A DNA stretch of 64,000 nt from Limnothrix sp. BL-A-16 (GTDB lineage Bacteria; Cyanobacteriota; Cyanobacteriia; CACIAM-69d): NCBI GenBank assembly GCA_041937175.2, contig CP166615.1, positions 4,475,750-4,539,749 of the forward strand, read 5' to 3'. Below are positions 1 to 64,000 of this stretch, piece after piece. The position numbers and the translations under genes were made by a program. Below the pieces are notes generated by a model. The model saw nothing but the letters and a program-made list of their open reading frames with translations. It searched no databases and was not told the origin of the DNA. Positions within the stretch are counted from its first letter, which is position 1. Each line of letters starts with the position of its first letter.

Positions 1-130
1 ATGTAAAAACAGTCCTACAAAAAATCCTACAATTTCTGACTGATCTAAACTTCCAAATTGTTATTACGAGTTTTTACTCATTTTTCTGCATTATATCTTC
101 CTACATGACTAGGACTGAAGGATCAAAAAC

Positions 131-2956
131 TTGAGCTTGCGATTGCCACTGCGAGTCATTTTAGTTGTGCCATTTGTGCTGCAAATTCTGACGGCCGTGG
201 GACTCGTTGCTTTCTTTTCCTTTAAAAATGGTCAGCAAGCAGTACGAAACTTAGCCAGTCAGCTCATGGATAGCACCACCCAGCGAGTTGACTCAGAACT
301 CAAGTCTTATCTGAAACTGCCTAAGCAATTGTTGGATGCCACTGCCAAAGCCGTCCTGACCAATCAATTAGATCTATCTAATCCACGAGCAAGGGAACTC
401 TATTTTTGGCGGCAGTCCTCCGCATTTGAATCTATTAGCTATATTGGCTACTTGTTGCCAGACGGTTCAGCGGCTGGGGCTGGAAGATGGATTAATCCCA
501 AGGAGGTTACTCTGTATGAGTATCATGCCAAAAACAATCTATCTCAAGAATATAGTAGCGATCAGTATGGTCGCCGTTCTCAAGAATTGCAGCGTTATTT
601 TGCCGACCCTCTTGATATTAATCAATCTTATGCAGAAGTTAAATATAGACGAGGATTCTCTTGGGGAACAGTTTATGAATATGCAGGAAAAAACTTGACT
701 ATTAATCCGAATTTATCTTCTGAGGTTGCTCAGGCGATCACTGATTCTAATTATTACGTTGCTCTTGGTGCAATTTATCCACTATTTGATAAAAACAATA
801 AAATTTCAGGGATGTTGTCAGTTGACCTGCAATTAGATCATATCAGTAAATTTTTGCAGAATCTAAAAATCAGTCCATCTGGTTATATTTTCATTGTTGA
901 ACGCAATGGCCAATTAATTGCTAGCTCTGGTCGGCAACTGGTCTTTGCAAAATTAGGCGATCAAAAAACACTTCGCTATAGCGTTAACAATATCCCTGAC
1001 GCAACAATTCAGAACACGGCTCGAAAAGTTCAACAACAACTCGGCAACTTCCAAGAAATTCATCAGGGTCATACATTCATGACCTCAATTAATCAGCGCC
1101 AGCAATTTGTGCAAGTAACCCCCTGGCAGGATCCGGATGGCATCGATTGGCTCATCATTATCACAGTGCCAGAGTCAGATTTTATGGAGGCCATTGATGC
1201 CAACACACGCATGAGCCTATGGCTCTGTTTTGGGACGGCTGTAATCGTCACTGTCTTGAGCATCTGCACGGCAAATTGGATCACCAACCCTGTTTTTAGC
1301 TTGCAGAGGGCAAGTAACGCGATCGCTAGTGGCAATCTTAATTTACTGATTAAGGAGAGTAATATTGTTGAGCTTCAAGGCTTGGCGAAATCTTTTAATC
1401 AAATGGCAACTCAGCTAAAGCATTCCTTTGAAGTTTTAGAGGATCGCGTGGCGGAAAGAACTGCGGAATTAGAAGCTGCAAAAATTGCGGCCGATGCAGC
1501 CAATCATGCCAAGAGTGAATTTCTGGCAAATATGAGCCATGAACTGCGAACGCCACTGAATGGCATCTTAGGCTATGCCCAAATTTTGGCGCGATCGAAA
1601 GCGCTCACTGATAAAGATCTACATGGCATTGATGTTATTTATCAATGTGGTTCTCATTTGCTGACTCTCATTGAGGACATTCTGGATCTGGCTAAAATTG
1701 AAGCTCGAAAGCTGGAACTTGACCCAAAACCAGTTCACTTGGAAACTTTCCTCCAGGGGGTAATTGAAATTTGTCGAGTTCGTGCAGATCAAAAAAATAT
1801 CGAATTTTACTATCAACCAGACCCTAATCTACCAATAGGAATTTTAGTAGATGAAAAACGCTTAAGACAGGTACTCATTAATCTAATTGGTAATGCTATT
1901 AAATTTACTGATCATGGTTCCGTTACCTTAATGATTAATCGAGTGGTTTCTGACTCATCCCATCAGTCTCAGCTTGATTTAATCACTCAAGATCACTGCT
2001 GTTTGGAATTTAAAATTATTGATACAGGAATTGGTATTGCACCAAAAGATATCCAGAAATTATTCCGATCCTTTGAGCAAGTGGGTGAATCAGGGCGAAA
2101 AACAGCAGGCACCGGTTTGGGCCTGGCGATTAGCCAAAAAATCGTCTCCCTGATGGGTGGAATGATTCAAATTAAGAGCCAACTGGGCGCAGGAAGTCAG
2201 TTTTTCTTTCAACTGAATGTTCCCCTGGCGACAGATTGGTTGCAGGAGTCGGTGCAATCCATGGGTGAAGTGGTGGGTTATCAAGGTCTGCAACGCTCCA
2301 TTTTGATTGTTGATGACATTCCAGACAATCGAGCTGTTTTGCGGAATTTGTTGGAGCCAGTTGGCTTTGTAATCATAGAAGCGGATCAAGGACAACAGGC
2401 TTTACAGGAATTGGAACGTCAACCACCCGATTTGATCATTACGGATTTGTCAATGCCTGTAATGGATGGGTTTGAACTGATTCGACAGATCCGTCGTCAT
2501 CAACAATGGGCTAGCTTAAAGGTCATTGTTTCGTCGGCCTCCGTGTCCCAGCTCGATCGACAAATGAGTTTAGATGTTGGTGGTGATGATTTTCTGGAAA
2601 AGCCCGTCAAGGCCGATCGCCTCTTTAGTCTTCTGGCTCAACATTTGGATGTGATTTGGCAACTGAAAAAGCAGGATTTAGCGCAGCCTGTGCCACTCGA
2701 TAGCTCACAAAACCGAATCGCGCCCCCTCTCACGGAATTACAATCCTGGTTGTATTTGGTGCAGGTCGGTCGTCTTCAAAAGTTGGTCACTGCGGTGGAA
2801 TCACTGCTGCAAAAATCTGCCACAACCCAAGATGAGCACCTGAATTCCGGTTCCTATGAGCCTTTTGCGCAAGATGTGCTGCATTTAGCTGAGCGGTTTA
2901 AATTAGAAGAGCTTGAAGAAATGATTCAGAATGCGATTGTTAATGCCCAGGATTGA
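131..2956 (+). CDS. Membrane hybrid sensor histidine kinase (Cache-like periplasmic domain, HAMP, HisKA, HATPase, receiver)
   Basis: Two TM segments flank an extracellular domain; H-box [37 protein letters not shown] boxes; C-terminal ILIVDD...DLSMPVMDG receiver. TTG start. Confidence 0.93.
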
Positions 2957-3282
2957 TCCCCCGATCGCTACTATTCATAGGGACTAATGGGAATTTTGAA
3001 CCAAGGCTTTGAAAGCCTCAAAATATCATTGATGAGTAACAATCCGTTAATTGATCAAAAGCTTAGAGGAATTGAAGCTATGATCAATGAGCCAAAAATC
3101 CATGCATTGACATTTGATGTATCAAAGATAACGTTCAATGTCAAAAATTATACCTGGCTAAATGTGAGTTTGATCAAATTAAAACTTAATTAAAGAAATA
3201 TAAATTGTAAATTAGGCGCAAATTGACGCTTTGATTAATTATTTTTGATTGAAAGATCACTGTTGACTGGCTGGGTTGCCTG

Positions 3283-4572
3283 ATGCGAACTATGACGGAT
3301 CTTGTGTTGATTGTTGATGACACACCTACTAATTTAGATGTGTTGTCTTTGACCTTGAGTAATTCAGGATTTGAGGTGGCGATCGCAACGAGTGGTGAAC
3401 GTGCTTTGCAGCAAGTTGCCAGGTGTTTGCCCAGCCTGATTTTGCTGGATGTCATGATGCCGGGACTGGATGGATTTGAAACCTGTCGCCGGTTAAAAGA
3501 AAATCCTGAAACTGCTCAAGTGCCGGTTATTTTTATGACCGCGCTCACGGATATTAAAAGCAAGATGCGTGGGCTGGAAGTTGGAGCCGTTGACTATATT
3601 ACAAAACCGTTTCACACCAAAGAAGTACTGGCTCGAATTAGAACCCATTTAAGGCTTTATCATTTAACAGAAAAGTTAGCCCAAGAAGTTGAAAACGCGA
3701 CCGCTGAGCTACGAGCCTCGCAGATGCAGCTTGTGCAGAGTGAGAAAATGTCTGCACTGGGAAGCCTCATTGCTGGTGTGGCCCATGAAATCAATAATCC
3801 TGTGGGCTGCATTCTCGGAAATATTCAGTTGGCAGAAGATGCGCTAAATGATTTATTCAAAGTGATTAGAGGCTATCAACAGGAGCTGAAGGAACCGAGT
3901 CTTGAGCTATTGAAATTGCTGGCTCAGATCGATTTGGATTATTTACAGGAAGATTTGCCAAAGTTGCTGAATTCGATTAAAGGCAGTGGTGAAAGAATTA
4001 CGACAATTAGTCGTAGTCTGCGAACTTTTTCTAGAATGGGAAGCGATCGCCCACAGCTTTTTAATGTGCATGATGGTATTGACAGTACATTGATGATTTT
4101 GCGCCATCGACTAATTTATAAGAAAGGCCGTCCGGTCATCGAAGTGGTGACAGATTATGGCGAAATCCCAGATATTTTGTGTTTTCCAGATCAGTTAAAT
4201 CAAGTTTTTATGAATATTTTAGCGAATGCCATTGACGCGCTGGATGAAATGGTCAGTGATTGGCAAGAGGCTAATTCGCTACCAGATGTACTGAAAATTA
4301 CAATTAGGACTCGGGTTGATGGCGAGTTTTTGTCTATTAAGATTAGTGATAACGGCAAGGGAATTCCAGAGAAAATTAAGCCCCGAATCTTTGAGCATTT
4401 GTTTACGACGAAGCAAATTGGCAAAGGAACGGGTTTGGGACTGGCGATCGCCCATCAAATTGTGACTGAAAAGCACCTGGGCACTTTGACGGTGGAGTCT
4501 CAAGTGGGGCAAGGTACTGAGTTTGAAATTCGCTTGCCCACTCAGCTAGACGTTGAACCTGAGCCTGCTTAA
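3283..4572 (+). CDS. Response regulator receiver-histidine kinase hybrid (REC-HisKA-HATPase)
   Basis: N-terminal LIVDD...LLDVMMPGLDG receiver; AGVAHEINNP H-box; NILANAIDA, DNGKGI, GTGLGL. Confidence 0.93.
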   Translation: MRTMTDLVLIVDDTPTNLDVLSLTLSNSGFEVAIATSGERALQQVARCLPSLILLDVMMPGLDGFETCRRLKENPETAQVPVIFMTALTDIKSKMRGLEVGAVDYITKPFHTKEVLARIRTHLRLYHLTEKLAQEVENATAELRASQMQLVQSEKMSALGSLIAGVAHEINNPVGCILGNIQLAEDALNDLFKVIRGYQQELKEPSLELLKLLAQIDLDYLQEDLPKLLNSIKGSGERITTISRSLRTFSRMGSDRPQLFNVHDGIDSTLMILRHRLIYKKGRPVIEVVTDYGEIPDILCFPDQLNQVFMNILANAIDALDEMVSDWQEANSLPDVLKITIRTRVDGEFLSIKISDNGKGIPEKIKPRIFEHLFTTKQIGKGTGLGLAIAHQIVTEKHLGTLTVESQVGQGTEFEIRLPTQLDVEPEPA

Positions 4573-4662
4573 TGGCTGGGCTGCTGAGAATTTGAGGGAT
4601 TGTTGAGCACCAGATGCGTGGCTTGGGTGGTTCCCCCATGCATAGGCAGCCGGTGCTCAGAT

Positions 4663-5355
4663 TTAGCTTTTGGTGAGACCATGCTCCAGGGCAAAGCGGA
4701 CTAATTCGGTGCGGCTGTTAGTGCCGGTTTTGCTGAATAGGCGGCTGACGTACTTTTCCACATTGCGCACGCTGGTATCTAACCGGCGGGCAATTTCCTT
4801 GTTCATTAGCCCCTCGGCTACCAAATTCAAAACGCTTTGTTCCCGAGGGGTCAAGTCCACGGCGATCGGGGGCGGGGTGGGGGTGATGCCGCCGCGTTGG
4901 GTCAAGATGGCTTTGATTTCCGCAATTTGCCGAGCCAAATCAGCAATGTCATGCTCACCATCGCCGGTTGGGGCGGTCACTTCGTCCCGTCGGCGCAGCA
5001 GGTTTTCGACGATCGCCACCAGTTCATCGGGGTCAAAGGGTTTGGATAAATAGGCATCGCAACCGGCGCTATAGCCTTGGATGCGATCGCCCGTCATGCC
5101 CTTGGCGGTCAAGAAAACCACGGGAATCGATCGAAACCGGGCATCATCCCGCAACTGCTGCAAAAACTGGTAGCCATCCACCTTGGGCATCATCACATCG
5201 GAAATGACGAGATCCGGGGCAAATTGCTGCACCATTTCCCATCCTTCGGTGGCATCGCGGGCAACGCGCACCGTGAAACCACTGTCCTCTAGGTAGGCTT
5301 GCACCGCTTCCCGGAGGCTGGGTTCATCATCAACTAACAGCAATTGAGCAGACAT
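4663..5355 (-). CDS. NarL/LuxR-family two-component response regulator (Ycf29-like)
   Basis: LLVDDE receiver plus C-terminal LTPREQSVLNLVAEGLMNKEIARRL HTH. Confidence 0.92.
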   Translation of the reverse strand: MSAQLLLVDDEPSLREAVQAYLEDSGFTVRVARDATEGWEMVQQFAPDLVISDVMMPKVDGYQFLQQLRDDARFRSIPVVFLTAKGMTGDRIQGYSAGCDAYLSKPFDPDELVAIVENLLRRRDEVTAPTGDGEHDIADLARQIAEIKAILTQRGGITPTPPPIAVDLTPREQSVLNLVAEGLMNKEIARRLDTSVRNVEKYVSRLFSKTGTNSRTELVRFALEHGLTKS

Positions 5356-5451
5356 GGGACTGAGAAAAAAGGAAGGAGGAACGGAAAAAGCGGGACAACG
5401 GGGACAACCACTAGCCCAGGGGCCGATCGAGTCGGTTGGGAATCCTGAATC

Positions 5452-6375
5452 CTAGCCTAGCGGTTGTGGGTGCAGGGCTATCGATCGCGTGGTGGCGTTC
5501 GTGGCTGGGTTGCGCTGGGCCAGGGCGGCCCAGGTGGGCGCATCTGCCAGGCCGGTGGGGGCCAAACCCCGATCGCCCTGGAACTGATGCAGGGCGGTGG
5601 CGGTGGTTGCGTCAAAGTGGCCGGTGATGCGGTGGTCAAAGTAGCCTCGGCAGCGGAGGCGGGCTTGCAGTTCGGCCACCCAAGGCCCCCGATCGCCCGT
5701 TTGCAGGGGCCGATCGGGCCGGATCGGCGCAACGGTGGGTCTGGGGGGTGGGCTGGGCCGTTGGGGGTTGCCTTCCACCCAACGCCAAACCCTGGCATCG
5801 GCAATGCCGGTGATCGACACACCCCAGGCCCGCTGTAACTTGCGAACGGCTCGATCGGTCAAGGGGCCGTAATAACCCGGTTGATAGGGCGCGCGCAACA
5901 GGCCCTGGCGCTGGAGGGCGGCTTGCAGAATAGCCACGCGATCGCCCCGCTGACCGGGATAGAGGGTCGATCGGCTGGGGGGCGCTTGTCCTTGGGGCCA
6001 AGGGTCGGCCGGCAAAGGACGCGCGGGAGTTGCTTGCCGATCGCGGCTAATAGTTTTGGCCAGGCGATCGACGGCGTGATTGGCGCTGGTGGGTGTTGTG
6101 TCCGGTGGCAAGGGGCGATCGTAGCCGGGCCCGTAGGCCAAGCCGCGATATTTCAGCACCACCGATCGGGGCCAGGGCCAAGCCGCCAACCCTGCCGCCA
6201 GCATTGAGCGCCCCGCTTGCAGCACAAACTCACAGCCTCGGTATTTGCCGAAATATTGGCCGATCGTCGCGGAATCACTGACCCTAGATGGCAGCATCGA
6301 GGGGCGATCGGGTTTGTCCGGGGCAATGCTGGGGGCCGGGCGTTGATAGGCCAGACCTCGATATTTCAACTCCAT
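5452..6375 (-). CDS. Peptidoglycan-binding domain protein with three N-terminal KYRG (DUF4278-like) motifs
   Basis: Probable start MELKYRGLAY (ATG at 6375; ORF track extends to 6411). Two PG_binding_1-like repeats: G.RG.rV..LQ..L...G.......G.yg..T..Av...Q...G...TG.AD...W. Confidence 0.75.
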   Translation of the reverse strand: MELKYRGLAYQRPAPSIAPDKPDRPSMLPSRVSDSATIGQYFGKYRGCEFVLQAGRSMLAAGLAAWPWPRSVVLKYRGLAYGPGYDRPLPPDTTPTSANHAVDRLAKTISRDRQATPARPLPADPWPQGQAPPSRSTLYPGQRGDRVAILQAALQRQGLLRAPYQPGYYGPLTDRAVRKLQRAWGVSITGIADARVWRWVEGNPQRPSPPPRPTVAPIRPDRPLQTGDRGPWVAELQARLRCRGYFDHRITGHFDATTATALHQFQGDRGLAPTGLADAPTWAALAQRNPATNATTRSIALHPQPLG

Positions 6376-6411
6376 GCCTTGATTTAATCCGATGGCGAAA
6401 CGGGATGCCAA

Positions 6412-7377
6412 TTACCGATTGGCTCCGCTGATTCCTGGCCGGCCGTACTGGCGCAAAATATCCGCCAGGGTGGGATAGGCCGTTTCCAGGCCAAAGCTGG
6501 CCGGCGACCAAACTTGGTCATAGGTAAAGTGCCGGTAGGCCATGCAGAACCGATCCCAAGGGCCCATCTGAATGTTGAACCAGTCAATTAGCCGATCGGC
6601 CAAGCCCACCGACAGGGGAATTTTTAGCCGCGCCGGTCGCCCCTTCAGCACCGTGGAGGCAATGTCCACCAGTTCATTGGCCGTGAGGGCCGGCTGACCC
6701 AAAACAAAATGGCGCGGCCCCGGTTCCGTCGGTGGATTGAGGGCCAAATGGGCCACCACCCGGGCAATATCCGCCGCATGGACAAAGTGAAAACTACCGT
6801 CCACCTGTAGCCGCCGGATTAAGCTGATGTAGCGCAGGGCTTCCGGCAGGCCTTTGGTGGGTTCCGAGTAGGGTTTATCGCGATCGCCCCCGAGCACGAT
6901 CGTCGGATAAACGGCGGTGATTCGATCGGCCAGCGCGCGATCGGTCAATTGCTGGGTGCATTCCGCCTTGCTGCGAATGTAGTCCGTGCCGAGTTGCAGG
7001 GCTTCCGAGAGCAAATGCCCGTCGCGCCCAAGCACGCTAGCCGTGGAGAAATACAAAACCTGATCGCAGCGATCGGGAGCCAGCCCATCCATCAGCGCTT
7101 GGTTTTGACCCACGTTCACCGCAAAGGTTTCGGGCCCGCCCCAGCAGGTGGCCGCCAGAATTGCCGTTTGCACCTGTTTCAGGCGATCGGCAAAGCGATC
7201 AAGCTCCCGCAAATCCCCTGCCAGCACCTCAATTTGCGGGTGATTTTGCCAATCAAATTGCAACTTTTCGGGACTGCGCACCAACAACCACAGGGGGCGA
7301 TCGGTCAATTGCAACAGGCGATCAACCAAGTAATGGCCCACACAGCCGCTCGCCCCCGTGATCAAAATCGGCCCCAT
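6412..7377 (-). CDS. NAD-dependent epimerase/dehydratase family protein (extended SDR)
   Basis: ILITGASGCVG Rossmann motif; YFSTAS and YIRSK (YxxxK) catalytic motifs. Confidence 0.88.
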   Translation of the reverse strand: MGPILITGASGCVGHYLVDRLLQLTDRPLWLLVRSPEKLQFDWQNHPQIEVLAGDLRELDRFADRLKQVQTAILAATCWGGPETFAVNVGQNQALMDGLAPDRCDQVLYFSTASVLGRDGHLLSEALQLGTDYIRSKAECTQQLTDRALADRITAVYPTIVLGGDRDKPYSEPTKGLPEALRYISLIRRLQVDGSFHFVHAADIARVVAHLALNPPTEPGPRHFVLGQPALTANELVDIASTVLKGRPARLKIPLSVGLADRLIDWFNIQMGPWDRFCMAYRHFTYDQVWSPASFGLETAYPTLADILRQYGRPGISGANR

Positions 7378-7479
7378 ATGGCTTGGTTGCTCCCCGCCCC
7401 GATCGGCTTGTGCTGAATCAGATCAAGCAATCTTAACAGACCGCTGTAAATCCCTCACAATCGCGACGACACAAGGGCT

Positions 7480-8115
7480 TCAGCAGCCGCAGCGATCGCT
7501 CCGCTGGCCCCACCGTTGCCCGCGCCCCGAACCATGGCCCCGGCGATAGCGACCTTGGCCACAGCCGCCACCCGCGACGGCCACCATTTCCGCCGATTCT
7601 GGCCAATGTTCGGCAGGGCTGGAAGGGGCTAGGTCGATCGTGATCCAGGCGGTTTCTGGGGTAACGGCGATCGATGGGGATGATTGAACCGGCCCACCCG
7701 AAGCCGAGCGATCGGCACAACGTTGGAAAGCCTGCAGGTGATTTTGTTGGGAAGCCCGCTGCAAATTCAAAAACACCCGCTGCACGTCGGGATAGTTGCG
7801 CGTGGCTGCCAGCAACCGCCGATACATTTCAGCATTTTCAATTTCACCTGCAACCCCCGCTTGGCAGGCCGCCGCGATCGATTCTGGGGAAGTGACCCGT
7901 TGGGGCCATTCATCCACAGGAACAGGAATGTTGTATTTCCAGAACAACGGCAGCAGGGCCCGAATATGTCGTTCTTCGGAAGCCAAAATGTTAACAAAAG
8001 GACGGATCGGGCCAAATTTCTGAATGACCAGTCGATAGGTGGCTCGGGCCTTAAATTCATCATTCAAAGCTTCAATTAATGCCGCAGCCAATACCGCTTG
8101 CATTGCAATCTCCAT
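7480..8115 (-). CDS. Ferritin-like (DUF2202-like) four-helix-bundle protein with Gly/Arg/Cys-rich C-terminal tail
   Basis: ALNDEFKARATY...SEERH...GEIENAEMY...SQQNHLQAF pattern of carboxylate/His diiron-type ligands. Confidence 0.72.
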   Translation of the reverse strand: MEIAMQAVLAAALIEALNDEFKARATYRLVIQKFGPIRPFVNILASEERHIRALLPLFWKYNIPVPVDEWPQRVTSPESIAAACQAGVAGEIENAEMYRRLLAATRNYPDVQRVFLNLQRASQQNHLQAFQRCADRSASGGPVQSSPSIAVTPETAWITIDLAPSSPAEHWPESAEMVAVAGGGCGQGRYRRGHGSGRGQRWGQRSDRCGC

Positions 8116-8158
8116 TGATAAAAATTGTTAAATGAATCACCGACATTTTGTAGAAACA

Positions 8159-8183
8159 AACCTACCCAGAAACTGGGTAGGTT
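8159..8183 (-). terminator. Hairpin downstream of feoA (putative terminator)
   Basis: AACCTACCCAG-AAA-CTGGGTAGGTT perfect stem, followed on the minus strand by TGTTTCT. Confidence 0.5.
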
Positions 8184-8229
8184 CAGAGGAAGGCGAATAG
8201 GAGTGGGTGCTAAAAATTAGCGATGGGAG

Positions 8230-8460
8230 TTAAGCAGTTTGTTCTGGCGTGACAAAAATGCATTGCACCGTTTCCCGATCGAGTGCGGCCCGGGTGCGAC
8301 CAATGCTGACGATATAGGACGGAAACCGCTGCTCGATCGCAATTTGATTTCCCGGCAAAATGCCCAGCGCTGTGAGTTTGCGGAGCATGGCATCATCCTG
8401 GGTTTCCAAATGGGCAATCCAATGGGGATCGCTCGATCGAATCGTGGATAAAGCATTCAT
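8230..8460 (-). CDS. feoA: Ferrous iron transport protein A
   Basis: 76 aa; LRKLTALGILPG...IEQRFPSYIVSIGRTRAALD is typical of the FeoA SH3-like fold; adjacent to feoB. Confidence 0.88.
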   Translation of the reverse strand: MNALSTIRSSDPHWIAHLETQDDAMLRKLTALGILPGNQIAIEQRFPSYIVSIGRTRAALDRETVQCIFVTPEQTA

Positions 8461-8514
8461 GGCAATCAGTCTCCAGAGGTGAAAAACAGGTTAGGACGAA
8501 TAGGATTGCTCAGG

Positions 8515-8640
8515 GTTGAAAAGGTTGATTTTCTATAGCCTAATCGTCCTAGACAAGGGGCTTAAGCCCCTTGCTTCCCACGAGCCGCTAACGGCAGATC
8601 TAGGGCTTCGGTCTAAAGACGACAGGCCCTAAGCCCCTTG
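8515..8640. repeat. Left-truncated copy of the MITE also found at 51157-51298, including the palindrome CAAGGGGCTTAAGCCCCTTG
   Basis: Aligns by eye with ~51185-51298; ends GACGACAGGCCC-TA-AGCCCCTTG. Confidence 0.75.
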
Positions 8641-8723
8641 CCCCCCGAGATCTTGCAATGGCAGGATGCAAGCCTCGGGGATTGGATCATAACCCCTACA
8701 CCCAGCGTTCAAGCATCACTGCC

Positions 8724-10178
8724 CTAGAGCGCAATATGAAATAGGTTCAAACCCCAATTCAAAACATAGCCAACCGCCAAAGCGAAGGGGAAAATAAACA
8801 ACACCATGAGCGTTGCAGTTTTGACTCCTCGCTCCTTGATGATCATCTGCAATTGGGCAATGCAGGGCAAAAACAGCGTCAGCACCACCGCCGAAATCAG
8901 CAGTTGATCGCCCGTGAGCTGGCCGCCTTGCTGCAAATCAAACAAACCCGCAGCACCATAATCCCGCCGGAAGAATCCATAGAGCAAAATGGGTGCGGTT
9001 GCTTTAGGCAAACCCAAGCCTAGGGCGATCGGTTCAATGCCGCTAATCAGCCAATCAAAAATCCCCGTTAAGCGACCCACCCAAATAATGACCGAAGCCC
9101 AAATAAACAGCGGCAGAACTTCCCAGAAATACCACTTCATCCGCACCCAGGTTTTGGTGATCACGTTGCGGATTTTGGGCAAGCGCAAAGGGGGCAGTTC
9201 AATATAAAACTGAGCGGCAGAACCGGGCAGGAATTTATCAATTAAAAAGCCGGCCAGCAGGAAAATACCCACAATCAACCCAGCCCAGGCGACCAAGGCC
9301 GCCGGGCGCTGGGCCAAGAGACCCAAAATCACGCCCCATTGGGCTGCGCAGGGAATGGCCAAGGACAGCAAAAAGGTGGCGATCAGTCGTTCCCGCTTGG
9401 TTTCCAGGGTGCGGGTGACAATCGTGGCCATGGTGTCGCAGCCTAGCCCCAGCACGATCGGGATCACGGCTCGGCCCGAGAGACCGATCGCCTTAAATAG
9501 TCGATCGAGCATCAGGGATAAACGAGGCAAATAGCCGCTATCTTCCAGCAAGGAAAACATTAGAAAATAGGTCGCCACCACCGGCAACACGATCGCCGTG
9601 GCATAGCGAATCCCGAGGGTAATAATCCCGTACTCATGGGCAAAGAGATCCTGCAACGCGGTCCAGGGAATCACTTGCTCCGTGACATGGTTCACAACGG
9701 GGTTGATTTGTTCCTCAAAGAAGGTTTCGATCCGATCGACCAGTTCCCCGGCTCCGAATTCCCCAACGAATTTATAAACCCCCCAATAGAGCACCAACAC
9801 CAAAATGGGGAAGCCCGAAATGGGGTTCACCGTTAGCTTGTGAATCCATTCGCCCCAACGGCGCTGGCTGGGGTTCGGTTCTGCTAAGGTGTTTTGTTCG
9901 ATTACCTGGGCAAATCCTTGGCGGGTCTGGGCAATTTCCAGCGAAAGCGGTCGGTTGAGTTGGGCTTGGGTTGTGGCGATTAATTGCTCTAGATCCTGTT
10001 GTCGATCGCCCGGTAATTGCTCCCACAAATTGGGGTCTTTTTGCAGCAACAACAGGGCAAAGCTGCGGGATGACAAATGGCGATCGGCAAAGTCTTGGCC
10101 CCAGCCCGATCGCCACCAAGTTTCAATTTGGGCGATCGCCACTTCGATCGGCTCTAAATATTGGATTGTTAGACTCAT
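8724..10178 (-). CDS. feoB: Ferrous iron transporter FeoB, membrane (gate) portion without the GTPase domain
   Basis: LLEDSGYLPRL, VLGLGCD, TRTLETKRER, IPCAAQ, ELPPLRLP and TLFLPCIA are FeoB TM/gate motifs. Confidence 0.88.
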   Translation of the reverse strand: MSLTIQYLEPIEVAIAQIETWWRSGWGQDFADRHLSSRSFALLLLQKDPNLWEQLPGDRQQDLEQLIATTQAQLNRPLSLEIAQTRQGFAQVIEQNTLAEPNPSQRRWGEWIHKLTVNPISGFPILVLVLYWGVYKFVGEFGAGELVDRIETFFEEQINPVVNHVTEQVIPWTALQDLFAHEYGIITLGIRYATAIVLPVVATYFLMFSLLEDSGYLPRLSLMLDRLFKAIGLSGRAVIPIVLGLGCDTMATIVTRTLETKRERLIATFLLSLAIPCAAQWGVILGLLAQRPAALVAWAGLIVGIFLLAGFLIDKFLPGSAAQFYIELPPLRLPKIRNVITKTWVRMKWYFWEVLPLFIWASVIIWVGRLTGIFDWLISGIEPIALGLGLPKATAPILLYGFFRRDYGAAGLFDLQQGGQLTGDQLLISAVVLTLFLPCIAQLQMIIKERGVKTATLMVLFIFPFALAVGYVLNWGLNLFHIAL

Positions 10179-10246
10179 TTCTGTTTTCTATTGGCCTGCT
10201 CCTGGGCGGCCTTGATAGTTCAGCAATCGTTCAGCGATGGCACGCT

Positions 10247-10876
10247 CTAGCCCACCGCTGCCAAAACTGGGGCTGGGGCGCTGGCTAGGCGATCGGCCAG
10301 GGCTTCTCGCAATTGATCCACGCCCCAATTGCGGGCCGCCGCCATTAGCACCACCGGCACGCCCAACTTTTCGATTAGGGCTTCCCGATCGATGGTCAGG
10401 CCCCAACGCTGGGCCTCGTCCATCATGTTCACCGCCACAATCACGGGCAGCTCTGCTTCTAGCAACTGCACCGTTAGCGCCAACATGCGCCCTAAATTCT
10501 TGGCATCCAGCACATGGACGATCGCCCCAAAGGGTTCCGACATCAGTAAGTCCCGCGCTACCCGTTCCTCTTCACTGATCGGCAGCAGGGAATACATCCC
10601 CGGCGTATCAATCACGCTGACGGCGCGATCGTCCAGGGTCATGGCCCCGCGAGTCACTTCCACCGTTGTGCCGGGATAGTTAGACACCGTGACGTAAGTG
10701 CCAGTCAGGGCATGGAACAGGACGGATTTGCCCACATTCGGCATTCCCACCAGGGCAATTTGCGGCCCGCTTGGTTCGATCGGGGGCCGGTTGAAGTTTT
10801 CACCAAAAGGCAACCACCGTAGCGATCGCTTAGATCCACAACTTCCGTTGTTTTGATGGCACTGATGACAATCCAT
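10247..10876 (-). CDS. feoB: Stand-alone FeoB G-protein (small GTPase) domain
   Basis: G1 GMPNVGKS, G2 VSNYPGTTVE, G3 DTPG, G4 NMMD. Probable start MDCHQCH at 10876 (ORF track from 10933). Confidence 0.88.
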   Translation of the reverse strand: MDCHQCHQNNGSCGSKRSLRWLPFGENFNRPPIEPSGPQIALVGMPNVGKSVLFHALTGTYVTVSNYPGTTVEVTRGAMTLDDRAVSVIDTPGMYSLLPISEEERVARDLLMSEPFGAIVHVLDAKNLGRMLALTVQLLEAELPVIVAVNMMDEAQRWGLTIDREALIEKLGVPVVLMAAARNWGVDQLREALADRLASAPAPVLAAVG

Positions 10877-11066
10877 GACCCAACTCTCCCTGGCAATCTT
10901 GCCGGGCAACGTAATTTCAAGACGCTCTTTCAAGACGCTATCCCAAAGTGCTCAAACCCAAGTGCTCAAACACCTGCAAGCAGCCAATGCCAACGCCAGC
11001 CCCGGCCTGAGAGCATTCTGAGACGGTCGCTCTCATTTTAGGAGTGGCAGGATAGCTTACTGGAAA

Positions 11067-11400
11067 TCTGCAAGACTTTCTCAATAATCCTGATTGTAGT
11101 TCTTGAGCGATTTAGAGTCTAGAGAACTGGTGCTGGGGTGGGCCGATCTGCCCTGATCTGTGCTGAAATTTGGGGAGCGGCCGGGCCAATCTGGAAAGTG
11201 CAAACCGGAATCGACAAGCTCAAGAAATTCAGAATTTTCAATAATTGCAGCGATTGGGTGGGTATTGGAAATAGTGGAAATTTCACCCGTCGCAAACAAA
11301 CCATGGGGGGGCAAATTCTGTAATTTTGGCAATTAGCCTCTGGGGAGCAATGCCACTCTATTAAGAAAAATCAGCAATTTTATTGAAAATATCCGTCTAT
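11067..11400. promoter_or_regulatory. Putative Fur-type boxes in the divergent feoB / ATPase-operon promoter region
   Basis: AT-rich 19-mers resembling ATTGAGAATnATTCTCAAT at 11067-11085, 11360-11378 and 11382-11400; judged by eye only. Confidence 0.45.
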
Positions 11401-11562
11401 TGCACTTACACTGCTAATGAGTTTGGACAATTCTGTCCCTCCAAAAGCTTTTCCCCTAAGATCCTTGAAGCCGCTGCGCCCCTGGGGGCTTGTCCCGCTG
11501 GGTCGTGGGCCACTGGCTGGGATTGTTTGTGCCCCCCATCCTTGTTATGGGGAACTAAAGCC

Positions 11563-12435
11563 ATGAGTCATTCCTCAAACCCCAATCGCGAGCCATCCAC
11601 AACCCCTGAGCCGCAACCATTGGCTAATTCAGGGTTGGACTCGGCCGCTGAGGTCTCTCCAATCGCCCCAGCCTTCCAGGAGCAGCCCCCCGAGTCCGAT
11701 CGACTGGCGATCAATACTTCCTCTGCCCCTCCTCAATCCCAACCTGTGAACTCTGATTCTGATCTGGCCGAAACGGCAACGGGTGCTTTAGCGCAATCCA
11801 CCCCATCCGGCGCGATCGAGCCGGGCCCTGATTCTGCGTTAAGCAACCTCACCCTGTCCGCCCAACTGGGGCAATGGTTGCAGGAATACGGGGAAATTAC
11901 GACGATTTTGCCGGTGTTGGCGGGCTTGTTTGTCACAACCCGGTTTCAACTGCGCGGTTCGCGGGCCCTGTTGACCAACCTGGCGATCGCGGCGGTGGTG
12001 CGCCAAGTCATTCTGTACTTCAAACAGCAGGCCAATAGCTCGGCGGGAACGTTGGCGATGGTGACTGCGGGGGCGGCTTTGGCTACGGTGGCCACAACGT
12101 CGGCCCCCAACAACCAATCCGCAGCCTCTGCCCAAACAAGTCCCATTTCCCTCACTGAACTGGGCAGTAATTTGGGCATTGGTTTGGGTTGCGAAGATTG
12201 CACGATCGTCCATTCCGTGCCAGGGCGGATCCGGTTGCGGATCGATCGCCTCCGCACCGATCGCGCCTATGGCAAGCGGCTGGAAACCTTGCTGAAGGAT
12301 GAACCGATCGTGTTGGGCACGCGGATTAATCAGGCGGCGGCCTCCTTGGCGATTCAATACGACTCCACGGGCCTCTCGGATCTGGAGTTGGGGCTGCGAT
12401 TGTTGCAGGTGTTGAATCGCGCCAACCAGGATTAG
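11563..12435 (+). CDS. Membrane-associated protein with C-terminal HMA2-like domain (FezC/FezH-like)
   Basis: Disordered N-terminus, hydrophobic segments (ILPVLAGLFV, LLTNLAIAAVV), C-terminal IVHSVPGRIRLRI...RINQAAASLAIQYD. Probable start ATG 11563. Confidence 0.7.
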   Translation: MSHSSNPNREPSTTPEPQPLANSGLDSAAEVSPIAPAFQEQPPESDRLAINTSSAPPQSQPVNSDSDLAETATGALAQSTPSGAIEPGPDSALSNLTLSAQLGQWLQEYGEITTILPVLAGLFVTTRFQLRGSRALLTNLAIAAVVRQVILYFKQQANSSAGTLAMVTAGAALATVATTSAPNNQSAASAQTSPISLTELGSNLGIGLGCEDCTIVHSVPGRIRLRIDRLRTDRAYGKRLETLLKDEPIVLGTRINQAAASLAIQYDSTGLSDLELGLRLLQVLNRANQD

Positions 12436-12463
12436 CCACCATCAGGATTTCAGCGAAAAGGGC

Positions 12464-14740
12464 ATGGCAATGGCAAACATGGGGCAGACCGTGGCGGACG
12501 ATCGCACCTGGCGCTGGGAACGACCGGCGGCCTGGACCCATTGGGAATTGATCCATTGGCAGCCGGGCCGGGTGCGGGTGCGTTGGTGGCCGGCGCGGTC
12601 TTCGGCCTTGGCGGTGGAACGGTTGGAAGCGGCCCTAGCGGCGCGATCGGACGTGGCGGCGGTGCGGGTGGTGCGGGCGGCCGCTTCGGTGACGATTGTG
12701 TATCACGATCGCCAATTACCGATGGCCGGCCTGCGATTGCGCTTGGATGACTGGTTGGCCCTGGCTTGGCCCGATCGGGCCCTGCTGTTGCAACCGGCCC
12801 CAGACCTGCCAGCTCCTGCCACGGTCGGGGCCCCGGCGGAAACGGCGGAGGACGAGGACGAGGACGAGGAAGAAGCCTCCTTGCCCCAAACCCTAACGGC
12901 CTTGGCCTTGGCGGGCTTGGCCCGGTGGCGGCCCCTGTTGCCGTTGCGGGTGTTGGCGACGGTGGCCCTGTTGCGGGCCGTTTGGCCCGTGGCCCAGCGG
13001 GCCTGGCAAAGCGTGACAGTCGATCGCCGCTTGAATATTGACTGCATGGATCTGTTGGCGATCGGCCTCAGCAGCAGCGGCGGATCCTTGGTGGTTCCGT
13101 CCATGGTGTTGACCCTGCACGCCTTGGGGGATGCGATTCGCGATCGCACCGCTCGGGCCACGGCTCTGCGAACGGCTAACCTGTCCGACGCGATCGGGCG
13201 GTTTGCTTGGGTAAAAATGAACGACGGGCCGCCCCAACGAATTCCCAGTGACCAGCTCCAGGTGGGCGATTTGGTGGTGGTTTATCCCGGTGAGCAAATT
13301 CCCGCCGATGGGCCGGTGCTGTCTGGGGAAGCCACGATCGATGAAAAAAGCCTGACCGGGGAACCCTTGCCGGTGGCCGCCAGTGCGGGCCGTTGGGTTC
13401 ATGCTTCAACGTTGGTGCGATCGGGGCAAATTTACCTGCGTGCGGAACGGGTGGGCAACCAAACTCGCGCCGCCGCCAGCTTGGCCCTGTTGGAACAGGC
13501 CCCGGTCTATGACACCCGGATGGCCAACTATGCCGAACGGCTGGCCGACCGGGCGATCGGCCCGGCCTTGATTTTGGCCCTGGTGGTGCTGATTGCCACC
13601 CGCGATCCGGCCCGGGCGGCGGCGATTCTGACCCTGGACTTTGTGACCGGCATTCGGCTATCGATTCCCACGGCGTTCCTGGGAGCCTTGAACCACACCA
13701 CCCGTCACGGTGTGTTGGTGCGCAGTGGGCGAACCCTGGAACAGTTGGCGGCGATCGATACGGTGGTGTTCGACAAAACGGGCACCCTGACCCAGGGCGA
13801 CATCGTTTTAGAGCAGGTGTTGCCGGCCCAGCCGGACATCACCTCCGATCAGCTCCTGCAATTGGCCGCTTCGGCGGAGCAGCGGCTCACCCATCCGGTG
13901 GCCGAGGCGATCGTCCGGGCAGCGGCCGATCGGGGCCTGACCCTGAGCGATCGGGGCGAATGGAACTATGAAGTGGGCTTGGGGGTGCGGGCCCAAGTGG
14001 CGGCCAGCGATGTGCTGGTGGGCAGTGCGCGGTTTTTGATTCAACAGGGTGTGACGGGGTTGGGCGAATGGCTGACCACCCTGGATCAGCAGGCCAGCAG
14101 CCAACCCTCGATCGCCCAGCCTTCAATCTATGTGGCCGTGGATGGCCGGTTCATGGGGGAATTGCGCTACACCGACCCCCTGCGACCCGAAAGCGCCGCC
14201 CTGGTGCAAACCCTGCAAACGGAATTGGGGTTGGATGTGCGGCTGTTGACCGGCGATACGCCCGCCCGCGCAGCCCAGGTGGCGCGGGCCCTGGAAATTC
14301 CCACTGATCGGGTCTATGCGGAAGCCTTTCCCGATCGCAAAGCCACGATCATTCGCGACCTGCGGCGATCGGGGCGCACCGTGGCCTTTGTGGGCGATGG
14401 CCTCAACGACTCCGTGGCCCTGGCCTATGCGGATGTGTCCATTTCCTTTGAGCAGGGGTCGGAAATTGCCCGCGAAACCGCCGATGTGGTGTTGATGAAT
14501 AACCATTTGCTGGATCTGCTGGAGGTGTTAACCATCGCCCGCCAAACCCAAGGATTGATTGAACAAAACACCGCTTTGGTGGTGCTACCCAACCTGATTG
14601 CTTTGGGCCTGGCCACCACCCGCGGCCTCAGCCCCCCGATCGCCACTGCCATCCACAACGGCTCCGCGATCGCCGCCGGCCTCAACAGTTTGCGCCCCCT
14701 GATTCAGCACCACTTTTTTGAGCGGCCCCGCGATCGCTAG
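12464..14740 (+). CDS. Heavy-metal P1B-type ATPase, FezB/P1B-6-like
   Basis: SLTGE, DKTGTLT, HP, LTGD and GDGLND motifs. TM motif LDFVTGIRLSIP replaces CPC/SCA; C-terminal HNGSA...N; N-terminal HWQPGRVRVR. Confidence 0.9.
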   Translation: MAMANMGQTVADDRTWRWERPAAWTHWELIHWQPGRVRVRWWPARSSALAVERLEAALAARSDVAAVRVVRAAASVTIVYHDRQLPMAGLRLRLDDWLALAWPDRALLLQPAPDLPAPATVGAPAETAEDEDEDEEEASLPQTLTALALAGLARWRPLLPLRVLATVALLRAVWPVAQRAWQSVTVDRRLNIDCMDLLAIGLSSSGGSLVVPSMVLTLHALGDAIRDRTARATALRTANLSDAIGRFAWVKMNDGPPQRIPSDQLQVGDLVVVYPGEQIPADGPVLSGEATIDEKSLTGEPLPVAASAGRWVHASTLVRSGQIYLRAERVGNQTRAAASLALLEQAPVYDTRMANYAERLADRAIGPALILALVVLIATRDPARAAAILTLDFVTGIRLSIPTAFLGALNHTTRHGVLVRSGRTLEQLAAIDTVVFDKTGTLTQGDIVLEQVLPAQPDITSDQLLQLAASAEQRLTHPVAEAIVRAAADRGLTLSDRGEWNYEVGLGVRAQVAASDVLVGSARFLIQQGVTGLGEWLTTLDQQASSQPSIAQPSIYVAVDGRFMGELRYTDPLRPESAALVQTLQTELGLDVRLLTGDTPARAAQVARALEIPTDRVYAEAFPDRKATIIRDLRRSGRTVAFVGDGLNDSVALAYADVSISFEQGSEIARETADVVLMNNHLLDLLEVLTIARQTQGLIEQNTALVVLPNLIALGLATTRGLSPPIATAIHNGSAIAAGLNSLRPLIQHHFFERPRDR

Positions 14741-14835
14741 CCTTCCCTGGCTGCCCACCGCTCGCCCCTGTTCACCCCGCCGTTCACCCCGTTTTCACTG
14801 CCTCGATTTGCAAACCCCTCACCCCCTTCAGACCC

Positions 14836-15168
14836 ATGGCTTGGATTCATCTGGATAAATCCGTTGTCACCTTTCACATCAAGGAAATGATTGAGGATGG
14901 CTGTCAACAGGACTTGACTGCCTTGCTGGGGTTGGGGGCCGTGCTGGTGGGGCCCGTGGTGGCGCGATCGCTCCTGCAATCCTTGCACCAGCGCCAACGC
15001 CCGATCTCCCTGAGCGATTGGATTACCCAAGCCCAACAAACGGCCCCCGCTCCCACCTTGCGCCTGGCTCCCGCGGCCCAAAACCAACGCCCCAACCGCG
15101 CAATGGCAATTGGGGCTTCTCAGCAGGATTCAGTTCAGGGCACAGCACAAACCAACAACGCCGCCTAG
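14836..15168 (+). CDS. Small putative single-pass membrane protein
   Basis: 110 aa with one Gly-rich hydrophobic stretch LTALLGLGAVLVGPVVA; follows the ATPase. Confidence 0.55.
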   Translation: MAWIHLDKSVVTFHIKEMIEDGCQQDLTALLGLGAVLVGPVVARSLLQSLHQRQRPISLSDWITQAQQTAPAPTLRLAPAAQNQRPNRAMAIGASQQDSVQGTAQTNNAA

Positions 15169-15337
15169 GAGAGCGTTAACCGCTCGATCGGACTCGGCAG
15201 GAACACCAAGGAGCTTATTTCCGGGTGTTGTATTTCTGAGCGCTCATTGAAAGTGCTCATTCTTTGATGACATCGGGACGGAATTGGGCAGTGAGTGGAT
15301 CGGCTGGCGCATCCAGCCCGATCGCTCACCCTTCCCA

Positions 15338-15718
15338 TTAGACCAGCCGGTGTTCTTCTTCCGGCGAAGTTGCATTCAACGCCGGGGGCACTTCCGATCC
15401 GGGCGCGCTGGCCGTTAAACCCAACGGCACCCGGGCCTCCGCGAGGGCTTCAGCACGGGCCTCCGCCGCAATATCCGCGATCATTTCGCCGGTTTCCGCG
15501 ATCGCGGCTTTTGTCTTTTCAAACAACACAACCCCAGTTTTCAACCCTGCCTTGAGCGCTGGTTTCAACAGAGGCAAAATAATCGGGGCAACCACCACCG
15601 TTGCCACACCGGCCAAGGCCACCTTAGCCGCAGGTTCTTGAGCCAAACCGATAATGCGCGATCTCAGACGAAGTTCGCCAAGATTCATCATGGGAGTTAC
15701 TCGCCACCGACGATACAT
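15338..15718 (-). CDS. DUF5132-like small membrane protein (FezA-type)
   Basis: LAGVATVVVAPIILPLLKPALKAGLKTG (hydrophobic segment plus GxxxG), then amphipathic helix AETGEMIADIAAEARAE. Start uncertain. Confidence 0.7.
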   Translation of the reverse strand: MYRRWRVTPMMNLGELRLRSRIIGLAQEPAAKVALAGVATVVVAPIILPLLKPALKAGLKTGVVLFEKTKAAIAETGEMIADIAAEARAEALAEARVPLGLTASAPGSEVPPALNATSPEEEHRLV

Positions 15719-16007
15719 GCCCTAATTCTATCAAGTCTTTCCAAAAGGATTGGATTAAAACAATCTAGATTTCAGGACAACATCAGTCAGCTTGTTGAAT
15801 ATTTTTTAGAGGATTGTGATCGGAATTTTCAGCTTCAAAATAATTGAAAAATTACCCAAAGCAGCCCTGGGATTCGTTTATGAATCCAGATTCCTATAGA
15901 GAATTTCTGTCAATTTTCATCCCAACTGATATCCCAATTGTGCTCAGAGAACCAAATTTTTTGGCTCCGAGGAGGTTTGCAAAGCCGCAGTTTGCGTGAT
16001 CAATCAA

Positions 16008-16182
16008 TAGATCTCTTGCATCAATTAAGACCCTCACCCTAAATCCCTCTCCCAAGTCGGGAGAGGGACTTGAAAATCAACAACGAAATCGCCGTAACTC
16101 CCGTTTTCTGGCTCCCCTTCGCCCCCCTTGGGAGAAGGGGTTGGGGGATGAGGGCTATTAGCTGATTCGCGCAAGAGGTCTA
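16008..16182. repeat. Small dispersed inverted-repeat element (MITE-like) carrying a CCCTCTCCC/GGGAGAGGG palindromic cassette
   Basis: Ends TAGATCTCTTGCA / CGCAAGAGGTCTA; internal cassette shared with 36740-36886. Confidence 0.7.
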
Positions 16183-16217
16183 ATGGGTCTTGTTGGCTCC
16201 CGCTCGTTCTGATCATG

Positions 16218-16254
16218 AAAAAACGAGGGCGATCGATTCCCGATCGCCCTCGTT
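16218..16254 (-). terminator. Rho-independent terminator of hemE
   Basis: AACGAGGGCGATCG-loop-CGATCGCCCTCGTT stem followed by a T-run on the minus strand. Confidence 0.75.
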
Positions 16255-16288
16255 ATAGCTATGCCGAATGAATGGCTGTGCCGAAGTC

Positions 16289-17353
16289 TTACCGTGCGCC
16301 CACCAGCAACTTGTCAGCATTCTTCGCCGTTTCAAAGAAGAAGGCGGCGTTTTCTTCCGGCGTGGTGGACAGGATGCCGTGACCCAGGTTCAGGACGTGG
16401 CCCTTGCGGCCAGCCTTGTTGATCGTGTCGATAATGCGATCGCGGATGAATGCCTTGGAGCCAAACAGCACACCGGGATCAATATTCCCTTGCACCATGA
16501 TGTCCGGGCCCAGGCGGCGACGCGCATCGGCCATATCCACCGTCCAATCAACGCTGACCACATTCGCGCCCGATTGGCCCATCCGTTCCAGAATGCCGGC
16601 GCTGCCGCTGATGTAGAGCACCAGGGGCACATCGGGGTAGCGATCGCGCACCTTCTTGAAGGCCCGTTGTTGGTAGGGCAGGGCAAAGGTGTCGTAATCC
16701 TGGGGCGACAGTTGACCCGCCCAGGAGTCAAACATTTGCACCATTTGCGCGCCGCATTCGATTTGGTGACACATGTAATCTGCCACCATGTCCGACAGCT
16801 TTTCGAGGAAAGCGTGCAGCACGGCTGGCTCCGAGAAGGCCATCCGCTTAATCACGGCGTATTCCTTGGAGCTTTTGCCCTCGATCGCGTAGGCCGCCAA
16901 CGTCCAGGGCGCACCCACAAAGCCCAATACGGCCGCTTTGTTGCCCACTTCCTGGCGAAGGGTGGTCAAGATGGTGCGGATGTAGGGCATGGCCGCATCG
17001 GGATCCAGGCGAGTCAGGGCCTGAACTTGCTCCATCGTCCGAATCGGCGACTCAATCACGGGGCCGCGGCTTTCGATGATGTCGAAGGGGATGCCGATTC
17101 CGGTCAGGGGCGTAAGAATGTCCGAAAACATGATCACGCCATCGGGTTGGAAGGCGCGGAAGGGTTGCAGGGAAATTTCGATCGCCAAGTCAGCAATTTC
17201 CGAGCGATCGCGGAAGGACGGATATTTTTCGCGCAAATCCCGATAAACCTTCATGTAACGCCCTGCTTGGCGCATCATCCACACGGGCGGGCGAGGCAGT
17301 TCTTCGCCCCGCAGCGCTCGCAACAAGTAAGGCGTATCGTTTGCGCTGGTCAT
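16289..17353 (-). CDS. hemE: Uroporphyrinogen decarboxylase
   Basis: [36 protein letters not shown]. Confidence 0.97.
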
Positions 17354-17915
17354 CGTCGCCGCTTCCTTCTTACAAAAACCGGTTTGTTAAATCGAGTGCC
17401 TTGACAGCTTACCACCCGTGCGAGCAAGGGCGACTCTCTTACTTCGTAACGGTTTGCAACGATTTTCGAGCAGCAATTTGGGCAGCAATTTAAGCGGTCA
17501 TGGGACGGAGATTTGAGCCAGGAAAAATTTCGAGACCCAAATTTCGAGACCACTCGCATTGGATTGCTTCAAGAGTCACGCCCCACTCAAGCAATTCTCG
17601 CAATTGTGCCAATAACCTAGCCAAACTACATCCGCCCCGGTCAAATCTCAACCGGGTAAAATAAAGATAAAACTCATTGAGCTATCTGCATGGATGGCGA
17701 TCCCTTCTGGGAGGATTCTTAATCCGGATCATCGATGAACCGTGGGCAATGGGGCAAAGGCACAGGTGCATCTGCCACAAAGCCGGAAAATCTAGCGCTG
17801 AGAAAATCCAGCGCTCAAAAATGCTAGGACGGCGGGTAATCAATCCGCTATGCTGCTGGCAATTCCCCCTCCATGCCGAGTCTGACCGTTAGCCTTATCT
17901 AACCCCCCCAAACAC

Positions 17916-18161
17916 ATGGAACCCTCCACCATGGGCGATCGCGCCGCCAGCCCCCGCCCGGAACGCGAAAAAGTTGAGCTTTCGATTCGTCTCGATCCGG
18001 ACTTGCTCGATCGAGTCAATCACCTGACCGACGACCCGAGCAAAATTATCGAAGCCGCCGTGCGCCAATGGTTGCGGGGTGGCCCGGCCCGCGAGGATGA
18101 TCTCTCGCGGTTGTTGCCGCGCAATCCCGTTGTGCCGCCCCGTGGGGAATGGAACGATTAG
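17916..18161 (+). CDS. Small ribbon-helix-helix-like conserved cyanobacterial protein
   Basis: KVELSIRLDPDLLDRV...SKIIEAAVRQWL strand-helix-helix pattern; C-terminus PPRGEWND. Confidence 0.65.
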   Translation: MEPSTMGDRAASPRPEREKVELSIRLDPDLLDRVNHLTDDPSKIIEAAVRQWLRGGPAREDDLSRLLPRNPVVPPRGEWND

Positions 18162-18243
18162 CCGAGCGGCCTTGGATGGCGTTGCCAGTTGTGTTGAATC
18201 GCGGAAATTGTGGTGAACTGGGCCTCAGGATTGAAGCTCAGAG

Positions 18244-20436
18244 ATGTTACCACTGAGGTTATTGAGCGGTTATGGCCCTGTAAGCGAGCGCGTAATGTCT
18301 GGATCCCCTTCGTCTTCGGATTTTTCGCCATCTACGTTGACATCCCCGGACAACTCTGCCATGGATCCGACTGTCTTCCCGCATCGCCCTGGTGATCATC
18401 GGGATCTGACGACATATCCAGCGCCGCTTGGGTCTCTTGGTGTGGGTTCATCTTCAGTTAGTGTTCCCCCAGAATCGATCGCCTCGGGATCGATCGCGCC
18501 GGGATCCGTCGTGTCCGGTTCTGTGCCATCTGATTCTGGGTCGCCAGGAGTGGTTGCGCCCGGATCTGGTGCGCCTGAATCTAGCCCGTCGGAGGCAACC
18601 GCGAACCCCAAGTCACCGACCGCCCCCCCCTCGCCAGGGCGATCGGGCATGACCATTGATGAACCCCTCGCGCTGCAACACTTGGGCGCTGAGTTGGCCT
18701 ATATCCAAGACAACGACGGTCATTATCGAGCGTTCCACTGGCGAGAAGCTGCCGCCGTGGGCCTCGATCCCCAACTCATTTGTGCGGCTCCGCCCGAAGA
18801 ACCCCTCTTTGGGCCAATCAGTTTGCCTGAGTATTTTGAGATTTTGAATCGGGTCATCTTGCAGGGTGCTCCAGAACGTTTAACTTGTCGCCTGGCCTGG
18901 GCGAATCAGTCGCGTACTTTTGATTTAGTGCTCAGTCCGATGCTGGGGGACGATGGGCGGGCCGATCGGGTGTTGGTCATGGGGCGATCGATTTCAACGC
19001 GATCGCACGAGCCAATGACTCCGGCAAATCTCCCTTCTGCCCTGGATGCTCATCAAAAGCTCCTGAGCAAAATTGCCACCAGCATTCGGCGCACCCTGCC
19101 CCTCAGTTCGGCTCTCTATCAAATTCTCTTGACCAAGATTGCGCGCAACATTCGCAAAACGCTTGATCTCGACACCATTTGGCAACAAACGGTCTGTGGC
19201 CTCGTCCAAGCCCTCAGTGTTTGTCGGGCCGTTGTTTGTGCCTACCCGGGCCCCCAGGAGGGGGTGGTGCGAGTTGTGGCGGAACATACCCGCAGCCCCA
19301 GCCCCCATCCGATGCTGGGCGCTGATCTTTCCGTGGCCCATGACACACCCATGGGGGAGGCGCTGATTAGCCTGGAACCCGTGGTGATGGATCGGCTGAA
19401 TCAGGATCCCTTTGGGAATCAGTCGGCAATTATTGTGGCGGCTCGTCACCAGGGCAAGGTGAATGGGTTGATTGCGCTCTATCAGTACGATCGCACCCGT
19501 CACTGGACGACGGCCGAAGCGGAACTGATGCGAGAGTTGGCCGACCAAGTGGGCACGGCGATCGCCCATGCCACCCTCTTTGCGGAAAGCCAAGCCCTGA
19601 CCCACGAGCTGCAAGAGAAAAACATTCACCTGATTCAAAAACAGCAGGAATTAGAGGAAGCCCGCGAACAGGCGGAAGAAGTCTCGCGGCTCAAGAGTGA
19701 ATTCTTGGCCAACACGTCCCACGAAATTCGCACGCCCCTGAACGGGGTGATTGGCTTTCTGAAGCTGATTTTGGATGGGATGGTGGACGATCCCGAAGAG
19801 CAGCAGGACTTTTTGCAGGAGGCTTACAACAGCGCCGTTCACCTGCTAAATATCCTGAACGACATTTTGGATATTGCCCGCATTGAGGCCGATCGCCTGG
19901 AATTGCACCTGGTGCCGGTGAACCTGCGGGAACTCTGTCGCCATGCTTCGGATTTCACCCTAGCCCAAATGCAGCAAAAGGGCTTGCGCTATGACTTGCA
20001 GCTCCCGGATACCCATGACGATGTGTTGATGTATGGGGACGATCAACGGTTGCTTCAGGTGTTGCTGAATCTGATTGGCAATGCCATCAAATTCACCCAC
20101 GAAGGCGGCATCACCGTCAGCGCCGATCTGATTTGGCAACCGGTGGTGGTGCAAAATCGTGAGCTACCGGGGTTGGTGCGAATTCGGGTGGCGGATACGG
20201 GCATTGGGGTCTCGTTGGATAAACAAGACCGGCTGTTCCAATCCTTCAGCCAGGTGGATGGGGCCCGCACCCGACGCTATGGGGGCACGGGGTTGGGTCT
20301 AGTGATTTCCCGGCGATTGGTGGAAGCGATGGGGGGGGATATGAACTTCTACAGCCTGGGTGAAGGGTTGGGTTCCACGGTGACCTTCACGGTTCCCCTC
20401 TATCAGGAACCGGTGATGCGATTGGTGGAAACTTAG
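18244..20436 (+). CDS. Cytoplasmic GAF-domain sensor histidine kinase
   Basis: IRKTLDLDTIWQQTV...[59 protein letters not shown]. Start uncertain; Pro/Ser-rich N-terminus. Confidence 0.9.
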   Translation: MLPLRLLSGYGPVSERVMSGSPSSSDFSPSTLTSPDNSAMDPTVFPHRPGDHRDLTTYPAPLGSLGVGSSSVSVPPESIASGSIAPGSVVSGSVPSDSGSPGVVAPGSGAPESSPSEATANPKSPTAPPSPGRSGMTIDEPLALQHLGAELAYIQDNDGHYRAFHWREAAAVGLDPQLICAAPPEEPLFGPISLPEYFEILNRVILQGAPERLTCRLAWANQSRTFDLVLSPMLGDDGRADRVLVMGRSISTRSHEPMTPANLPSALDAHQKLLSKIATSIRRTLPLSSALYQILLTKIARNIRKTLDLDTIWQQTVCGLVQALSVCRAVVCAYPGPQEGVVRVVAEHTRSPSPHPMLGADLSVAHDTPMGEALISLEPVVMDRLNQDPFGNQSAIIVAARHQGKVNGLIALYQYDRTRHWTTAEAELMRELADQVGTAIAHATLFAESQALTHELQEKNIHLIQKQQELEEAREQAEEVSRLKSEFLANTSHEIRTPLNGVIGFLKLILDGMVDDPEEQQDFLQEAYNSAVHLLNILNDILDIARIEADRLELHLVPVNLRELCRHASDFTLAQMQQKGLRYDLQLPDTHDDVLMYGDDQRLLQVLLNLIGNAIKFTHEGGITVSADLIWQPVVVQNRELPGLVRIRVADTGIGVSLDKQDRLFQSFSQVDGARTRRYGGTGLGLVISRRLVEAMGGDMNFYSLGEGLGSTVTFTVPLYQEPVMRLVET

Positions 20437-20449
20437 GGGCGATCGCCCG

Positions 20450-21973
20450 CTAGCGGCGACGGATTCGACCGAGGGTGGTGATATACAAAACCGCTTCGGC
20501 CGGGGGAATACCCAACACCTCGTTCACCTGGTTGTCAAAGAATCCGGCGATGCCACTGGCCCCTAAACCGAGGCGGATAGCCGCCAGGTTCAACCGTTGT
20601 CCTAGGTGGCCGCTGTCTAGATGTAAGTAGCGATAGGCGCGATCGCCATAGCGCTCGATCGCCGCGTCTAGGTCTGCCGTTTGGAATACCACCGCCGCCG
20701 CATCTCGCCCCAGTTCTTGGCCCAAGCAGAGGAAGTGCAACTCTTCTCGGAAATTCTTGAAGCGAATTTGCCGCAACTCGTTGGCCTGGGGCGCGTAGTA
20801 GTAGCAACCGGCTTCGAGACCTTCCACATCGGACACGGCCACAAAACTGTTGATCAAGTAGGGGTCGAAGTAGTCTGGGTTCGGATCGAGACCCTGCTCG
20901 GCGTAGTCGCGGGTTTGGTAAGCAAAGGTCAGGATGCTGGATAGGTCACTGAGGCTGAGGCTATCACCGCTGTAGGCCCGGGTTGAGCGACGGTGCAAGA
21001 TCGTGCGCTCCAACTCCTGAAGTTGCTGACCCCAATGGATCGGTGGTGCGGCGATCGGGACTTTGAGACCAAAGGGCAGATTGTACTTGTCGGCGGCGAC
21101 CAAGCGGTTGTCCTGGGTGAGCAAGCTGGGATCGATCGCGGCGGATTGGGAGGTGATCCGCGTGGCCTGGTGCAGATAGCGCAGCAGTTGACCATCGGGT
21201 AAGTCAGGATAGGCGCGATCGGCCCGCGAAGGCAGGGCGCTGGGGGCTGGCAGGTGCGGGCGATCGGGCCCCGTTCCTTCGGTGAGGGCCACCACCGCCG
21301 TCACACCCTCCTGTTCTGGTTCCAGAAACAACAGCCGTTCCAGTTGTTCATCGTCAAACCCACCGATCAGCGTGGCTTGATAGTCCACCAGGGAACAGGC
21401 CAGCGTGGCATTGGCCAACAAATGCCCCGTATCCAGACAAATGCGGCGATAGGCGCGATCGCCATAACGCCAGGCCGAGCGCTGAAAAACCGCCGTGGTC
21501 ACCAAGGCCAAGGAAGCGTCGGTTAACGCAGGGTGCTGAAAGCAGGCCGCTTGCAGATCGGGCCAAAGGGCGCTGTCCCACACCTGAACCAAACCATGGG
21601 TTTTCACTTGGTAGTGATATAGCCCCGCCGCCAAGGGGCCATTGCCCGGCGACAACAGATAAACCTCCGCTGGGTACAGCCCCCCCGCCGAAGGAGCCGA
21701 ACGGAGCGCCACGCCCATTTGCGGCAACCGAGCCGTGATCCCATAGGCGCAATAGAGCAACTTGGACAGTCGCCGCCACCAGGTCGCGATCGGGCTGTCT
21801 AAAACATCGATCGCGCTGGGCTTGAGATCCAGCACTGTGCCAAATCGATAATCCTTGTATAGTTCCGGGCGATCGTCCCAATTCAGCGGTCGAGATTGAC
21901 GCTCGATCGTTTCAGGATCATACTTAGTGCGCTCGTGATAGTACTGAGCGATAGACAACTCTACCTCGGGCAT
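20450..21973 (-). CDS. SagB/ThcOx-family nitroreductase-like dehydrogenase (tandem domains)
   Basis: YHERTKY, RSAPSAGGLYPAEVY, RYGDRAYR (twice), RRSTR. Probable start MPEVELS at 21973. Confidence 0.88.
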   Translation of the reverse strand: MPEVELSIAQYYHERTKYDPETIERQSRPLNWDDRPELYKDYRFGTVLDLKPSAIDVLDSPIATWWRRLSKLLYCAYGITARLPQMGVALRSAPSAGGLYPAEVYLLSPGNGPLAAGLYHYQVKTHGLVQVWDSALWPDLQAACFQHPALTDASLALVTTAVFQRSAWRYGDRAYRRICLDTGHLLANATLACSLVDYQATLIGGFDDEQLERLLFLEPEQEGVTAVVALTEGTGPDRPHLPAPSALPSRADRAYPDLPDGQLLRYLHQATRITSQSAAIDPSLLTQDNRLVAADKYNLPFGLKVPIAAPPIHWGQQLQELERTILHRRSTRAYSGDSLSLSDLSSILTFAYQTRDYAEQGLDPNPDYFDPYLINSFVAVSDVEGLEAGCYYYAPQANELRQIRFKNFREELHFLCLGQELGRDAAAVVFQTADLDAAIERYGDRAYRYLHLDSGHLGQRLNLAAIRLGLGASGIAGFFDNQVNEVLGIPPAEAVLYITTLGRIRRR

Positions 21974-22898
21974 GGCTTCCAATTGAACGAGGAACGATCG
22001 CGCAATCAATATCCAACAACAACGGGGACAAATCAATCCACTCGCGGTAAACATCATCCCCTAATTACACCCCCGATCGTCCCACCCCGGGAGCAAGATC
22101 AAACATCAGCGCCGTGGGTTACATCGCCCCATTCCGAATCAACGACGTGGCAACCTGGGAGAACTTTTGGAAATGGCTTAATGATGATTTTTTTAAATCA
22201 ACTGATAATTATTATTGATTAATAAATTTGCCCTCCATCCAATTCTGAATCGGCTGCTGATCCCGCTTCCATCGCGAGCCTATGCAGACACTCCTGCTCC
22301 TGGGGGCGTGAATTTGGCCGGTGGCTCCAGCTCGCAATTTACACCACTGCCGGAGTTGGGATCTCTCAGAAAGCCTAGGGGTCTTCAAAGCGATCAGGGG
22401 ATCGTGATGTCTATGAATTTAATTATTTTTTGGCAATTTTAAATATGTTTTCCTGGTTTGTGATTCTCTCGGTTATTTTCTGATGCAACCTCCCGATCGC
22501 CGCTGGGATTGCTGAAGAAGCAAATTCACAAACTGACAAAATTGATACCTAATCATGGACTGGAAAGACAGTAACTCCAGAAATTGAATCTAAAAAAAAT
22601 CTTAGGTCTGCAAAAATATCCGAAAAATTCTGATAGAAAACGATTGAATTTTAGAAAAATTCTGACTTCTTCCTGAGACCTACAGTCAGCCAATATTCAG
22701 CCAATATTAGTTAATTAAGCTTTCGTCGATGGTTTAGGAATGCAGCCCAAAATTTGCCCAGTCAGTCATCACCCCAAGGGGTTACCCCGGCAGTAGAATA
22801 AGCTCCCGCCACCACTTTGGGCAGAAATTGAGCCGAAACTGACCTGTCACCGTCGCTCCCGCCGTCGCCCGGGAGCCTGTTGTATCGTCGTCGATGGT

Positions 22899-23471
22899 AT
22901 GCAAAAACTGACCGTAGCAGAGCTTCAAGCTGCATATCAGCAAGGTCAACGCAATTTTCAAAAAAGTGATCTTCAGGGAGTGGATCTGTTCGCAGCCTCA
23001 TTACCAGACATTGACCTGCAACAGAGTTGTTTGGTCATGGCCTATCTGCCCTATGCCAACTTGAGCCAAGCGCAACTGACACAAGTTCAAGGACAACGGA
23101 TGGAACTGGGGAACGCCCAGCTCTACCAGGCCAACTTGGCGGGTGCGAATTTGCAGGAGTCCCAATGTGTGCGCAGCAACTTTCGCTATGCCAATCTGCG
23201 ATCGGCCGATTTGCGTCATGCAAACCTCTGTGGGGCAGATCTATATAGTGCCGATCTGCGGGAGGCGGATTTGCGAGGGGCCGATTTGACCAGTGCCAAC
23301 CTGAAGTCAGCGCACTTGGAAGGGGCTAAACTCCAGCGGGCTAATCTGTTTCGGGCGAAGGATCCGGATCTTTCCCAAGCATTTTATGACCATACAACGC
23401 TGCTCCCCGATGGCTACCGAGCCATGGAAAACGACCGCCAATCGCCAACCGGTCAGCAGTCTTTGGATTAG
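22899..23471 (+). CDS. Pentapeptide repeat protein
   Basis: YQQGQRNF start followed by A(D/N)LxxA repeats. Confidence 0.92.
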   Translation: MQKLTVAELQAAYQQGQRNFQKSDLQGVDLFAASLPDIDLQQSCLVMAYLPYANLSQAQLTQVQGQRMELGNAQLYQANLAGANLQESQCVRSNFRYANLRSADLRHANLCGADLYSADLREADLRGADLTSANLKSAHLEGAKLQRANLFRAKDPDLSQAFYDHTTLLPDGYRAMENDRQSPTGQQSLD

Positions 23472-23557
23472 TTAGATTAGACAGTGCTCTGGATTGACGG
23501 GGCAATTCAACTCGCCCCTACAATGGCGGTTGATGCTCGGAAAGCGTAGATGGGGTC

Positions 23558-24046
23558 ATGGCACAGGAACAGCGCATTGATGGAAAAGTCACGGTGACCC
23601 CAAAAGAGGGCCGATCGCCCCGAAAGCCAGCGTTGCAGTCCTGGGGCTGGCTGTCTTTGGGGGTGTTGGGCTTGGGGATGTTCGGGGCTTGGCAAGCGCA
23701 GGCCCAAACTCAGCCGTCGGGCGCTGCGGCGATCGCCCAATATGCCGATGCGGTGTTGGCGATCGAGCCGGTGCGTCAGGCTGCGGCGAGCCAACTGAAA
23801 ACCGTGATGGGCGATCGGCCCTTGCCGGTGGTGATTTGCTCTCAGGGCGATACGGTGAAATCGCTGTCGCGGGAGGCGCGGGAAATTGCCGTTTCCTTCT
23901 GCAACCAAACCAAGGGCATTATTGAGGGAACGGGCCTCTCGATCGCCCAGTTTAATCAAATGACTCAAACCCACGCGATCGATCCTGCCCTGCGCCAACG
24001 GATCCAAGAGGAGTTGGTGAAGCTACAGGCTCCCTCGCAGCCCTAA
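23558..24046 (+). CDS. Secreted DUF4168-like protein
   Basis: Signal peptide ending AQA; YADAVLAIEPVRQ...FCNQ...GLSIAQFNQMT...DPALRQRIQ. Confidence 0.7.
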   Translation: MAQEQRIDGKVTVTPKEGRSPRKPALQSWGWLSLGVLGLGMFGAWQAQAQTQPSGAAAIAQYADAVLAIEPVRQAAASQLKTVMGDRPLPVVICSQGDTVKSLSREAREIAVSFCNQTKGIIEGTGLSIAQFNQMTQTHAIDPALRQRIQEELVKLQAPSQP

Positions 24047-24069
24047 TTTTTTGCAGCACTCAGGACAAC

Positions 24070-24103
24070 AAAAAGCACCCCGCGATATGAACGCTGGGGT
24101 GCT
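24070..24103 (-). terminator. Rho-independent terminator downstream of the porin gene
   Basis: AGCACCCC...GGGGTGCT stem with a T-run on the minus strand. Confidence 0.65.
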
Positions 24104-24268
24104 CAATTTGGTATCGGATTGAGAAAACGCTTGCAGTTGAGACTTGGCATCAAGGCAACCCATCCATATAGACCGATTGCCTTGAACCTCCCAGCCTGTC
24201 CGGATTGCAACCACGCCTGATCACGCCATCGGCAGAGCTGGCGGTGGTGGCAACGATTCCGGCCAGTT

Positions 24269-25855
24269 CTAGAACTTGAACTCGGTGCGCAGTACACCCA
24301 TCACAGCCGTATCACCGTTGTCGTTGGCATCAAACACAGCCACCACACCCGGAGTCAGGTAGATGTTGTCATTGAGCGCGAACTTGTACATGGCTTCCAC
24401 CAGAATCGGCGTGTTGTCGTCTTCTTCAACGCCGTCGGCATTCACCACCGTCGGCGGTTGACCCACCGTCAGTGCGCCCATGCTGCCTTCCTTGCCCAGG
24501 TCGGGGAAGGTGAAGCCCACACCCCAGGTCAGAATGTCAGCATTCGCATCATCGTTGTTCAGGCTGTCGGCCCAGGTGTAGCCGAAGAAGCCATGCATCC
24601 CGAAGTGCTCCGAGAAGCGGTATTGGGTTTGGAAGCCAATGTTGTCGCTATCGAAGGAGTCGCCGTTAAACAGGTTGAAGGTGTTCTTCGTGCCCGAGCC
24701 GCCCAGGACGTTGAAGGGGCGATCGACCCGAGAGTAGTAGGAGTGGGCGTAAAGCAGACCGGCCGAGAAGCGATCGTTGGAACTGGTGTAGTTCAAGCTG
24801 ACGCTGGCGCTGTAGCTGCCGTCAAACAAACCACGACCTTCATCGGGGCTGGCGGAGTTGCCGGCCGAGTAGAGCGCGGCCACCGTGAAGTTGTCGCTAG
24901 CCCGCCAACGAATCCCCGCACCACCATAGGTGGGTTGGCGATAGATCGGGTTCAAGTCGGCAAAGGCGCTGATGGCTCCATTCCCGCCGCCATAGAGGGG
25001 GGTGTGAACCGGGTGGGCATCTTCGAGCAGCAAATCTTGACCCACGATCGCCGTGGCGCGATCGCTCAGGGGGAACTCATAGGCCAAGAAGGTCAGGCGG
25101 AAGTTCGTATCGGAACCGTTGCCGTAGCTGAGGTTGGTTAGCCCCGTCACATCGTTCAGCGGGCTGCGAACGCTGTTGGATTCCAAACGGGTGAACAGCT
25201 TGTCCTTTCCGGTGAAGCTTGTGACCAACAGCAACCGCGTCCGTTGGCTGAAGGTAACGTTTTCTGCGCCGCTGTCGTCGCTGTCGTCACCCGTGAGCGT
25301 GCCACCCTGCATTCCGAAGATCACCTGACCGGACAGCTTGGTGGTGGTTGAAAACTGGTTGGCTTCCAGTTCCGAAGTGCGTGCTTCCAGGGAATCAACC
25401 CGGCCGCGCAGGGCTGCCAACTCAGCGGCAAATTCTTCTTGCAGCTTTTGCAGCTTCCGCAAATCTTCCTTGGTGGCCAGCGGGTCGGTGGCGGCCTTGA
25501 TCAGGTCATTGATCCGATCGAGGCAAGCATTCAAACCAGCGGCGAACTCGTAGCGGCTGAGGGGGCGGTTGCCCTTGAAGGTGCCATCGGGATAGCCCGC
25601 AATACAGCCGTAGCGCTCCACCAGGGACTGCAATGCCTGGAAGGCCCAATCGGTGGGCTGCACATCAGACAGTTGCGAGACGGAAGTTACTTGATCCAGC
25701 GCCATTTCCGAGTCGATCGACCCGAGCAGCGTCGCTTCCGTGGAGGCGTTCACCCCAACCGGACTTTCAGCAGCCGCGCGATCGGCCGTGCCCAACATTG
25801 CCCCACCCGAAATAGCCAAGGCGGCCATCAGGATTCCATAGCGACTTTTCAACAC
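24269..25855 (-). CDS. Cyanobacterial SLH-domain/OprB outer-membrane porin ('iron uptake porin' family)
   Basis: QVTSVSQLSDVQPTDWAFQALQSLVERYGCIAGYPDG, QFSTTTKL, C-terminal LRTEFKF. Confidence 0.93.
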   Translation of the reverse strand: MLKSRYGILMAALAISGGAMLGTADRAAAESPVGVNASTEATLLGSIDSEMALDQVTSVSQLSDVQPTDWAFQALQSLVERYGCIAGYPDGTFKGNRPLSRYEFAAGLNACLDRINDLIKAATDPLATKEDLRKLQKLQEEFAAELAALRGRVDSLEARTSELEANQFSTTTKLSGQVIFGMQGGTLTGDDSDDSGAENVTFSQRTRLLLVTSFTGKDKLFTRLESNSVRSPLNDVTGLTNLSYGNGSDTNFRLTFLAYEFPLSDRATAIVGQDLLLEDAHPVHTPLYGGGNGAISAFADLNPIYRQPTYGGAGIRWRASDNFTVAALYSAGNSASPDEGRGLFDGSYSASVSLNYTSSNDRFSAGLLYAHSYYSRVDRPFNVLGGSGTKNTFNLFNGDSFDSDNIGFQTQYRFSEHFGMHGFFGYTWADSLNNDDANADILTWGVGFTFPDLGKEGSMGALTVGQPPTVVNADGVEEDDNTPILVEAMYKFALNDNIYLTPGVVAVFDANDNGDTAVMGVLRTEFKF

Positions 25856-26102
25856 GATCTATCCTCACACCAAAACTTTAGGAAATCCTCGTTCAGCTCA
25901 TCACCCTTGCAAACAACGGCGAACAAGCTAATCCTGATAGTAAATAATCAGTAAGGATTTGGTTAAGTATCGGTTATAACTTTTTTTTCAAAACAGCACA
26001 ACACCCAAGTTATCGAATAGCGACAATCAGAATCTGTAATGGTGGCCACCGTTGAAACTCGTCCCCATCAGGACTTTCAGAAAAACGGGAAAATTTTTTT
26101 CT

Positions 26103-26144
26103 GTATCCTCAGATACAACGACCTATATTTCAGCGCCCTAGGAT
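26103..26144 (+). promoter_or_regulatory. Canonical NtcA-activated promoter of the urt operon
   Basis: GTA-TCCTCAGA-TAC (26103-26116), exactly 22 nt spacer, then TAGGAT (TAN3T, 26139-26144). Confidence 0.85.
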
Positions 26145-26251
26145 GACGCTAAAATCGGGACAAGCCAGGGCTTTTTTGAGTCCTTTATCCAGGCAATAAG
26201 CGGGGTTTGTAACTGATTTTTACGCAAAGCTGAGGAGTGTAAAACAATACA

Positions 26252-27574
26252 ATGTCCGGTCAATTTAATCGCCGTAAATTTCTGTTTTACGGCTCCGCTG
26301 CCCTGAGTGCCAGTGTTTTACTCAAGGCCTGTGGCCAAGCCCCGGAAAGCGCTCCATCGCCGGGTAGCCCTAGCCCCGGGGCTAGTCCCGCCGGATCTCC
26401 CGCTGCTAGTGGTGACACGATCAAAGTCGGTGTTCTGCATTCCCAGAGCGGCACGATGGCGATCAGCGAAAAGAGCGTGATCGATGCTGAACTGCTGGCG
26501 ATCGAAGAGATCAACAAGGCCGGCGGTGTCCTGGGCAAGCAAATCGAGCCGGTTGTGGAAGATGGAGCCTCTGACTGGCCCACCTTCGCAGAAAAGGCGA
26601 AAAAGCTGATCGACCAAGACAAGGTGGTCACCATTTTTGGTTGCTGGACCTCTGCCAGCCGCAAAGCAGTGCTGCCGGTCTTCGAGGAGAAGAAGCACAT
26701 GCTTTGGTATCCCGTGCAGTATGAGGGGCAGGAATGTTCCCAAAACATCTTCTACACGGGCGCTGCGCCGAACCAACAGATTGAACCGGCCGTTGAGTGG
26801 CTGTTCAAAAACAAAGGTAAAGAATTCTTCCTGGTCGGTTCTGACTACGTTTTCCCGAGAACTGCCAACACGATCATCAAAGCCCAAGTGGAGAAGCTGG
26901 GCGGCAAAATCGTTGGTGAAGACTACATTCCCCTGGGCGGCACGGAAGTTACGCCCATCATCACCAAGATTCGCAGCGCTCTGCCGAACGGTGGCGTAAT
27001 CTTCAACTCCTTGAACGGCGACAGTAACGTTGCTTTCTTCAAGCAGTTGCAAGGGGCTGGTTTGGGCCCTGATAAATATCCTTCGATGTCCGTGAGTATT
27101 GCGGAAGAAGAAGTGAAGGCGATCGGGGTGGAATACCTGGAAGGTCACTACGCCGCTTGGAACTACTTCATGTCGGTGGATTCTCCGGCGAACAAGAAAT
27201 TCGTGGATGCGTTCAAGGCTAAATATGGCCCCGATCGCGTGACGAATGACCCCATGGAAGCGGCCTACATTGCCGTTTATCTGTGGAAGCAAGCCGTTGA
27301 AAAGGCGAAGACCGCCGATGATCTGGGGAAAGTGCGGGCGGCTGCCTATGGCCAAACCTTCGATGCCCCAGAAGGAATGGTGACCATGAATGCGAACCAT
27401 CACCTGTCGAAGGTGGTGCGGATTGGCGAAATCGAAAAGAGCGGTCAATTCAAGGTCGTGTTTTCAACGGATAAGGCGATCGAGCCGGTGCCCTGGAACC
27501 AATTTGTGGCTGAAACCAAGGGCTTCGCTTGCGACTGGTCGGATCCGAAGAAGGGCGGCAAGTACAAGATCTAA
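26252..27574 (+). CDS. urtA: Urea ABC transporter substrate-binding protein
   Basis: Tat-like RRKFL leader; [38 protein letters not shown]. Confidence 0.95.
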
Positions 27575-27744
27575 GCCATTTGATCTTTGTAACCCTGATG
27601 ATGCTTGGCGGGCAATAGCCACTGCATAGGCATCGGTTCTACAGCAGCCAAGGGGCAGTCGGCCAAGTCGTCACTGCCCCTTTGTTGTTGAAGGGCCATG
27701 GTAATGAGGTTTATTTCACCCGCACACTCAACCCAGTTCTTGAG

Positions 27745-28893
27745 ATGCTTGATGCCATTTTTAGCGGAATTAGCATTGGCTCCGTGTTGCTGATTGCAGC
27801 ATTAGGCCTGGCGATTGTGTTTGGGCTAATGGGTGTGATTAATATGGCCCACGGCGAGCTGATGATGCTCGGAGCCTACACAACGTTTTTGGTTCAGAAT
27901 CTGTTCAAATCCTTCGGTGAGGGGGCGTTTGAAATTTATATTTTCCCAGCGCTGATTGCTGCTTTCATTGTCACAGCGATCGCGGGGGTGATTTTGGAGC
28001 GAGGGGTGGTGCGATTTCTCTACGGTCGCCCCCTGGAAACCCTGTTGGCTACCTGGGGGGTGAGCCTGATGTTGCAGCAATTTGTTCGCAGCATTAATTG
28101 GGTGATGGCGATCGGGCTGGTGCTGTTTTGCGCCCTCTTTTTTGGGGCTTGGGGGTTGTTGGGGAAACGGGCCAATTGGGTGGCGATCAAAACTCAGGCC
28201 TTGAGCATTTTGTTGCCGGTGTCGGCGGGGATTTCAATCGCCGTGGGCAGCCTGTTAGCTCAACAATTCAAGTTAACGGTCACCAAGCCCTGGTTCGGGG
28301 CCCAAAACGTGGATGTGACGGCTCCCCGCTGGCTGCGGGGTGGAATTCCGATCGGGGATTCGCAACTCCCGTCCACCCGCTTATTCATCATTGCCCTGAC
28401 GATTCTTTGCCTCTTTGGCCTGTATTGGTTCCTGAATCGATCGCTCTGGGGCCTGCGCATCCGTGCCGTCACCCAAAATCGCAGCATGAGCGCCTGCTTG
28501 GGCATTGCCACCAACACCGTGGATTCTTTGACCTTTGCACTGGGTTCCGGACTGGCGGGAATTGCGGGCAGCGCGATCGCCCTGTTGGGTTCCGTGGGCC
28601 CCAACACCGGCCAAAACTACATCGTTGACACCTTCATGGTGGTGGTGGTGGGCGGCGTTGGCAAACTGGTTGGCTCGATCGTTGCCGCATTGGCCATTGG
28701 GACTGCGAGTTTCCTGATTGGTTCCGGTACTTTGGCCGCCGTGTTTGCAACGGTTCCGCCCCTGGCGGAGTTCTTTAACTTCTTTGCCACCGCCAGCATG
28801 GCCAAGGTGATGGTTTTTGCCGCCATCATCGTCTTTTTGCAAGTGCGTCCGGGCGGTCTTTTTCCCCAAAAGGGACGGACGGTTGAGTCCTAA
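27745..28893 (+). CDS. urtB: Urea ABC transporter permease
   Basis: GLMGVINMAHGE, RPLETLLATWG, RAVTQNR. Probable start near 27745. Confidence 0.93.
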   Translation: MLDAIFSGISIGSVLLIAALGLAIVFGLMGVINMAHGELMMLGAYTTFLVQNLFKSFGEGAFEIYIFPALIAAFIVTAIAGVILERGVVRFLYGRPLETLLATWGVSLMLQQFVRSINWVMAIGLVLFCALFFGAWGLLGKRANWVAIKTQALSILLPVSAGISIAVGSLLAQQFKLTVTKPWFGAQNVDVTAPRWLRGGIPIGDSQLPSTRLFIIALTILCLFGLYWFLNRSLWGLRIRAVTQNRSMSACLGIATNTVDSLTFALGSGLAGIAGSAIALLGSVGPNTGQNYIVDTFMVVVVGGVGKLVGSIVAALAIGTASFLIGSGTLAAVFATVPPLAEFFNFFATASMAKVMVFAAIIVFLQVRPGGLFPQKGRTVES

Positions 28894-29038
28894 ACCGTGA
28901 TCTGGAAGCCTTGTTCTAGCGTTCGGATCGCTCTAAATTGCACATCTTTCCAGTTTCGATGCTTCAGTTTCGATTCTCAAATTCCAATTCGAGAATTGCA
29001 GCAATTGCTAACGACAATCCTCATTGCGGGATGTGAGT

Positions 29039-30208
29039 ATGGGATCTTTACCTTCAACCCGAAAACAGCGATCAATTTCCCTCAGTTCGGAGGATTGGGC
29101 AGCCATTGCTCTCCTGATTGTGGCGCTTCTGATCCCACTGTTGCTGTCGGATTTTCGCTTGAATCTTCTGGGGCGCTATCTATCCCTGGCGATCGTGGCC
29201 CTAGGCATTGATTTAATCTGGGGCTACACGGGTCTGCTCAGTTTGGGTCATGGGGTGTTTTTTACCCTGGGTGGCTATGCCTTGGCCATGCACCTGAAGC
29301 TGGTGCAAATTCCGCCCGATGCCACGGTGAAATTGCCGGAATTCATGTCTTTGTATGGGGTGACAGAACTGCCTTGGTTTTGGCAACCGTTTTATAACTT
29401 TCCGGTGACCTTGGTGGGCATGGTTGCTGTGCCCATGGTTGCCGCCAGTATTCTCGGTTACCTGGTGTTTCGGAACCGGATTCGAGGTGTGTATTTCTCC
29501 ATCCTGACCCAGGCGGCGACCATTGTTTTCTTCAACTTTTTCAATGGCCAGCAAAAGTTGATTAACGGTACTAATGGGCTAACCAATTTTGGGCAATTTC
29601 TGGGCTTTGATATTTCATCCCCAGGAACCCAAAAAATCATCTATTTCATCACGCTTGGTGGATTAGTGGTTGCTTACTTAGTTTGTCGCTGGCTCATTTC
29701 CGGCCGCTTTGGGCGACTCCTGATCGCCATTCGGGATGATGAACCTCGGGTTCGTTTTTCGGGCTATAACCCCACGGGTTTTAAGGTGGTGGTGTTTGCG
29801 GTTTCAGCGGCCCTAGCGGGCTTGGCCGGGGCATTATTTACCCTGCAATCGGGAATTGTGTCGCCTAAAACCATGGATATTCCCTTCTCGATCGAGATGG
29901 TGATTTGGGTGGCCGTTGGTGGGCGTGCCACGCTCCTGGGCGCAATTGTGGGTGCGGTGTTGGTGAACTTTGCCAAGAGCCTTTTGAGCGAACAATTCTC
30001 GGCGATTTGGCTCTTTTTCCAAGGGGGCTTGTTCCTGTTGGTGGTGATGGTGTTGCCCGACGGCATTGTTGGTTGGCTCAAGACCTCCGGTATGGATTTA
30101 ATCAATCGACTGATCGGTCGATCGCCCCAGCCGGTTGCCACCTATCCCAGCTTGGAAACCGATCCCGAAGTTCAATTTGAGCGCGAAGAATTGCAGGATA
30201 AATCATGA
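29039..30208 (+). CDS. urtC: Urea ABC transporter permease
   Basis: DLIWGYTGLLSLGHG, RIRGVYFSILTQA, AIRDDEPRVRFSGY. Confidence 0.93.
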   Translation: MGSLPSTRKQRSISLSSEDWAAIALLIVALLIPLLLSDFRLNLLGRYLSLAIVALGIDLIWGYTGLLSLGHGVFFTLGGYALAMHLKLVQIPPDATVKLPEFMSLYGVTELPWFWQPFYNFPVTLVGMVAVPMVAASILGYLVFRNRIRGVYFSILTQAATIVFFNFFNGQQKLINGTNGLTNFGQFLGFDISSPGTQKIIYFITLGGLVVAYLVCRWLISGRFGRLLIAIRDDEPRVRFSGYNPTGFKVVVFAVSAALAGLAGALFTLQSGIVSPKTMDIPFSIEMVIWVAVGGRATLLGAIVGAVLVNFAKSLLSEQFSAIWLFFQGGLFLLVVMVLPDGIVGWLKTSGMDLINRLIGRSPQPVATYPSLETDPEVQFEREELQDKS

Positions 30209-30984
30209 CCCATTCTTTGGATCTGCCAACGGCGGCGGCTCAACCCATCCTCGCCATTCAAAACCTGACCGTCAACTTTGATGGATTCAAGGCCCTGAAT
30301 AACCTAACCTTCAGCATGGCCCCCGGTGAATTGCGGGTGGTGATTGGCCCCAATGGTGCAGGGAAAACCACGTTTTTGGACACGATCACGGGCAAAGTGA
30401 AACCCACCCAAGGGGATGTGTTGTTCAAGGGCCGCAGCCTGAAAGGGCGTAGTGAATACGAAATTGCGCGCTTAGGCATTGGTCGCAAATTCCAAACGCC
30501 TCGGGTTTATCAAAACCTGACCGTGGCCCAAAATTTGGAACTGTCGGGCAATCCCCAAAAAGGTGTGCTCCATAGTTTGTTTCGGAAACCCCTGCGATCG
30601 GAACGACAGTCCGTGGCCCAGCTATTGGAAACTCTGGGACTCACAAGCAAAGCCCAATTACCGGCGGCCCTGCTCTCCCATGGGGAAAAACAACGGCTAG
30701 AAATTGGCATGTTGGTGGCTCAATCGCCGGATTTGTTATTGGTGGATGAACCGGCGGCCGGCTTAACCGATGAAGAAACCTACCAACTGGGGGAATTGTT
30801 GATTTCTTTGGCGGAAGTGCATTCCATCATTGTGATTGAGCATGATATGGAATTTGTCCGGCAAATTGCCCGCACCGTGACGGTTTTGCATGAGGGATCA
30901 TTGCTGTTTGAAGGCACGATGGATGAAGTGCAAAGCGATGAACGGGTGATCGAAGTCTATTTGGGCAAAGAAGACGAGGACTAG
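30205..30984 (+). CDS. urtD: Urea ABC transporter ATP-binding protein
   Basis: GPNGAGKT, GRKFQTP, LSHGEKQ, DEP. Confidence 0.93.
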   Translation: MTHSLDLPTAAAQPILAIQNLTVNFDGFKALNNLTFSMAPGELRVVIGPNGAGKTTFLDTITGKVKPTQGDVLFKGRSLKGRSEYEIARLGIGRKFQTPRVYQNLTVAQNLELSGNPQKGVLHSLFRKPLRSERQSVAQLLETLGLTSKAQLPAALLSHGEKQRLEIGMLVAQSPDLLLVDEPAAGLTDEETYQLGELLISLAEVHSIIVIEHDMEFVRQIARTVTVLHEGSLLFEGTMDEVQSDERVIEVYLGKEDED

Positions 30985-31039
30985 GGATTTGGAAATTGCC
31001 CCTAGAAAAGACCCAAGTAATTGAGATGGAGGACTAGGG

Positions 31040-31756
31040 ATGTTGAAGGTTTCGGGCTTAAATGTTTATTACGGCGAAAGTCATATTCTGCGCGATGTGG
31101 ATATGACTGTTCGCGAAGGGGAAATGACTTGCTTAATTGGTCGAAATGGGGTCGGAAAAACGACGCTCCTGAAAACTATTGTGGGCCTGCTGCCACCTCG
31201 TAGCGGGGCGATCGCCCTGGCCGATTCCCCGATCGCCCATTTGTCTCCCGATCGCCGGGCTAAGTTGGGCATTGGCTATGTGCCCCAAGGTCGCGATATC
31301 ATTCCCCGGCTGACGGTGCGAGAAAACCTACTGTTGGGTTTGGAAGCTTGCCGAGGAACCGATCGCGCCGGAGCCAATGCGAAGGATTTGACGATTCCCG
31401 AAGAAATTTTTGACCTCTTCCCGGTGTTGAAAACCATGCTGAATCGGATGGGGGGCGACCTGTCCGGGGGACAACAACAGCAACTGGCGATCGGGCGGGC
31501 TTTGATGGGCAAACCGAAGCTTTTGGTGTTGGATGAACCCACGGAAGGGATTCAACCCTCGATCGTGTTGCAGATTGAAGAAGCGGTGCAACATATTATT
31601 CGATCGACCGGGATTGCGGTGTTGTTGGTGGAACAGCACTTGCACTTTGTGCGCAAGGCGAATCACTACTACGCCATGCAAAAGGGTTCAATGGTGGCCT
31701 CTGGCAACACGAGCGAACTCAGCAATGAAACGATTCAACAATTCCTGGCGGTTTAG
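31040..31756 (+). CDS. urtE: Urea ABC transporter ATP-binding protein
   Basis: GRNGVGKT, YVPQGR, LSGGQQQQ, DEPTEGIQPS. Confidence 0.93.
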   Translation: MLKVSGLNVYYGESHILRDVDMTVREGEMTCLIGRNGVGKTTLLKTIVGLLPPRSGAIALADSPIAHLSPDRRAKLGIGYVPQGRDIIPRLTVRENLLLGLEACRGTDRAGANAKDLTIPEEIFDLFPVLKTMLNRMGGDLSGGQQQQLAIGRALMGKPKLLVLDEPTEGIQPSIVLQIEEAVQHIIRSTGIAVLLVEQHLHFVRKANHYYAMQKGSMVASGNTSELSNETIQQFLAV

Positions 31757-31910
31757 GGAATTGGCTTAGGGCGTGAACGCCGGTTTTCGCCAGTCCCATT
31801 GCGTTCTCATGGCGGGGACTTCCCTCAACTTTCCAAAATCTTGCTCCCGATCGCGATCGCATTCAATTGAAGCGGTAGGATCGGGAGGTTTTGAGTTGAG
31901 GAACCTTCCC

Positions 31911-32546
31911 GTGGCCTTGGTGCGTGTTCGTGAGCATGTTAATCCCCTCAGTCGCCATTATGATCGGGCGATCGAACCCCCCAATTGGTCGCAACTGTTT
32001 CACCAACTCGATCGACCCCTTCATCTCGATATCGGCTGTGCCAAGGGGCATTTCATCTTAGCCATGGGGGCCCAAGAGCCAACCTGGAACTTTTTGGGCC
32101 TCGAAATTCGTGAACCCTTGGTGCATCAAGCCAACCGCTGGGCCGAAGAGCGCGGCCTTGAGAACGTGCGGTATTTGCCTTGCAATGCCAATCGATCAAT
32201 CCGCCCGCTGTTGGCATCCTTACCCCCAGGAATCGTGCAGCGGGTAACGATTCAATTTCCCGATCCTTGGTTCAAAAAACGCCACCAAAAGCGCCGGGTT
32301 GTGCAACCCAGCTTGGTCAAGGATTTGGCGGAGTTTTTACCCGTGGGAGCGCAGGTTTTTGTGCAATCAGACATCGAAGAAGTGGCGATCGAAATGCGCG
32401 ATCGCTTCTGCGAACATGCGGCTTTTCGGCTCACCCATGCCCTGCCTTGGTTGGTGCAAAACCCGTTACCGATCCCCACCGAACGGGAAAAATCAGTTTT
32501 GGATCAAGGCTTACCGGTTTATCGGGCCTTGTTCGATCGCATTTGA
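31911..32546 (+). CDS. trmB: tRNA (guanine-N7)-methyltransferase
   Basis: RVREHVNP, LDIGC, GLEIR, FPDPWFKKRHQKRR, TERE. Probable GTG start at 31911. Confidence 0.93.
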   Translation: MALVRVREHVNPLSRHYDRAIEPPNWSQLFHQLDRPLHLDIGCAKGHFILAMGAQEPTWNFLGLEIREPLVHQANRWAEERGLENVRYLPCNANRSIRPLLASLPPGIVQRVTIQFPDPWFKKRHQKRRVVQPSLVKDLAEFLPVGAQVFVQSDIEEVAIEMRDRFCEHAAFRLTHALPWLVQNPLPIPTEREKSVLDQGLPVYRALFDRI

Positions 32547-32626
32547 TGACGAAATCTAGCAATCCACTGAATCAATCGAATTGATTTCACCGAATTAATT
32601 CCATCTAATCAATTCCACCGAATCAA

Positions 32627-32656
32627 TAGGGGCAGGTTCCCAGAACCTACCCCTAC
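32627..32656. repeat. REP-like hairpin between convergent trmB and fabF (possible bidirectional terminator)
   Basis: TAGGGGCAGGTTC-CCA-GAACCTACCCCTAC; ends resemble the REPs at 51359-51465. Confidence 0.5.
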
Positions 32657-32730
32657 GGATTGCGCCGAATGCAGCGCCAAATTAAGTTTGAACTCCCTTG
32701 CAGTCCAGTCGATCGCGATGCTAGAAAATC

Positions 32731-34041
32731 CTAGCCGCGATATTTACGGAAGGCGAGCGTCACATTGTGGCCGCCAAACCCAAAGGAATTCGACAGGGCC
32801 ACTTCCACCGGCATTTCCCGGGCTTCATTGGGCACATAGTCCAAATCACAAGCCGGATCGGGATCTTCCAGGTTAATGGTCGGTGGCACCTTGTCATGGA
32901 CGATCGCCATTACCGTCGCCACCGCTTCAATGCCACCGGAACCACCCAAGAGGTGTCCAGTCATGGACTTGGTGGAGCTAATGGCCACCTTGGGAGCCAC
33001 GTCCTCCCCCAAAGCCGCTTTGATGGCCGCTGTTTCAGTGGAATCGTTGGCGGGGGTGCTGGTGCCGTGGGCGTTGATGTAGTTCACTTGGTTGGGAGTG
33101 ATGCCTGCATCCTTCATGGCCAAGCGAATGGCTCGGGCTGCTCCTTCCCCGCCGGGAACCGGAGCTGTCATGTGGTATGCATCGCAGGTCATTCCGTAGC
33201 CGATGATTTCTGCATAAATCTTGGCTCCCCGGCTGAGGGCGTGATCCAGTTCTTCGAGCAACAGAATCCCGGCTCCTTCGCCCATGACGAAGCCGTCGCG
33301 TCCTTGGTCAAAGGGACGGCTGGCGCGGGTGGGATCGTCGTTGCGGGTGGACATGGCCTTCATGGCTGCGAAGCCGGCCATTCCCAGCGGTGTGATGGCT
33401 GCTTCTGAGCCGCCGCACACGATCGCCTGGGCATAGCCTCGCTGCACGAGCCGGAATGCATCTCCGATCGAGTTGGATCCCGCCGCGCAAGCTGTCACCG
33501 TGCAAGAGTTTGGCCCCTTGGCCCCCAGTTGGATTGCCGTCAGACCAGCGGCCATGTTGGCAATCATGGTGGGAATCATGAAGGGGCTGCATCGATCGGG
33601 CCCACGATGGAGTAGCACTTCCACCTGGTCTTCGAGAACCTTCAGTCCCCCAATGCCGGTTCCGATTAACACCCCAACCTGCTCAGCGTTCAGGTCGTTG
33701 ATCACGAACTGGGCATCTGCAACGGCTTGCTTACTGGCACAAACCGCGATTTGCGTGAACCGATCCATCCGCTTGGCATCTTTGCGATCGATGTATTGCA
33801 GTGGATCAAAGTCCTTCAGTTCGCCGGCAATTCGGCAGTCGTGGCGTGAGGCATCAAACAGCGTAACCGGCCCAATGCCGTTACGCCCCGCCATTAGCCC
33901 ATCCCAATATTCACTGAGGGTGTTGCCAATGGGGGTAATTGCGCCCAGACCGGTGACGACAACGCGCCGACGGGGTTCGTCAGCGGGGGCCGCACCGGCA
34001 GCGCTTGCCACAGGGGTGTCAACGCGGTTGGAACTGGTCAT
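32731..34041 (-). CDS. fabF: 3-oxoacyl-ACP synthase II
   Basis: [32 protein letters not shown]. Confidence 0.96.
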
Positions 34042-34118
34042 GGTGATAACAGTCTGGAGGTCTGCAAACCCAGCACGAGAGGTCTACGAGCCGTCAGTGG
34101 GCGATCGGGCTGCAATAA

Positions 34119-34358
34119 CTAAGATTGTTGAGCAAGAATATAATCAACCGCTTCTTGCACGGTGGTGATTTTCTCAGCCGCTTCGTCAGGAATTTCGATA
34201 TCAAATTCTTCTTCGAGGGCCATGACTAACTCAACGGTGTCCAGGGAGTCTGCACCCAGGTCGTTGCTAAAGCTAGCTGCCGGCACGACTTTCTCAACTT
34301 CAACGCTGAGCTGATCGGCTACGATTTTTTTAACTTTTTCGAAAATTTGATCCTGCAT
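34119..34358 (-). CDS. acpP: Acyl carrier protein
   Basis: [20 protein letters not shown]; start MQDQ at 34358. Confidence 0.96.
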
Positions 34359-34888
34359 GATGACTCCTATTGGACAGCCCCCCAAGCCGCCCAGGTTCTA
34401 GTCTGACGGGGTGAGGGTTATCGTCGCACAACGGGGGTGCAATGATCGATCCGACAACAGATCTGAGCTATTGAAAACTCTAAAAATGCTGCGATCGAGA
34501 AGGTGAGCGGGCGGGCCGTGCATCCGGCTCAGTCGGCTTGCGTCTGAATAGACCGCAGCAAGGCAGTCGGCTGGCTCGAAGATGACGATAACCAGACCGC
34601 GACCAAGGGTCATCGAGACGGGTCACCGATGAGGGCGCATCTAAGCATTCCTTCATCTTATCGGAAAGCGGCCGTTGCGGGTGAGATTCTACGGGCGATT
34701 GCTCCCCACAGCCCAATGCGAGGCGGTGGGCGGCCTGGGTTGACTTGGCGGGGCAGGAGTTCTGGAGCGGGATCAAGGCGCAGATACTGAAACCAAGCGA
34801 CTGGCTCAGAATGGAACAGAATCCAAAAGATTTGCCCAAAATCCCAGTCGCGCCCTTTAAACTCAGAACCATCAACGCCATGACAGCG

Positions 34889-34976
34889 CCATGACTTAGT
34901 TGCCACGATTCGGTTGCCACGATTCGGTTGCCATGCCTTAGTTGCCACGATTCGGTTGCCACGATTCGGTTGCCAC
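34889..34976. repeat. Tandem 14-bp repeat (GTTGCCACGATTCG) arranged as a 42-bp higher-order duplication
   Basis: Directly visible; intergenic between acpP and the hdrB-like gene. Confidence 0.85.
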
Positions 34977-35073
34977 GTATCGATGGCTCATGATTCGGCA
35001 GTAGACATGATCGGCAATGACCACGATTGGCAATGAATGGGCGCTTGATTAACCCTTGGGAGTAATTTGAACG

Positions 35074-36057
35074 ATGGTTGTTGCCCAAAGTGGAACACCG
35101 ACGACATCGCGATCGACCGGTTCTTTTCCCGATCGCCAGCCGCTACAGGGTCGATCGGGCAAGCTGAAATACGCCTATTACCCGGGCTGTGTGGCCAAGG
35201 GGGCCTGCGGCGAGCTGCACCAATCCACCACCGCGATCGCCCGTGTTTTGGGCATTGAGTTGGTAGAGTTGACGGCGGCCGCCTGTTGTGGGTCAGGCAC
35301 GTTTAAAGAAGAATCCCAACTGCTCGAAGATACGGTCAACGCCCGCAACATTGCCCTGGCCGAGGCCTTGGACTTACCGATGCTGACCCATTGCAGCACC
35401 TGCCAAGGGGTGATTGGCCATGTGGATGAGCGACTCAAAACCGCCCGCGATCGACAACCGGACTATTTCCAGCAGGTGAATGGCCTGCTGTCGGATCAGG
35501 GCTGCTTGCCCTACCGAGGTTCCACGGAGGTGAAGCATTTGCTCTGGGCCCTGGTGGCCGATTACGGCATTGAGGCGATCGCCCAGCGCGTGACCCGCCG
35601 CCTGGCCGGCCTCAACTGTGCCGCCTTTTATGGTTGTTATCTGCTGCGGGCCCAGTCGTTTAATCGTTACGACAACGCCGACAACCCCCGATCGATGGAG
35701 CAAATTTTTGCGGCCCTGGGCGCAGGGGCGATCGACTACCGTGGGCGCACCCAATGCTGCGGTTGGCCCCTGGCCAGCTATGCCACCGATGCGTCCTTCC
35801 AGTTGGCGGGAACCCACCTTGCAGAGGCGATCGCCGCAGGAGCTGATTGCCTGGTCACGCCCTGTCCCCTGTGTCATCTCAACCTCGATTCCCGACAACC
35901 GGAAGTGGCAAAAGTGACCGGGCGATCGCTCAACATCCCCGTGCTGCATCTGCCGCAACTAATTGGCCTGGCATTGGGTCTGGCCCCGCGCGATTTGGGC
36001 CTCGATCGCCACATTGTTTCCACGCGCCCAATGCTCCAAAAGCTGGGTCTGGCTTAG
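35074..36057 (+). CDS. HdrB/SdhE-like CCG-domain Fe-S protein (cyanobacterial succinate dehydrogenase-associated family)
   Basis: YAYYPGC, ACCGSG, CSTC, FYGC, QCCG, TPCPLCHLNLD. Confidence 0.88.
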   Translation: MVVAQSGTPTTSRSTGSFPDRQPLQGRSGKLKYAYYPGCVAKGACGELHQSTTAIARVLGIELVELTAAACCGSGTFKEESQLLEDTVNARNIALAEALDLPMLTHCSTCQGVIGHVDERLKTARDRQPDYFQQVNGLLSDQGCLPYRGSTEVKHLLWALVADYGIEAIAQRVTRRLAGLNCAAFYGCYLLRAQSFNRYDNADNPRSMEQIFAALGAGAIDYRGRTQCCGWPLASYATDASFQLAGTHLAEAIAAGADCLVTPCPLCHLNLDSRQPEVAKVTGRSLNIPVLHLPQLIGLALGLAPRDLGLDRHIVSTRPMLQKLGLA

Positions 36058-36122
36058 GCATCAGCCCCCTGAGACGGGCGATCGACCCCGGCGGGAACCG
36101 CCCCCCAAACGACCCACAATGA

Positions 36123-36527
<405 letters not shown>

Positions 36528-36739
36528 GCCAGGGCTACTGATGTTGGTTGAAGTTGGCTTGGCTCAATTGGCGTTTCTTTGCTGGTTGGCTAAGTCGTCT
36601 TGCCGGGAGTCTCGATCGCATCTCCCCTTTGGGTGGTGAATTTGGGACAACGTTGCAGGAATTTTTGAGATGATTTTAAGAGTACGCACCCTTTGCGTGC
36701 TCTTTATTTTGATGATTTTTATTGATGACTTTCATTTTC

Positions 36740-36886
36740 AGGACTTACGCAGGATTTTCTGAAACCCTCACCCCTAGCCCCTCTCCCAAGCAGGGCGAGG
36801 GGAACTCAGAAGATACTGACTCCCCTTCTCCCGCTCTGGGAGAAGGGGTTGGGGGATGAGGGCAATTGAAGTTTTGCGTAAGTCCT
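36740..36886. repeat. MITE-like element with AGGACTTACGCA/TGCGTAAGTCCT ends carrying the same palindromic cassette as 16008-16182
   Basis: Perfect 12-bp terminal inverted repeats; internal CCCTCACCCC..CCCTCTCCC..GGGAGAAGGGGTTGGGGGATGAGGG. Confidence 0.75.
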
Positions 36887-37007
36887 AATTTTGATAATTG
36901 CTAGTGCTTTGCTAATTTTGAGCCATAGCCAACCGAATCGGCCGTGGCGGAGGTGAGAGGGTTGGCCAGGTCATTCAACCACCCATAATCGAGCAAGGCA
37001 GTGAGCC

Positions 37008-40000
37008 ATGATGATTGAGCTGTGGGGATTGGTTCATGTAGTCACCAGTCCGGCCATGAAGCCTTTGTGGGAATGGCTCGGCAGCTTTTCCCAAGACATT
37101 GCTCAAGATCTGCTGAAGGATTTCGTCAAGGATGACTTGATCATCAGCAATTGGCAGCGGTTGCCGTTCACCGCTCAAGGGCGCACCGTGATCCGATCGC
37201 TCAATTCCTTTGCGACGGCCATGGAGCAAGAACTTGATCGCCTGGGTTGTGCCCCCGATGCTTACGTCAAACCGCTGAAGACTTTCATCAAGGATCGTGA
37301 CGGGGCAGCCCTGCTGGGCACGGCGCTGAACTTGCGGCAGGAAACCCCCGACCCGATCGCCCTGGCGGAGTTGTGGGATGAGCTGGGGGTGCGATCGCTA
37401 CCCGAAGGGTTCGACTGGGCGGCGGTAGCGGCGGCCTATCGATCGGCGGTGCAAGCGATCGTCCGGGATTCGGCGGAGTTGCGATCGATCGCTCAATTTG
37501 AACTAACGGCCCAACTGCTGGAGGGACAACAGGCCACGGCGGATTTGCTGGCCGATCGGTTGGGGCCGGCTGTAGATTTTGACTTGGAAGCCTATGCACG
37601 ATCGATTCAAATTAACTGTGGCAAGTTACCACTCGATCAGTTAGCTGCCGATGGGGGAGCCTATTCGGTGAAGCTGTGGCAAGTGTTTTTGCCACAGCGG
37701 GCACGAGAATGTGGGGAATATTTGCCGCAACTGGACAAAGCACCCAAGGAATTGCTGCGGCAATATGGCTTGCTGGAGGGAGAACCTGACGAAGATCAAC
37801 AGGAAAAACTGCGGGATCTCTATCGTAGCCAAGCACCGCGATCGGTGTTGGAGTTGGCAGCCGATCCGGCAGCTAACTTATTAGTGATTTTGGGCGATCC
37901 GGGGTCGGGAAAATCCACATTGCTCAAATATTTAGCGCTGGATTGGGCGACTTATGAAAATGAACTATTCAGAGTCAACGATATCCGCCCCCTCGATCAA
38001 TTGCTCGCGCGGCCGTTGCCGTTGTTGGTGGAATTACGATTGTGGGCACGGGAATTCAATCTCGATTTGTTGGACTATTTTCATTCAGGCAATGTCTTCG
38101 ATCGGCTAAATAAATCTCAGTTGCATAATTGGTTAAGTACAGGGCGGGCACTGCTGTTATTTGATGGGTTGGATGAAGTATTTGAACCACTCCAGCGGGA
38201 AGCAGTGATTCGAGAAATTTGCCGAGTAGCTCATGAATATCCGGAGACCAAGATCATTGTTACGTCGCGGGTTTATGGCTATCAAAACTATGCCCAATCA
38301 CTTATGAATCATGGATTCCGTCATTGGTTGCTGGAAGATTTCGACGATGAGCAAATTCAGCAATTTTGCGATCGCTGGCATCAGGAAACCTTTGAAACCA
38401 GCGAAAAGGCTGATCGCGATCGCTGTCGAAAACGCCTAGGGAATGCGATCACTCAAAGACGCACCATCCGCGAGCTGGCGGGCAATCCGTTGATGCTGAC
38501 AATGATGTGTATTTTGAATCGCAAATCGCAGCTACCGGATGAGCGATTAGAGTTCTATCGGCAAGCCACCGATCTATTGCTGCGGGACTGGGATGTGGAG
38601 CACAAAAACCTACCCGATCGCTGTCAGGATATTCAGCTCACTCTCAATCAAAAGCACAAGATTGTGCGACGGGTGGCGTTTTATTTGCAGAACACCGAAG
38701 GGGGCTTGGCCGGCAACTTAATTCGTGAAGCGGACTTGCAAGCGATCGTGGCAGATTATTTACACACGTTGTCGCAGCCGAATCCTGAGGGTTGGGCGGA
38801 AGCCTTGATCGATAGCTTGCGCGTGCGAAATTTCACACTCTGTTCGGCGGGAACGGGCTATTACGCCTTTGTGCATCGCACCTTTTTAGAATATTTCTGC
38901 GCGACGGAAATTTACGAGCGATTTAACCAGCGGGATTCGGGAAGCCAAAATGCGATCTCAGCAGATGATTTGATTCACAACATTTTTGGTCAATATTGGA
39001 ATGATGATGCTTGGCGAGAAGTGTTGGTTTTGTTGGCGAGTCAGTTACCGATTGGTTTTGCGAAACAGGCGATCACGCTTTTGGTGGAACTGGATGAAAC
39101 CATGAGTGAGAAAGCTGATTTTTCCAATCTCTTTTTAGCAGCAGATTGCTTGGTAGAGTTACCGGAGAGATCAACGATTGCGGATCTAGATCGTGATCTG
39201 CTAAAGCGGTTGCGCTCGTTGACTGATAAGAAAGAACTCTACAAGAGTAGATATTCTGAGATTGATATTCAGTCCAAAAAACCGATTAAGGTGAAAGCAA
39301 TTTATATTGAACCAATTAGATATAGAGGAATATCAGATGACTCCAAAAAATTGTCTTCAATTCAGAATTTTCAAGAGCAATCAATTCACTATATTGCCCA
39401 ATATTGGAAGGCTGACAATGACACATTATCTTGGCTCAAGAAGCAAGTATATGACAATCAAAATGTAAATGTTCAAGCATCAGCAGTGAAAGCAATTGCA
39501 CAGCATTGGCGAGATGATTTCAAAACATTGATTTGGCTCAAGGAACGAGTGCATGATCCTCACAATTCAAAAACACGAGACAAGGTACAAGAAGAAGCAT
39601 TGTTAGCAATTTCTCAGTACTGGAAAGATGACCCCGAAACTTTATTCTGGCTGAAAGAACAAGTTCGCAATAATCAGAACCTGGAGTTGAAAGAAGTAGC
39701 TGTATGGGCTGTCAGTCAGTACTGGAAAGATGATCCAAAAACTTTATTTTGGCTGCAAGAACAAGCTCGCAATGGTCAGAGTCCAGGAGTACGACAAGCA
39801 GCAATGCGAGTCATCGCTAAATACTGGCAGATGGATCCTGACACCTTGCAAATACTCACAGAGCGGGCATATTGCGATGGGGACGGATTTATACGGCGAG
39901 AAGCTTTAGAAATAATTGCTCGCCACTGGAAAGACGACCCCGACACATTCAACTTGCTGTGCGAAGTTGCTACCCAAGATCCGTTTCAGCGCTCAGATAG

Positions 40001-40187
40001 CGAATATCGGAAATTTGAAAGGAATCCGCGTCAAACAGCTCTTGAGGGATTGTTAGAAATTGCGCCTAAGAATCCGCAGGTGATTGATCTGTTACGCGAT
40101 CGCGCTGCCAACGACCCCGACGATCTCTTGCGCGAATGGGCAACCGAACAACTCACCAGAATTGATTCGCAGTCGCACGAGACATGA
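37008..40187 (+). CDS. NACHT-domain STAND NTPase with C-terminal HEAT-like repeats
   Basis: Walker A GDPGSGKST, Walker B LLLFDGLDEV, VTSR, NPLML, FVHRTFLEYF, WREV; repeats of consensus WKDDPxTLxWL. Confidence 0.9.
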   Translation: MMIELWGLVHVVTSPAMKPLWEWLGSFSQDIAQDLLKDFVKDDLIISNWQRLPFTAQGRTVIRSLNSFATAMEQELDRLGCAPDAYVKPLKTFIKDRDGAALLGTALNLRQETPDPIALAELWDELGVRSLPEGFDWAAVAAAYRSAVQAIVRDSAELRSIAQFELTAQLLEGQQATADLLADRLGPAVDFDLEAYARSIQINCGKLPLDQLAADGGAYSVKLWQVFLPQRARECGEYLPQLDKAPKELLRQYGLLEGEPDEDQQEKLRDLYRSQAPRSVLELAADPAANLLVILGDPGSGKSTLLKYLALDWATYENELFRVNDIRPLDQLLARPLPLLVELRLWAREFNLDLLDYFHSGNVFDRLNKSQLHNWLSTGRALLLFDGLDEVFEPLQREAVIREICRVAHEYPETKIIVTSRVYGYQNYAQSLMNHGFRHWLLEDFDDEQIQQFCDRWHQETFETSEKADRDRCRKRLGNAITQRRTIRELAGNPLMLTMMCILNRKSQLPDERLEFYRQATDLLLRDWDVEHKNLPDRCQDIQLTLNQKHKIVRRVAFYLQNTEGGLAGNLIREADLQAIVADYLHTLSQPNPEGWAEALIDSLRVRNFTLCSAGTGYYAFVHRTFLEYFCATEIYERFNQRDSGSQNAISADDLIHNIFGQYWNDDAWREVLVLLASQLPIGFAKQAITLLVELDETMSEKADFSNLFLAADCLVELPERSTIADLDRDLLKRLRSLTDKKELYKSRYSEIDIQSKKPIKVKAIYIEPIRYRGISDDSKKLSSIQNFQEQSIHYIAQYWKADNDTLSWLKKQVYDNQNVNVQASAVKAIAQHWRDDFKTLIWLKERVHDPHNSKTRDKVQEEALLAISQYWKDDPETLFWLKEQVRNNQNLELKEVAVWAVSQYWKDDPKTLFWLQEQARNGQSPGVRQAAMRVIAKYWQMDPDTLQILTERAYCDGDGFIRREALEIIARHWKDDPDTFNLLCEVATQDPFQRSDSEYRKFERNPRQTALEGLLEIAPKNPQVIDLLRDRAANDPDDLLREWATEQLTRIDSQSHET

Positions 40188-40498
40188 TGGAAATCGATCA
40201 GCAAAACCCCATTCATCCCGGCGAAATTTTGCTAGCGGAATTTTTGCGACCACTGAAGATTTCCTATACCAAGCTGGCTGCTGAAACGGGGATTTCGGTG
40301 CGGATGATTGGGGCGATCGTACGGGGGAAGCGATCGATTTCGCCCGAAGTGGGTCTGCGATTGTCGCGCTACTTTGGTCTTTCCGAACGGTTTTGGCTGA
40401 ACCTCCAAATTCACTACGATCTGGAGATCCTGAAACAAACCCTACGCGATCGCCTCGAAACCGAAGTGAAAAGATTCGCTCCAATTTCCGGAAGCTAG
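40184..40498 (+). CDS. higA: HigA-family antitoxin / Xre HTH protein
   Basis: PIHPGEILLAEFL...GKRSISPEVGLRLSRYFGLSERFWLNLQ. Confidence 0.85.
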   Translation: MMEIDQQNPIHPGEILLAEFLRPLKISYTKLAAETGISVRMIGAIVRGKRSISPEVGLRLSRYFGLSERFWLNLQIHYDLEILKQTLRDRLETEVKRFAPISGS

Positions 40499-40504
40499 CC
40501 ATCT

Positions 40505-40535
40505 CATCATTCCCATGCTCTGCGTGGGAATGATG
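40505..40535. repeat. Palindromic repeat (TTCCCA..N..TGGGAA family); second copy at 41039-41067
   Basis: CATCATTCCCATGC-TCT-GCGTGGGAATGATG and ATCGTTCCCAGGTTGAACGCGGGAACGAT. Confidence 0.6.
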
Positions 40536-40550
40536 GTTGCGATTGCCTCG

Positions 40551-40868
40551 CTACTTTAGATTGAGCGGGACAAGGGCTTGATGGAGCACTGTAGGGCGAG
40601 CACTTAGATAAACTTCACGTTGGTTGCTCTCGTTGTAGCCTACGACGATCGCTCCAACTTTTGCGCCAATGGGTGGATACATGGCGGGCTTCATGATGCC
40701 TTGATCGAGAAAATCAGGCAGTTTAATTAAGCCTTTAGCAGTAGGATGATTAATGTTTAGAAAAATACCGAAGGGAGCGTGGTGCTCAACAGTACCAATG
40801 ACCAGTTGACCTAGGGGGTAGCGATCGCTGAGGACTTCTGATGGCTCGATCGAGGTAGTGGTGGTCAT
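40551..40868 (-). CDS. Small S1 RNA-binding-domain-like protein
   Basis: GQLVIGTVEHHAPFGIFLNI...GLIKLPDF...VGAIVVG...EVYLS S1/OB pattern. Probable start 40868. Confidence 0.65.
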   Translation of the reverse strand: MTTTTSIEPSEVLSDRYPLGQLVIGTVEHHAPFGIFLNINHPTAKGLIKLPDFLDQGIMKPAMYPPIGAKVGAIVVGYNESNQREVYLSARPTVLHQALVPLNLK

Positions 40869-41164
40869 GAAATTTACTCCGGCTTTAACTGACGTGGAAA
40901 TTGGTTCAGCCAAGGGAATAATCGCTGAGGAACAACAACTTCGATGCGATCCTGTCCCTCTATTTCATCGTATCGACACTCTAGCGGTTTGAGGGTTTGT
41001 TGATAGCGCCGATCGCTTCGTGAACGACGGTTTTTCCCATCGTTCCCAGGTTGAACGCGGGAACGATAAATCCCCTAACTGCCCTAGACAAGGGGCTTAA
41101 GCCCCTTGCCCCTCACGACTCGCGAACAGTGGAATCCGGGTTTTCGGTGACTGGACGATCGCCC

Positions 41165-42358
41165 CTAGACCGTCGCGGCCGCCATGTCGTAGTGGATGCC
41201 AGCCGCAGCCAGGCGATCGAGTGCCTCACCCAACCGGGGCAAATCGCAAATCAAGCTCACCCGCACATAGCCCTCACCCCCCGGGCCAAAGGCATTCCCC
41301 GGCGTAAACACCACGCCCGTTTGCTCCAACACCGACAACGCAAAATCCGTGGAACTCAACCCCGGCGGGCAGGGCACCCACAAATACATCGTGGCGCGGG
41401 TGGGTTTGAGCGACCAACCCAACTGGTTAAACCGCTCCACCAGAAAATCCCGGCGCGATCGATAGCGCGTTTGCACCTCCGTCAGGTAGCTGTCGGGCAT
41501 CGACAGGGCCGTTTCCGCCGCCTTTTGCAGCGCCGCAAAAATGCCGTAGTCCAGGTTGGTTTTCAGGGTACGCAGGCCCTGCACAATCTCCGAGTTGCCC
41601 ACCACAAAGCCGACCCGCCAGCCCGCCATGTTGTAGGTTTTCGAGAGGGTGTGGAACTCCACGCCGATCTCTTTTGCACCGGGAATTTCCAGCAGGCTGG
41701 TGGGCTGGTAGCCATCAAAGGCCAGCTCCGCATAACAGAGATCATGAACCAGCAAAATCTCGTGCTTGCGGGCAAAAGCCACCGCCTCTTCGTAGAACTC
41801 GCGCGGGGCGGTGGCAGCAGTGGGGTTGCTGGGATAGTTGAAGTAGAGGATCTTGGCGCGATCGGCCACGTCTTCGGGGATCGACCCAAAGTCAATCAGC
41901 CAGTCTTGCTCGGCCTTCAGGACGATCGTGTGTAGGTTCGCTCCGGCCAGCAGCGGCCCCCGGAAGTGGGGCGGATAGGCGGGGCTGGGCACGAGGATCG
42001 TATCGCCGGGGTTGATGTAGGCCAGGGCCAAGTGGGTTAAGCCCTCTTTGGAACCCAGCAGGGGCAGGGCTTCGCTGTCGGAACTGAGCTTCACGCCATA
42101 GCGCCGCTCATACCAAGTGGTGATCGCTTCCCGAAAGCTGGCTTTGCCCTCAAAGGGTGGGTAGCCGTGGCCGTTGGGATCGTCGAGGGCTTCCTTGGCG
42201 GCGGCAATCACCGGGGCGGGGGCGGGCCCGTCGGGGTTGCCCATGCCCAAGTCGATCAGGTCGAGGCCCTGTTGGCGGGCGTTGGCTTTCAGTTCGTCCA
42301 GGCGGGCAAAAACGTATTGCGGCAAAACGCGCAGGCGATCGGCGGGTTGAATTTTCAT
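41165..42358 (-). CDS. PLP-dependent class I/II aminotransferase (aspartate / LL-DAP aminotransferase-like)
   Basis: DLGMGNPD, GSKEG, NYPSNPT, HDLCY, TLSKTYNMAGWRVG. Confidence 0.9.
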   Translation of the reverse strand: MKIQPADRLRVLPQYVFARLDELKANARQQGLDLIDLGMGNPDGPAPAPVIAAAKEALDDPNGHGYPPFEGKASFREAITTWYERRYGVKLSSDSEALPLLGSKEGLTHLALAYINPGDTILVPSPAYPPHFRGPLLAGANLHTIVLKAEQDWLIDFGSIPEDVADRAKILYFNYPSNPTAATAPREFYEEAVAFARKHEILLVHDLCYAELAFDGYQPTSLLEIPGAKEIGVEFHTLSKTYNMAGWRVGFVVGNSEIVQGLRTLKTNLDYGIFAALQKAAETALSMPDSYLTEVQTRYRSRRDFLVERFNQLGWSLKPTRATMYLWVPCPPGLSSTDFALSVLEQTGVVFTPGNAFGPGGEGYVRVSLICDLPRLGEALDRLAAAGIHYDMAAATV

Positions 42359-43554
42359 GGCTGAGTGACCTCCTCTCCGTGGTAGATGGGGGCCGCGGCG
42401 ATCGGCCCGCCATCGGGGCTGAAGCTGCTGCGGCAGGGGGCGAGGGTTGACACCAGGGCCGCCATCACTTGGTCGGCACTCACGGGGAAGGGCAGGTGAT
42501 GAATATCCGATCGCTCATGGCAGGCCAGCTCTGCGGCCTGTTTCAAATCCTGAAGCGTCATTTGTCCAAGGCCCAGGTCTTCCAGGCAACGCGGCAACCC
42601 GATCGCCTCATAAAAACTCAGCAACTGGGCCCGGGCAGCGGCGGCCAGTTGGCTGCCTTGGATCATTTCTTCGAGCCGCAGTTGGGCCAAAATTCCGAGG
42701 GCGACCTTTTCGCCATGCAGCGTGCCGTGACTGGCGTGAATGTGGGTGAGGCCGTTGTGGATCGCGTGGGCGGCCACGGTGCGACATTGGGCCCCGCCCA
42801 AACCGCCAATCACGCCGGCCATCAGCACGGACGCATCGACGACCTCTTGCCAGAGGGGGCCACCGGGTTGGGCGATCGCCTCAGCGGATTTTTGCAGCAA
42901 CAAATCCCGCAGCACTCGGGCCGATTGGACGGCGGCGACGATTGTGGTTTGCTCGGAGCGACCACTGCTGATGGCGGCTTCGTACCACTTGGCGATCGCG
43001 TCACCAATACCCGCCACCAGGGTGCGAGTTGGGGCCGTCAGCACCAGTTGATAATCCAAAATCAGCAAATCGGGGCAGCGATCGAGCGTCACATCATACA
43101 AAAACGCCCCCGTTTCCGAATAAACATTGGAGAGGGCTGTCCAGGCGGCGCAAGTGGCCCCGGAACTGGGAATCGTGGCGATCGGGATTTTCAGTTGGTG
43201 GGCCACCAGTTTGGCCGCATCCAGGGCCTTGCCGCCGCCGGTGCCGATCACGTAGTCCGCTCGATGGGCCTTGGCCGCCACACGCAGGCGTTCCAGGCTG
43301 CTTTCACAGCAATCGGGCAAATAATTGGCGCTGGTCGATTTGGCCCCGATTTGCTCCAGGATCGGTTGCAAAGGGGGGAGCAGGGCCGCGAGGGAGCGAT
43401 CGCCCCCGACGATCAGGGGGCGCTTGCCCAACCGGGCCAGTTCTGCTCCTGCCTGGGCGATCGCACCCCAACCGCGTGTCACCCTGGCCGGGGCGATCGT
43501 TAAGGCTGGAATTGGCACGGTCACGGCAATAGGAGCAGTCGGCATGGCAGTCAC
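42355..43554 (-). CDS. gldA: Iron-containing alcohol dehydrogenase / glycerol dehydrogenase family
   Basis: GTGGGKALDAAK, AGIGDAIAKWYEA, AHAIHNGL, HGEKVA. Confidence 0.8.
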   Translation of the reverse strand: MTAMPTAPIAVTVPIPALTIAPARVTRGWGAIAQAGAELARLGKRPLIVGGDRSLAALLPPLQPILEQIGAKSTSANYLPDCCESSLERLRVAAKAHRADYVIGTGGGKALDAAKLVAHQLKIPIATIPSSGATCAAWTALSNVYSETGAFLYDVTLDRCPDLLILDYQLVLTAPTRTLVAGIGDAIAKWYEAAISSGRSEQTTIVAAVQSARVLRDLLLQKSAEAIAQPGGPLWQEVVDASVLMAGVIGGLGGAQCRTVAAHAIHNGLTHIHASHGTLHGEKVALGILAQLRLEEMIQGSQLAAAARAQLLSFYEAIGLPRCLEDLGLGQMTLQDLKQAAELACHERSDIHHLPFPVSADQVMAALVSTLAPCRSSFSPDGGPIAAAPIYHGEEVTQP

Positions 43555-43675
43555 CCACTACGATTAGGAATTGACCAGAAAGTACACTTTACTCTATGGC
43601 GGGAATAGACAGCGCACGATCATTTTGGAGCTGTCGTTGGCTGTTGTTGGCTGTCGCCAATGGTGACCTTATCGA

Positions 43676-44893
43676 ATGTTGTTGCGATCCAATTTTCAAC
43701 TCTGGCGGTGGCGGGCGATCGCGGCGCGCTGCTCAAGCCTTGGCCTGCTCTCTCTACTCTTAGGTTGCGCCAGTGACTTGCCCAAGGCACAGTTACCGAG
43801 CGTTACAGAACTGCCCAACGATCGGGACACCCTGATCGTGACCACGGACATTAACAATCAAGGCCCCGACCCCTCGCGGTTGGCGTTTTATACGGCCGAT
43901 TTACAAACGGGTGTGGTGGCTCGCTGGCTGCTGCAAAACGACGTGGAGATTGAGCAGCCCAATAAAAACCAAGCCCTCATTGAAAATGGCCCGCCCGTTT
44001 TGTTGCGCGATGGCAGCGGGTTGATCTATCAAGGCGTATTTTCCGGGCGATCGAGTCCCTTTGTGATTACGCCCCAAGGGGGAGTGCGATCGCTCACCGT
44101 TCCCCCCGCTGCCCAAAGCTCCAATGGGCGGCGGGCCTGGAGTGCCGATGGCCGTTGGTTGGCCTATGAACGAATTGAGCCGCGTGGTGAAGCCACCTTT
44201 TCGGAAATTTACTTACTCGATCGGCAAACGGGCCAACAACGCCTCTGGCTCGCGAATGATGATGCCGATCGAGAAATTCGTTGGATGAGCTGGTCTCCCG
44301 ATAGTCAGCGCCTGGCCGTTGCCCGCTATCAACTGGGACAAGAAGCGGTAGATCTGACCCTGCTGGATCTGCAAAAGCCGCCCCAAGTCTTGATTCGGGA
44401 AGGGGAAACCACGCCTTTTCAAGTGCCCGAAGTCGCCATGTATGACTTCCAGTGGTTACCGGATAGTCAGCGGCTGAGTTTTTTAAATCACCGCAACCCG
44501 GCCGTGCGCGGCAACGACGATCCGCTTGATGAATTCTTGAGTTTTCAGTGGCTTTTTCCCCAATCATCCGGGGTGAAATCCCAGTCCTCGATTTGGATTT
44601 TAGATATCCGAACGCGCCAATTTCAGGAATTGCCGCTGCTGACCCAAGGGGAGCGCCTGGGGGACTTGTCGGCCTACACCTGGTCACCGGATGGCCAACA
44701 ACTGGCTCTGGTGGCCGGCTTTGCGGGCCCCTGTCGGCGGCTGGTGACCGCTGGTCAGATCACCTGTAGTGACCATATCTATGTGGCGAGTGCGGATGGT
44801 CGGCGGCTGCGGCAGTTAACCCAGGTGGAGCAGTGGCCGAGCTATCGGGTGTTGTGGTTTTCTCCCCAACGTCCTGCGGGGCCATCATTCTGA
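43676..44893 (+). CDS. Lipoprotein with TolB-like beta-propeller repeats
   Basis: Lipobox LLGC; repeated WSPD/WLPD motifs. Confidence 0.75.
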   Translation: MLLRSNFQLWRWRAIAARCSSLGLLSLLLGCASDLPKAQLPSVTELPNDRDTLIVTTDINNQGPDPSRLAFYTADLQTGVVARWLLQNDVEIEQPNKNQALIENGPPVLLRDGSGLIYQGVFSGRSSPFVITPQGGVRSLTVPPAAQSSNGRRAWSADGRWLAYERIEPRGEATFSEIYLLDRQTGQQRLWLANDDADREIRWMSWSPDSQRLAVARYQLGQEAVDLTLLDLQKPPQVLIREGETTPFQVPEVAMYDFQWLPDSQRLSFLNHRNPAVRGNDDPLDEFLSFQWLFPQSSGVKSQSSIWILDIRTRQFQELPLLTQGERLGDLSAYTWSPDGQQLALVAGFAGPCRRLVTAGQITCSDHIYVASADGRRLRQLTQVEQWPSYRVLWFSPQRPAGPSF

Positions 44894-45036
44894 CGGCAAC
44901 TGATTGGAGCTTGATTGGAGCTTGAGTTGTGTCTTAGTGGCCTCAAATTCCACGGGAGTGAACGAGCCAGCGAAAGAGCGACGGGAGAATGGCCTTTAAA
45001 TTGGAGAAAGTATACATACACCGAGCCTAGCTTCCC

Positions 45037-48000
45037 GTGACTCCGCAGAATTCTGAGCCTTGGCAGTTCTCGATTGATCGGCTGCGTTCCCTCACTCGAT
45101 ATCGCTGCCAAACCGCTTGGCAGGGGTGGCGAGGTGAATTGCGTCTAGATTGGGCCTTGGATCCCGATCGGTGGTCGCGTTGGCCGCAAATGGCGGTGAA
45201 TGACAAGGGCCACATCCCCGTGGCGGCGGGCCGATCGACCCTGTGGTTAGCCCAACGGATTGTGATTCCGGAATATTTGGCAGAACCCTACCCGATCGCG
45301 GGGCTGACATTGCGGCTGGCCTTGGGGTGGTGGGCGGAAGTGGCGGAAATTTATCTGAATGGGCAATTTGTCCAGGCGGGGGATCTCTTCGATCCGGCCT
45401 GTCGGCGGTTGCTGAGCACGGCGGCGGAGCCGGGCATGGCGTTTGATTTGGCGATTCGATTGGTGTCACCCGGCCATGATCAAGGGGCGTTGGTGAAGGC
45501 GGAGCTGATTTTTGAGGCGGCTTCTTTGGTCGATCGCCTGGATCCGGGAACGCTGGCCGATGAGTTGGCGGTGGTGGCTCAGTTTGCCACGTTGGAATCG
45601 CCCGATCGTCCCGATCGCACCAGTTTGGATCAGGCGATCGGGCAAATTCACTGGGCGGCCATCGCCGATCGGGTGGCCTTTGAAGCCTCCCTGCAACGGG
45701 CCCGCCAAACCCTGGTGGCTGCCGGTTGGGCCGATTGGCTCAAGCGGCGGCAAATCCACGCCGTGGGCCATGCTCACCTGGACATGGCTTGGCTCTGGCC
45801 CGTGGCGGATACCTGGGATGCGGCCGATCGCACCTTTCGATCGGTCTTGCAGTTGCAAACGGAATTTCCTGACCTGACCTTCACCCATTCCAGCCCGGCC
45901 CTGTTTGAGTGGCTGGCAACCGATCGCCCGGCCCTGATGGCTCAAGTGCGCGATCGCGCCGTGGAAGGGCGGTGGGAACTGGCGGCGGGCCTCTGGATTG
46001 AGCCGGACTTGAACTGCATCAGCGGCGAATCGATCGCTCGCCAAATTCTTTACGGTCAACAATTTGCCCTCAACCACCAAGGCCAGTGGGTGGCGGATCA
46101 ACCGGCCCGAATTGCCTGGTTGCCCGATACCTTTGGGTTTTGCTGGCAATTGCCGCAACTGTTGCGGTTAGGGGGCATTGACATCTTTGCCACCCAAAAA
46201 CTGCGCTGGAACGACACCACCCGCTTTCCCCACGAGGCCATCACCTGGGAAAGTCCCGATGGGTCGCAGGTGTTGGGTTGGATGTTGCCGCCCATTGGCA
46301 CGGACGCGGATCCCCTGGCGATCGCTCGGTATGCCGTCGATTGGGAACAGGCCACCGGCCAAACCACCAGCCTTTGGTTACCGGGGCTGGGCGATCGAGG
46401 CGGCGGCCCCACCCGGGAAATGCTGGAGCAGTGGCAGCGCTGGTCAGCCTCTCCCCTGTTCCCGAAGCTAGGGTTTGGACGGGTGACCGACTTGGGCGCA
46501 AAACTCGCCGCGATCGACACCTGGCCCCGCTGGCGCGATGAACTGTATCTGGAGTTCCATCGCGGCTGCTACACCACCCACTTGGATCAAAAGCTGGCCA
46601 ACCGCCGCTGTGAGGGACTGCTGTATGAAGCGGAACTTTGGTGGTCTTTGGCGGAAATGGCGGGGTTGGTGACTCCCGAGTTGGCCACCGCCACTTTCGC
46701 AGACCTGGAGCAGGCCTGGAAACGGGTGCTGTTTAACCAGTTCCATGACATTTTGCCCGGCACTTCGATTCCAGAAGTCTATGAAACGGTGAATGGGGAT
46801 TGGCAGGTGGCGGAAGCCGGAGCCTTGGCCGGGCGCGATCGCGCATTAAGTCATTGGTGCGCGGCGATCGACCTATCCCAACCACCCGTAGCCGGAGCTT
46901 CCCCCGTGGCGATTTTTAACAGCCTCAGTTGGGAGCGATCGGGCGTGGTGGAACTGGGGCTGCCCCCGGGATCTTGGCGGGCGGTGAGTGGCGATGGGCA
47001 ACCGTTGTTAACTCAGCGATCGGGGCCCCGGGGCGATCGGCTGCTGGTGCAGGTGAATGACTGCCCCGGTGTGGGTTATCAATGCCTGTGGTTAGTGCCC
47101 GATGCCGAACCCACGATGGTGGATTTGCAACATTTACCCAGCGAGCCGCCGATTCTGCAAAATCCCTGGTTACGGGTCACGATCGATCCGATCACCGGCA
47201 ACATCAGCAGTTTGTTTGACATCATCCAAAATTGTGAAATCCTGTCCGGCCCCGGCAACGAGCTGCAAGCCTTTCGGGACGCGGGGCAATATTGGGATGC
47301 TTGGAATATTGATCCCGCCTACGAAACCAATGCGCTGCCCCCAGCTCAACTGTTGGATTGGCGGTGGGAAGAGTCGGGCCCCGTGCGCCAAGTGCTGCGA
47401 GTGCGGCGACAGGTGGGGCAATCGGTGATCACTCAAGATTACGTTCTGGAGTCCCGATCGCCCCTGTTGCAAATTCGCACCACCGCCCAATGGCAAGAAA
47501 CCCAAGTCCTGTTAAAAGCCGCCTTTCCTCTCAGCGATGAGCCGGATCTCGCCACCTACGAAATGCCTTGCGGGGCAATTGTCCGCCCCACCCGACCCAG
47601 CACCGCCGCCGAACAAGCCAAGTGGGAAGTGCCCGCCCTGCGCTGGGCTGATTTGGCCGCCCGCTTAATTGCGGATCATCCTGGGCCTGGGCGATCGACC
47701 CCCGATGCGGCCACCGATGCGACCCCCGATACGACTCCCGATACGACTCCCCAAATTGCGGATCCCACCCCGCAGGATGTGGCGGCCTGGGGGGTGAGTT
47801 TGTTAACCACGGGGCCCCATGGGTTTGATGCCAAGCCGGGTCAGTTGCGTTTGAGTTTGTTGCGATCGCCCTGTTGGCCCGATCCCCACAGCGATCGGGG
47901 TACCCGGGAATTCACCTACGCGATCTATCCCCACTTGGGTGGCTGGCAAGGGGCCCAGACGGTGCAGCGATCGGCCGAGTTGCAATCACCGCTCTTAGCC

Positions 48001-48378
48001 TGCTGGGTTCCTGTGCCCGCCACTGAGGATCCGCCATTAGCCGAAGTTGCGGCCGATTCGGCGATCGCGCCCCAGTTGCCCACCCAAGCCACCTTGCTCA
48101 ACTTGGACTGTGACCATGCCCAACTGATGGCCCTCACCCGCCATCCCCAACGGACCGATCGCTGGGTGTTGCGGCTTTATGAAAGTGTCGGCCGATCGGG
48201 GCAGTTGCACCTAACCAGTGATTTGCCCTTGACCTGGGGCGATCGGGTCACCTTGTTGGGCGATCCCCTGCCGGATTCTGCCCCAACGCCCACAGCACCA
48301 ACCCCAGCAGACCCCGCCAGCACAAAGGCGATCAAGCCCTGGCAAATTTGTTGCCTGGAACTCGATCGCCTCAACTAA
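45037..48378 (+). CDS. Alpha-mannosidase, glycoside hydrolase family 38
   Basis: GHAHLDMAWLWP, WLPDTFG, ELYLEFHRG, NQFHDILPGTSI. Confidence 0.92.
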   Translation: MTPQNSEPWQFSIDRLRSLTRYRCQTAWQGWRGELRLDWALDPDRWSRWPQMAVNDKGHIPVAAGRSTLWLAQRIVIPEYLAEPYPIAGLTLRLALGWWAEVAEIYLNGQFVQAGDLFDPACRRLLSTAAEPGMAFDLAIRLVSPGHDQGALVKAELIFEAASLVDRLDPGTLADELAVVAQFATLESPDRPDRTSLDQAIGQIHWAAIADRVAFEASLQRARQTLVAAGWADWLKRRQIHAVGHAHLDMAWLWPVADTWDAADRTFRSVLQLQTEFPDLTFTHSSPALFEWLATDRPALMAQVRDRAVEGRWELAAGLWIEPDLNCISGESIARQILYGQQFALNHQGQWVADQPARIAWLPDTFGFCWQLPQLLRLGGIDIFATQKLRWNDTTRFPHEAITWESPDGSQVLGWMLPPIGTDADPLAIARYAVDWEQATGQTTSLWLPGLGDRGGGPTREMLEQWQRWSASPLFPKLGFGRVTDLGAKLAAIDTWPRWRDELYLEFHRGCYTTHLDQKLANRRCEGLLYEAELWWSLAEMAGLVTPELATATFADLEQAWKRVLFNQFHDILPGTSIPEVYETVNGDWQVAEAGALAGRDRALSHWCAAIDLSQPPVAGASPVAIFNSLSWERSGVVELGLPPGSWRAVSGDGQPLLTQRSGPRGDRLLVQVNDCPGVGYQCLWLVPDAEPTMVDLQHLPSEPPILQNPWLRVTIDPITGNISSLFDIIQNCEILSGPGNELQAFRDAGQYWDAWNIDPAYETNALPPAQLLDWRWEESGPVRQVLRVRRQVGQSVITQDYVLESRSPLLQIRTTAQWQETQVLLKAAFPLSDEPDLATYEMPCGAIVRPTRPSTAAEQAKWEVPALRWADLAARLIADHPGPGRSTPDAATDATPDTTPDTTPQIADPTPQDVAAWGVSLLTTGPHGFDAKPGQLRLSLLRSPCWPDPHSDRGTREFTYAIYPHLGGWQGAQTVQRSAELQSPLLACWVPVPATEDPPLAEVAADSAIAPQLPTQATLLNLDCDHAQLMALTRHPQRTDRWVLRLYESVGRSGQLHLTSDLPLTWGDRVTLLGDPLPDSAPTPTAPTPADPASTKAIKPWQICCLELDRLN

Positions 48379-48437
48379 TCGCTCCCAATTGAACTTATTT
48401 CCCAGACTGGCTGGAAACCACGGTCTCCGTTAGCTGC

Positions 48438-49508
48438 CTAGGATTCCCTTGAAGATTCGTGAGCCTCGCCCTCCGGAGCCGCGCTGCGTGGCCGCGGTTT
48501 CGATGGCTTTTGGTCTCCGTTTCGTTGGGGCCGTGGTGTGGCGGGCCGAGTCCCTTCGGGCCGATCTCCCGGCGGGCGATCGTTCCGATTAAACCGGCGA
48601 CCGCCGCCGCCGCCCCGAGGCTTGTGGTTACCCGTCGGTTTGCGGGGTTTGCGGGGGGGCATTCGTCGAATGGATGTGCCCTTCACGATCGTCAGCACAT
48701 CCCCTTCCCGCTTCACCTCCACATCCCAGAAATGGCCCACGGCTCGCTCACCCAGCACGCCCTTCAAGTGAATCTTGAACGCCTTCGCCTTGTCATCGGG
48801 GCGACGCGGCGCTTGCTGGATGCGCATGGTTACCGCTTCTTGGTCGGCCCGATGGAACATCACCTCGCCTCGGATCGAGAAAAATTCTTGATCTACCACG
48901 GCTGGTTCTAAAACCGGCTCATCGGATCCTTCCGGCGGCTTGCGGTGCAGGGTTTCCGGCTCCCAAACGCCCACCACTTGCAAATGCAGGTGATTTTCGC
49001 GGGTGCGCGGATAAACCACCCACAGATGTTCCGTTTCAAGATCGATGTGGTTTTTGACAAGGCTCATGACCCGGCCCAGCAACACCGCATCGATCTGGAT
49101 ATCGTTTTCCACCACCAAAGCACCCTTGGTTAGGCGCTCTTCGGAAGGCAGATAGCGGCCTCGCACCAGCCCGATCGCCCGGTATTGCATCGGGTCACTC
49201 GGCGGCGGAATGGGATGCAGTCGCAAACCCAGGGTGCTGTCCTCTTCCGGGGCGGGATCGGGTTCCTCCGTGGCCACGGGTTCCGGCGCTGCGGTCGGTT
49301 CGGGGGTGGCGGGTGGGTCTCGCCGCACGGGCTTGGAAATACTGACGATTTTGGCGGACTCTTTTTCCGATTTAGCGGCTTCCTTACGAGGGGCTTCTTC
49401 GGATTGAGCGGCGGGTGGATTGGGACGGACGGGGGGCGGGTTTGGCCGCTTGGGCCCGTTGTTCGGTGTGGATGACTCGGCCGCAGGCGGCTCAGACGGG
49501 GGACACAT
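48438..49508 (-). CDS. Conserved cyanobacterial hypothetical protein
   Basis: Globular core PIPPPSDPMQYRAIGLVRG...LWVVYPRT with Pro/Arg-rich disordered flanks. Confidence 0.7.
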   Translation of the reverse strand: MCPPSEPPAAESSTPNNGPKRPNPPPVRPNPPAAQSEEAPRKEAAKSEKESAKIVSISKPVRRDPPATPEPTAAPEPVATEEPDPAPEEDSTLGLRLHPIPPPSDPMQYRAIGLVRGRYLPSEERLTKGALVVENDIQIDAVLLGRVMSLVKNHIDLETEHLWVVYPRTRENHLHLQVVGVWEPETLHRKPPEGSDEPVLEPAVVDQEFFSIRGEVMFHRADQEAVTMRIQQAPRRPDDKAKAFKIHLKGVLGERAVGHFWDVEVKREGDVLTIVKGTSIRRMPPRKPRKPTGNHKPRGGGGGRRFNRNDRPPGDRPEGTRPATPRPQRNGDQKPSKPRPRSAAPEGEAHESSRES

Positions 49509-50146
49509 AAGACCTCCTTGCAGGGGACGGAGACAGGAGCGAGGAACAGAGATCAGTTCGGCGATCGGTCAGCCCGGCGATCGGTGCATCACGGTGCGCA
49601 TGACGATGTGTATGACACTGCATCAGCGCGAATCAGAAATGCAAATCAGAAATGCAAATCAGGGCGATCGCCCCACAGCCATTGAAGATCATTTGGCAAA
49701 GATCATTCAGGGCCGGGTTTAAGCCAGTTTCCCGAGCTGAGCCGAGAAATGGGCCAAGAGACCTGAGGCAAAACCGATTCGGAACTGATATTGAACGAGG
49801 ACGGACATTGACGGGGCCAGCCCAGGACTCACCCACCTCCCTGGAATGGCATTTTCCAGAGACCAATCACCCCCTGGGCCCACGGGGAAACTGGAGGTGA
49901 CGGCTCAAGGGCCAAGACCTGGGGGCTGTCAATCTGCCTATTCTACTGAATGCATGGATAGCCCAAGGGAGTCAGAAGATTTTTCTGATTTTTTGGGAGT
50001 TCGGGGAAGTGCTGCCGATTTGGACTTAACCTCAAACCCTGATGTCATCATCATTTGAGCGACATTAGGGATCGATCGCCGCATGGGGTTCGCTCGGTTG
50101 CCGGAGGGATCGGATCCAAGAATTTCTGTCGGTTTAGAGCGCGTGG

Positions 50147-51079
50147 ATGTCAAAATGTCGGGTTACGGCCCCCAAGAGACTTCCCCGCATGGGGCTGCTC
50201 TTCCGTCAGGCAAACGAGGCAAAAACTGTGACGAATCAGAAGCAAAACCGTTGGCTCACGAGCGCTGTGCTGTTTTTGGCGCTACTCGCTTTTGTTGGAC
50301 TGTCGGTGTTGCCCCTGTTGGGAGGACTGCGCCAAACCCCCAATGCTGCCGCCAGCCCGGGGGCCAGCCCGGCCAGCTCGGAGCGCGATCGACTCATGAA
50401 CGAGGCCAAGGGCTATGAGTTGGTTCTGCAACGGGAACCGGACAATCAAACGGCCCTGCGGGGGCTGTTGGAGGCCAAGCTGAAAATGGGCGATCGCAAG
50501 GGGGCGATCGCGCCGTTGGCCAAACTGGCGGAGCTGAACCCTTCCGAACCGGACTACGGCATTCTGTTAGCCCAAGCCCAAAAAGAGGCGGGAGACTTGG
50601 AAGCGGCGGCAGCCACCTACCGCACCCTGCTCGATCGCCAGCCCAACAGCCTCAAGGCCCTGCAAGGATTGGCCACCCTGTTGGTGGAACAGCAGCGCCC
50701 CCAAGCGGCCGTGGGTTTGGTGCAGGAGTCATTGGATCAGGCGATCGCGGCCAATAAAAGCAAGCCCAACAGCGCCGATGTGGTGTCGATTCGGCTGCTC
50801 TTGGGCGAGGTTTACGTCAAGTTGGAGCGGTATGACGATGCGATCGCTGCGTTTGACAAGGCCCTAGAGGGCAATCCCAAGGATTTTCGACCGGTTTTGG
50901 CCAAGGCGATCGTGTTGCGAAATCAGGGCAAGACTCAACAGGCTGAGGAATTGTTTGCAACGGCTGCGGGGTTAGCGCCCGATCGATTCAAGGATCAAAT
51001 CCGCAAGCTGGCGGCCACAGAACCCGGCGCTGAGCCAACCCCCGCCGCCAGCCCCAGTCCATCGCCCGCACAGCCCTAG
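50147..51079 (+). CDS. Membrane-anchored tetratricopeptide repeat protein
   Basis: N-terminal TM segment; GYELVLQREPDN, DFRPVLAKA TPR pattern. True start probably downstream (~50228). Confidence 0.82.
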   Translation: MSKCRVTAPKRLPRMGLLFRQANEAKTVTNQKQNRWLTSAVLFLALLAFVGLSVLPLLGGLRQTPNAAASPGASPASSERDRLMNEAKGYELVLQREPDNQTALRGLLEAKLKMGDRKGAIAPLAKLAELNPSEPDYGILLAQAQKEAGDLEAAAATYRTLLDRQPNSLKALQGLATLLVEQQRPQAAVGLVQESLDQAIAANKSKPNSADVVSIRLLLGEVYVKLERYDDAIAAFDKALEGNPKDFRPVLAKAIVLRNQGKTQQAEELFATAAGLAPDRFKDQIRKLAATEPGAEPTPAASPSPSPAQP

Positions 51080-51145
51080 GCTCTGGTCGTCATTGCCTGG
51101 AGTCCAGTGAAGATGGTCGATCGGCCATACCCTAACCGCCCCAGA

Positions 51146-51500
51146 CAAGGGGCTTAGGGGGTGTCGTCATTTTTCGAGGTGATGCTGAAACGGTTGATCT
51201 TCTGTGTCCTAATCGTCGTAACAAGGGGCTTAAGCCCCTTGTCCCCCACGATCCGCTAACGGCAGATCTAGGGTTTCGTGCTCAACGACGACAGACTCTA
51301 AGGCCTGTCGTCAAATCATCTGAAACCCTGATGACCTCGTTCTTCAAACCAATCAATCGTAGGGGCGGGGTCTCCCCGCCCAGTTCCCGTGATCCTTGGG
51401 TGTTCCCAAGGGTGGACAGGGTTGTAGCGATCTCCCAGGTTAGGGTTGGGAGACCCAACCCCTACGGCGATGGAAATGACGACAGACCCTAAGCCCCTTG
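51146..51500. mobile_element. Two tandem MITEs (13-bp TIR GGGTCTGTCGTCA, TA target duplication) inserted in the palindrome CAAGGGGCTTAAGCCCCTTG
   Basis: CAAGGGGCT-TA-[51157..51298]-TA-[51301..51489]-TA-AGCCCCTTG. Confidence 0.8.
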
Positions 51501-51555
51501 CCTACGTCGATCCCTGAGGCGTACAGAGTAGCAATTTTGGTTTTTCAGACATCCT

Positions 51556-52479
51556 CTAAGCGCCGCCGGGGCCATCCAAGTCGGCAAAGTCAACCTTGCC
51601 ATGTACGTGGTGATGGCGAGCGGGGGTTGATTCATCGCCTTCCATGATGCCGTTGACGGTTTCCGTGAGCGCTTTGGGATCCATAAAGATCACCTTGGAG
51701 TTGGGGCTTTCGCTAATGCGCTGGCTGGCATCCACATAGCGCTGAGCCACCAGGAATTTCACCATTTGCTCCAAAACCCCTTTGTTTTGGGGACGATCCT
51801 GCATGGCGGCCGAAATGAGCTGCACCGCTTGCACAATCCCTTCAGCCTCAGAAACGGCGGCCCGCTTGCGCCCTTCCGCTTCGGCAATGGCTGCGTCGCG
51901 CTTGCCTTCAGCCTCAGAAACGGCGGCTTGGCGTTCCCGTTCAGCAATTCGGGTTCGCTCCATGGCGCGATCGATCTCTTCCGGGCGCTTGACGTTTTGG
52001 ATCGCCACCCGCAACACCTTAATGCCCCACTCAGTGGTGATGGTATCGAGGCGCTCCAGCAGATAATTATTCAGTTCTTCAATTTTGGAGAAGGTTTCTT
52101 CTAGATCAATTTGACCGAATCGGGCGCGTAATTCCGTCAAAACCAAGTTTCTGAGGGAATCATCCAGATTATCAACGTTGTAGTAGGCGGCCTTCAAGTT
52201 AACGATGCGCCAAGAAACGAGGGCATCCACCTCGATCGCCAAGCCGTCTTTGGTGATGACTTGCTGGGGGGCGATATCCAGGTCGCGTTCCCGCATGGTT
52301 TCGACAATCAGCGAATCCACGAACGGAATCACAAAGTTCAATCCCGGATCGAGCGTGCGTTGATAGCGACCGAGGCGCTCAACCAATGCTTTATTTCCCT
52401 GTTCAATCACCCGAGCGGAGCTGGCAAAGTAGCCCAAGCCCACGGCGAGAGAAACGAGTAGCCCCAACACTGCATCCAC
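51556..52479 (-). CDS. SPFH/band 7 (stomatin-like) membrane protein
   Basis: VERLGRY, PGLNFVIPF, QQVITKD, WGIKVLRV, AEG repeats. Confidence 0.9.
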   Translation of the reverse strand: MDAVLGLLVSLAVGLGYFASSARVIEQGNKALVERLGRYQRTLDPGLNFVIPFVDSLIVETMRERDLDIAPQQVITKDGLAIEVDALVSWRIVNLKAAYYNVDNLDDSLRNLVLTELRARFGQIDLEETFSKIEELNNYLLERLDTITTEWGIKVLRVAIQNVKRPEEIDRAMERTRIAERERQAAVSEAEGKRDAAIAEAEGRKRAAVSEAEGIVQAVQLISAAMQDRPQNKGVLEQMVKFLVAQRYVDASQRISESPNSKVIFMDPKALTETVNGIMEGDESTPARHHHVHGKVDFADLDGPGGA

Positions 52480-52744
52480 TTTGATTCACTCCATGCTTAG
52501 GTGCGACTGTTGGTTGACGCTGCAACCAATGCCGATATTTGGTCTTGCCACTTTGGTTTTGCCACTCTTAGGAGCATTTGACAAGCGGCCGGGCCCCCTG
52601 TGTGGTTGAGGGATGACAGCGATCGCCCCAGAAATGTCCTGGGAGGATCAAAAAATGAATGCAAGATAACCCAAAAAAGATAGCCCAAACAAGAGGGTTA
52701 AAAAATAATCAAAATCGTTGACTGTATGGCTTTTCAATCCTTTC

Positions 52745-53281
52745 TTAGGGATTGTGATCACTGCCAAGAGCAATATCCTCCAGGAGAGGGGCAGTCGCTG
52801 GCCAAATATGCGCTTCAGCCCGCTCGGCTCGCAATCGATCGAGGGTTTCCACAAAATCCCGAATGCCCTGAAACTGCTGATACACCGAGGCAAAGCGCAC
52901 GTAGGCCACTTCGCTGAGCAATCGCAGCCGATCGAGCACCAGTTCGCCTAATTCATTGGTTTTCACTTCCCGAATCGATCGCTGTTGGACTTCCGCTTCA
53001 ATTTCGTCCACGATCGATTCCAACTGCTCTACGCCAATGCCAGTTTTTTCACAGGCGCGGATTAACCCCCGCAGCAGCTTGGAGCGATCAAACGATTCCC
53101 GCCGCCCGTCTCGCTTGACCACCGCGATCGGCACAAATTCCACCCGTTCGTAGGTTGTGAAGCGCCGTAAACAAGCCAAACACTCGCGCCGCCGCCGAAT
53201 GCTTTGTCCGCCTTCCGCCGCCCGCGATTCAAGCACCCGACTATCCGTGTGATGGCAGAACGGACACCGCACAGGCATCAC
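52745..53281 (-). CDS. nrdR: Transcriptional repressor NrdR
   Basis: CPFC, IRRRREC, RFTTYE, ATP-cone, [10 protein letters not shown]. Confidence 0.95.
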
Positions 53282-53537
53282 CCCTCATAACAGAACCCGA
53301 GTGACAAACCGTGCGATCGAGTTGCCCCACAGACCCTCCATCCAAACGATTCATCACTCGGGTTGAACGGTGATCATGGTCGATCGAGCCACCGAAGGGC
53401 TAGCTCCCAACCCTAGATTGGGCGATCGGGCCAACGATCCAAATATCAATACAGCCAATGGAGCCAATGGAGCCAATGCAGACAAGCTCAATCTAATTAA
53501 GCTCAGTTGGATCAAGCTCAATCTGTCCAAGCCTTGC

Positions 53538-53633
53538 CTACTTGCCAATCCGAGGAGGCTCGCGGAAGGCAATTGCAAAAAACAACGTCCCGATCGCCAA
53601 CGCCAAAATCAAAATGTAGGCAACGCTTTCCAT
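53538..53633 (-). CDS. psbT: Photosystem II reaction centre protein T (below the ORF-track cutoff)
   Basis: Manually translated [31 protein letters not shown]; lies downstream of psbB. Confidence 0.96.
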
Positions 53634-53841
53634 CGTTCATTTCCTAACAACTTTTCCTCAGTCTATCAAGCCAGGGTCGAAAACGTTCAGTTTCCAAAAT
53701 CCCGTCAAGTCAGGATTTACAACCTGCAACAATCTTCTGAAAAGGAACTTCCGAAAAAGAACTTCCAAAAAAATATTGAGCTGGCACTGAAGACAGTCTG
53801 CTCAGGGCGATCGGCCCCACCGCCCAACACCCCCAAAACAC

Positions 53842-53875
53842 AGCGGGAGAGCCTGGAATTCCAGACTCTCCCGCT
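53842..53875 (-). terminator. Stem-loop downstream of psbB (terminator or 3' stabiliser)
   Basis: AGCGGGAGAG..CTGGAATTCCAG..CTCTCCCGCT. Confidence 0.6.
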
Positions 53876-53946
53876 AATTTGTGGGCTACCAAGGGGTCAG
53901 AGTCTGACCCTTAGCACCCCAAAGCTAGAGTGACCAACGCCAAGCC

Positions 53947-55467
53947 CTAGACCGACTCCTTGCGGGTGGTCAAGTCGCCCAGTTTTTGGAACGCACCAAA
54001 CTCGATTTGTTCACCCAGGTCAGCTTCAATCCCAGCAAACACGTCGCGGAACAACGTCCGAGCACCGTGCCAGATGTGACCAAAGAAGAACAGCAGCGCA
54101 AACGAAGCATGGGCGAAGGTGAACCAACCGCGAGGGCTGGTGCGGAACACGCCATCTGCATCGGTGGTGTCGAACTCAAACGGTTCGCCCAACTGCGAAC
54201 GGCGAGCCAGTCGCTTCACATCCGCCGGGTTGGTGAAGGTTTGGCCGCCCAGCGCACCGCCGTAGACCTTAGCCGTGACACCGCTTTGCTCAACACTCAG
54301 TCTCGATTCTGCACGACGGAACGGAATGTCCGCACGCACCACACCATCCGCATCGGTCATCACAACCGGGAAGGTCTCGAAGAAGTTCGGCAGACGACGC
54401 ACGTTCAGCTCGCGCCCTTCAGCATCGGTGAACACTGCGTGGCCCAGCCACTTCTTGGCCATGCCGTCGCCGCTGTTCATCTTGCCCACGCGGAACAGAC
54501 CGCCCTTGGCGGGGCTGTTGCCCACATAGTCATAGAAAGCCAGCTTTTCGGGAATTGCCGACCAAGCTTCATCCAAGCTCTTGCCAGCCGCCACATCGGT
54601 TTGAACGCGACGTTGAATTTCCTGTTGGAAATAGCCGCTATCCCACTGATAACGGGTGGGGCCAAACAGTTCGATCGGGGTGGTGGCGTTGCCGTACCAC
54701 ATGGTGCCAGCAACCACGAAAGCCGAGAAGAACACCGCAGCGATACTGCTCGACAGCACGGTTTCGATGTTCCCCATCCGCAGGGCCTTGTACAGGCGCT
54801 CGGGCGGACGGACGCTCAGGTGGAACAGACCGGCAATAATCCCGACAATCCCCGCAGCGATGTGGTGGGCCACAATCCCGCCGGGGTTAAAGGGGTTAAA
54901 GCCATCGGGCCCCCACTCGGGCGCAACGGGCTGGACATGGCCAGTGATGCCATAGGGGTCAGACACCCACATCCCTGGTCCAAACAGACCCGTGAGGTGG
55001 AATGCACCGAAACCAAAGCAGAGAAGACCAGACAAGAACAGGTGGATGCCGAACATCTTCGGCAGGTCGAGGGCGGGTTCGCCCGTGCGGGGATCGGTGA
55101 ACAGTTCCAAATCCCAGAACACCCAGTGCCAAACGGCTGCCAAGAACAGCAGACCCGAAAGGACGATGTGGGCGGTTGCTACGCCTTCAAAGCTCCAGAA
55201 GCCGACGTTGGTGGCAGTTTCACCCGTGACGCTCCAGCCGCCCCACGATTCGGTCACGCCCAAACGCGCCATGAAGGGCAGCACGAACATGCCTTGCCGC
55301 CACATGGGGTTCAGAACGGGATCGCTCGGATCGAAGTTGGATAGCTCAAACAGCGCCATGGAACCGGCCCAGCCGGCCACGAGCGCTGTGTGCATTAGGT
55401 GTACGGCAATCAGTCGGCCTGGGTCATTCAGGACGACTGTATGCACTCGATACCAGGGTAGTCCCAT
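53947..55467 (-). CDS. psbB: Photosystem II CP47 chlorophyll apoprotein
   Basis: [36 protein letters not shown]. Confidence 0.99.
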
Positions 55468-55719
55468 TGACTACGGCCTCCTCAATCGTTGGTGATACAG
55501 CAGTGCAGTAAATCGATCGCCTGTTATGGAAGTCGCGATGCAGTTTCTCGAAAGAATCCGTTAAGGCAGTTATCTAAAAAAGTGTATAGAGTCCACATAC
55601 CGATCGCAAGCAAACGGGGAGGCCGATCGCCCTGTGATGGCGGCAATGGGTCATTGGCAGGGGAATGCGCCAGCCGCCGTTGACGGTTGGGGATCGAGAC
55701 CGTGGCGATCGGGGCAACC

Positions 55720-56070
55720 CTAGAACTGGCCGGCTTTTTGGGTTTGAAAGTGGGCTTGGGCCAGGCTCAGGCGCTCGATCACCTGGTCGGCGCTGATTAA
55801 ACGGGTCAGCAGCACTTGCCCGATCGGCTGATTGAAGTTGCCGTCGCCCGTAGTGGTCGGTTCGGGCTTGACCTCGATGGTGACGATGCTGGACTCGACC
55901 CGATACAGCCAGAGCACTTCGTCCTGCTGGGTGATGGAGAGGTGGGTGCGTTCAATGCGGGGCCCGCGTCGCCAAGCGATGGTGCTCCAGGGGCCATCGG
56001 TGCTCCAAACGCGCCCAACAACCCACCCGTCCGCAAGAAAGAAATATTTCCAAGATTCAGTGCTGTTCAT
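55720..56070 (-). CDS. Conserved cyanobacterial hypothetical protein
   Basis: YFFLADGWVVGRVW...IGQVLLTRLISADQVIERL; downstream of the PP2C gene on the same strand. Confidence 0.65.
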   Translation of the reverse strand: MNSTESWKYFFLADGWVVGRVWSTDGPWSTIAWRRGPRIERTHLSITQQDEVLWLYRVESSIVTIEVKPEPTTTGDGNFNQPIGQVLLTRLISADQVIERLSLAQAHFQTQKAGQF

Positions 56071-56120
56071 GGCTGTCCCCGGGGAGGCGATCGCAAGTCC
56101 GCGCTCAACTTATCACCAAT

Positions 56121-58496
56121 TCACGGCGGGTTGTTGACGGCATCGGGAGTGATTGTCGCGGTCTGGCAGCCGTTGGGCAAGGGGAGGGGAGCGGCGGCCA
56201 CAACGCGATCGCCCAAGTCCGCTTGGCGGGCCCAAAGAGTTGCGCCGCTGGCGAGAGAACTGTTCGGATTGCTGCGGCCCAGGGTACAGATTTTGAGTTC
56301 CACCCAGGTCAGGCCAGGTGGCGGCCCAGAGGGGCGATCGCCGGCTGGTGGGTTGGCGATTGGGGTGGCCGTTGGGGTGGCGGGGGCGATCGGCAAGGAA
56401 ATGCGCAGAATTTGAATGGTGCTGTTGGGGGGCAACCAACCAACCAGCGTGGTTCGATCGGGCCCGTATAACCCCAGGGCGGCAGCTTGGGGCTTGATTT
56501 GCAGCACCTCGCCCACATTCAGAGCCATCGGGCTGGGTACGGGGCTGGGTGTGGCGTTGATCCCACTGGGTGAGGCGATCGGGGAGGGGCTAGGAGCCGG
56601 AGGATTGGGAGCATTGGCATCAACCAGTTGCCGCACCAGGGGCATGATCACCAGGGCCAACAGCCCACCGCCAAAAATGACCAGGGCCAACAGACTGAAC
56701 CAGCGGCCAACCCAAGGCGATCGAGCCAGGGGCGATCGCCCTTCCGGGGGAATTGGCGAGGGTTCCGCCGAAGGGGTCACCAGTTCCGTTTGGGGCATTT
56801 TGGCCACCACCGAGGGCAACAGGTCATCCCCTTGGAAACTATTGGGGTTATTGGGGTTGGCAGCGGGCGAAACCTCCAATTCCCGATCGAGCGGTGGACT
56901 CGGAACCATCACGGGGCGGCGTAGGCGGGCTGGATCCGGCAAGAGCTGGCGCGTGGCTCCAATTTGCACCAGGCTAATGGTGGCGTTGTCGTGGCCATTG
57001 TGCTGATTGGCGAGGGCAATCATTTGGGCCACGGTTTGGCCGGGATCCCCTTGGCCCCAACGCACCGGGAACTGGTCACGCCATGATCGCTCGATCAGGT
57101 CAAAATCGCTCACCCCATCGGAGCAGAGGACGATCGCGCAATCCTCGTCCAACACCATTCGGCGCACACTGGGATAAAGTTGCTCAGAATTGCCCATGCC
57201 CAAGGCCTGCACCAGGGCCCCGGCGGCACTGATTTGCAACAAATCCCGATAGAACCCGAGACCCAAACGGGTTTCGCGGGTAGCCAGGTCATCATCCAAG
57301 GTCAAGGCATAGCAGCCCGTGGGTGTGATTTGGTAGGCGCGGCTATCGCCCACATGGGCAATATAAAGCCATCGATCGATCACCAGGGCCAAAACCACCG
57401 TGGTGCCCATCCGTTGGCGCTCGGATCGCCCCTCTTGCACATTGCGCTGGGTAATGACGGCATTGGCCAGCCCGATCGCCCGCAGCAGGGTGGCATTCAC
57501 CAACTCAGGGCTAGGGGGGGCTTGGGCGGCGGCCTCGACAAAGGGCACTAACTCGGTGGTGAGCTGGTCGATCGCCCAACGGGAAGCCACATCCCCGCCC
57601 TCATGGCCCCCCAACCCATCGCAGACGATCGCCAAGCTCAACCGTTGCCCTCGGGTCTGATCTTGGCTGAAGGGATAGCAAGCATCTTCATTGCGCGATC
57701 GGCTCGGCCCCGGGTCGCTCAGGCTGGCCACGGCCAGTTCCACGGGCGCATCCTGGGCCGCCACTTGGGTAATGAGCTGCTCCAAATTCGCCACCAGCGT
57801 CGGCGGATCGCAATTACCCAACGCCACCTGCTGCAAGAGGGGCGACACCAAAGATTCCAAGGCCGGATGGGGCCGCAACCGTTGCACCCACCAGCGCCCC
57901 CACTCGGTCCAACTGGGCGATCGCCCCGCATTGTCCTTCAGGGCCAGTAACCGCACCCAGCCGCTCCCCACCCGCAACCGCTCCGGCTCCAACAGGGTGG
58001 CCGTGACCCCCGCGTCTTGCAAGGGTTCCCAGAGCCGCGCCACTTGCCACAGCCAATTCAGTTGGCGCAGGGGTGTGGCCTTGGCCCATTGGTCAACCAA
58101 CTTTGGCAGCAGGGATCCATCGGGGCCGATCGGGGCTCCTTCAAGCAACAAAATGGCTTCCCGGCTAAAGTTCGACTGCTTGACAACGCCGTAAATTTGG
58201 GGGACTTGGGGCCGATGTTCCACCAGCCGCAAATAGCTAAGAAGCAGGCGAGTGACTTCCCCAGGTACTTCGGGCACTTGGCCTGGCTTGCCGTCCAAAA
58301 AGCACCGATCGCCCAAATAGTAGTAGCGATTGGCGAGCCAAGTGCCGGGAGCCAGCGATCGCAGGTCAGATCCAATCCCGTAGAGGTATAGATGCAGCAG
58401 CGGAGCACCACAGGCAGCACAAATCCTGGCCGAGGCGGGATTCCCGTGACCGCAGTGGGAATTACTGCATTCGATCGACCCGATCGGCACCGTCAT
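56121..58496 (-). CDS. PP2C/PPM Ser/Thr phosphatase with N-terminal zinc ribbon, kinase-like remnant and C-terminal TM/extracellular domain
   Basis: CSNSHC..CAACG; RSRNED, VCDGLGGH, MGTT, HVGDSRAY, LCSDG, GHDNAT. Probable start 58496. Confidence 0.88.
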   Translation of the reverse strand: MTVPIGSIECSNSHCGHGNPASARICAACGAPLLHLYLYGIGSDLRSLAPGTWLANRYYYLGDRCFLDGKPGQVPEVPGEVTRLLLSYLRLVEHRPQVPQIYGVVKQSNFSREAILLLEGAPIGPDGSLLPKLVDQWAKATPLRQLNWLWQVARLWEPLQDAGVTATLLEPERLRVGSGWVRLLALKDNAGRSPSWTEWGRWWVQRLRPHPALESLVSPLLQQVALGNCDPPTLVANLEQLITQVAAQDAPVELAVASLSDPGPSRSRNEDACYPFSQDQTRGQRLSLAIVCDGLGGHEGGDVASRWAIDQLTTELVPFVEAAAQAPPSPELVNATLLRAIGLANAVITQRNVQEGRSERQRMGTTVVLALVIDRWLYIAHVGDSRAYQITPTGCYALTLDDDLATRETRLGLGFYRDLLQISAAGALVQALGMGNSEQLYPSVRRMVLDEDCAIVLCSDGVSDFDLIERSWRDQFPVRWGQGDPGQTVAQMIALANQHNGHDNATISLVQIGATRQLLPDPARLRRPVMVPSPPLDRELEVSPAANPNNPNSFQGDDLLPSVVAKMPQTELVTPSAEPSPIPPEGRSPLARSPWVGRWFSLLALVIFGGGLLALVIMPLVRQLVDANAPNPPAPSPSPIASPSGINATPSPVPSPMALNVGEVLQIKPQAAALGLYGPDRTTLVGWLPPNSTIQILRISLPIAPATPTATPIANPPAGDRPSGPPPGLTWVELKICTLGRSNPNSSLASGATLWARQADLGDRVVAAAPLPLPNGCQTATITPDAVNNPP

Positions 58497-58516
58497 AGCT
58501 CCTAAATTGCTGCTCC

Positions 58517-61096
58517 CTAACGGGCCGTCAAGGGCGCAAACTCCGTCAGAATGCCATACATTGCCCAAATGGCCATCGGTCGCAAGTAGGTACTGGCCCG
58601 GAAGGTGTTTTGAGCGGTGATAGCCTCCGGCGTTCGGAATTGCAAGCCCCCGCCATAGATTTGATGCACAACGGCGGCGGCCACTTCCATAGCTTCCTGC
58701 TGGTAGCCCATTTGCAACCAAAAGGCCGCTAGCCCAAAGTTAATCCCTGTCCAGACTTCTAGGGGGTGGGTGGCTTTTGGGTTTTCCGGGGAACCATCGG
58801 GCAACACACCGTTGGCCACCCCCAGGTTGGGCAGATCGTGGGGGATGTTCCACCCCAGTTCCCGGGCCCGATCGCTCCGACAGAAGGCGTTGAACTTGAC
58901 GAAACAGGAATCATAAACCGTTTCGATCGTCCTGCGGGTGGCGGCACTGTCCACCACATCCGGCAGTCCCAGCAACCGAGCATAGAACTGTCCGCAGAGC
59001 TGATCCGCCATCACCACGTCAGAACCGCTGCCGGTGTCGAGGCGATAGGATTGCCCGTTCCAGAGGGCCAGGTGATAAACCGATCGGGCTTGGGTGAGCC
59101 AGTCCTGGTAGGTGGCCAGGGTGGCCGCCAAGCTGGAACGATCGAGGGCGGCGCGGGCCCGGTCTGATTCATAGGTTAAATCATCCAGATCGGCTGCCAA
59201 CAGCACTTGCCCGATCGCGATCGCCGCCTCCAGGGCCGCAATCCACAGGCCACCACAATAGGCACTCACGCCCACCAAGCGCCAGTCATCAAAGGTTTGA
59301 TCCGGTGCGCCGGAGTTTTCGGGAATGCCGTCGCCGTCTTGGTCAAAGGTTTTTAGGTAAGCGAGCGATCGCTCCACCGAATCCCAGCAGTCTACCAAGA
59401 ATTGTTGATCGTTCGCTCCCGTAAGCTGATAGTCCCGGTAGACCTGCAACACGAAATCGCAGGGTAAATCCTTCCACAGGTTGCAATCCTGATAGCTGGT
59501 GTAGTTGGTGGCTTCCCAGGGATGTTCGTTCGGCGCGCCCAAATCGTGAGGGGTGGCATCGGCAATTTTCCGAACCGCCGCCGCCCGGTTATAGCCAATG
59601 ATCCGAGGGGTGGCATCGGCCGTGGGAATTGCCCGCGCAAAGGCCCGCATCACGGCCTTTTCCAACTCCGGCCACAGTAGCAGCAGCCCAAAGGAACCAT
59701 AGAGCCGCACATCTAAACTTTCATACCAGCGGTAATCCAGACATTCGGCCACGGCGAACTGGCCCTTGGGATCTCGCTCGTCGGCGGCACTCCAAACGGT
59801 GGCCCCGGCCGTCAGGTCGTATAGCTCATTGAGGAGACCCATTTTGAACCAGTCGGGCCAATCCGGGCGATCGAGCACGGGTTTTTGCCAGGCTATGATC
59901 CCCTCGCGCCAGGCATCGTAATGCTTCAGGGCGGTGCGGGCGATCGACCAAGCCCCCTGGCCATTGCGCCCGAAAAAGTCCGTGTAGCGCCGGTAATAGG
60001 TCACACCCGCTTTAAATTCTGTGGTGGGAAAGTCCCAGGCCAGGATGAAGGGAATTTTGCGGGTTTTGCCGGGTCGGAGGGTGAAGCGAACGGCAATCGC
60101 CGCGCCGATCCGTTCACCGGCCTTGGCGGGCCGATCGTCGCTCTCGTCGGACAGGTCACCCGATCGGGAAAAATCGTGCCACAGATCCGACCCATCGCCG
60201 GCTGGGTTCCAGCGGGTGTGGTGAAACACTTCCACCGCCGGGTTTTGCACCGTCATTAGGGCCCATTGGCCCATGCCTTCGGCCAAGGGGCGATCGCCCG
60301 GATCAATCAAGCCTTCCAAGTTCAGGAGCGTGCAGCCCACCCGCGAGAAATCTTCGATCCAGCGGTTAAAGTTCCCCTCGCTCTCGCCCCAGCGGGGTTG
60401 ATATTCATACTCGGGGCTGCCGTCGTCCCGTACCGTAATTTCGGGATTCTTGAGGGCGTTGGTGAACCAGCCCACCGTGTTTTCCCAACTGAGCAGAATG
60501 CTGACCGTGATTGGGCGATCGGTGGGGTTGTGGGCCGTCCACTCAAACACCGCCACCGGGTAGCTGGTTTCCTGGTAGTTGCCCGCCAAAATCGGTGAAA
60601 ACTGTTCGCAGGTGAGGTGGGTCTGCAACACGTTTTCATAGGTGAACCAACTACGCGGGTAGAGCGCTGAGTAAGTGCCCGTTGAGCGCTCGGCCGTGGA
60701 AGCGGGATACCAATCCCAATTGCCCAGACTGCCATCGGCGGGTGGTTCAGTGCTGAGGGCATAGGCCTGGGGCGAGTCGCCGTCCGCTTGCTCAAAAACC
60801 GCAAACTGACAGCCGGGCAGGTTCGCAAACACATGCTCCCCGCCGTCCATGTGCCAAAAGTTAAATTCACCCCGGGGCGATCGACCTAAGGAGCCGGCCC
60901 CAAACCCACCCAAAGGCGCACCATGCCAGGGGCCATCATCCAAATTGCTGGCATAGCGGACGGTGTAAGGATGGTCCCAACCCAGGCCGATCGGGCGGCT
61001 CCAAGCGCATGAAGGGATTGAGCCGGCGGAGGGGTGACCGGCGAGGGGCGCGATCGGGGTCGCGGGGGAATTGTTTGTGGGATTTGCCTGAACCAT
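58517..61096 (-). CDS. Glycoside hydrolase family 116 (GBA2-like beta-glucosidase)
   Basis: PLGGFGAG, ECLDYRWYESLDV, PHDLG, DQTFDDW, DQLCGQ, FRTPEA, YLRPMAIW. Confidence 0.9.
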   Translation of the reverse strand: MVQANPTNNSPATPIAPLAGHPSAGSIPSCAWSRPIGLGWDHPYTVRYASNLDDGPWHGAPLGGFGAGSLGRSPRGEFNFWHMDGGEHVFANLPGCQFAVFEQADGDSPQAYALSTEPPADGSLGNWDWYPASTAERSTGTYSALYPRSWFTYENVLQTHLTCEQFSPILAGNYQETSYPVAVFEWTAHNPTDRPITVSILLSWENTVGWFTNALKNPEITVRDDGSPEYEYQPRWGESEGNFNRWIEDFSRVGCTLLNLEGLIDPGDRPLAEGMGQWALMTVQNPAVEVFHHTRWNPAGDGSDLWHDFSRSGDLSDESDDRPAKAGERIGAAIAVRFTLRPGKTRKIPFILAWDFPTTEFKAGVTYYRRYTDFFGRNGQGAWSIARTALKHYDAWREGIIAWQKPVLDRPDWPDWFKMGLLNELYDLTAGATVWSAADERDPKGQFAVAECLDYRWYESLDVRLYGSFGLLLLWPELEKAVMRAFARAIPTADATPRIIGYNRAAAVRKIADATPHDLGAPNEHPWEATNYTSYQDCNLWKDLPCDFVLQVYRDYQLTGANDQQFLVDCWDSVERSLAYLKTFDQDGDGIPENSGAPDQTFDDWRLVGVSAYCGGLWIAALEAAIAIGQVLLAADLDDLTYESDRARAALDRSSLAATLATYQDWLTQARSVYHLALWNGQSYRLDTGSGSDVVMADQLCGQFYARLLGLPDVVDSAATRRTIETVYDSCFVKFNAFCRSDRARELGWNIPHDLPNLGVANGVLPDGSPENPKATHPLEVWTGINFGLAAFWLQMGYQQEAMEVAAAVVHQIYGGGLQFRTPEAITAQNTFRASTYLRPMAIWAMYGILTEFAPLTAR

Positions 61097-61425
61097 GCCC
61101 AGAATTCTAAGGTCTTTTGTTCGATCGCGCCTAGAACTTTAGCTGGAGATTCGACGGTTAATCAGCGTCTGAAGAGAAGATCACCCCGATCCCCACCATA
61201 ATGCCCGATCGCCCGGTGGCTCCCACCTTGTGTCTGAGGTCTGTTCTCCAGTACAACGGGGATGGATGATTTTGCAATCAACGTTCACCCATTCTTGATC
61301 GCCGTTCAACCAATCGCTGTTCAACCGATCGCCGTTGAATGACAAGAAAAATTCGAGTCGTTTAGCACTCCAGTCAGCGTCAAGAATTCAGTTTAGGAAC
61401 TCAATCCACTTTTGATGGGCTTGTT

Positions 61426-62625
61426 ATGGAAAGCTGGGCCTATTTGCACTATGCCCTGGCGTTAGAGGCGCTGGATGCCCCGGAACACCCGGAAGACCAA
61501 GATCAGGGAACTGATCCGGTGACCGATCGGGCAACGGGGCAGCTTAATCGAATCACCTCGGGCCGAATGCTCTTGGGGGCGATCGCCCTTGGGGTGTTGT
61601 CTTGGCCGCTGCTGGCCGAAGGGGCCCAGGCCTATAACAGCTTGCGATTCGGCGATCGGGGCTTAGCGGTTCAAAATCTTCAGCAACTGCTCAAGGGGGC
61701 CGGGCTGGAAGTGCCGATTACCGCTGAGTTTGACAGCGCCACGGAACTGGCCCTGCGCAATTACCAACGGCGCACCGGCAAGCTCACTCCCACGGGCGTG
61801 CTCGATCGCACCAGCACCATGATGTTGATGGCGGCCAACGGCGCGCCCGCCCGCCAAGCACCCACCCCCTATTTGGTGCGTGGAGACCAGGGCCCTTCGG
61901 TGCAAGTCCTGCAATGGCGGCTGCGACAGGCCAGCACCTTTAATCTGCCCCTGTTGGTGACCGGAACCTTTGACGAAGCCACCCGTACCGCCCTGTTGAC
62001 CTATCAGGCTCAGCACCGATTGCCGAGAACCGGTGTGTTGGATTTGGAAACCCAAGCCAAACTCGATGCGGAAACGGTGGAGCCGCGCAATCCTTGGCGA
62101 TCGGACGGCCGAGGCGACACGGGCAACACGAACGATCGGGGAAATCAGCCGGGCGGTTGGCAGCCGGTGATTAACCGGCCGCGCCCGGTGGCTCCGGTGG
62201 TGTTGCCGCCAAGCGCTCGTCCCAGTTCCGAGGTGAACACAGGAAGTTATGGAACCCTGACCGCGCCGATCTATGGGGGCGAAACGAGCGATCGCGTGGC
62301 CACCCTCCAAGGCAAACTCCGCACCCTGGGTTTCCAAAAATCGCGCACCAATACGGGCCACTTCGGCAAAGTCACCCAAACGGCCCTGGTTGCCTTCCAG
62401 CGATCGCGCCGGCTTCCCGCCACCGGTTATGTGGATGCAACCACGGTCAATGCCTTGGCCACCGTGCCCGTTTCCGGCCGCCGAGGCTCTCCCTACCTGC
62501 CCGTGAAACGCCATGTGCGCCGGGCCCGAAACTGGGTACGGCCCGCGACCGATTCCAATTGGCAGCCTGTTTATAATCCCTGTTGTGTGCGGATCTGTGG
62601 CCCTGGCTCCGGCGGCTGGCAGTGA
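61426..62625 (+). CDS. Secreted protein with three peptidoglycan-binding domains
   Basis: MESWAYLH leader, hydrophobic segment ending AQA, three G..V..LQ..L...T..A...Q....L..TG..D..T repeats. Confidence 0.8.
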   Translation: MESWAYLHYALALEALDAPEHPEDQDQGTDPVTDRATGQLNRITSGRMLLGAIALGVLSWPLLAEGAQAYNSLRFGDRGLAVQNLQQLLKGAGLEVPITAEFDSATELALRNYQRRTGKLTPTGVLDRTSTMMLMAANGAPARQAPTPYLVRGDQGPSVQVLQWRLRQASTFNLPLLVTGTFDEATRTALLTYQAQHRLPRTGVLDLETQAKLDAETVEPRNPWRSDGRGDTGNTNDRGNQPGGWQPVINRPRPVAPVVLPPSARPSSEVNTGSYGTLTAPIYGGETSDRVATLQGKLRTLGFQKSRTNTGHFGKVTQTALVAFQRSRRLPATGYVDATTVNALATVPVSGRRGSPYLPVKRHVRRARNWVRPATDSNWQPVYNPCCVRICGPGSGGWQ

Positions 62626-62721
62626 TTGAGTTTGCAAATGAGCCTGTGATTGACTCTGTGCCCCCGGTTGCGGATGTTTTGGATTTTTTAAGTTTGGATT
62701 CTTAGGTTTGGCAAATTATCT

Positions 62722-63327
62722 ATGGAAAGTCTTGGCTATCCCCACCTGGCAGCGGCCTACCGGTCTGATGTTTTGGAACTCCCGTCCCTAGAAGCGGCCC
62801 TCAGTCGGGCGATCGCCTGGGAGCGTCTGTCGTCCCAAGGTTGGTTGCGCTTTTTGTCATTGTTGTTGACCGTCAGTATTTTGGGCGCGGCGATCGGCCC
62901 GGCCTTGGCTGCCGAGCGGGCGGGCGAAACCCTCCGCAGTGGCGGCGGCGGTGGCGGCGTGGGCGATGGCCCCGCCTTCGTCAATCCTGATCGGCCGGTC
63001 ACCAAGCCCCTGCCCCCTATCACCGTTCGTCCCTGCCCCACCTTCAAAACCATCAGCAGCTACGTTTACCGTCCCCCTTATCTCCGCAATAACGGTGGAT
63101 GGGGCGCGGGAGCCGGCCCCTGCTATAGCTGCGTGGGCGGTCGCAATGTCAACACCAGTCGTTTGCAACAGCGGCTGAAAGACTTGGGCTATTTCCGTTT
63201 CCGGGTCACGGGGTATTACGGCCCGATCACCGAAGCGGCGGTCAAGCGCTTCCAACGGGACTCTGGCTTAGTTCCTGATGGGGTGGCCGGGCCGCGCACC
63301 AAGGCCGCTCTCGGTTTACTGGGTTAA
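62722..63327 (+). CDS. Secreted protein with one peptidoglycan-binding domain
   Basis: MESLGYPH leader, hydrophobic segment ending ALA, LQQRLKDLGYF...TGYYGPITEAAVKRFQRDSGLVPDGVAGPRT. Confidence 0.82.
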   Translation: MESLGYPHLAAAYRSDVLELPSLEAALSRAIAWERLSSQGWLRFLSLLLTVSILGAAIGPALAAERAGETLRSGGGGGGVGDGPAFVNPDRPVTKPLPPITVRPCPTFKTISSYVYRPPYLRNNGGWGAGAGPCYSCVGGRNVNTSRLQQRLKDLGYFRFRVTGYYGPITEAAVKRFQRDSGLVPDGVAGPRTKAALGLLG

Positions 63328-63341
63328 TGAACCCGATCGCC

Positions 63342-63752
63342 CTAACCCAAATCCCGCTCTAGGGCGATCGCCCATTGGGCTGCGATGTCAATTTGGGTGA
63401 AGGGAATTTTCATGGGTGGGCCGCTGTCCTTGCGCACCAGTTCCAAAATCACCTGCTTGGCTTGAGTGGGGTATTTCTCGGGGTTGATCGCCTGGCCATC
63501 GGCCATGAGCACCACGCCTTGCACTTGCTCTAGGGAAAGCCGTTGCACCTCGATCGGCCCCTTGCGGTTGGGAATGCCCCAAACCAATTCACGACCCTTT
63601 TGGCCCAGGACAGCGTAAATGTCGTATTTGGCGCGATCGAACCCTTTTGCCCAAATTTTGTAAGCCTCTAGCCGTTGATATTCATTCCAACCGGCATAGG
63701 CGAGACCAATAAACAGCCCCAGAAGGGGCAGCCACATCAAACCATGTTCCAT
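63342..63752 (-). CDS. Conserved cyanobacterial hypothetical membrane-anchored protein
   Basis: MEHGLMWLPLL...WNEYQ...AKYDIYAVLG; probable start 63752. Confidence 0.7.
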   Translation of the reverse strand: MEHGLMWLPLLGLFIGLAYAGWNEYQRLEAYKIWAKGFDRAKYDIYAVLGQKGRELVWGIPNRKGPIEVQRLSLEQVQGVVLMADGQAINPEKYPTQAKQVILELVRKDSGPPMKIPFTQIDIAAQWAIALERDLG

Positions 63753-64000
63753 AGGGCCGTTGCGGGGGTGGGACTTGGATAATTGGGGAGAAGATCTTGC
63801 TGATTTTACGGGTCTTGTGGGTCTTGCAGATCGCCTAGGGTTGAGCACCTCATCGTTTTGATCCAAGACTGCAACTCAAAATCTCCATCAAAATTTCACT
63901 TGAACGAATTAAGAATTTCTGAACCTAATCAATATCAAGTGCTGAGTAAGTTAGAGTAATTAATCTAAAATAATAAAAGTCTTAACTCATCTTCTGAGCT

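Follow-up and report, generated by a model that had tools for sequence, protein, structure and literature searches.

A putative fez-like gene cluster next to the Feo iron importer of a Limnothrix-like cyanobacterium encodes a predicted cysteine-less sister of the FezB pump

Results

Gene content of the locus

The window analysed here is a stretch of 64,000 nucleotides from Limnothrix sp. BL-A-16 (contig CP166615.1), and all positions are counted from its first letter. Positions 7480-15718 of this Limnothrix-like cyanobacterium hold a divergent cluster, and all eight genes that the initial annotation had described there are present. It had placed a split FeoB, FeoA and a ferritin-like protein to the left, and an HMA protein, an ATPase, a small protein and a DUF5132 protein to the right, an arrangement that profile matches confirmed. 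The left arm, on the minus strand, comprises a DUF2202 ferritin-like protein (7480-8115; Pfam PF09968, E 4.3e-5; 23.8 bits, the cut-off being 22), FeoA (8230-8460; PF04023, E 1e-11) and FeoB divided between two genes, one for the membrane (permease) part (8724-10178; Gate, FeoB_C and FeoB_Cyto, corresponding to TIGR00437 positions 235-594) and one for the G-domain part (10247-10933; FeoB_N, E 1.1e-56). A control region (10934-11562) with two inverted copies of ATTTTCAATAA separates the arms. The plus strand then encodes an HMA_2/CoBaHMA membrane protein (11563-12435; PF19991, E 3.6e-8), a cysteine-less, P1B-6-like P1B ATPase (12464-14740; TIGR01525, 472 bits) and a small single-pass membrane protein (14836-15168) with one hydrophobic segment by hydropathy, and they are followed on the minus strand by the DUF5132 protein (15338-15718; PF17195, E 1.8e-11). 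In profile searches of the 4.56-Mb genome, DUF5132 and HMA_2 matched at this locus alone, and the gene arrangement was found again in other cyanobacterial families; thus, the cluster goes beyond a chance assembly.

The Feo system and the DUF2202 protein

The Feo system at the locus is the only one in the genome, its G-domain gene being the sole strong FeoB_N match (192 bits, with the runner-up at 61 bits). PF00210 is represented in the genome by a single, Dps-like protein. A broken gene was considered and rejected as the explanation of the split FeoB: both halves are intact, and a locus from another family (L039) has FeoB in two genes with the identical split, so that the two-gene form is natural. 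The DUF2202 protein has MJ0754 as its nearest solved chain (3q4n, E 2e-5) and orthologues in loci L037, L040 and L041. Moreover, its sequence and that of the DUF2202 ORF of a betaproteobacterial cluster with a DYSCA-type FezB (L067) share 37% identity over 126 aa (E 8e-24).

Phylogenetic place and motifs of the pump

The ATPase was placed with a main tree (IQ-TREE, 51 rows, LG+G4, SH-aLRT support) and a second tree (FastTree, 216 rows), which agree in topology as regards the pump. In the IQ-TREE analysis, a superclade (SH-aLRT 99) sets P1B-6-like pumps apart from the CPC, SPC and CPH pumps; inside it, the DYSCA (FezB) clade (97) and a cysteine-less clade (99) are sisters (99), and a cyanobacterial pump clade (100) is nested in the latter. 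The window pump lies outside the DYSCA/FezB clade, in its sister, and far from Cu, Zn and Co pumps; neither tree puts it among the Zn/Cd/Co/Cu exporters, a grouping that the initial annotation had named as refuting its proposal. It shares 28-34% identity with FezB, 98% with Limnothrix proteins and 55-60% with many cyanobacterial proteins, the genera bearing the family including Limnospira, Trichodesmium, Lyngbya, Roseofilum and Planktothricoides. Judged from its sequence, the pump is not FezB but a cysteine-less sister of it. No pump more than 37% identical to the query was found in five FezB-bearing genomes and 201 genomes of a Desulfobacterota-type phylum. A metagenome scan with non-cyanobacterial cysteine-less pumps as queries returned, among the matches listed, one partial relative (L134, cyanobacterial-looking), together with at least nine usable DYSCA loci.

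The pump has one cysteine in 758 residues. The TM4 motif of FezB and other P1B-6 pumps is described as D[Y/F]SCA in the Grant and Komeili preprint (10.1101/2020.01.10.902569) and as SCA in PMC13460109; TM4 of the window pump reads LDFVTG(IR) from residue 391, with neither SCA nor a cysteine. In the alignment its D-F-x-x-x-I-R stands against D-Y-S-C-A-[IL]-K of the FezB-type rows, and D392, T395, G396 and R398 are invariant among 26 relatives. TM5 has PN at 709 and TM6 has IHNGS at 730. For TM6 the same preprint describes HNxxT, and PMC13460109 gives the alternative N-x18-H-N-x-(S/T); the pump, with I-H-N-G-S-A, has the HN pair and HNx[S], the T of HNxxT being Ala, and by a count made by eye its TM5 Asn lies 20 residues from the TM6 motif, versus 18 in the P1B-6 motif. 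Common to the pump and the FezB-type rows are the TM4 Asp-aromatic pair with a basic residue, the TM5 Asn and the TM6 His-Asn. HNG[ST] is kept in 10 of 10 DFVTG-type pumps, and other cyanobacterial subtypes have NNG or SNG.

The N-terminus is of the FezB kind, an R-rich domain with GRVRVR at residue 35 and without a CxxC domain; H31, R36 and R38 are invariant, and relatives bear PF19991. The catalytic motifs are in place (TGE at 298, DKTGT at 437, HP at 477 and GDGLND at 644), and TGE, DKTGT, HP and GDGxND are intact and invariant across 26 sequences. By hydropathy, two hydrophobic segments precede the actuator domain, another two precede DKTGT, and the C-terminal part forms a single broad region. 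Of the FezB pump proposed in the initial annotation, the Arg-rich N-terminus is borne out; the defining TM4 motif, which is DFVTG here and not D[Y/F]SCA, and membership of the FezB clade are not.

Accessory membrane proteins

The HMA_2 protein has a low-complexity N-terminus, two hydrophobic segments at residues 112-154 and, at the C-terminus, an R-rich HMA_2/CoBaHMA domain with GRIRLRI at residue 221. Orthologues of 175-228 aa occur in loci L037, L038, L040, L041 and L042, and the motif H-S-V-P-G-R-I-R-L-R-I, kept in all six aligned orthologues, accords with the upstream His and the basic residues of strands 1-2 that characterise the HMA fold of CoBaHMA, marking it as a predicted CoBaHMA protein. 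FezC-position ORFs in two FezB-type loci (L066 and L072) also match HMA_2 (E 9e-11 and 7e-9). An R-rich HMA domain with transmembrane segments is the FezC-type composition; the domain order is reversed, with the hairpin first and HMA_2 second here and the opposite in FezC-type proteins. In sequence, the R-rich HMA_2 protein and the DUF2202 protein are clearly akin to proteins of FezB clusters.

The DUF5132 protein has one TM helix followed by a Lys-rich and Glu/Ala-rich helix (D-I-x-A-E-A-[KR]). Such proteins occur in 22 of 22 ATPase-bearing cyanobacterial genomes versus 8 of 179 without the pump. PF17195 alone matches in all ten members, which have no His-rich C-terminal metal-binding motif of the PacL kind. 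ORFs at the FezA position match DUF6110, DUF1490 or DUF5132, the Pfam cross-matches lying below the gathering cut-off, and one of them (L184) matches both DUF1490 and DUF5132. Conversely, FezA-position ORFs were the best foreign matches of the DUF5132 HMM among 7072 ORFs (E 4.5e-4 and 1.6e-3), so that the matches are reciprocal; hhalign of DUF5132 against FezA-type proteins gave E 4.4e-4 over 61 columns, with a probability of only 34%. From these comparisons DUF5132 is likely a remote relative of FezA (DUF6110) and PacL (DUF1490), and the protein is likely a pump partner like FezA or PacL. The initial annotation had also described it as a GxxxG membrane protein, a trait that does not extend to the family: DUF6110 keeps G20-x3-G24, and G58-x3-G62 is found in the window copy of DUF5132 only.

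The protein encoded at 14836 has no Pfam or NCBIfam match. Its hydrophobic segment spans residues 25-50, its N-terminal motif is conserved, and its family keeps a GxxxxG spacing and not GxxxG. Orthologues adjoin the ATPase in L037, L038, L040 and L041. For a further Fez protein, FezH, the available part of the Grant preprint (10.1101/2020.01.10.902569) does not give a motif. As a whole, the likeness of the neighbours to Fez proteins is borne out for HMA_2 and DUF2202, is likely but remote for DUF5132, and is limited by the partner being DUF5132 and not DUF6110 and by the reversed HMA domain order.

Conservation of the cluster

Synteny is conserved among cyanobacteria: FeoB was present in the fetched flank of 7 of 9 DFVTG-type loci of other cyanobacteria versus 0 of 8 loci of other subtypes. 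In one of them (L037) the order on one strand is FeoA-FeoB-ferritin-DUF2202-HMA_2-ATPase-small protein, and in another (L041) it is FeoA-FeoB-DUF5132-HMA_2-ATPase-DUF2202. The DYSCA-FezB cluster L067 likewise brings together HMA_2, DUF2202, a FezA-like ORF, FezB and FeoAB; the DUF2202 and FeoA/FeoB neighbours typical of a fez cluster are present in the window too. The fetched flanks of the DFVTG-type loci showed no Ca or Mn genes.

Control region

The initial annotation had reported Fur-like boxes between the arms. There, the closest approach to the classical 19-mer Fur box scored 11/19, which is the shuffle median, and the classical box was therefore rejected as evidence. The suggestion of iron control itself is supported by a different, rare motif, the 11-mer ATTTTCAATAA, which lies at 11234-11244 (+) and 11380-11390 (-) in inverted orientation; it has nine copies in the 4.56-Mb genome, two of them between the arms, versus one for the reversed control, a comparison made post hoc, after the motif had been seen. 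Copies occur upstream of an isiA-like gene (one exact, one with one mismatch), a FUR-family gene (one mismatch) and ferrochelatase and IscA-like genes (exact or one mismatch); most one-mismatch sites are beside non-iron genes. A promoter-like element (11383-11412) shares bases with the second copy, such elements being no more numerous than expected by chance. Cross-species footprinting of nine upstream regions was not significant, the top 14-mers scoring 87 versus 83-86 with shuffled partners. The rare motif thus supports putative iron control of the cluster. Ferrosomes are described as forming on iron limitation in a 2026 review (PMC13463818).

Discussion

The genome's only Feo importer lies with a ferritin-like protein and a sister of the FezB pump that has FezA- and FezC-like partners, and for this reason imported iron would likely be locked in a membrane-bound store. 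We therefore suggest, with a confidence somewhat short of an even chance, that the locus serves as an iron module, conserved among cyanobacteria, with Feo importing Fe2+ and the FezB-related pump moving it from the cytosol into a membrane-bounded store. Low iron would turn on the whole set via Fur, and the Feo system would bring in Fe2+. The cysteine-free pump, whose substrate is presumed to be Fe2+, would then move the ion out of the cytosol into a ferrosome-like store, the target membrane enclosing a dedicated compartment and being neither the plasma nor the thylakoid membrane. The DUF5132 and HMA_2/CoBaHMA hairpin proteins would join the pump in a membrane complex, as do FezA and FezC or PacL, and the DUF2202 protein may deal with the iron at the cytosolic face. 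That one operon should pair an importer with an outward pump would be understandable if an internal store is what the pump fills. We call the locus fez-like in this sense; the formation of ferrosomes is what we infer from its genes. Against storage, the SCA that defines P1B-6 is absent, GxxxG, which is emphasised for the small Fez proteins, is not kept, and the HMA_2 domain order is reversed relative to FezC. Moreover, known ferrosomes arise in anaerobic growth according to a preprint, whereas the host here makes oxygen.

The fez clusters of Desulfovibrio magneticus, Shewanella putrefaciens and Rhodopseudomonas palustris, as described in the Grant preprint (10.1101/2020.01.10.902569), resemble the locus in the N-terminal R-rich domain, TM4 D-[YF] and TM6 His-Asn of the pump. 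Its hydropathy pattern may likewise correspond to six membrane segments instead of eight, the C-terminal region being broad. Also alike are a separate R-rich HMA membrane protein, a small single-pass partner beside the pump, the DUF2202 protein and the FeoA/FeoB neighbours. A response to low iron may be another shared trait, as the promoter motif suggests. However, the window pump belongs to the sister clade and has VTG in place of SCA in TM4, the partner is DUF5132 instead of DUF6110 with GxxxG not kept, and the HMA hairpin precedes the domain. The host is an oxygenic phototroph.

PfeT-type (P1B-4) pumps are considered Fe2+ efflux pumps. They have an SPC motif, no R-rich domain and no FezA- or FezC-like partners. 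The window pump differs from them in clade, SPC rows falling outside the P1B-6-like superclade, and PfeT is named as an outgroup in the Grant preprint (10.1101/2020.01.10.902569). Closer to the locus are the PacL1-CtpC platforms of Mycobacterium tuberculosis, which are described (PMC9374683) as joining a P1B-6-like pump to a single-pass protein with a Glu/Ala-rich cytosolic helix, and DUF1490, DUF6110 and DUF5132 cross-match on FezA-position ORFs. However, in the available part of that account CtpC keeps CPC in TM4, exports zinc and has no Feo or ferritin-like neighbours, and the platforms serve efflux at the plasma membrane and are not organelles. With a partner matched by PF17195 only and devoid of a His-rich C-terminus, and a pump without CPC, the window locus falls outside the PacL-CtpC type. 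The ccyA (calcyanin) locus of Microcystis (10.1101/2024.07.07.602159, PMC8890360) is described as having DUF5132 and CoBaHMA (PF19991) proteins, the latter with a helical hairpin, adjacent to intracellular-mineral genes. It differs in that the available descriptions give no P1B pump but calcyanin with a Ca2+/H+ exchanger as partners, and calcium carbonate in place of iron as the mineral. Since DUF5132 and CoBaHMA helpers also flank ccyA, they are not specific to iron.

As a rule, P1B pumps carry metals out of the cytosol. This rule would also suit an iron safety valve, in which the pump rids the cytosol of surplus Fe2+, either across the plasma membrane or to the thylakoid lumen, while Feo brings Fe2+ in, with DUF5132 as the PacL-like scaffold of an efflux platform and with no organelle. 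The iron context is as strong for such export as for storage, the FezA-position ORF L184 links DUF1490 with DUF5132, and the P1B-6-like CtpC is described as working with the single-pass, Glu/Ala-rich PacL1 in membrane foci (PMC9374683). However, co-transcription with an importer fits the detoxification of excess iron poorly, as does a promoter motif common to iron-starvation genes. Storage is also what the ferritin-like genes of these operons suggest, and the DUF5132 protein is devoid of the His-rich metal-binding end of PacL. We consider the export of surplus iron possible, if rather unlikely.

The ion site of the pump, made up of O and N ligands only (D, T, N, H, S), is free of thiols, a composition that would be compatible with another hard cation (Mn2+, Ca2+ or Mg2+) carried for some other mineral or homeostatic purpose, the link to Feo being indirect. 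The other subtypes of the clade have no Feo neighbours, and a preprint (10.1101/2024.07.07.602159) describes the DUF5132 and CoBaHMA genes of Microcystis as lying beside, and being co-expressed with, ccyA and a Ca2+/H+ exchanger. What makes a different cation improbable is that most DFVTG loci include FeoB, their operons also containing ferritin and DUF2202, that the FezB His-Asn pair is kept solely in this Feo-linked subtype, and that its fetched flanks hold no Ca or Mn genes. Finally, the loss of the canonical metal-binding tripeptide and the conserved Arg in TM4 could mean that the protein moves no metal and instead serves as an ATPase for membrane shaping, for sensing or for regulation, with Feo activity under its control; a regulatory role of CoBaHMA, possibly via binding of anionic lipids, has been proposed in work cited in a preprint. 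This is very improbable given that the catalytic motifs are invariant and that TM4, TM5 and TM6 keep their polar residues, just as the transporting relatives do.

Cyanobacteria are limited by iron, in both growth and nitrogen fixation, over much of the ocean and in many lakes; the iron stores known for them (bacterioferritin, Dps) are cages built of protein. A wider reading of the locus, which we put forward as speculative and doubtful in its full extent, is that oxygenic phototrophs make use of a thiol-free pump to build a ferrosome-like store of iron enclosed by a membrane, and that the CoBaHMA hairpin and the DUF5132/FezA/PacL-type proteins are a shared toolkit for P-type pumps that fill mineral compartments, with iron here and calcium carbonate beside ccyA. 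The existence of ferrosome-like structures beyond the known ones is presented as an open question in the 2026 review (PMC13463818). If the storage reading is true, it would carry ferrosome-type biology beyond anaerobes to organisms that produce oxygen, and would provide a natural cysteine-free variant for asking how FezB-type pumps select iron. DUF6110, DUF1490 and DUF5132, which have been described separately, would be united with the CoBaHMA domain in one functional theme. Moreover, a lipid-bound store supplied by Feo would add a new way of economising on iron in the bloom- and mat-forming genera that bear this pump family.

Gene content of the cluster

The gene cluster proposed in the initial annotation is real, and all eight of its genes are open frames with the stated families. 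The left arm (minus strand) encodes, as open frames with matches to their families, a DUF2202 protein (7480-8115), FeoA (8230-8460) and a split FeoB, whose membrane part (8724-10178) and G domain (10247-10933) are separate genes. Beyond a divergent gap of 629 bases, the right arm (plus strand) encodes a membrane protein whose C-terminal part is an HMA_2 domain (11563-12435), a P1B ATPase (12464-14740) and a single-pass protein of 110 residues with no family match (14836-15168); the gene of a DUF5132 protein (15338-15718, minus strand) is convergent to it. Although the HMA_2 gene has its longest frame from 11383, a start at the ATG at 11563 or later is favoured, both by a promoter-like element (11383-11412) and by the shorter length of the orthologues (175-228 aa). 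DUF5132 and HMA_2 occur only at this locus in the 4.56-Mb genome, and the single strong FeoB of the genome is the one in this cluster.

An N-terminal extension of ~95 residues rich in Ser, Pro and Gln (11563-11850) and a C-E-D-C immediately ahead of the domain (12190-12201) set the HMA_2 protein apart from its five aligned orthologues, which lack both. The DUF2202 protein ends in a Gly/Arg/His/Cys-rich tail of ~35 residues (7480-7580), polar and not a membrane GxxxG helix; the orthologues at two other cyanobacterial pump loci, L037 and L041, carry a comparable tail with different wording. HemE (16289-17353) lies directly beside the cluster, and an 'iron uptake porin' (NF033921, E 3.9e-154; 24269-25855, minus strand) 8.5 kb downstream. 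Elsewhere in the window, two hybrid histidine kinase / response regulator genes lie in a low-GC stretch (1-4572; 0.41-0.43 vs ~0.57 elsewhere). The operon for a urea ABC transporter, urtABCDE, is present in full (26252-31756), with strong AT skew (-0.27) in its urtB/C part (28001-30000), and a 1059-residue ORF (37008-40187, plus strand) in a lower-GC stretch (0.45) has no NCBIfam match at E 1e-10.

The pump and its phylogeny

The host is a Limnothrix-like cyanobacterium, and the ATPase shares 98% identity with proteins assigned to Limnothrix sp. FACHB-881 and L. redekei. It contains one cysteine in 758 residues. The preprint of Grant and Komeili (10.1101/2020.01.10.902569) defines FezB/P1B-6 by D[Y/F]SCA, HNxxT and an R-rich N-terminus, and a 2026 review gives the P1B-6 motifs as SCA and N-x18-HN-x-(S/T) (PMC13460109). 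The expected N-terminal Arg-rich motif is present (GRVRVR). TM4, however, reads L-D-F-V-T-G-I-R in place of the CPC/SPC of P1B pumps or the D[Y/F]SCA of FezB, and TM6 reads I-H-N-G-S. Thus the pump departs from the published P1B-6 motifs at TM4 and agrees with them only in part at TM6, and its identification as FezB does not hold. The His-Asn pair of FezB TM6 is kept in all ten pumps of the DFVTG subtype, whereas other subtypes have NNG or SNG.

A homologue search covered 1.84 billion representatives, and the nearest 150 were sorted into a large set whose motifs are D-[FYL]-x-[TS]-G and [HNS]-N-G-[ST], a group with DYSCA and LHNxxT at ~30-38% identity, and a few others. Trees from FastTree (216 sequences) and IQ-TREE (51 sequences; LG+G4, SH-aLRT) agreed on the placement of the pump. 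A superclade (SH-aLRT 99) unites a CtpC-looking, CPC-bearing row with a DYSCA clade (97) and a cysteine-less clade (99), within which the cyanobacterial pumps form a single clade (100). The expected grouping with FezB stood insofar as the classical CPC, SPC, CPH and CPG pumps fall outside the superclade, but the cysteine-less pumps are sister to the DYSCA clade (99) and not within it. No solved structure was found within the superclade, the nearest solved chains being CopA.

Comparison with FezB clusters

A DYSCA-pump profile, applied to one genome per species, recovered ~20 FezB-type loci from Lachnospiraceae, Collinsella, Flavonifractor, Mailhella, Rhodobacter capsulatus, Amorphus and a betaproteobacterial MAG. 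The ORFs at the FezC position in Mailhella and Rhodobacter match HMA_2 (E 9e-11, 7e-9) and so belong to the same family as the window protein, although the domain precedes the membrane helices there and follows them here. The betaproteobacterial cluster contains FeoA, FeoB and a DUF2202 protein 37% identical to that of the window (E 8e-24).

The small gene upstream of FezB encodes DUF6110 in Firmicutes and Actinobacteria. The FezA-position ORF matches Pfam DUF5132 at the betaproteobacterial locus (E 3e-4, below cut-off), and both DUF1490 and DUF5132 at a metagenomic DYSCA locus. A profile of ten cyanobacterial DUF5132 proteins was run against 7072 ORFs from FezB-type and metagenome loci, a few of them cyanobacterial-looking (e.g. 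L134, a metagenome locus); FezA-position ORFs ranked next after two true DUF5132 ORFs (E 4.5e-4, 1.6e-3, 0.011, 0.021). In the reverse search DUF5132 ORFs came out on top among 1494 cyanobacterial ORFs, weakly (best E 0.024). Profile-profile comparison aligned 61 columns (E 4.4e-4, probability 34%), which start at the membrane helix and extend as far as the motif D-[IMV]-x-A-E-A-[KR], common to both. DUF5132 and FezA-position proteins are therefore likely to be remote homologues. The PacL paper ties DUF1490 to DUF6110 and to P1B-6 pumps (PMC9374683). With HMA_2, DUF2202, the likely remote DUF5132 relatives and FeoAB, the window cluster has three accessory families and the Feo link in common with bona fide FezB clusters. 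The betaproteobacterial FezA-position ORF (L067, 7252-7965) has a His-rich stretch ahead of its membrane helix, which recalls the PacL metal-binding motif.

Distribution in cyanobacteria

Pumps matching at E 1e-100 or better were found in 22 of 201 sampled cyanobacterial genomes (17 of 96 genera), with two paralogues in some carriers. DUF5132 is present in all 22 and in 8 of the 179 others, which is a description and not a test, since relatives are not independent. Neighbours were scored at 17 pump loci from 12 genomes, and the survey bore out the proposed synteny: FeoB stands at seven of nine DFVTG loci and at none of eight loci of other subtypes. The DFVTG loci also have DUF5132 (six), a separate HMA_2 protein (six), a small protein of the 14836 type (four) and DUF2202 (three), and the others DUF5132 (four) and HMA_2 (five). 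One DFVTG locus without FeoB is a 9.4-kb contig, and the second has a two-domain FeoA protein. Two DFVTG loci are one-strand operons, FeoA-FeoB-ferritin-DUF2202-HMA_2-ATPase-small protein in L037 and FeoA-FeoB-DUF5132-HMA_2-ATPase-DUF2202 in L041.

Heterocyst-forming-type genomes contain another, paralogous type of cluster (loci L045, L046, L050, L053 and L043, 15406-19120). It consists of a pump (D[FL][AC]TG, NNGS), DUF5132 and a ~196-residue protein spanning the full HMA_2 profile, in this order, without Feo genes; its pump may have a different substrate from the Feo-linked type.

Promoter motif

The classical consensus gave no support to the 'Fur-like boxes' reported between the arms, and cross-species footprinting of upstream regions did no better than shuffles. 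The gap holds the 11-mer ATTTTCAATAA twice, 146 bases apart and oppositely oriented; the genome has nine copies, against one for the reversed control. Two to three of the other seven are clearly intergenic. One of these precedes a 356-residue IsiA/Pcb-family gene (TIGR03041, 384 bits, over its cut-off) by ~150 bases, and a one-mismatch copy in opposite orientation lies 57 bases away from it. At up to one mismatch there are 45 intergenic sites. Among the genes that follow such sites are those of a FUR-family regulator, ferrochelatase, an IscA-like protein and a TOBE-domain ABC ATPase, although most of the 32 examined have no relation to iron. An Anabaena FurA site probably has a core near-identical to the 11-mer. 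Because the motif was chosen after the fact, it offers only moderate support for Fur-type control. An SPFH/Band 7 gene is preceded by two one-mismatch copies (ATTTTGAATAA), 43 bases from each other (G000:C1, the host genome, 294089 and 294132).

Proposed function

The R-rich HMA_2 domain is CoBaHMA, which was described together with calcyanin, the marker for calcium carbonate formed inside cells (PMC8890360). In the Microcystis preprint, ccyA is flanked by two DUF5132 and two CoBaHMA genes, and one DUF5132 gene and a CoBaHMA-hairpin gene are co-expressed with it (10.1101/2024.07.07.602159); the available literature naming DUF5132 yielded no other occurrence. The helper set is thus not specific to iron, and the pump might move a hard cation for another mineral; we consider this improbable. 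The iron reading draws on the neighbouring Feo, ferritin and DUF2202 genes and on the His-Asn site. The catalytic motifs are all intact (TGE 298, DKTGT 437, HP 477, GDGLND 644), and a non-transporting role seems very improbable. Both readings are less likely than sequestration or the main rival, in which the pump would belong to an efflux platform of the plasma or the thylakoid membrane; this rival we regard as rather doubtful.

Our tentative preference is for sequestration of Fe2+ in a closed membrane-bound store. Low iron would open the divergent promoter, Feo would bring Fe2+ into the cell, and the pump would move it across a membrane into the store. At the store membrane the pump would be organised by the DUF5132 and HMA_2 proteins, and iron on the near side would be dealt with by the DUF2202 protein in the cytosol. 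PF00210 (ferritin family) has a single match in the genome, a 162-residue Dps-like protein that is intact (G000:C1, 3700797-3701285; 298-786 of locus L252, where a supposed internal TAG proved to be its own stop codon), and at E 1e-5 the genome yielded no bacterioferritin, which leaves room for another iron store. No report of a cyanobacterial ferrosome was found in the accessible literature on ferrosomes and cyanobacteria, including a 2026 review (PMC13463818), and the available main text of the Grant and Komeili preprint (10.1101/2020.01.10.902569) does not mention cyanobacteria. The ferrosome-like reading is partly right: the fez theme, the shared accessory families and the Feo link stand, but the pump lacks the FezB TM4 motif. 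Judged by its genes, the cluster represents a conserved cyanobacterial version of the fez theme that is cysteine-free.
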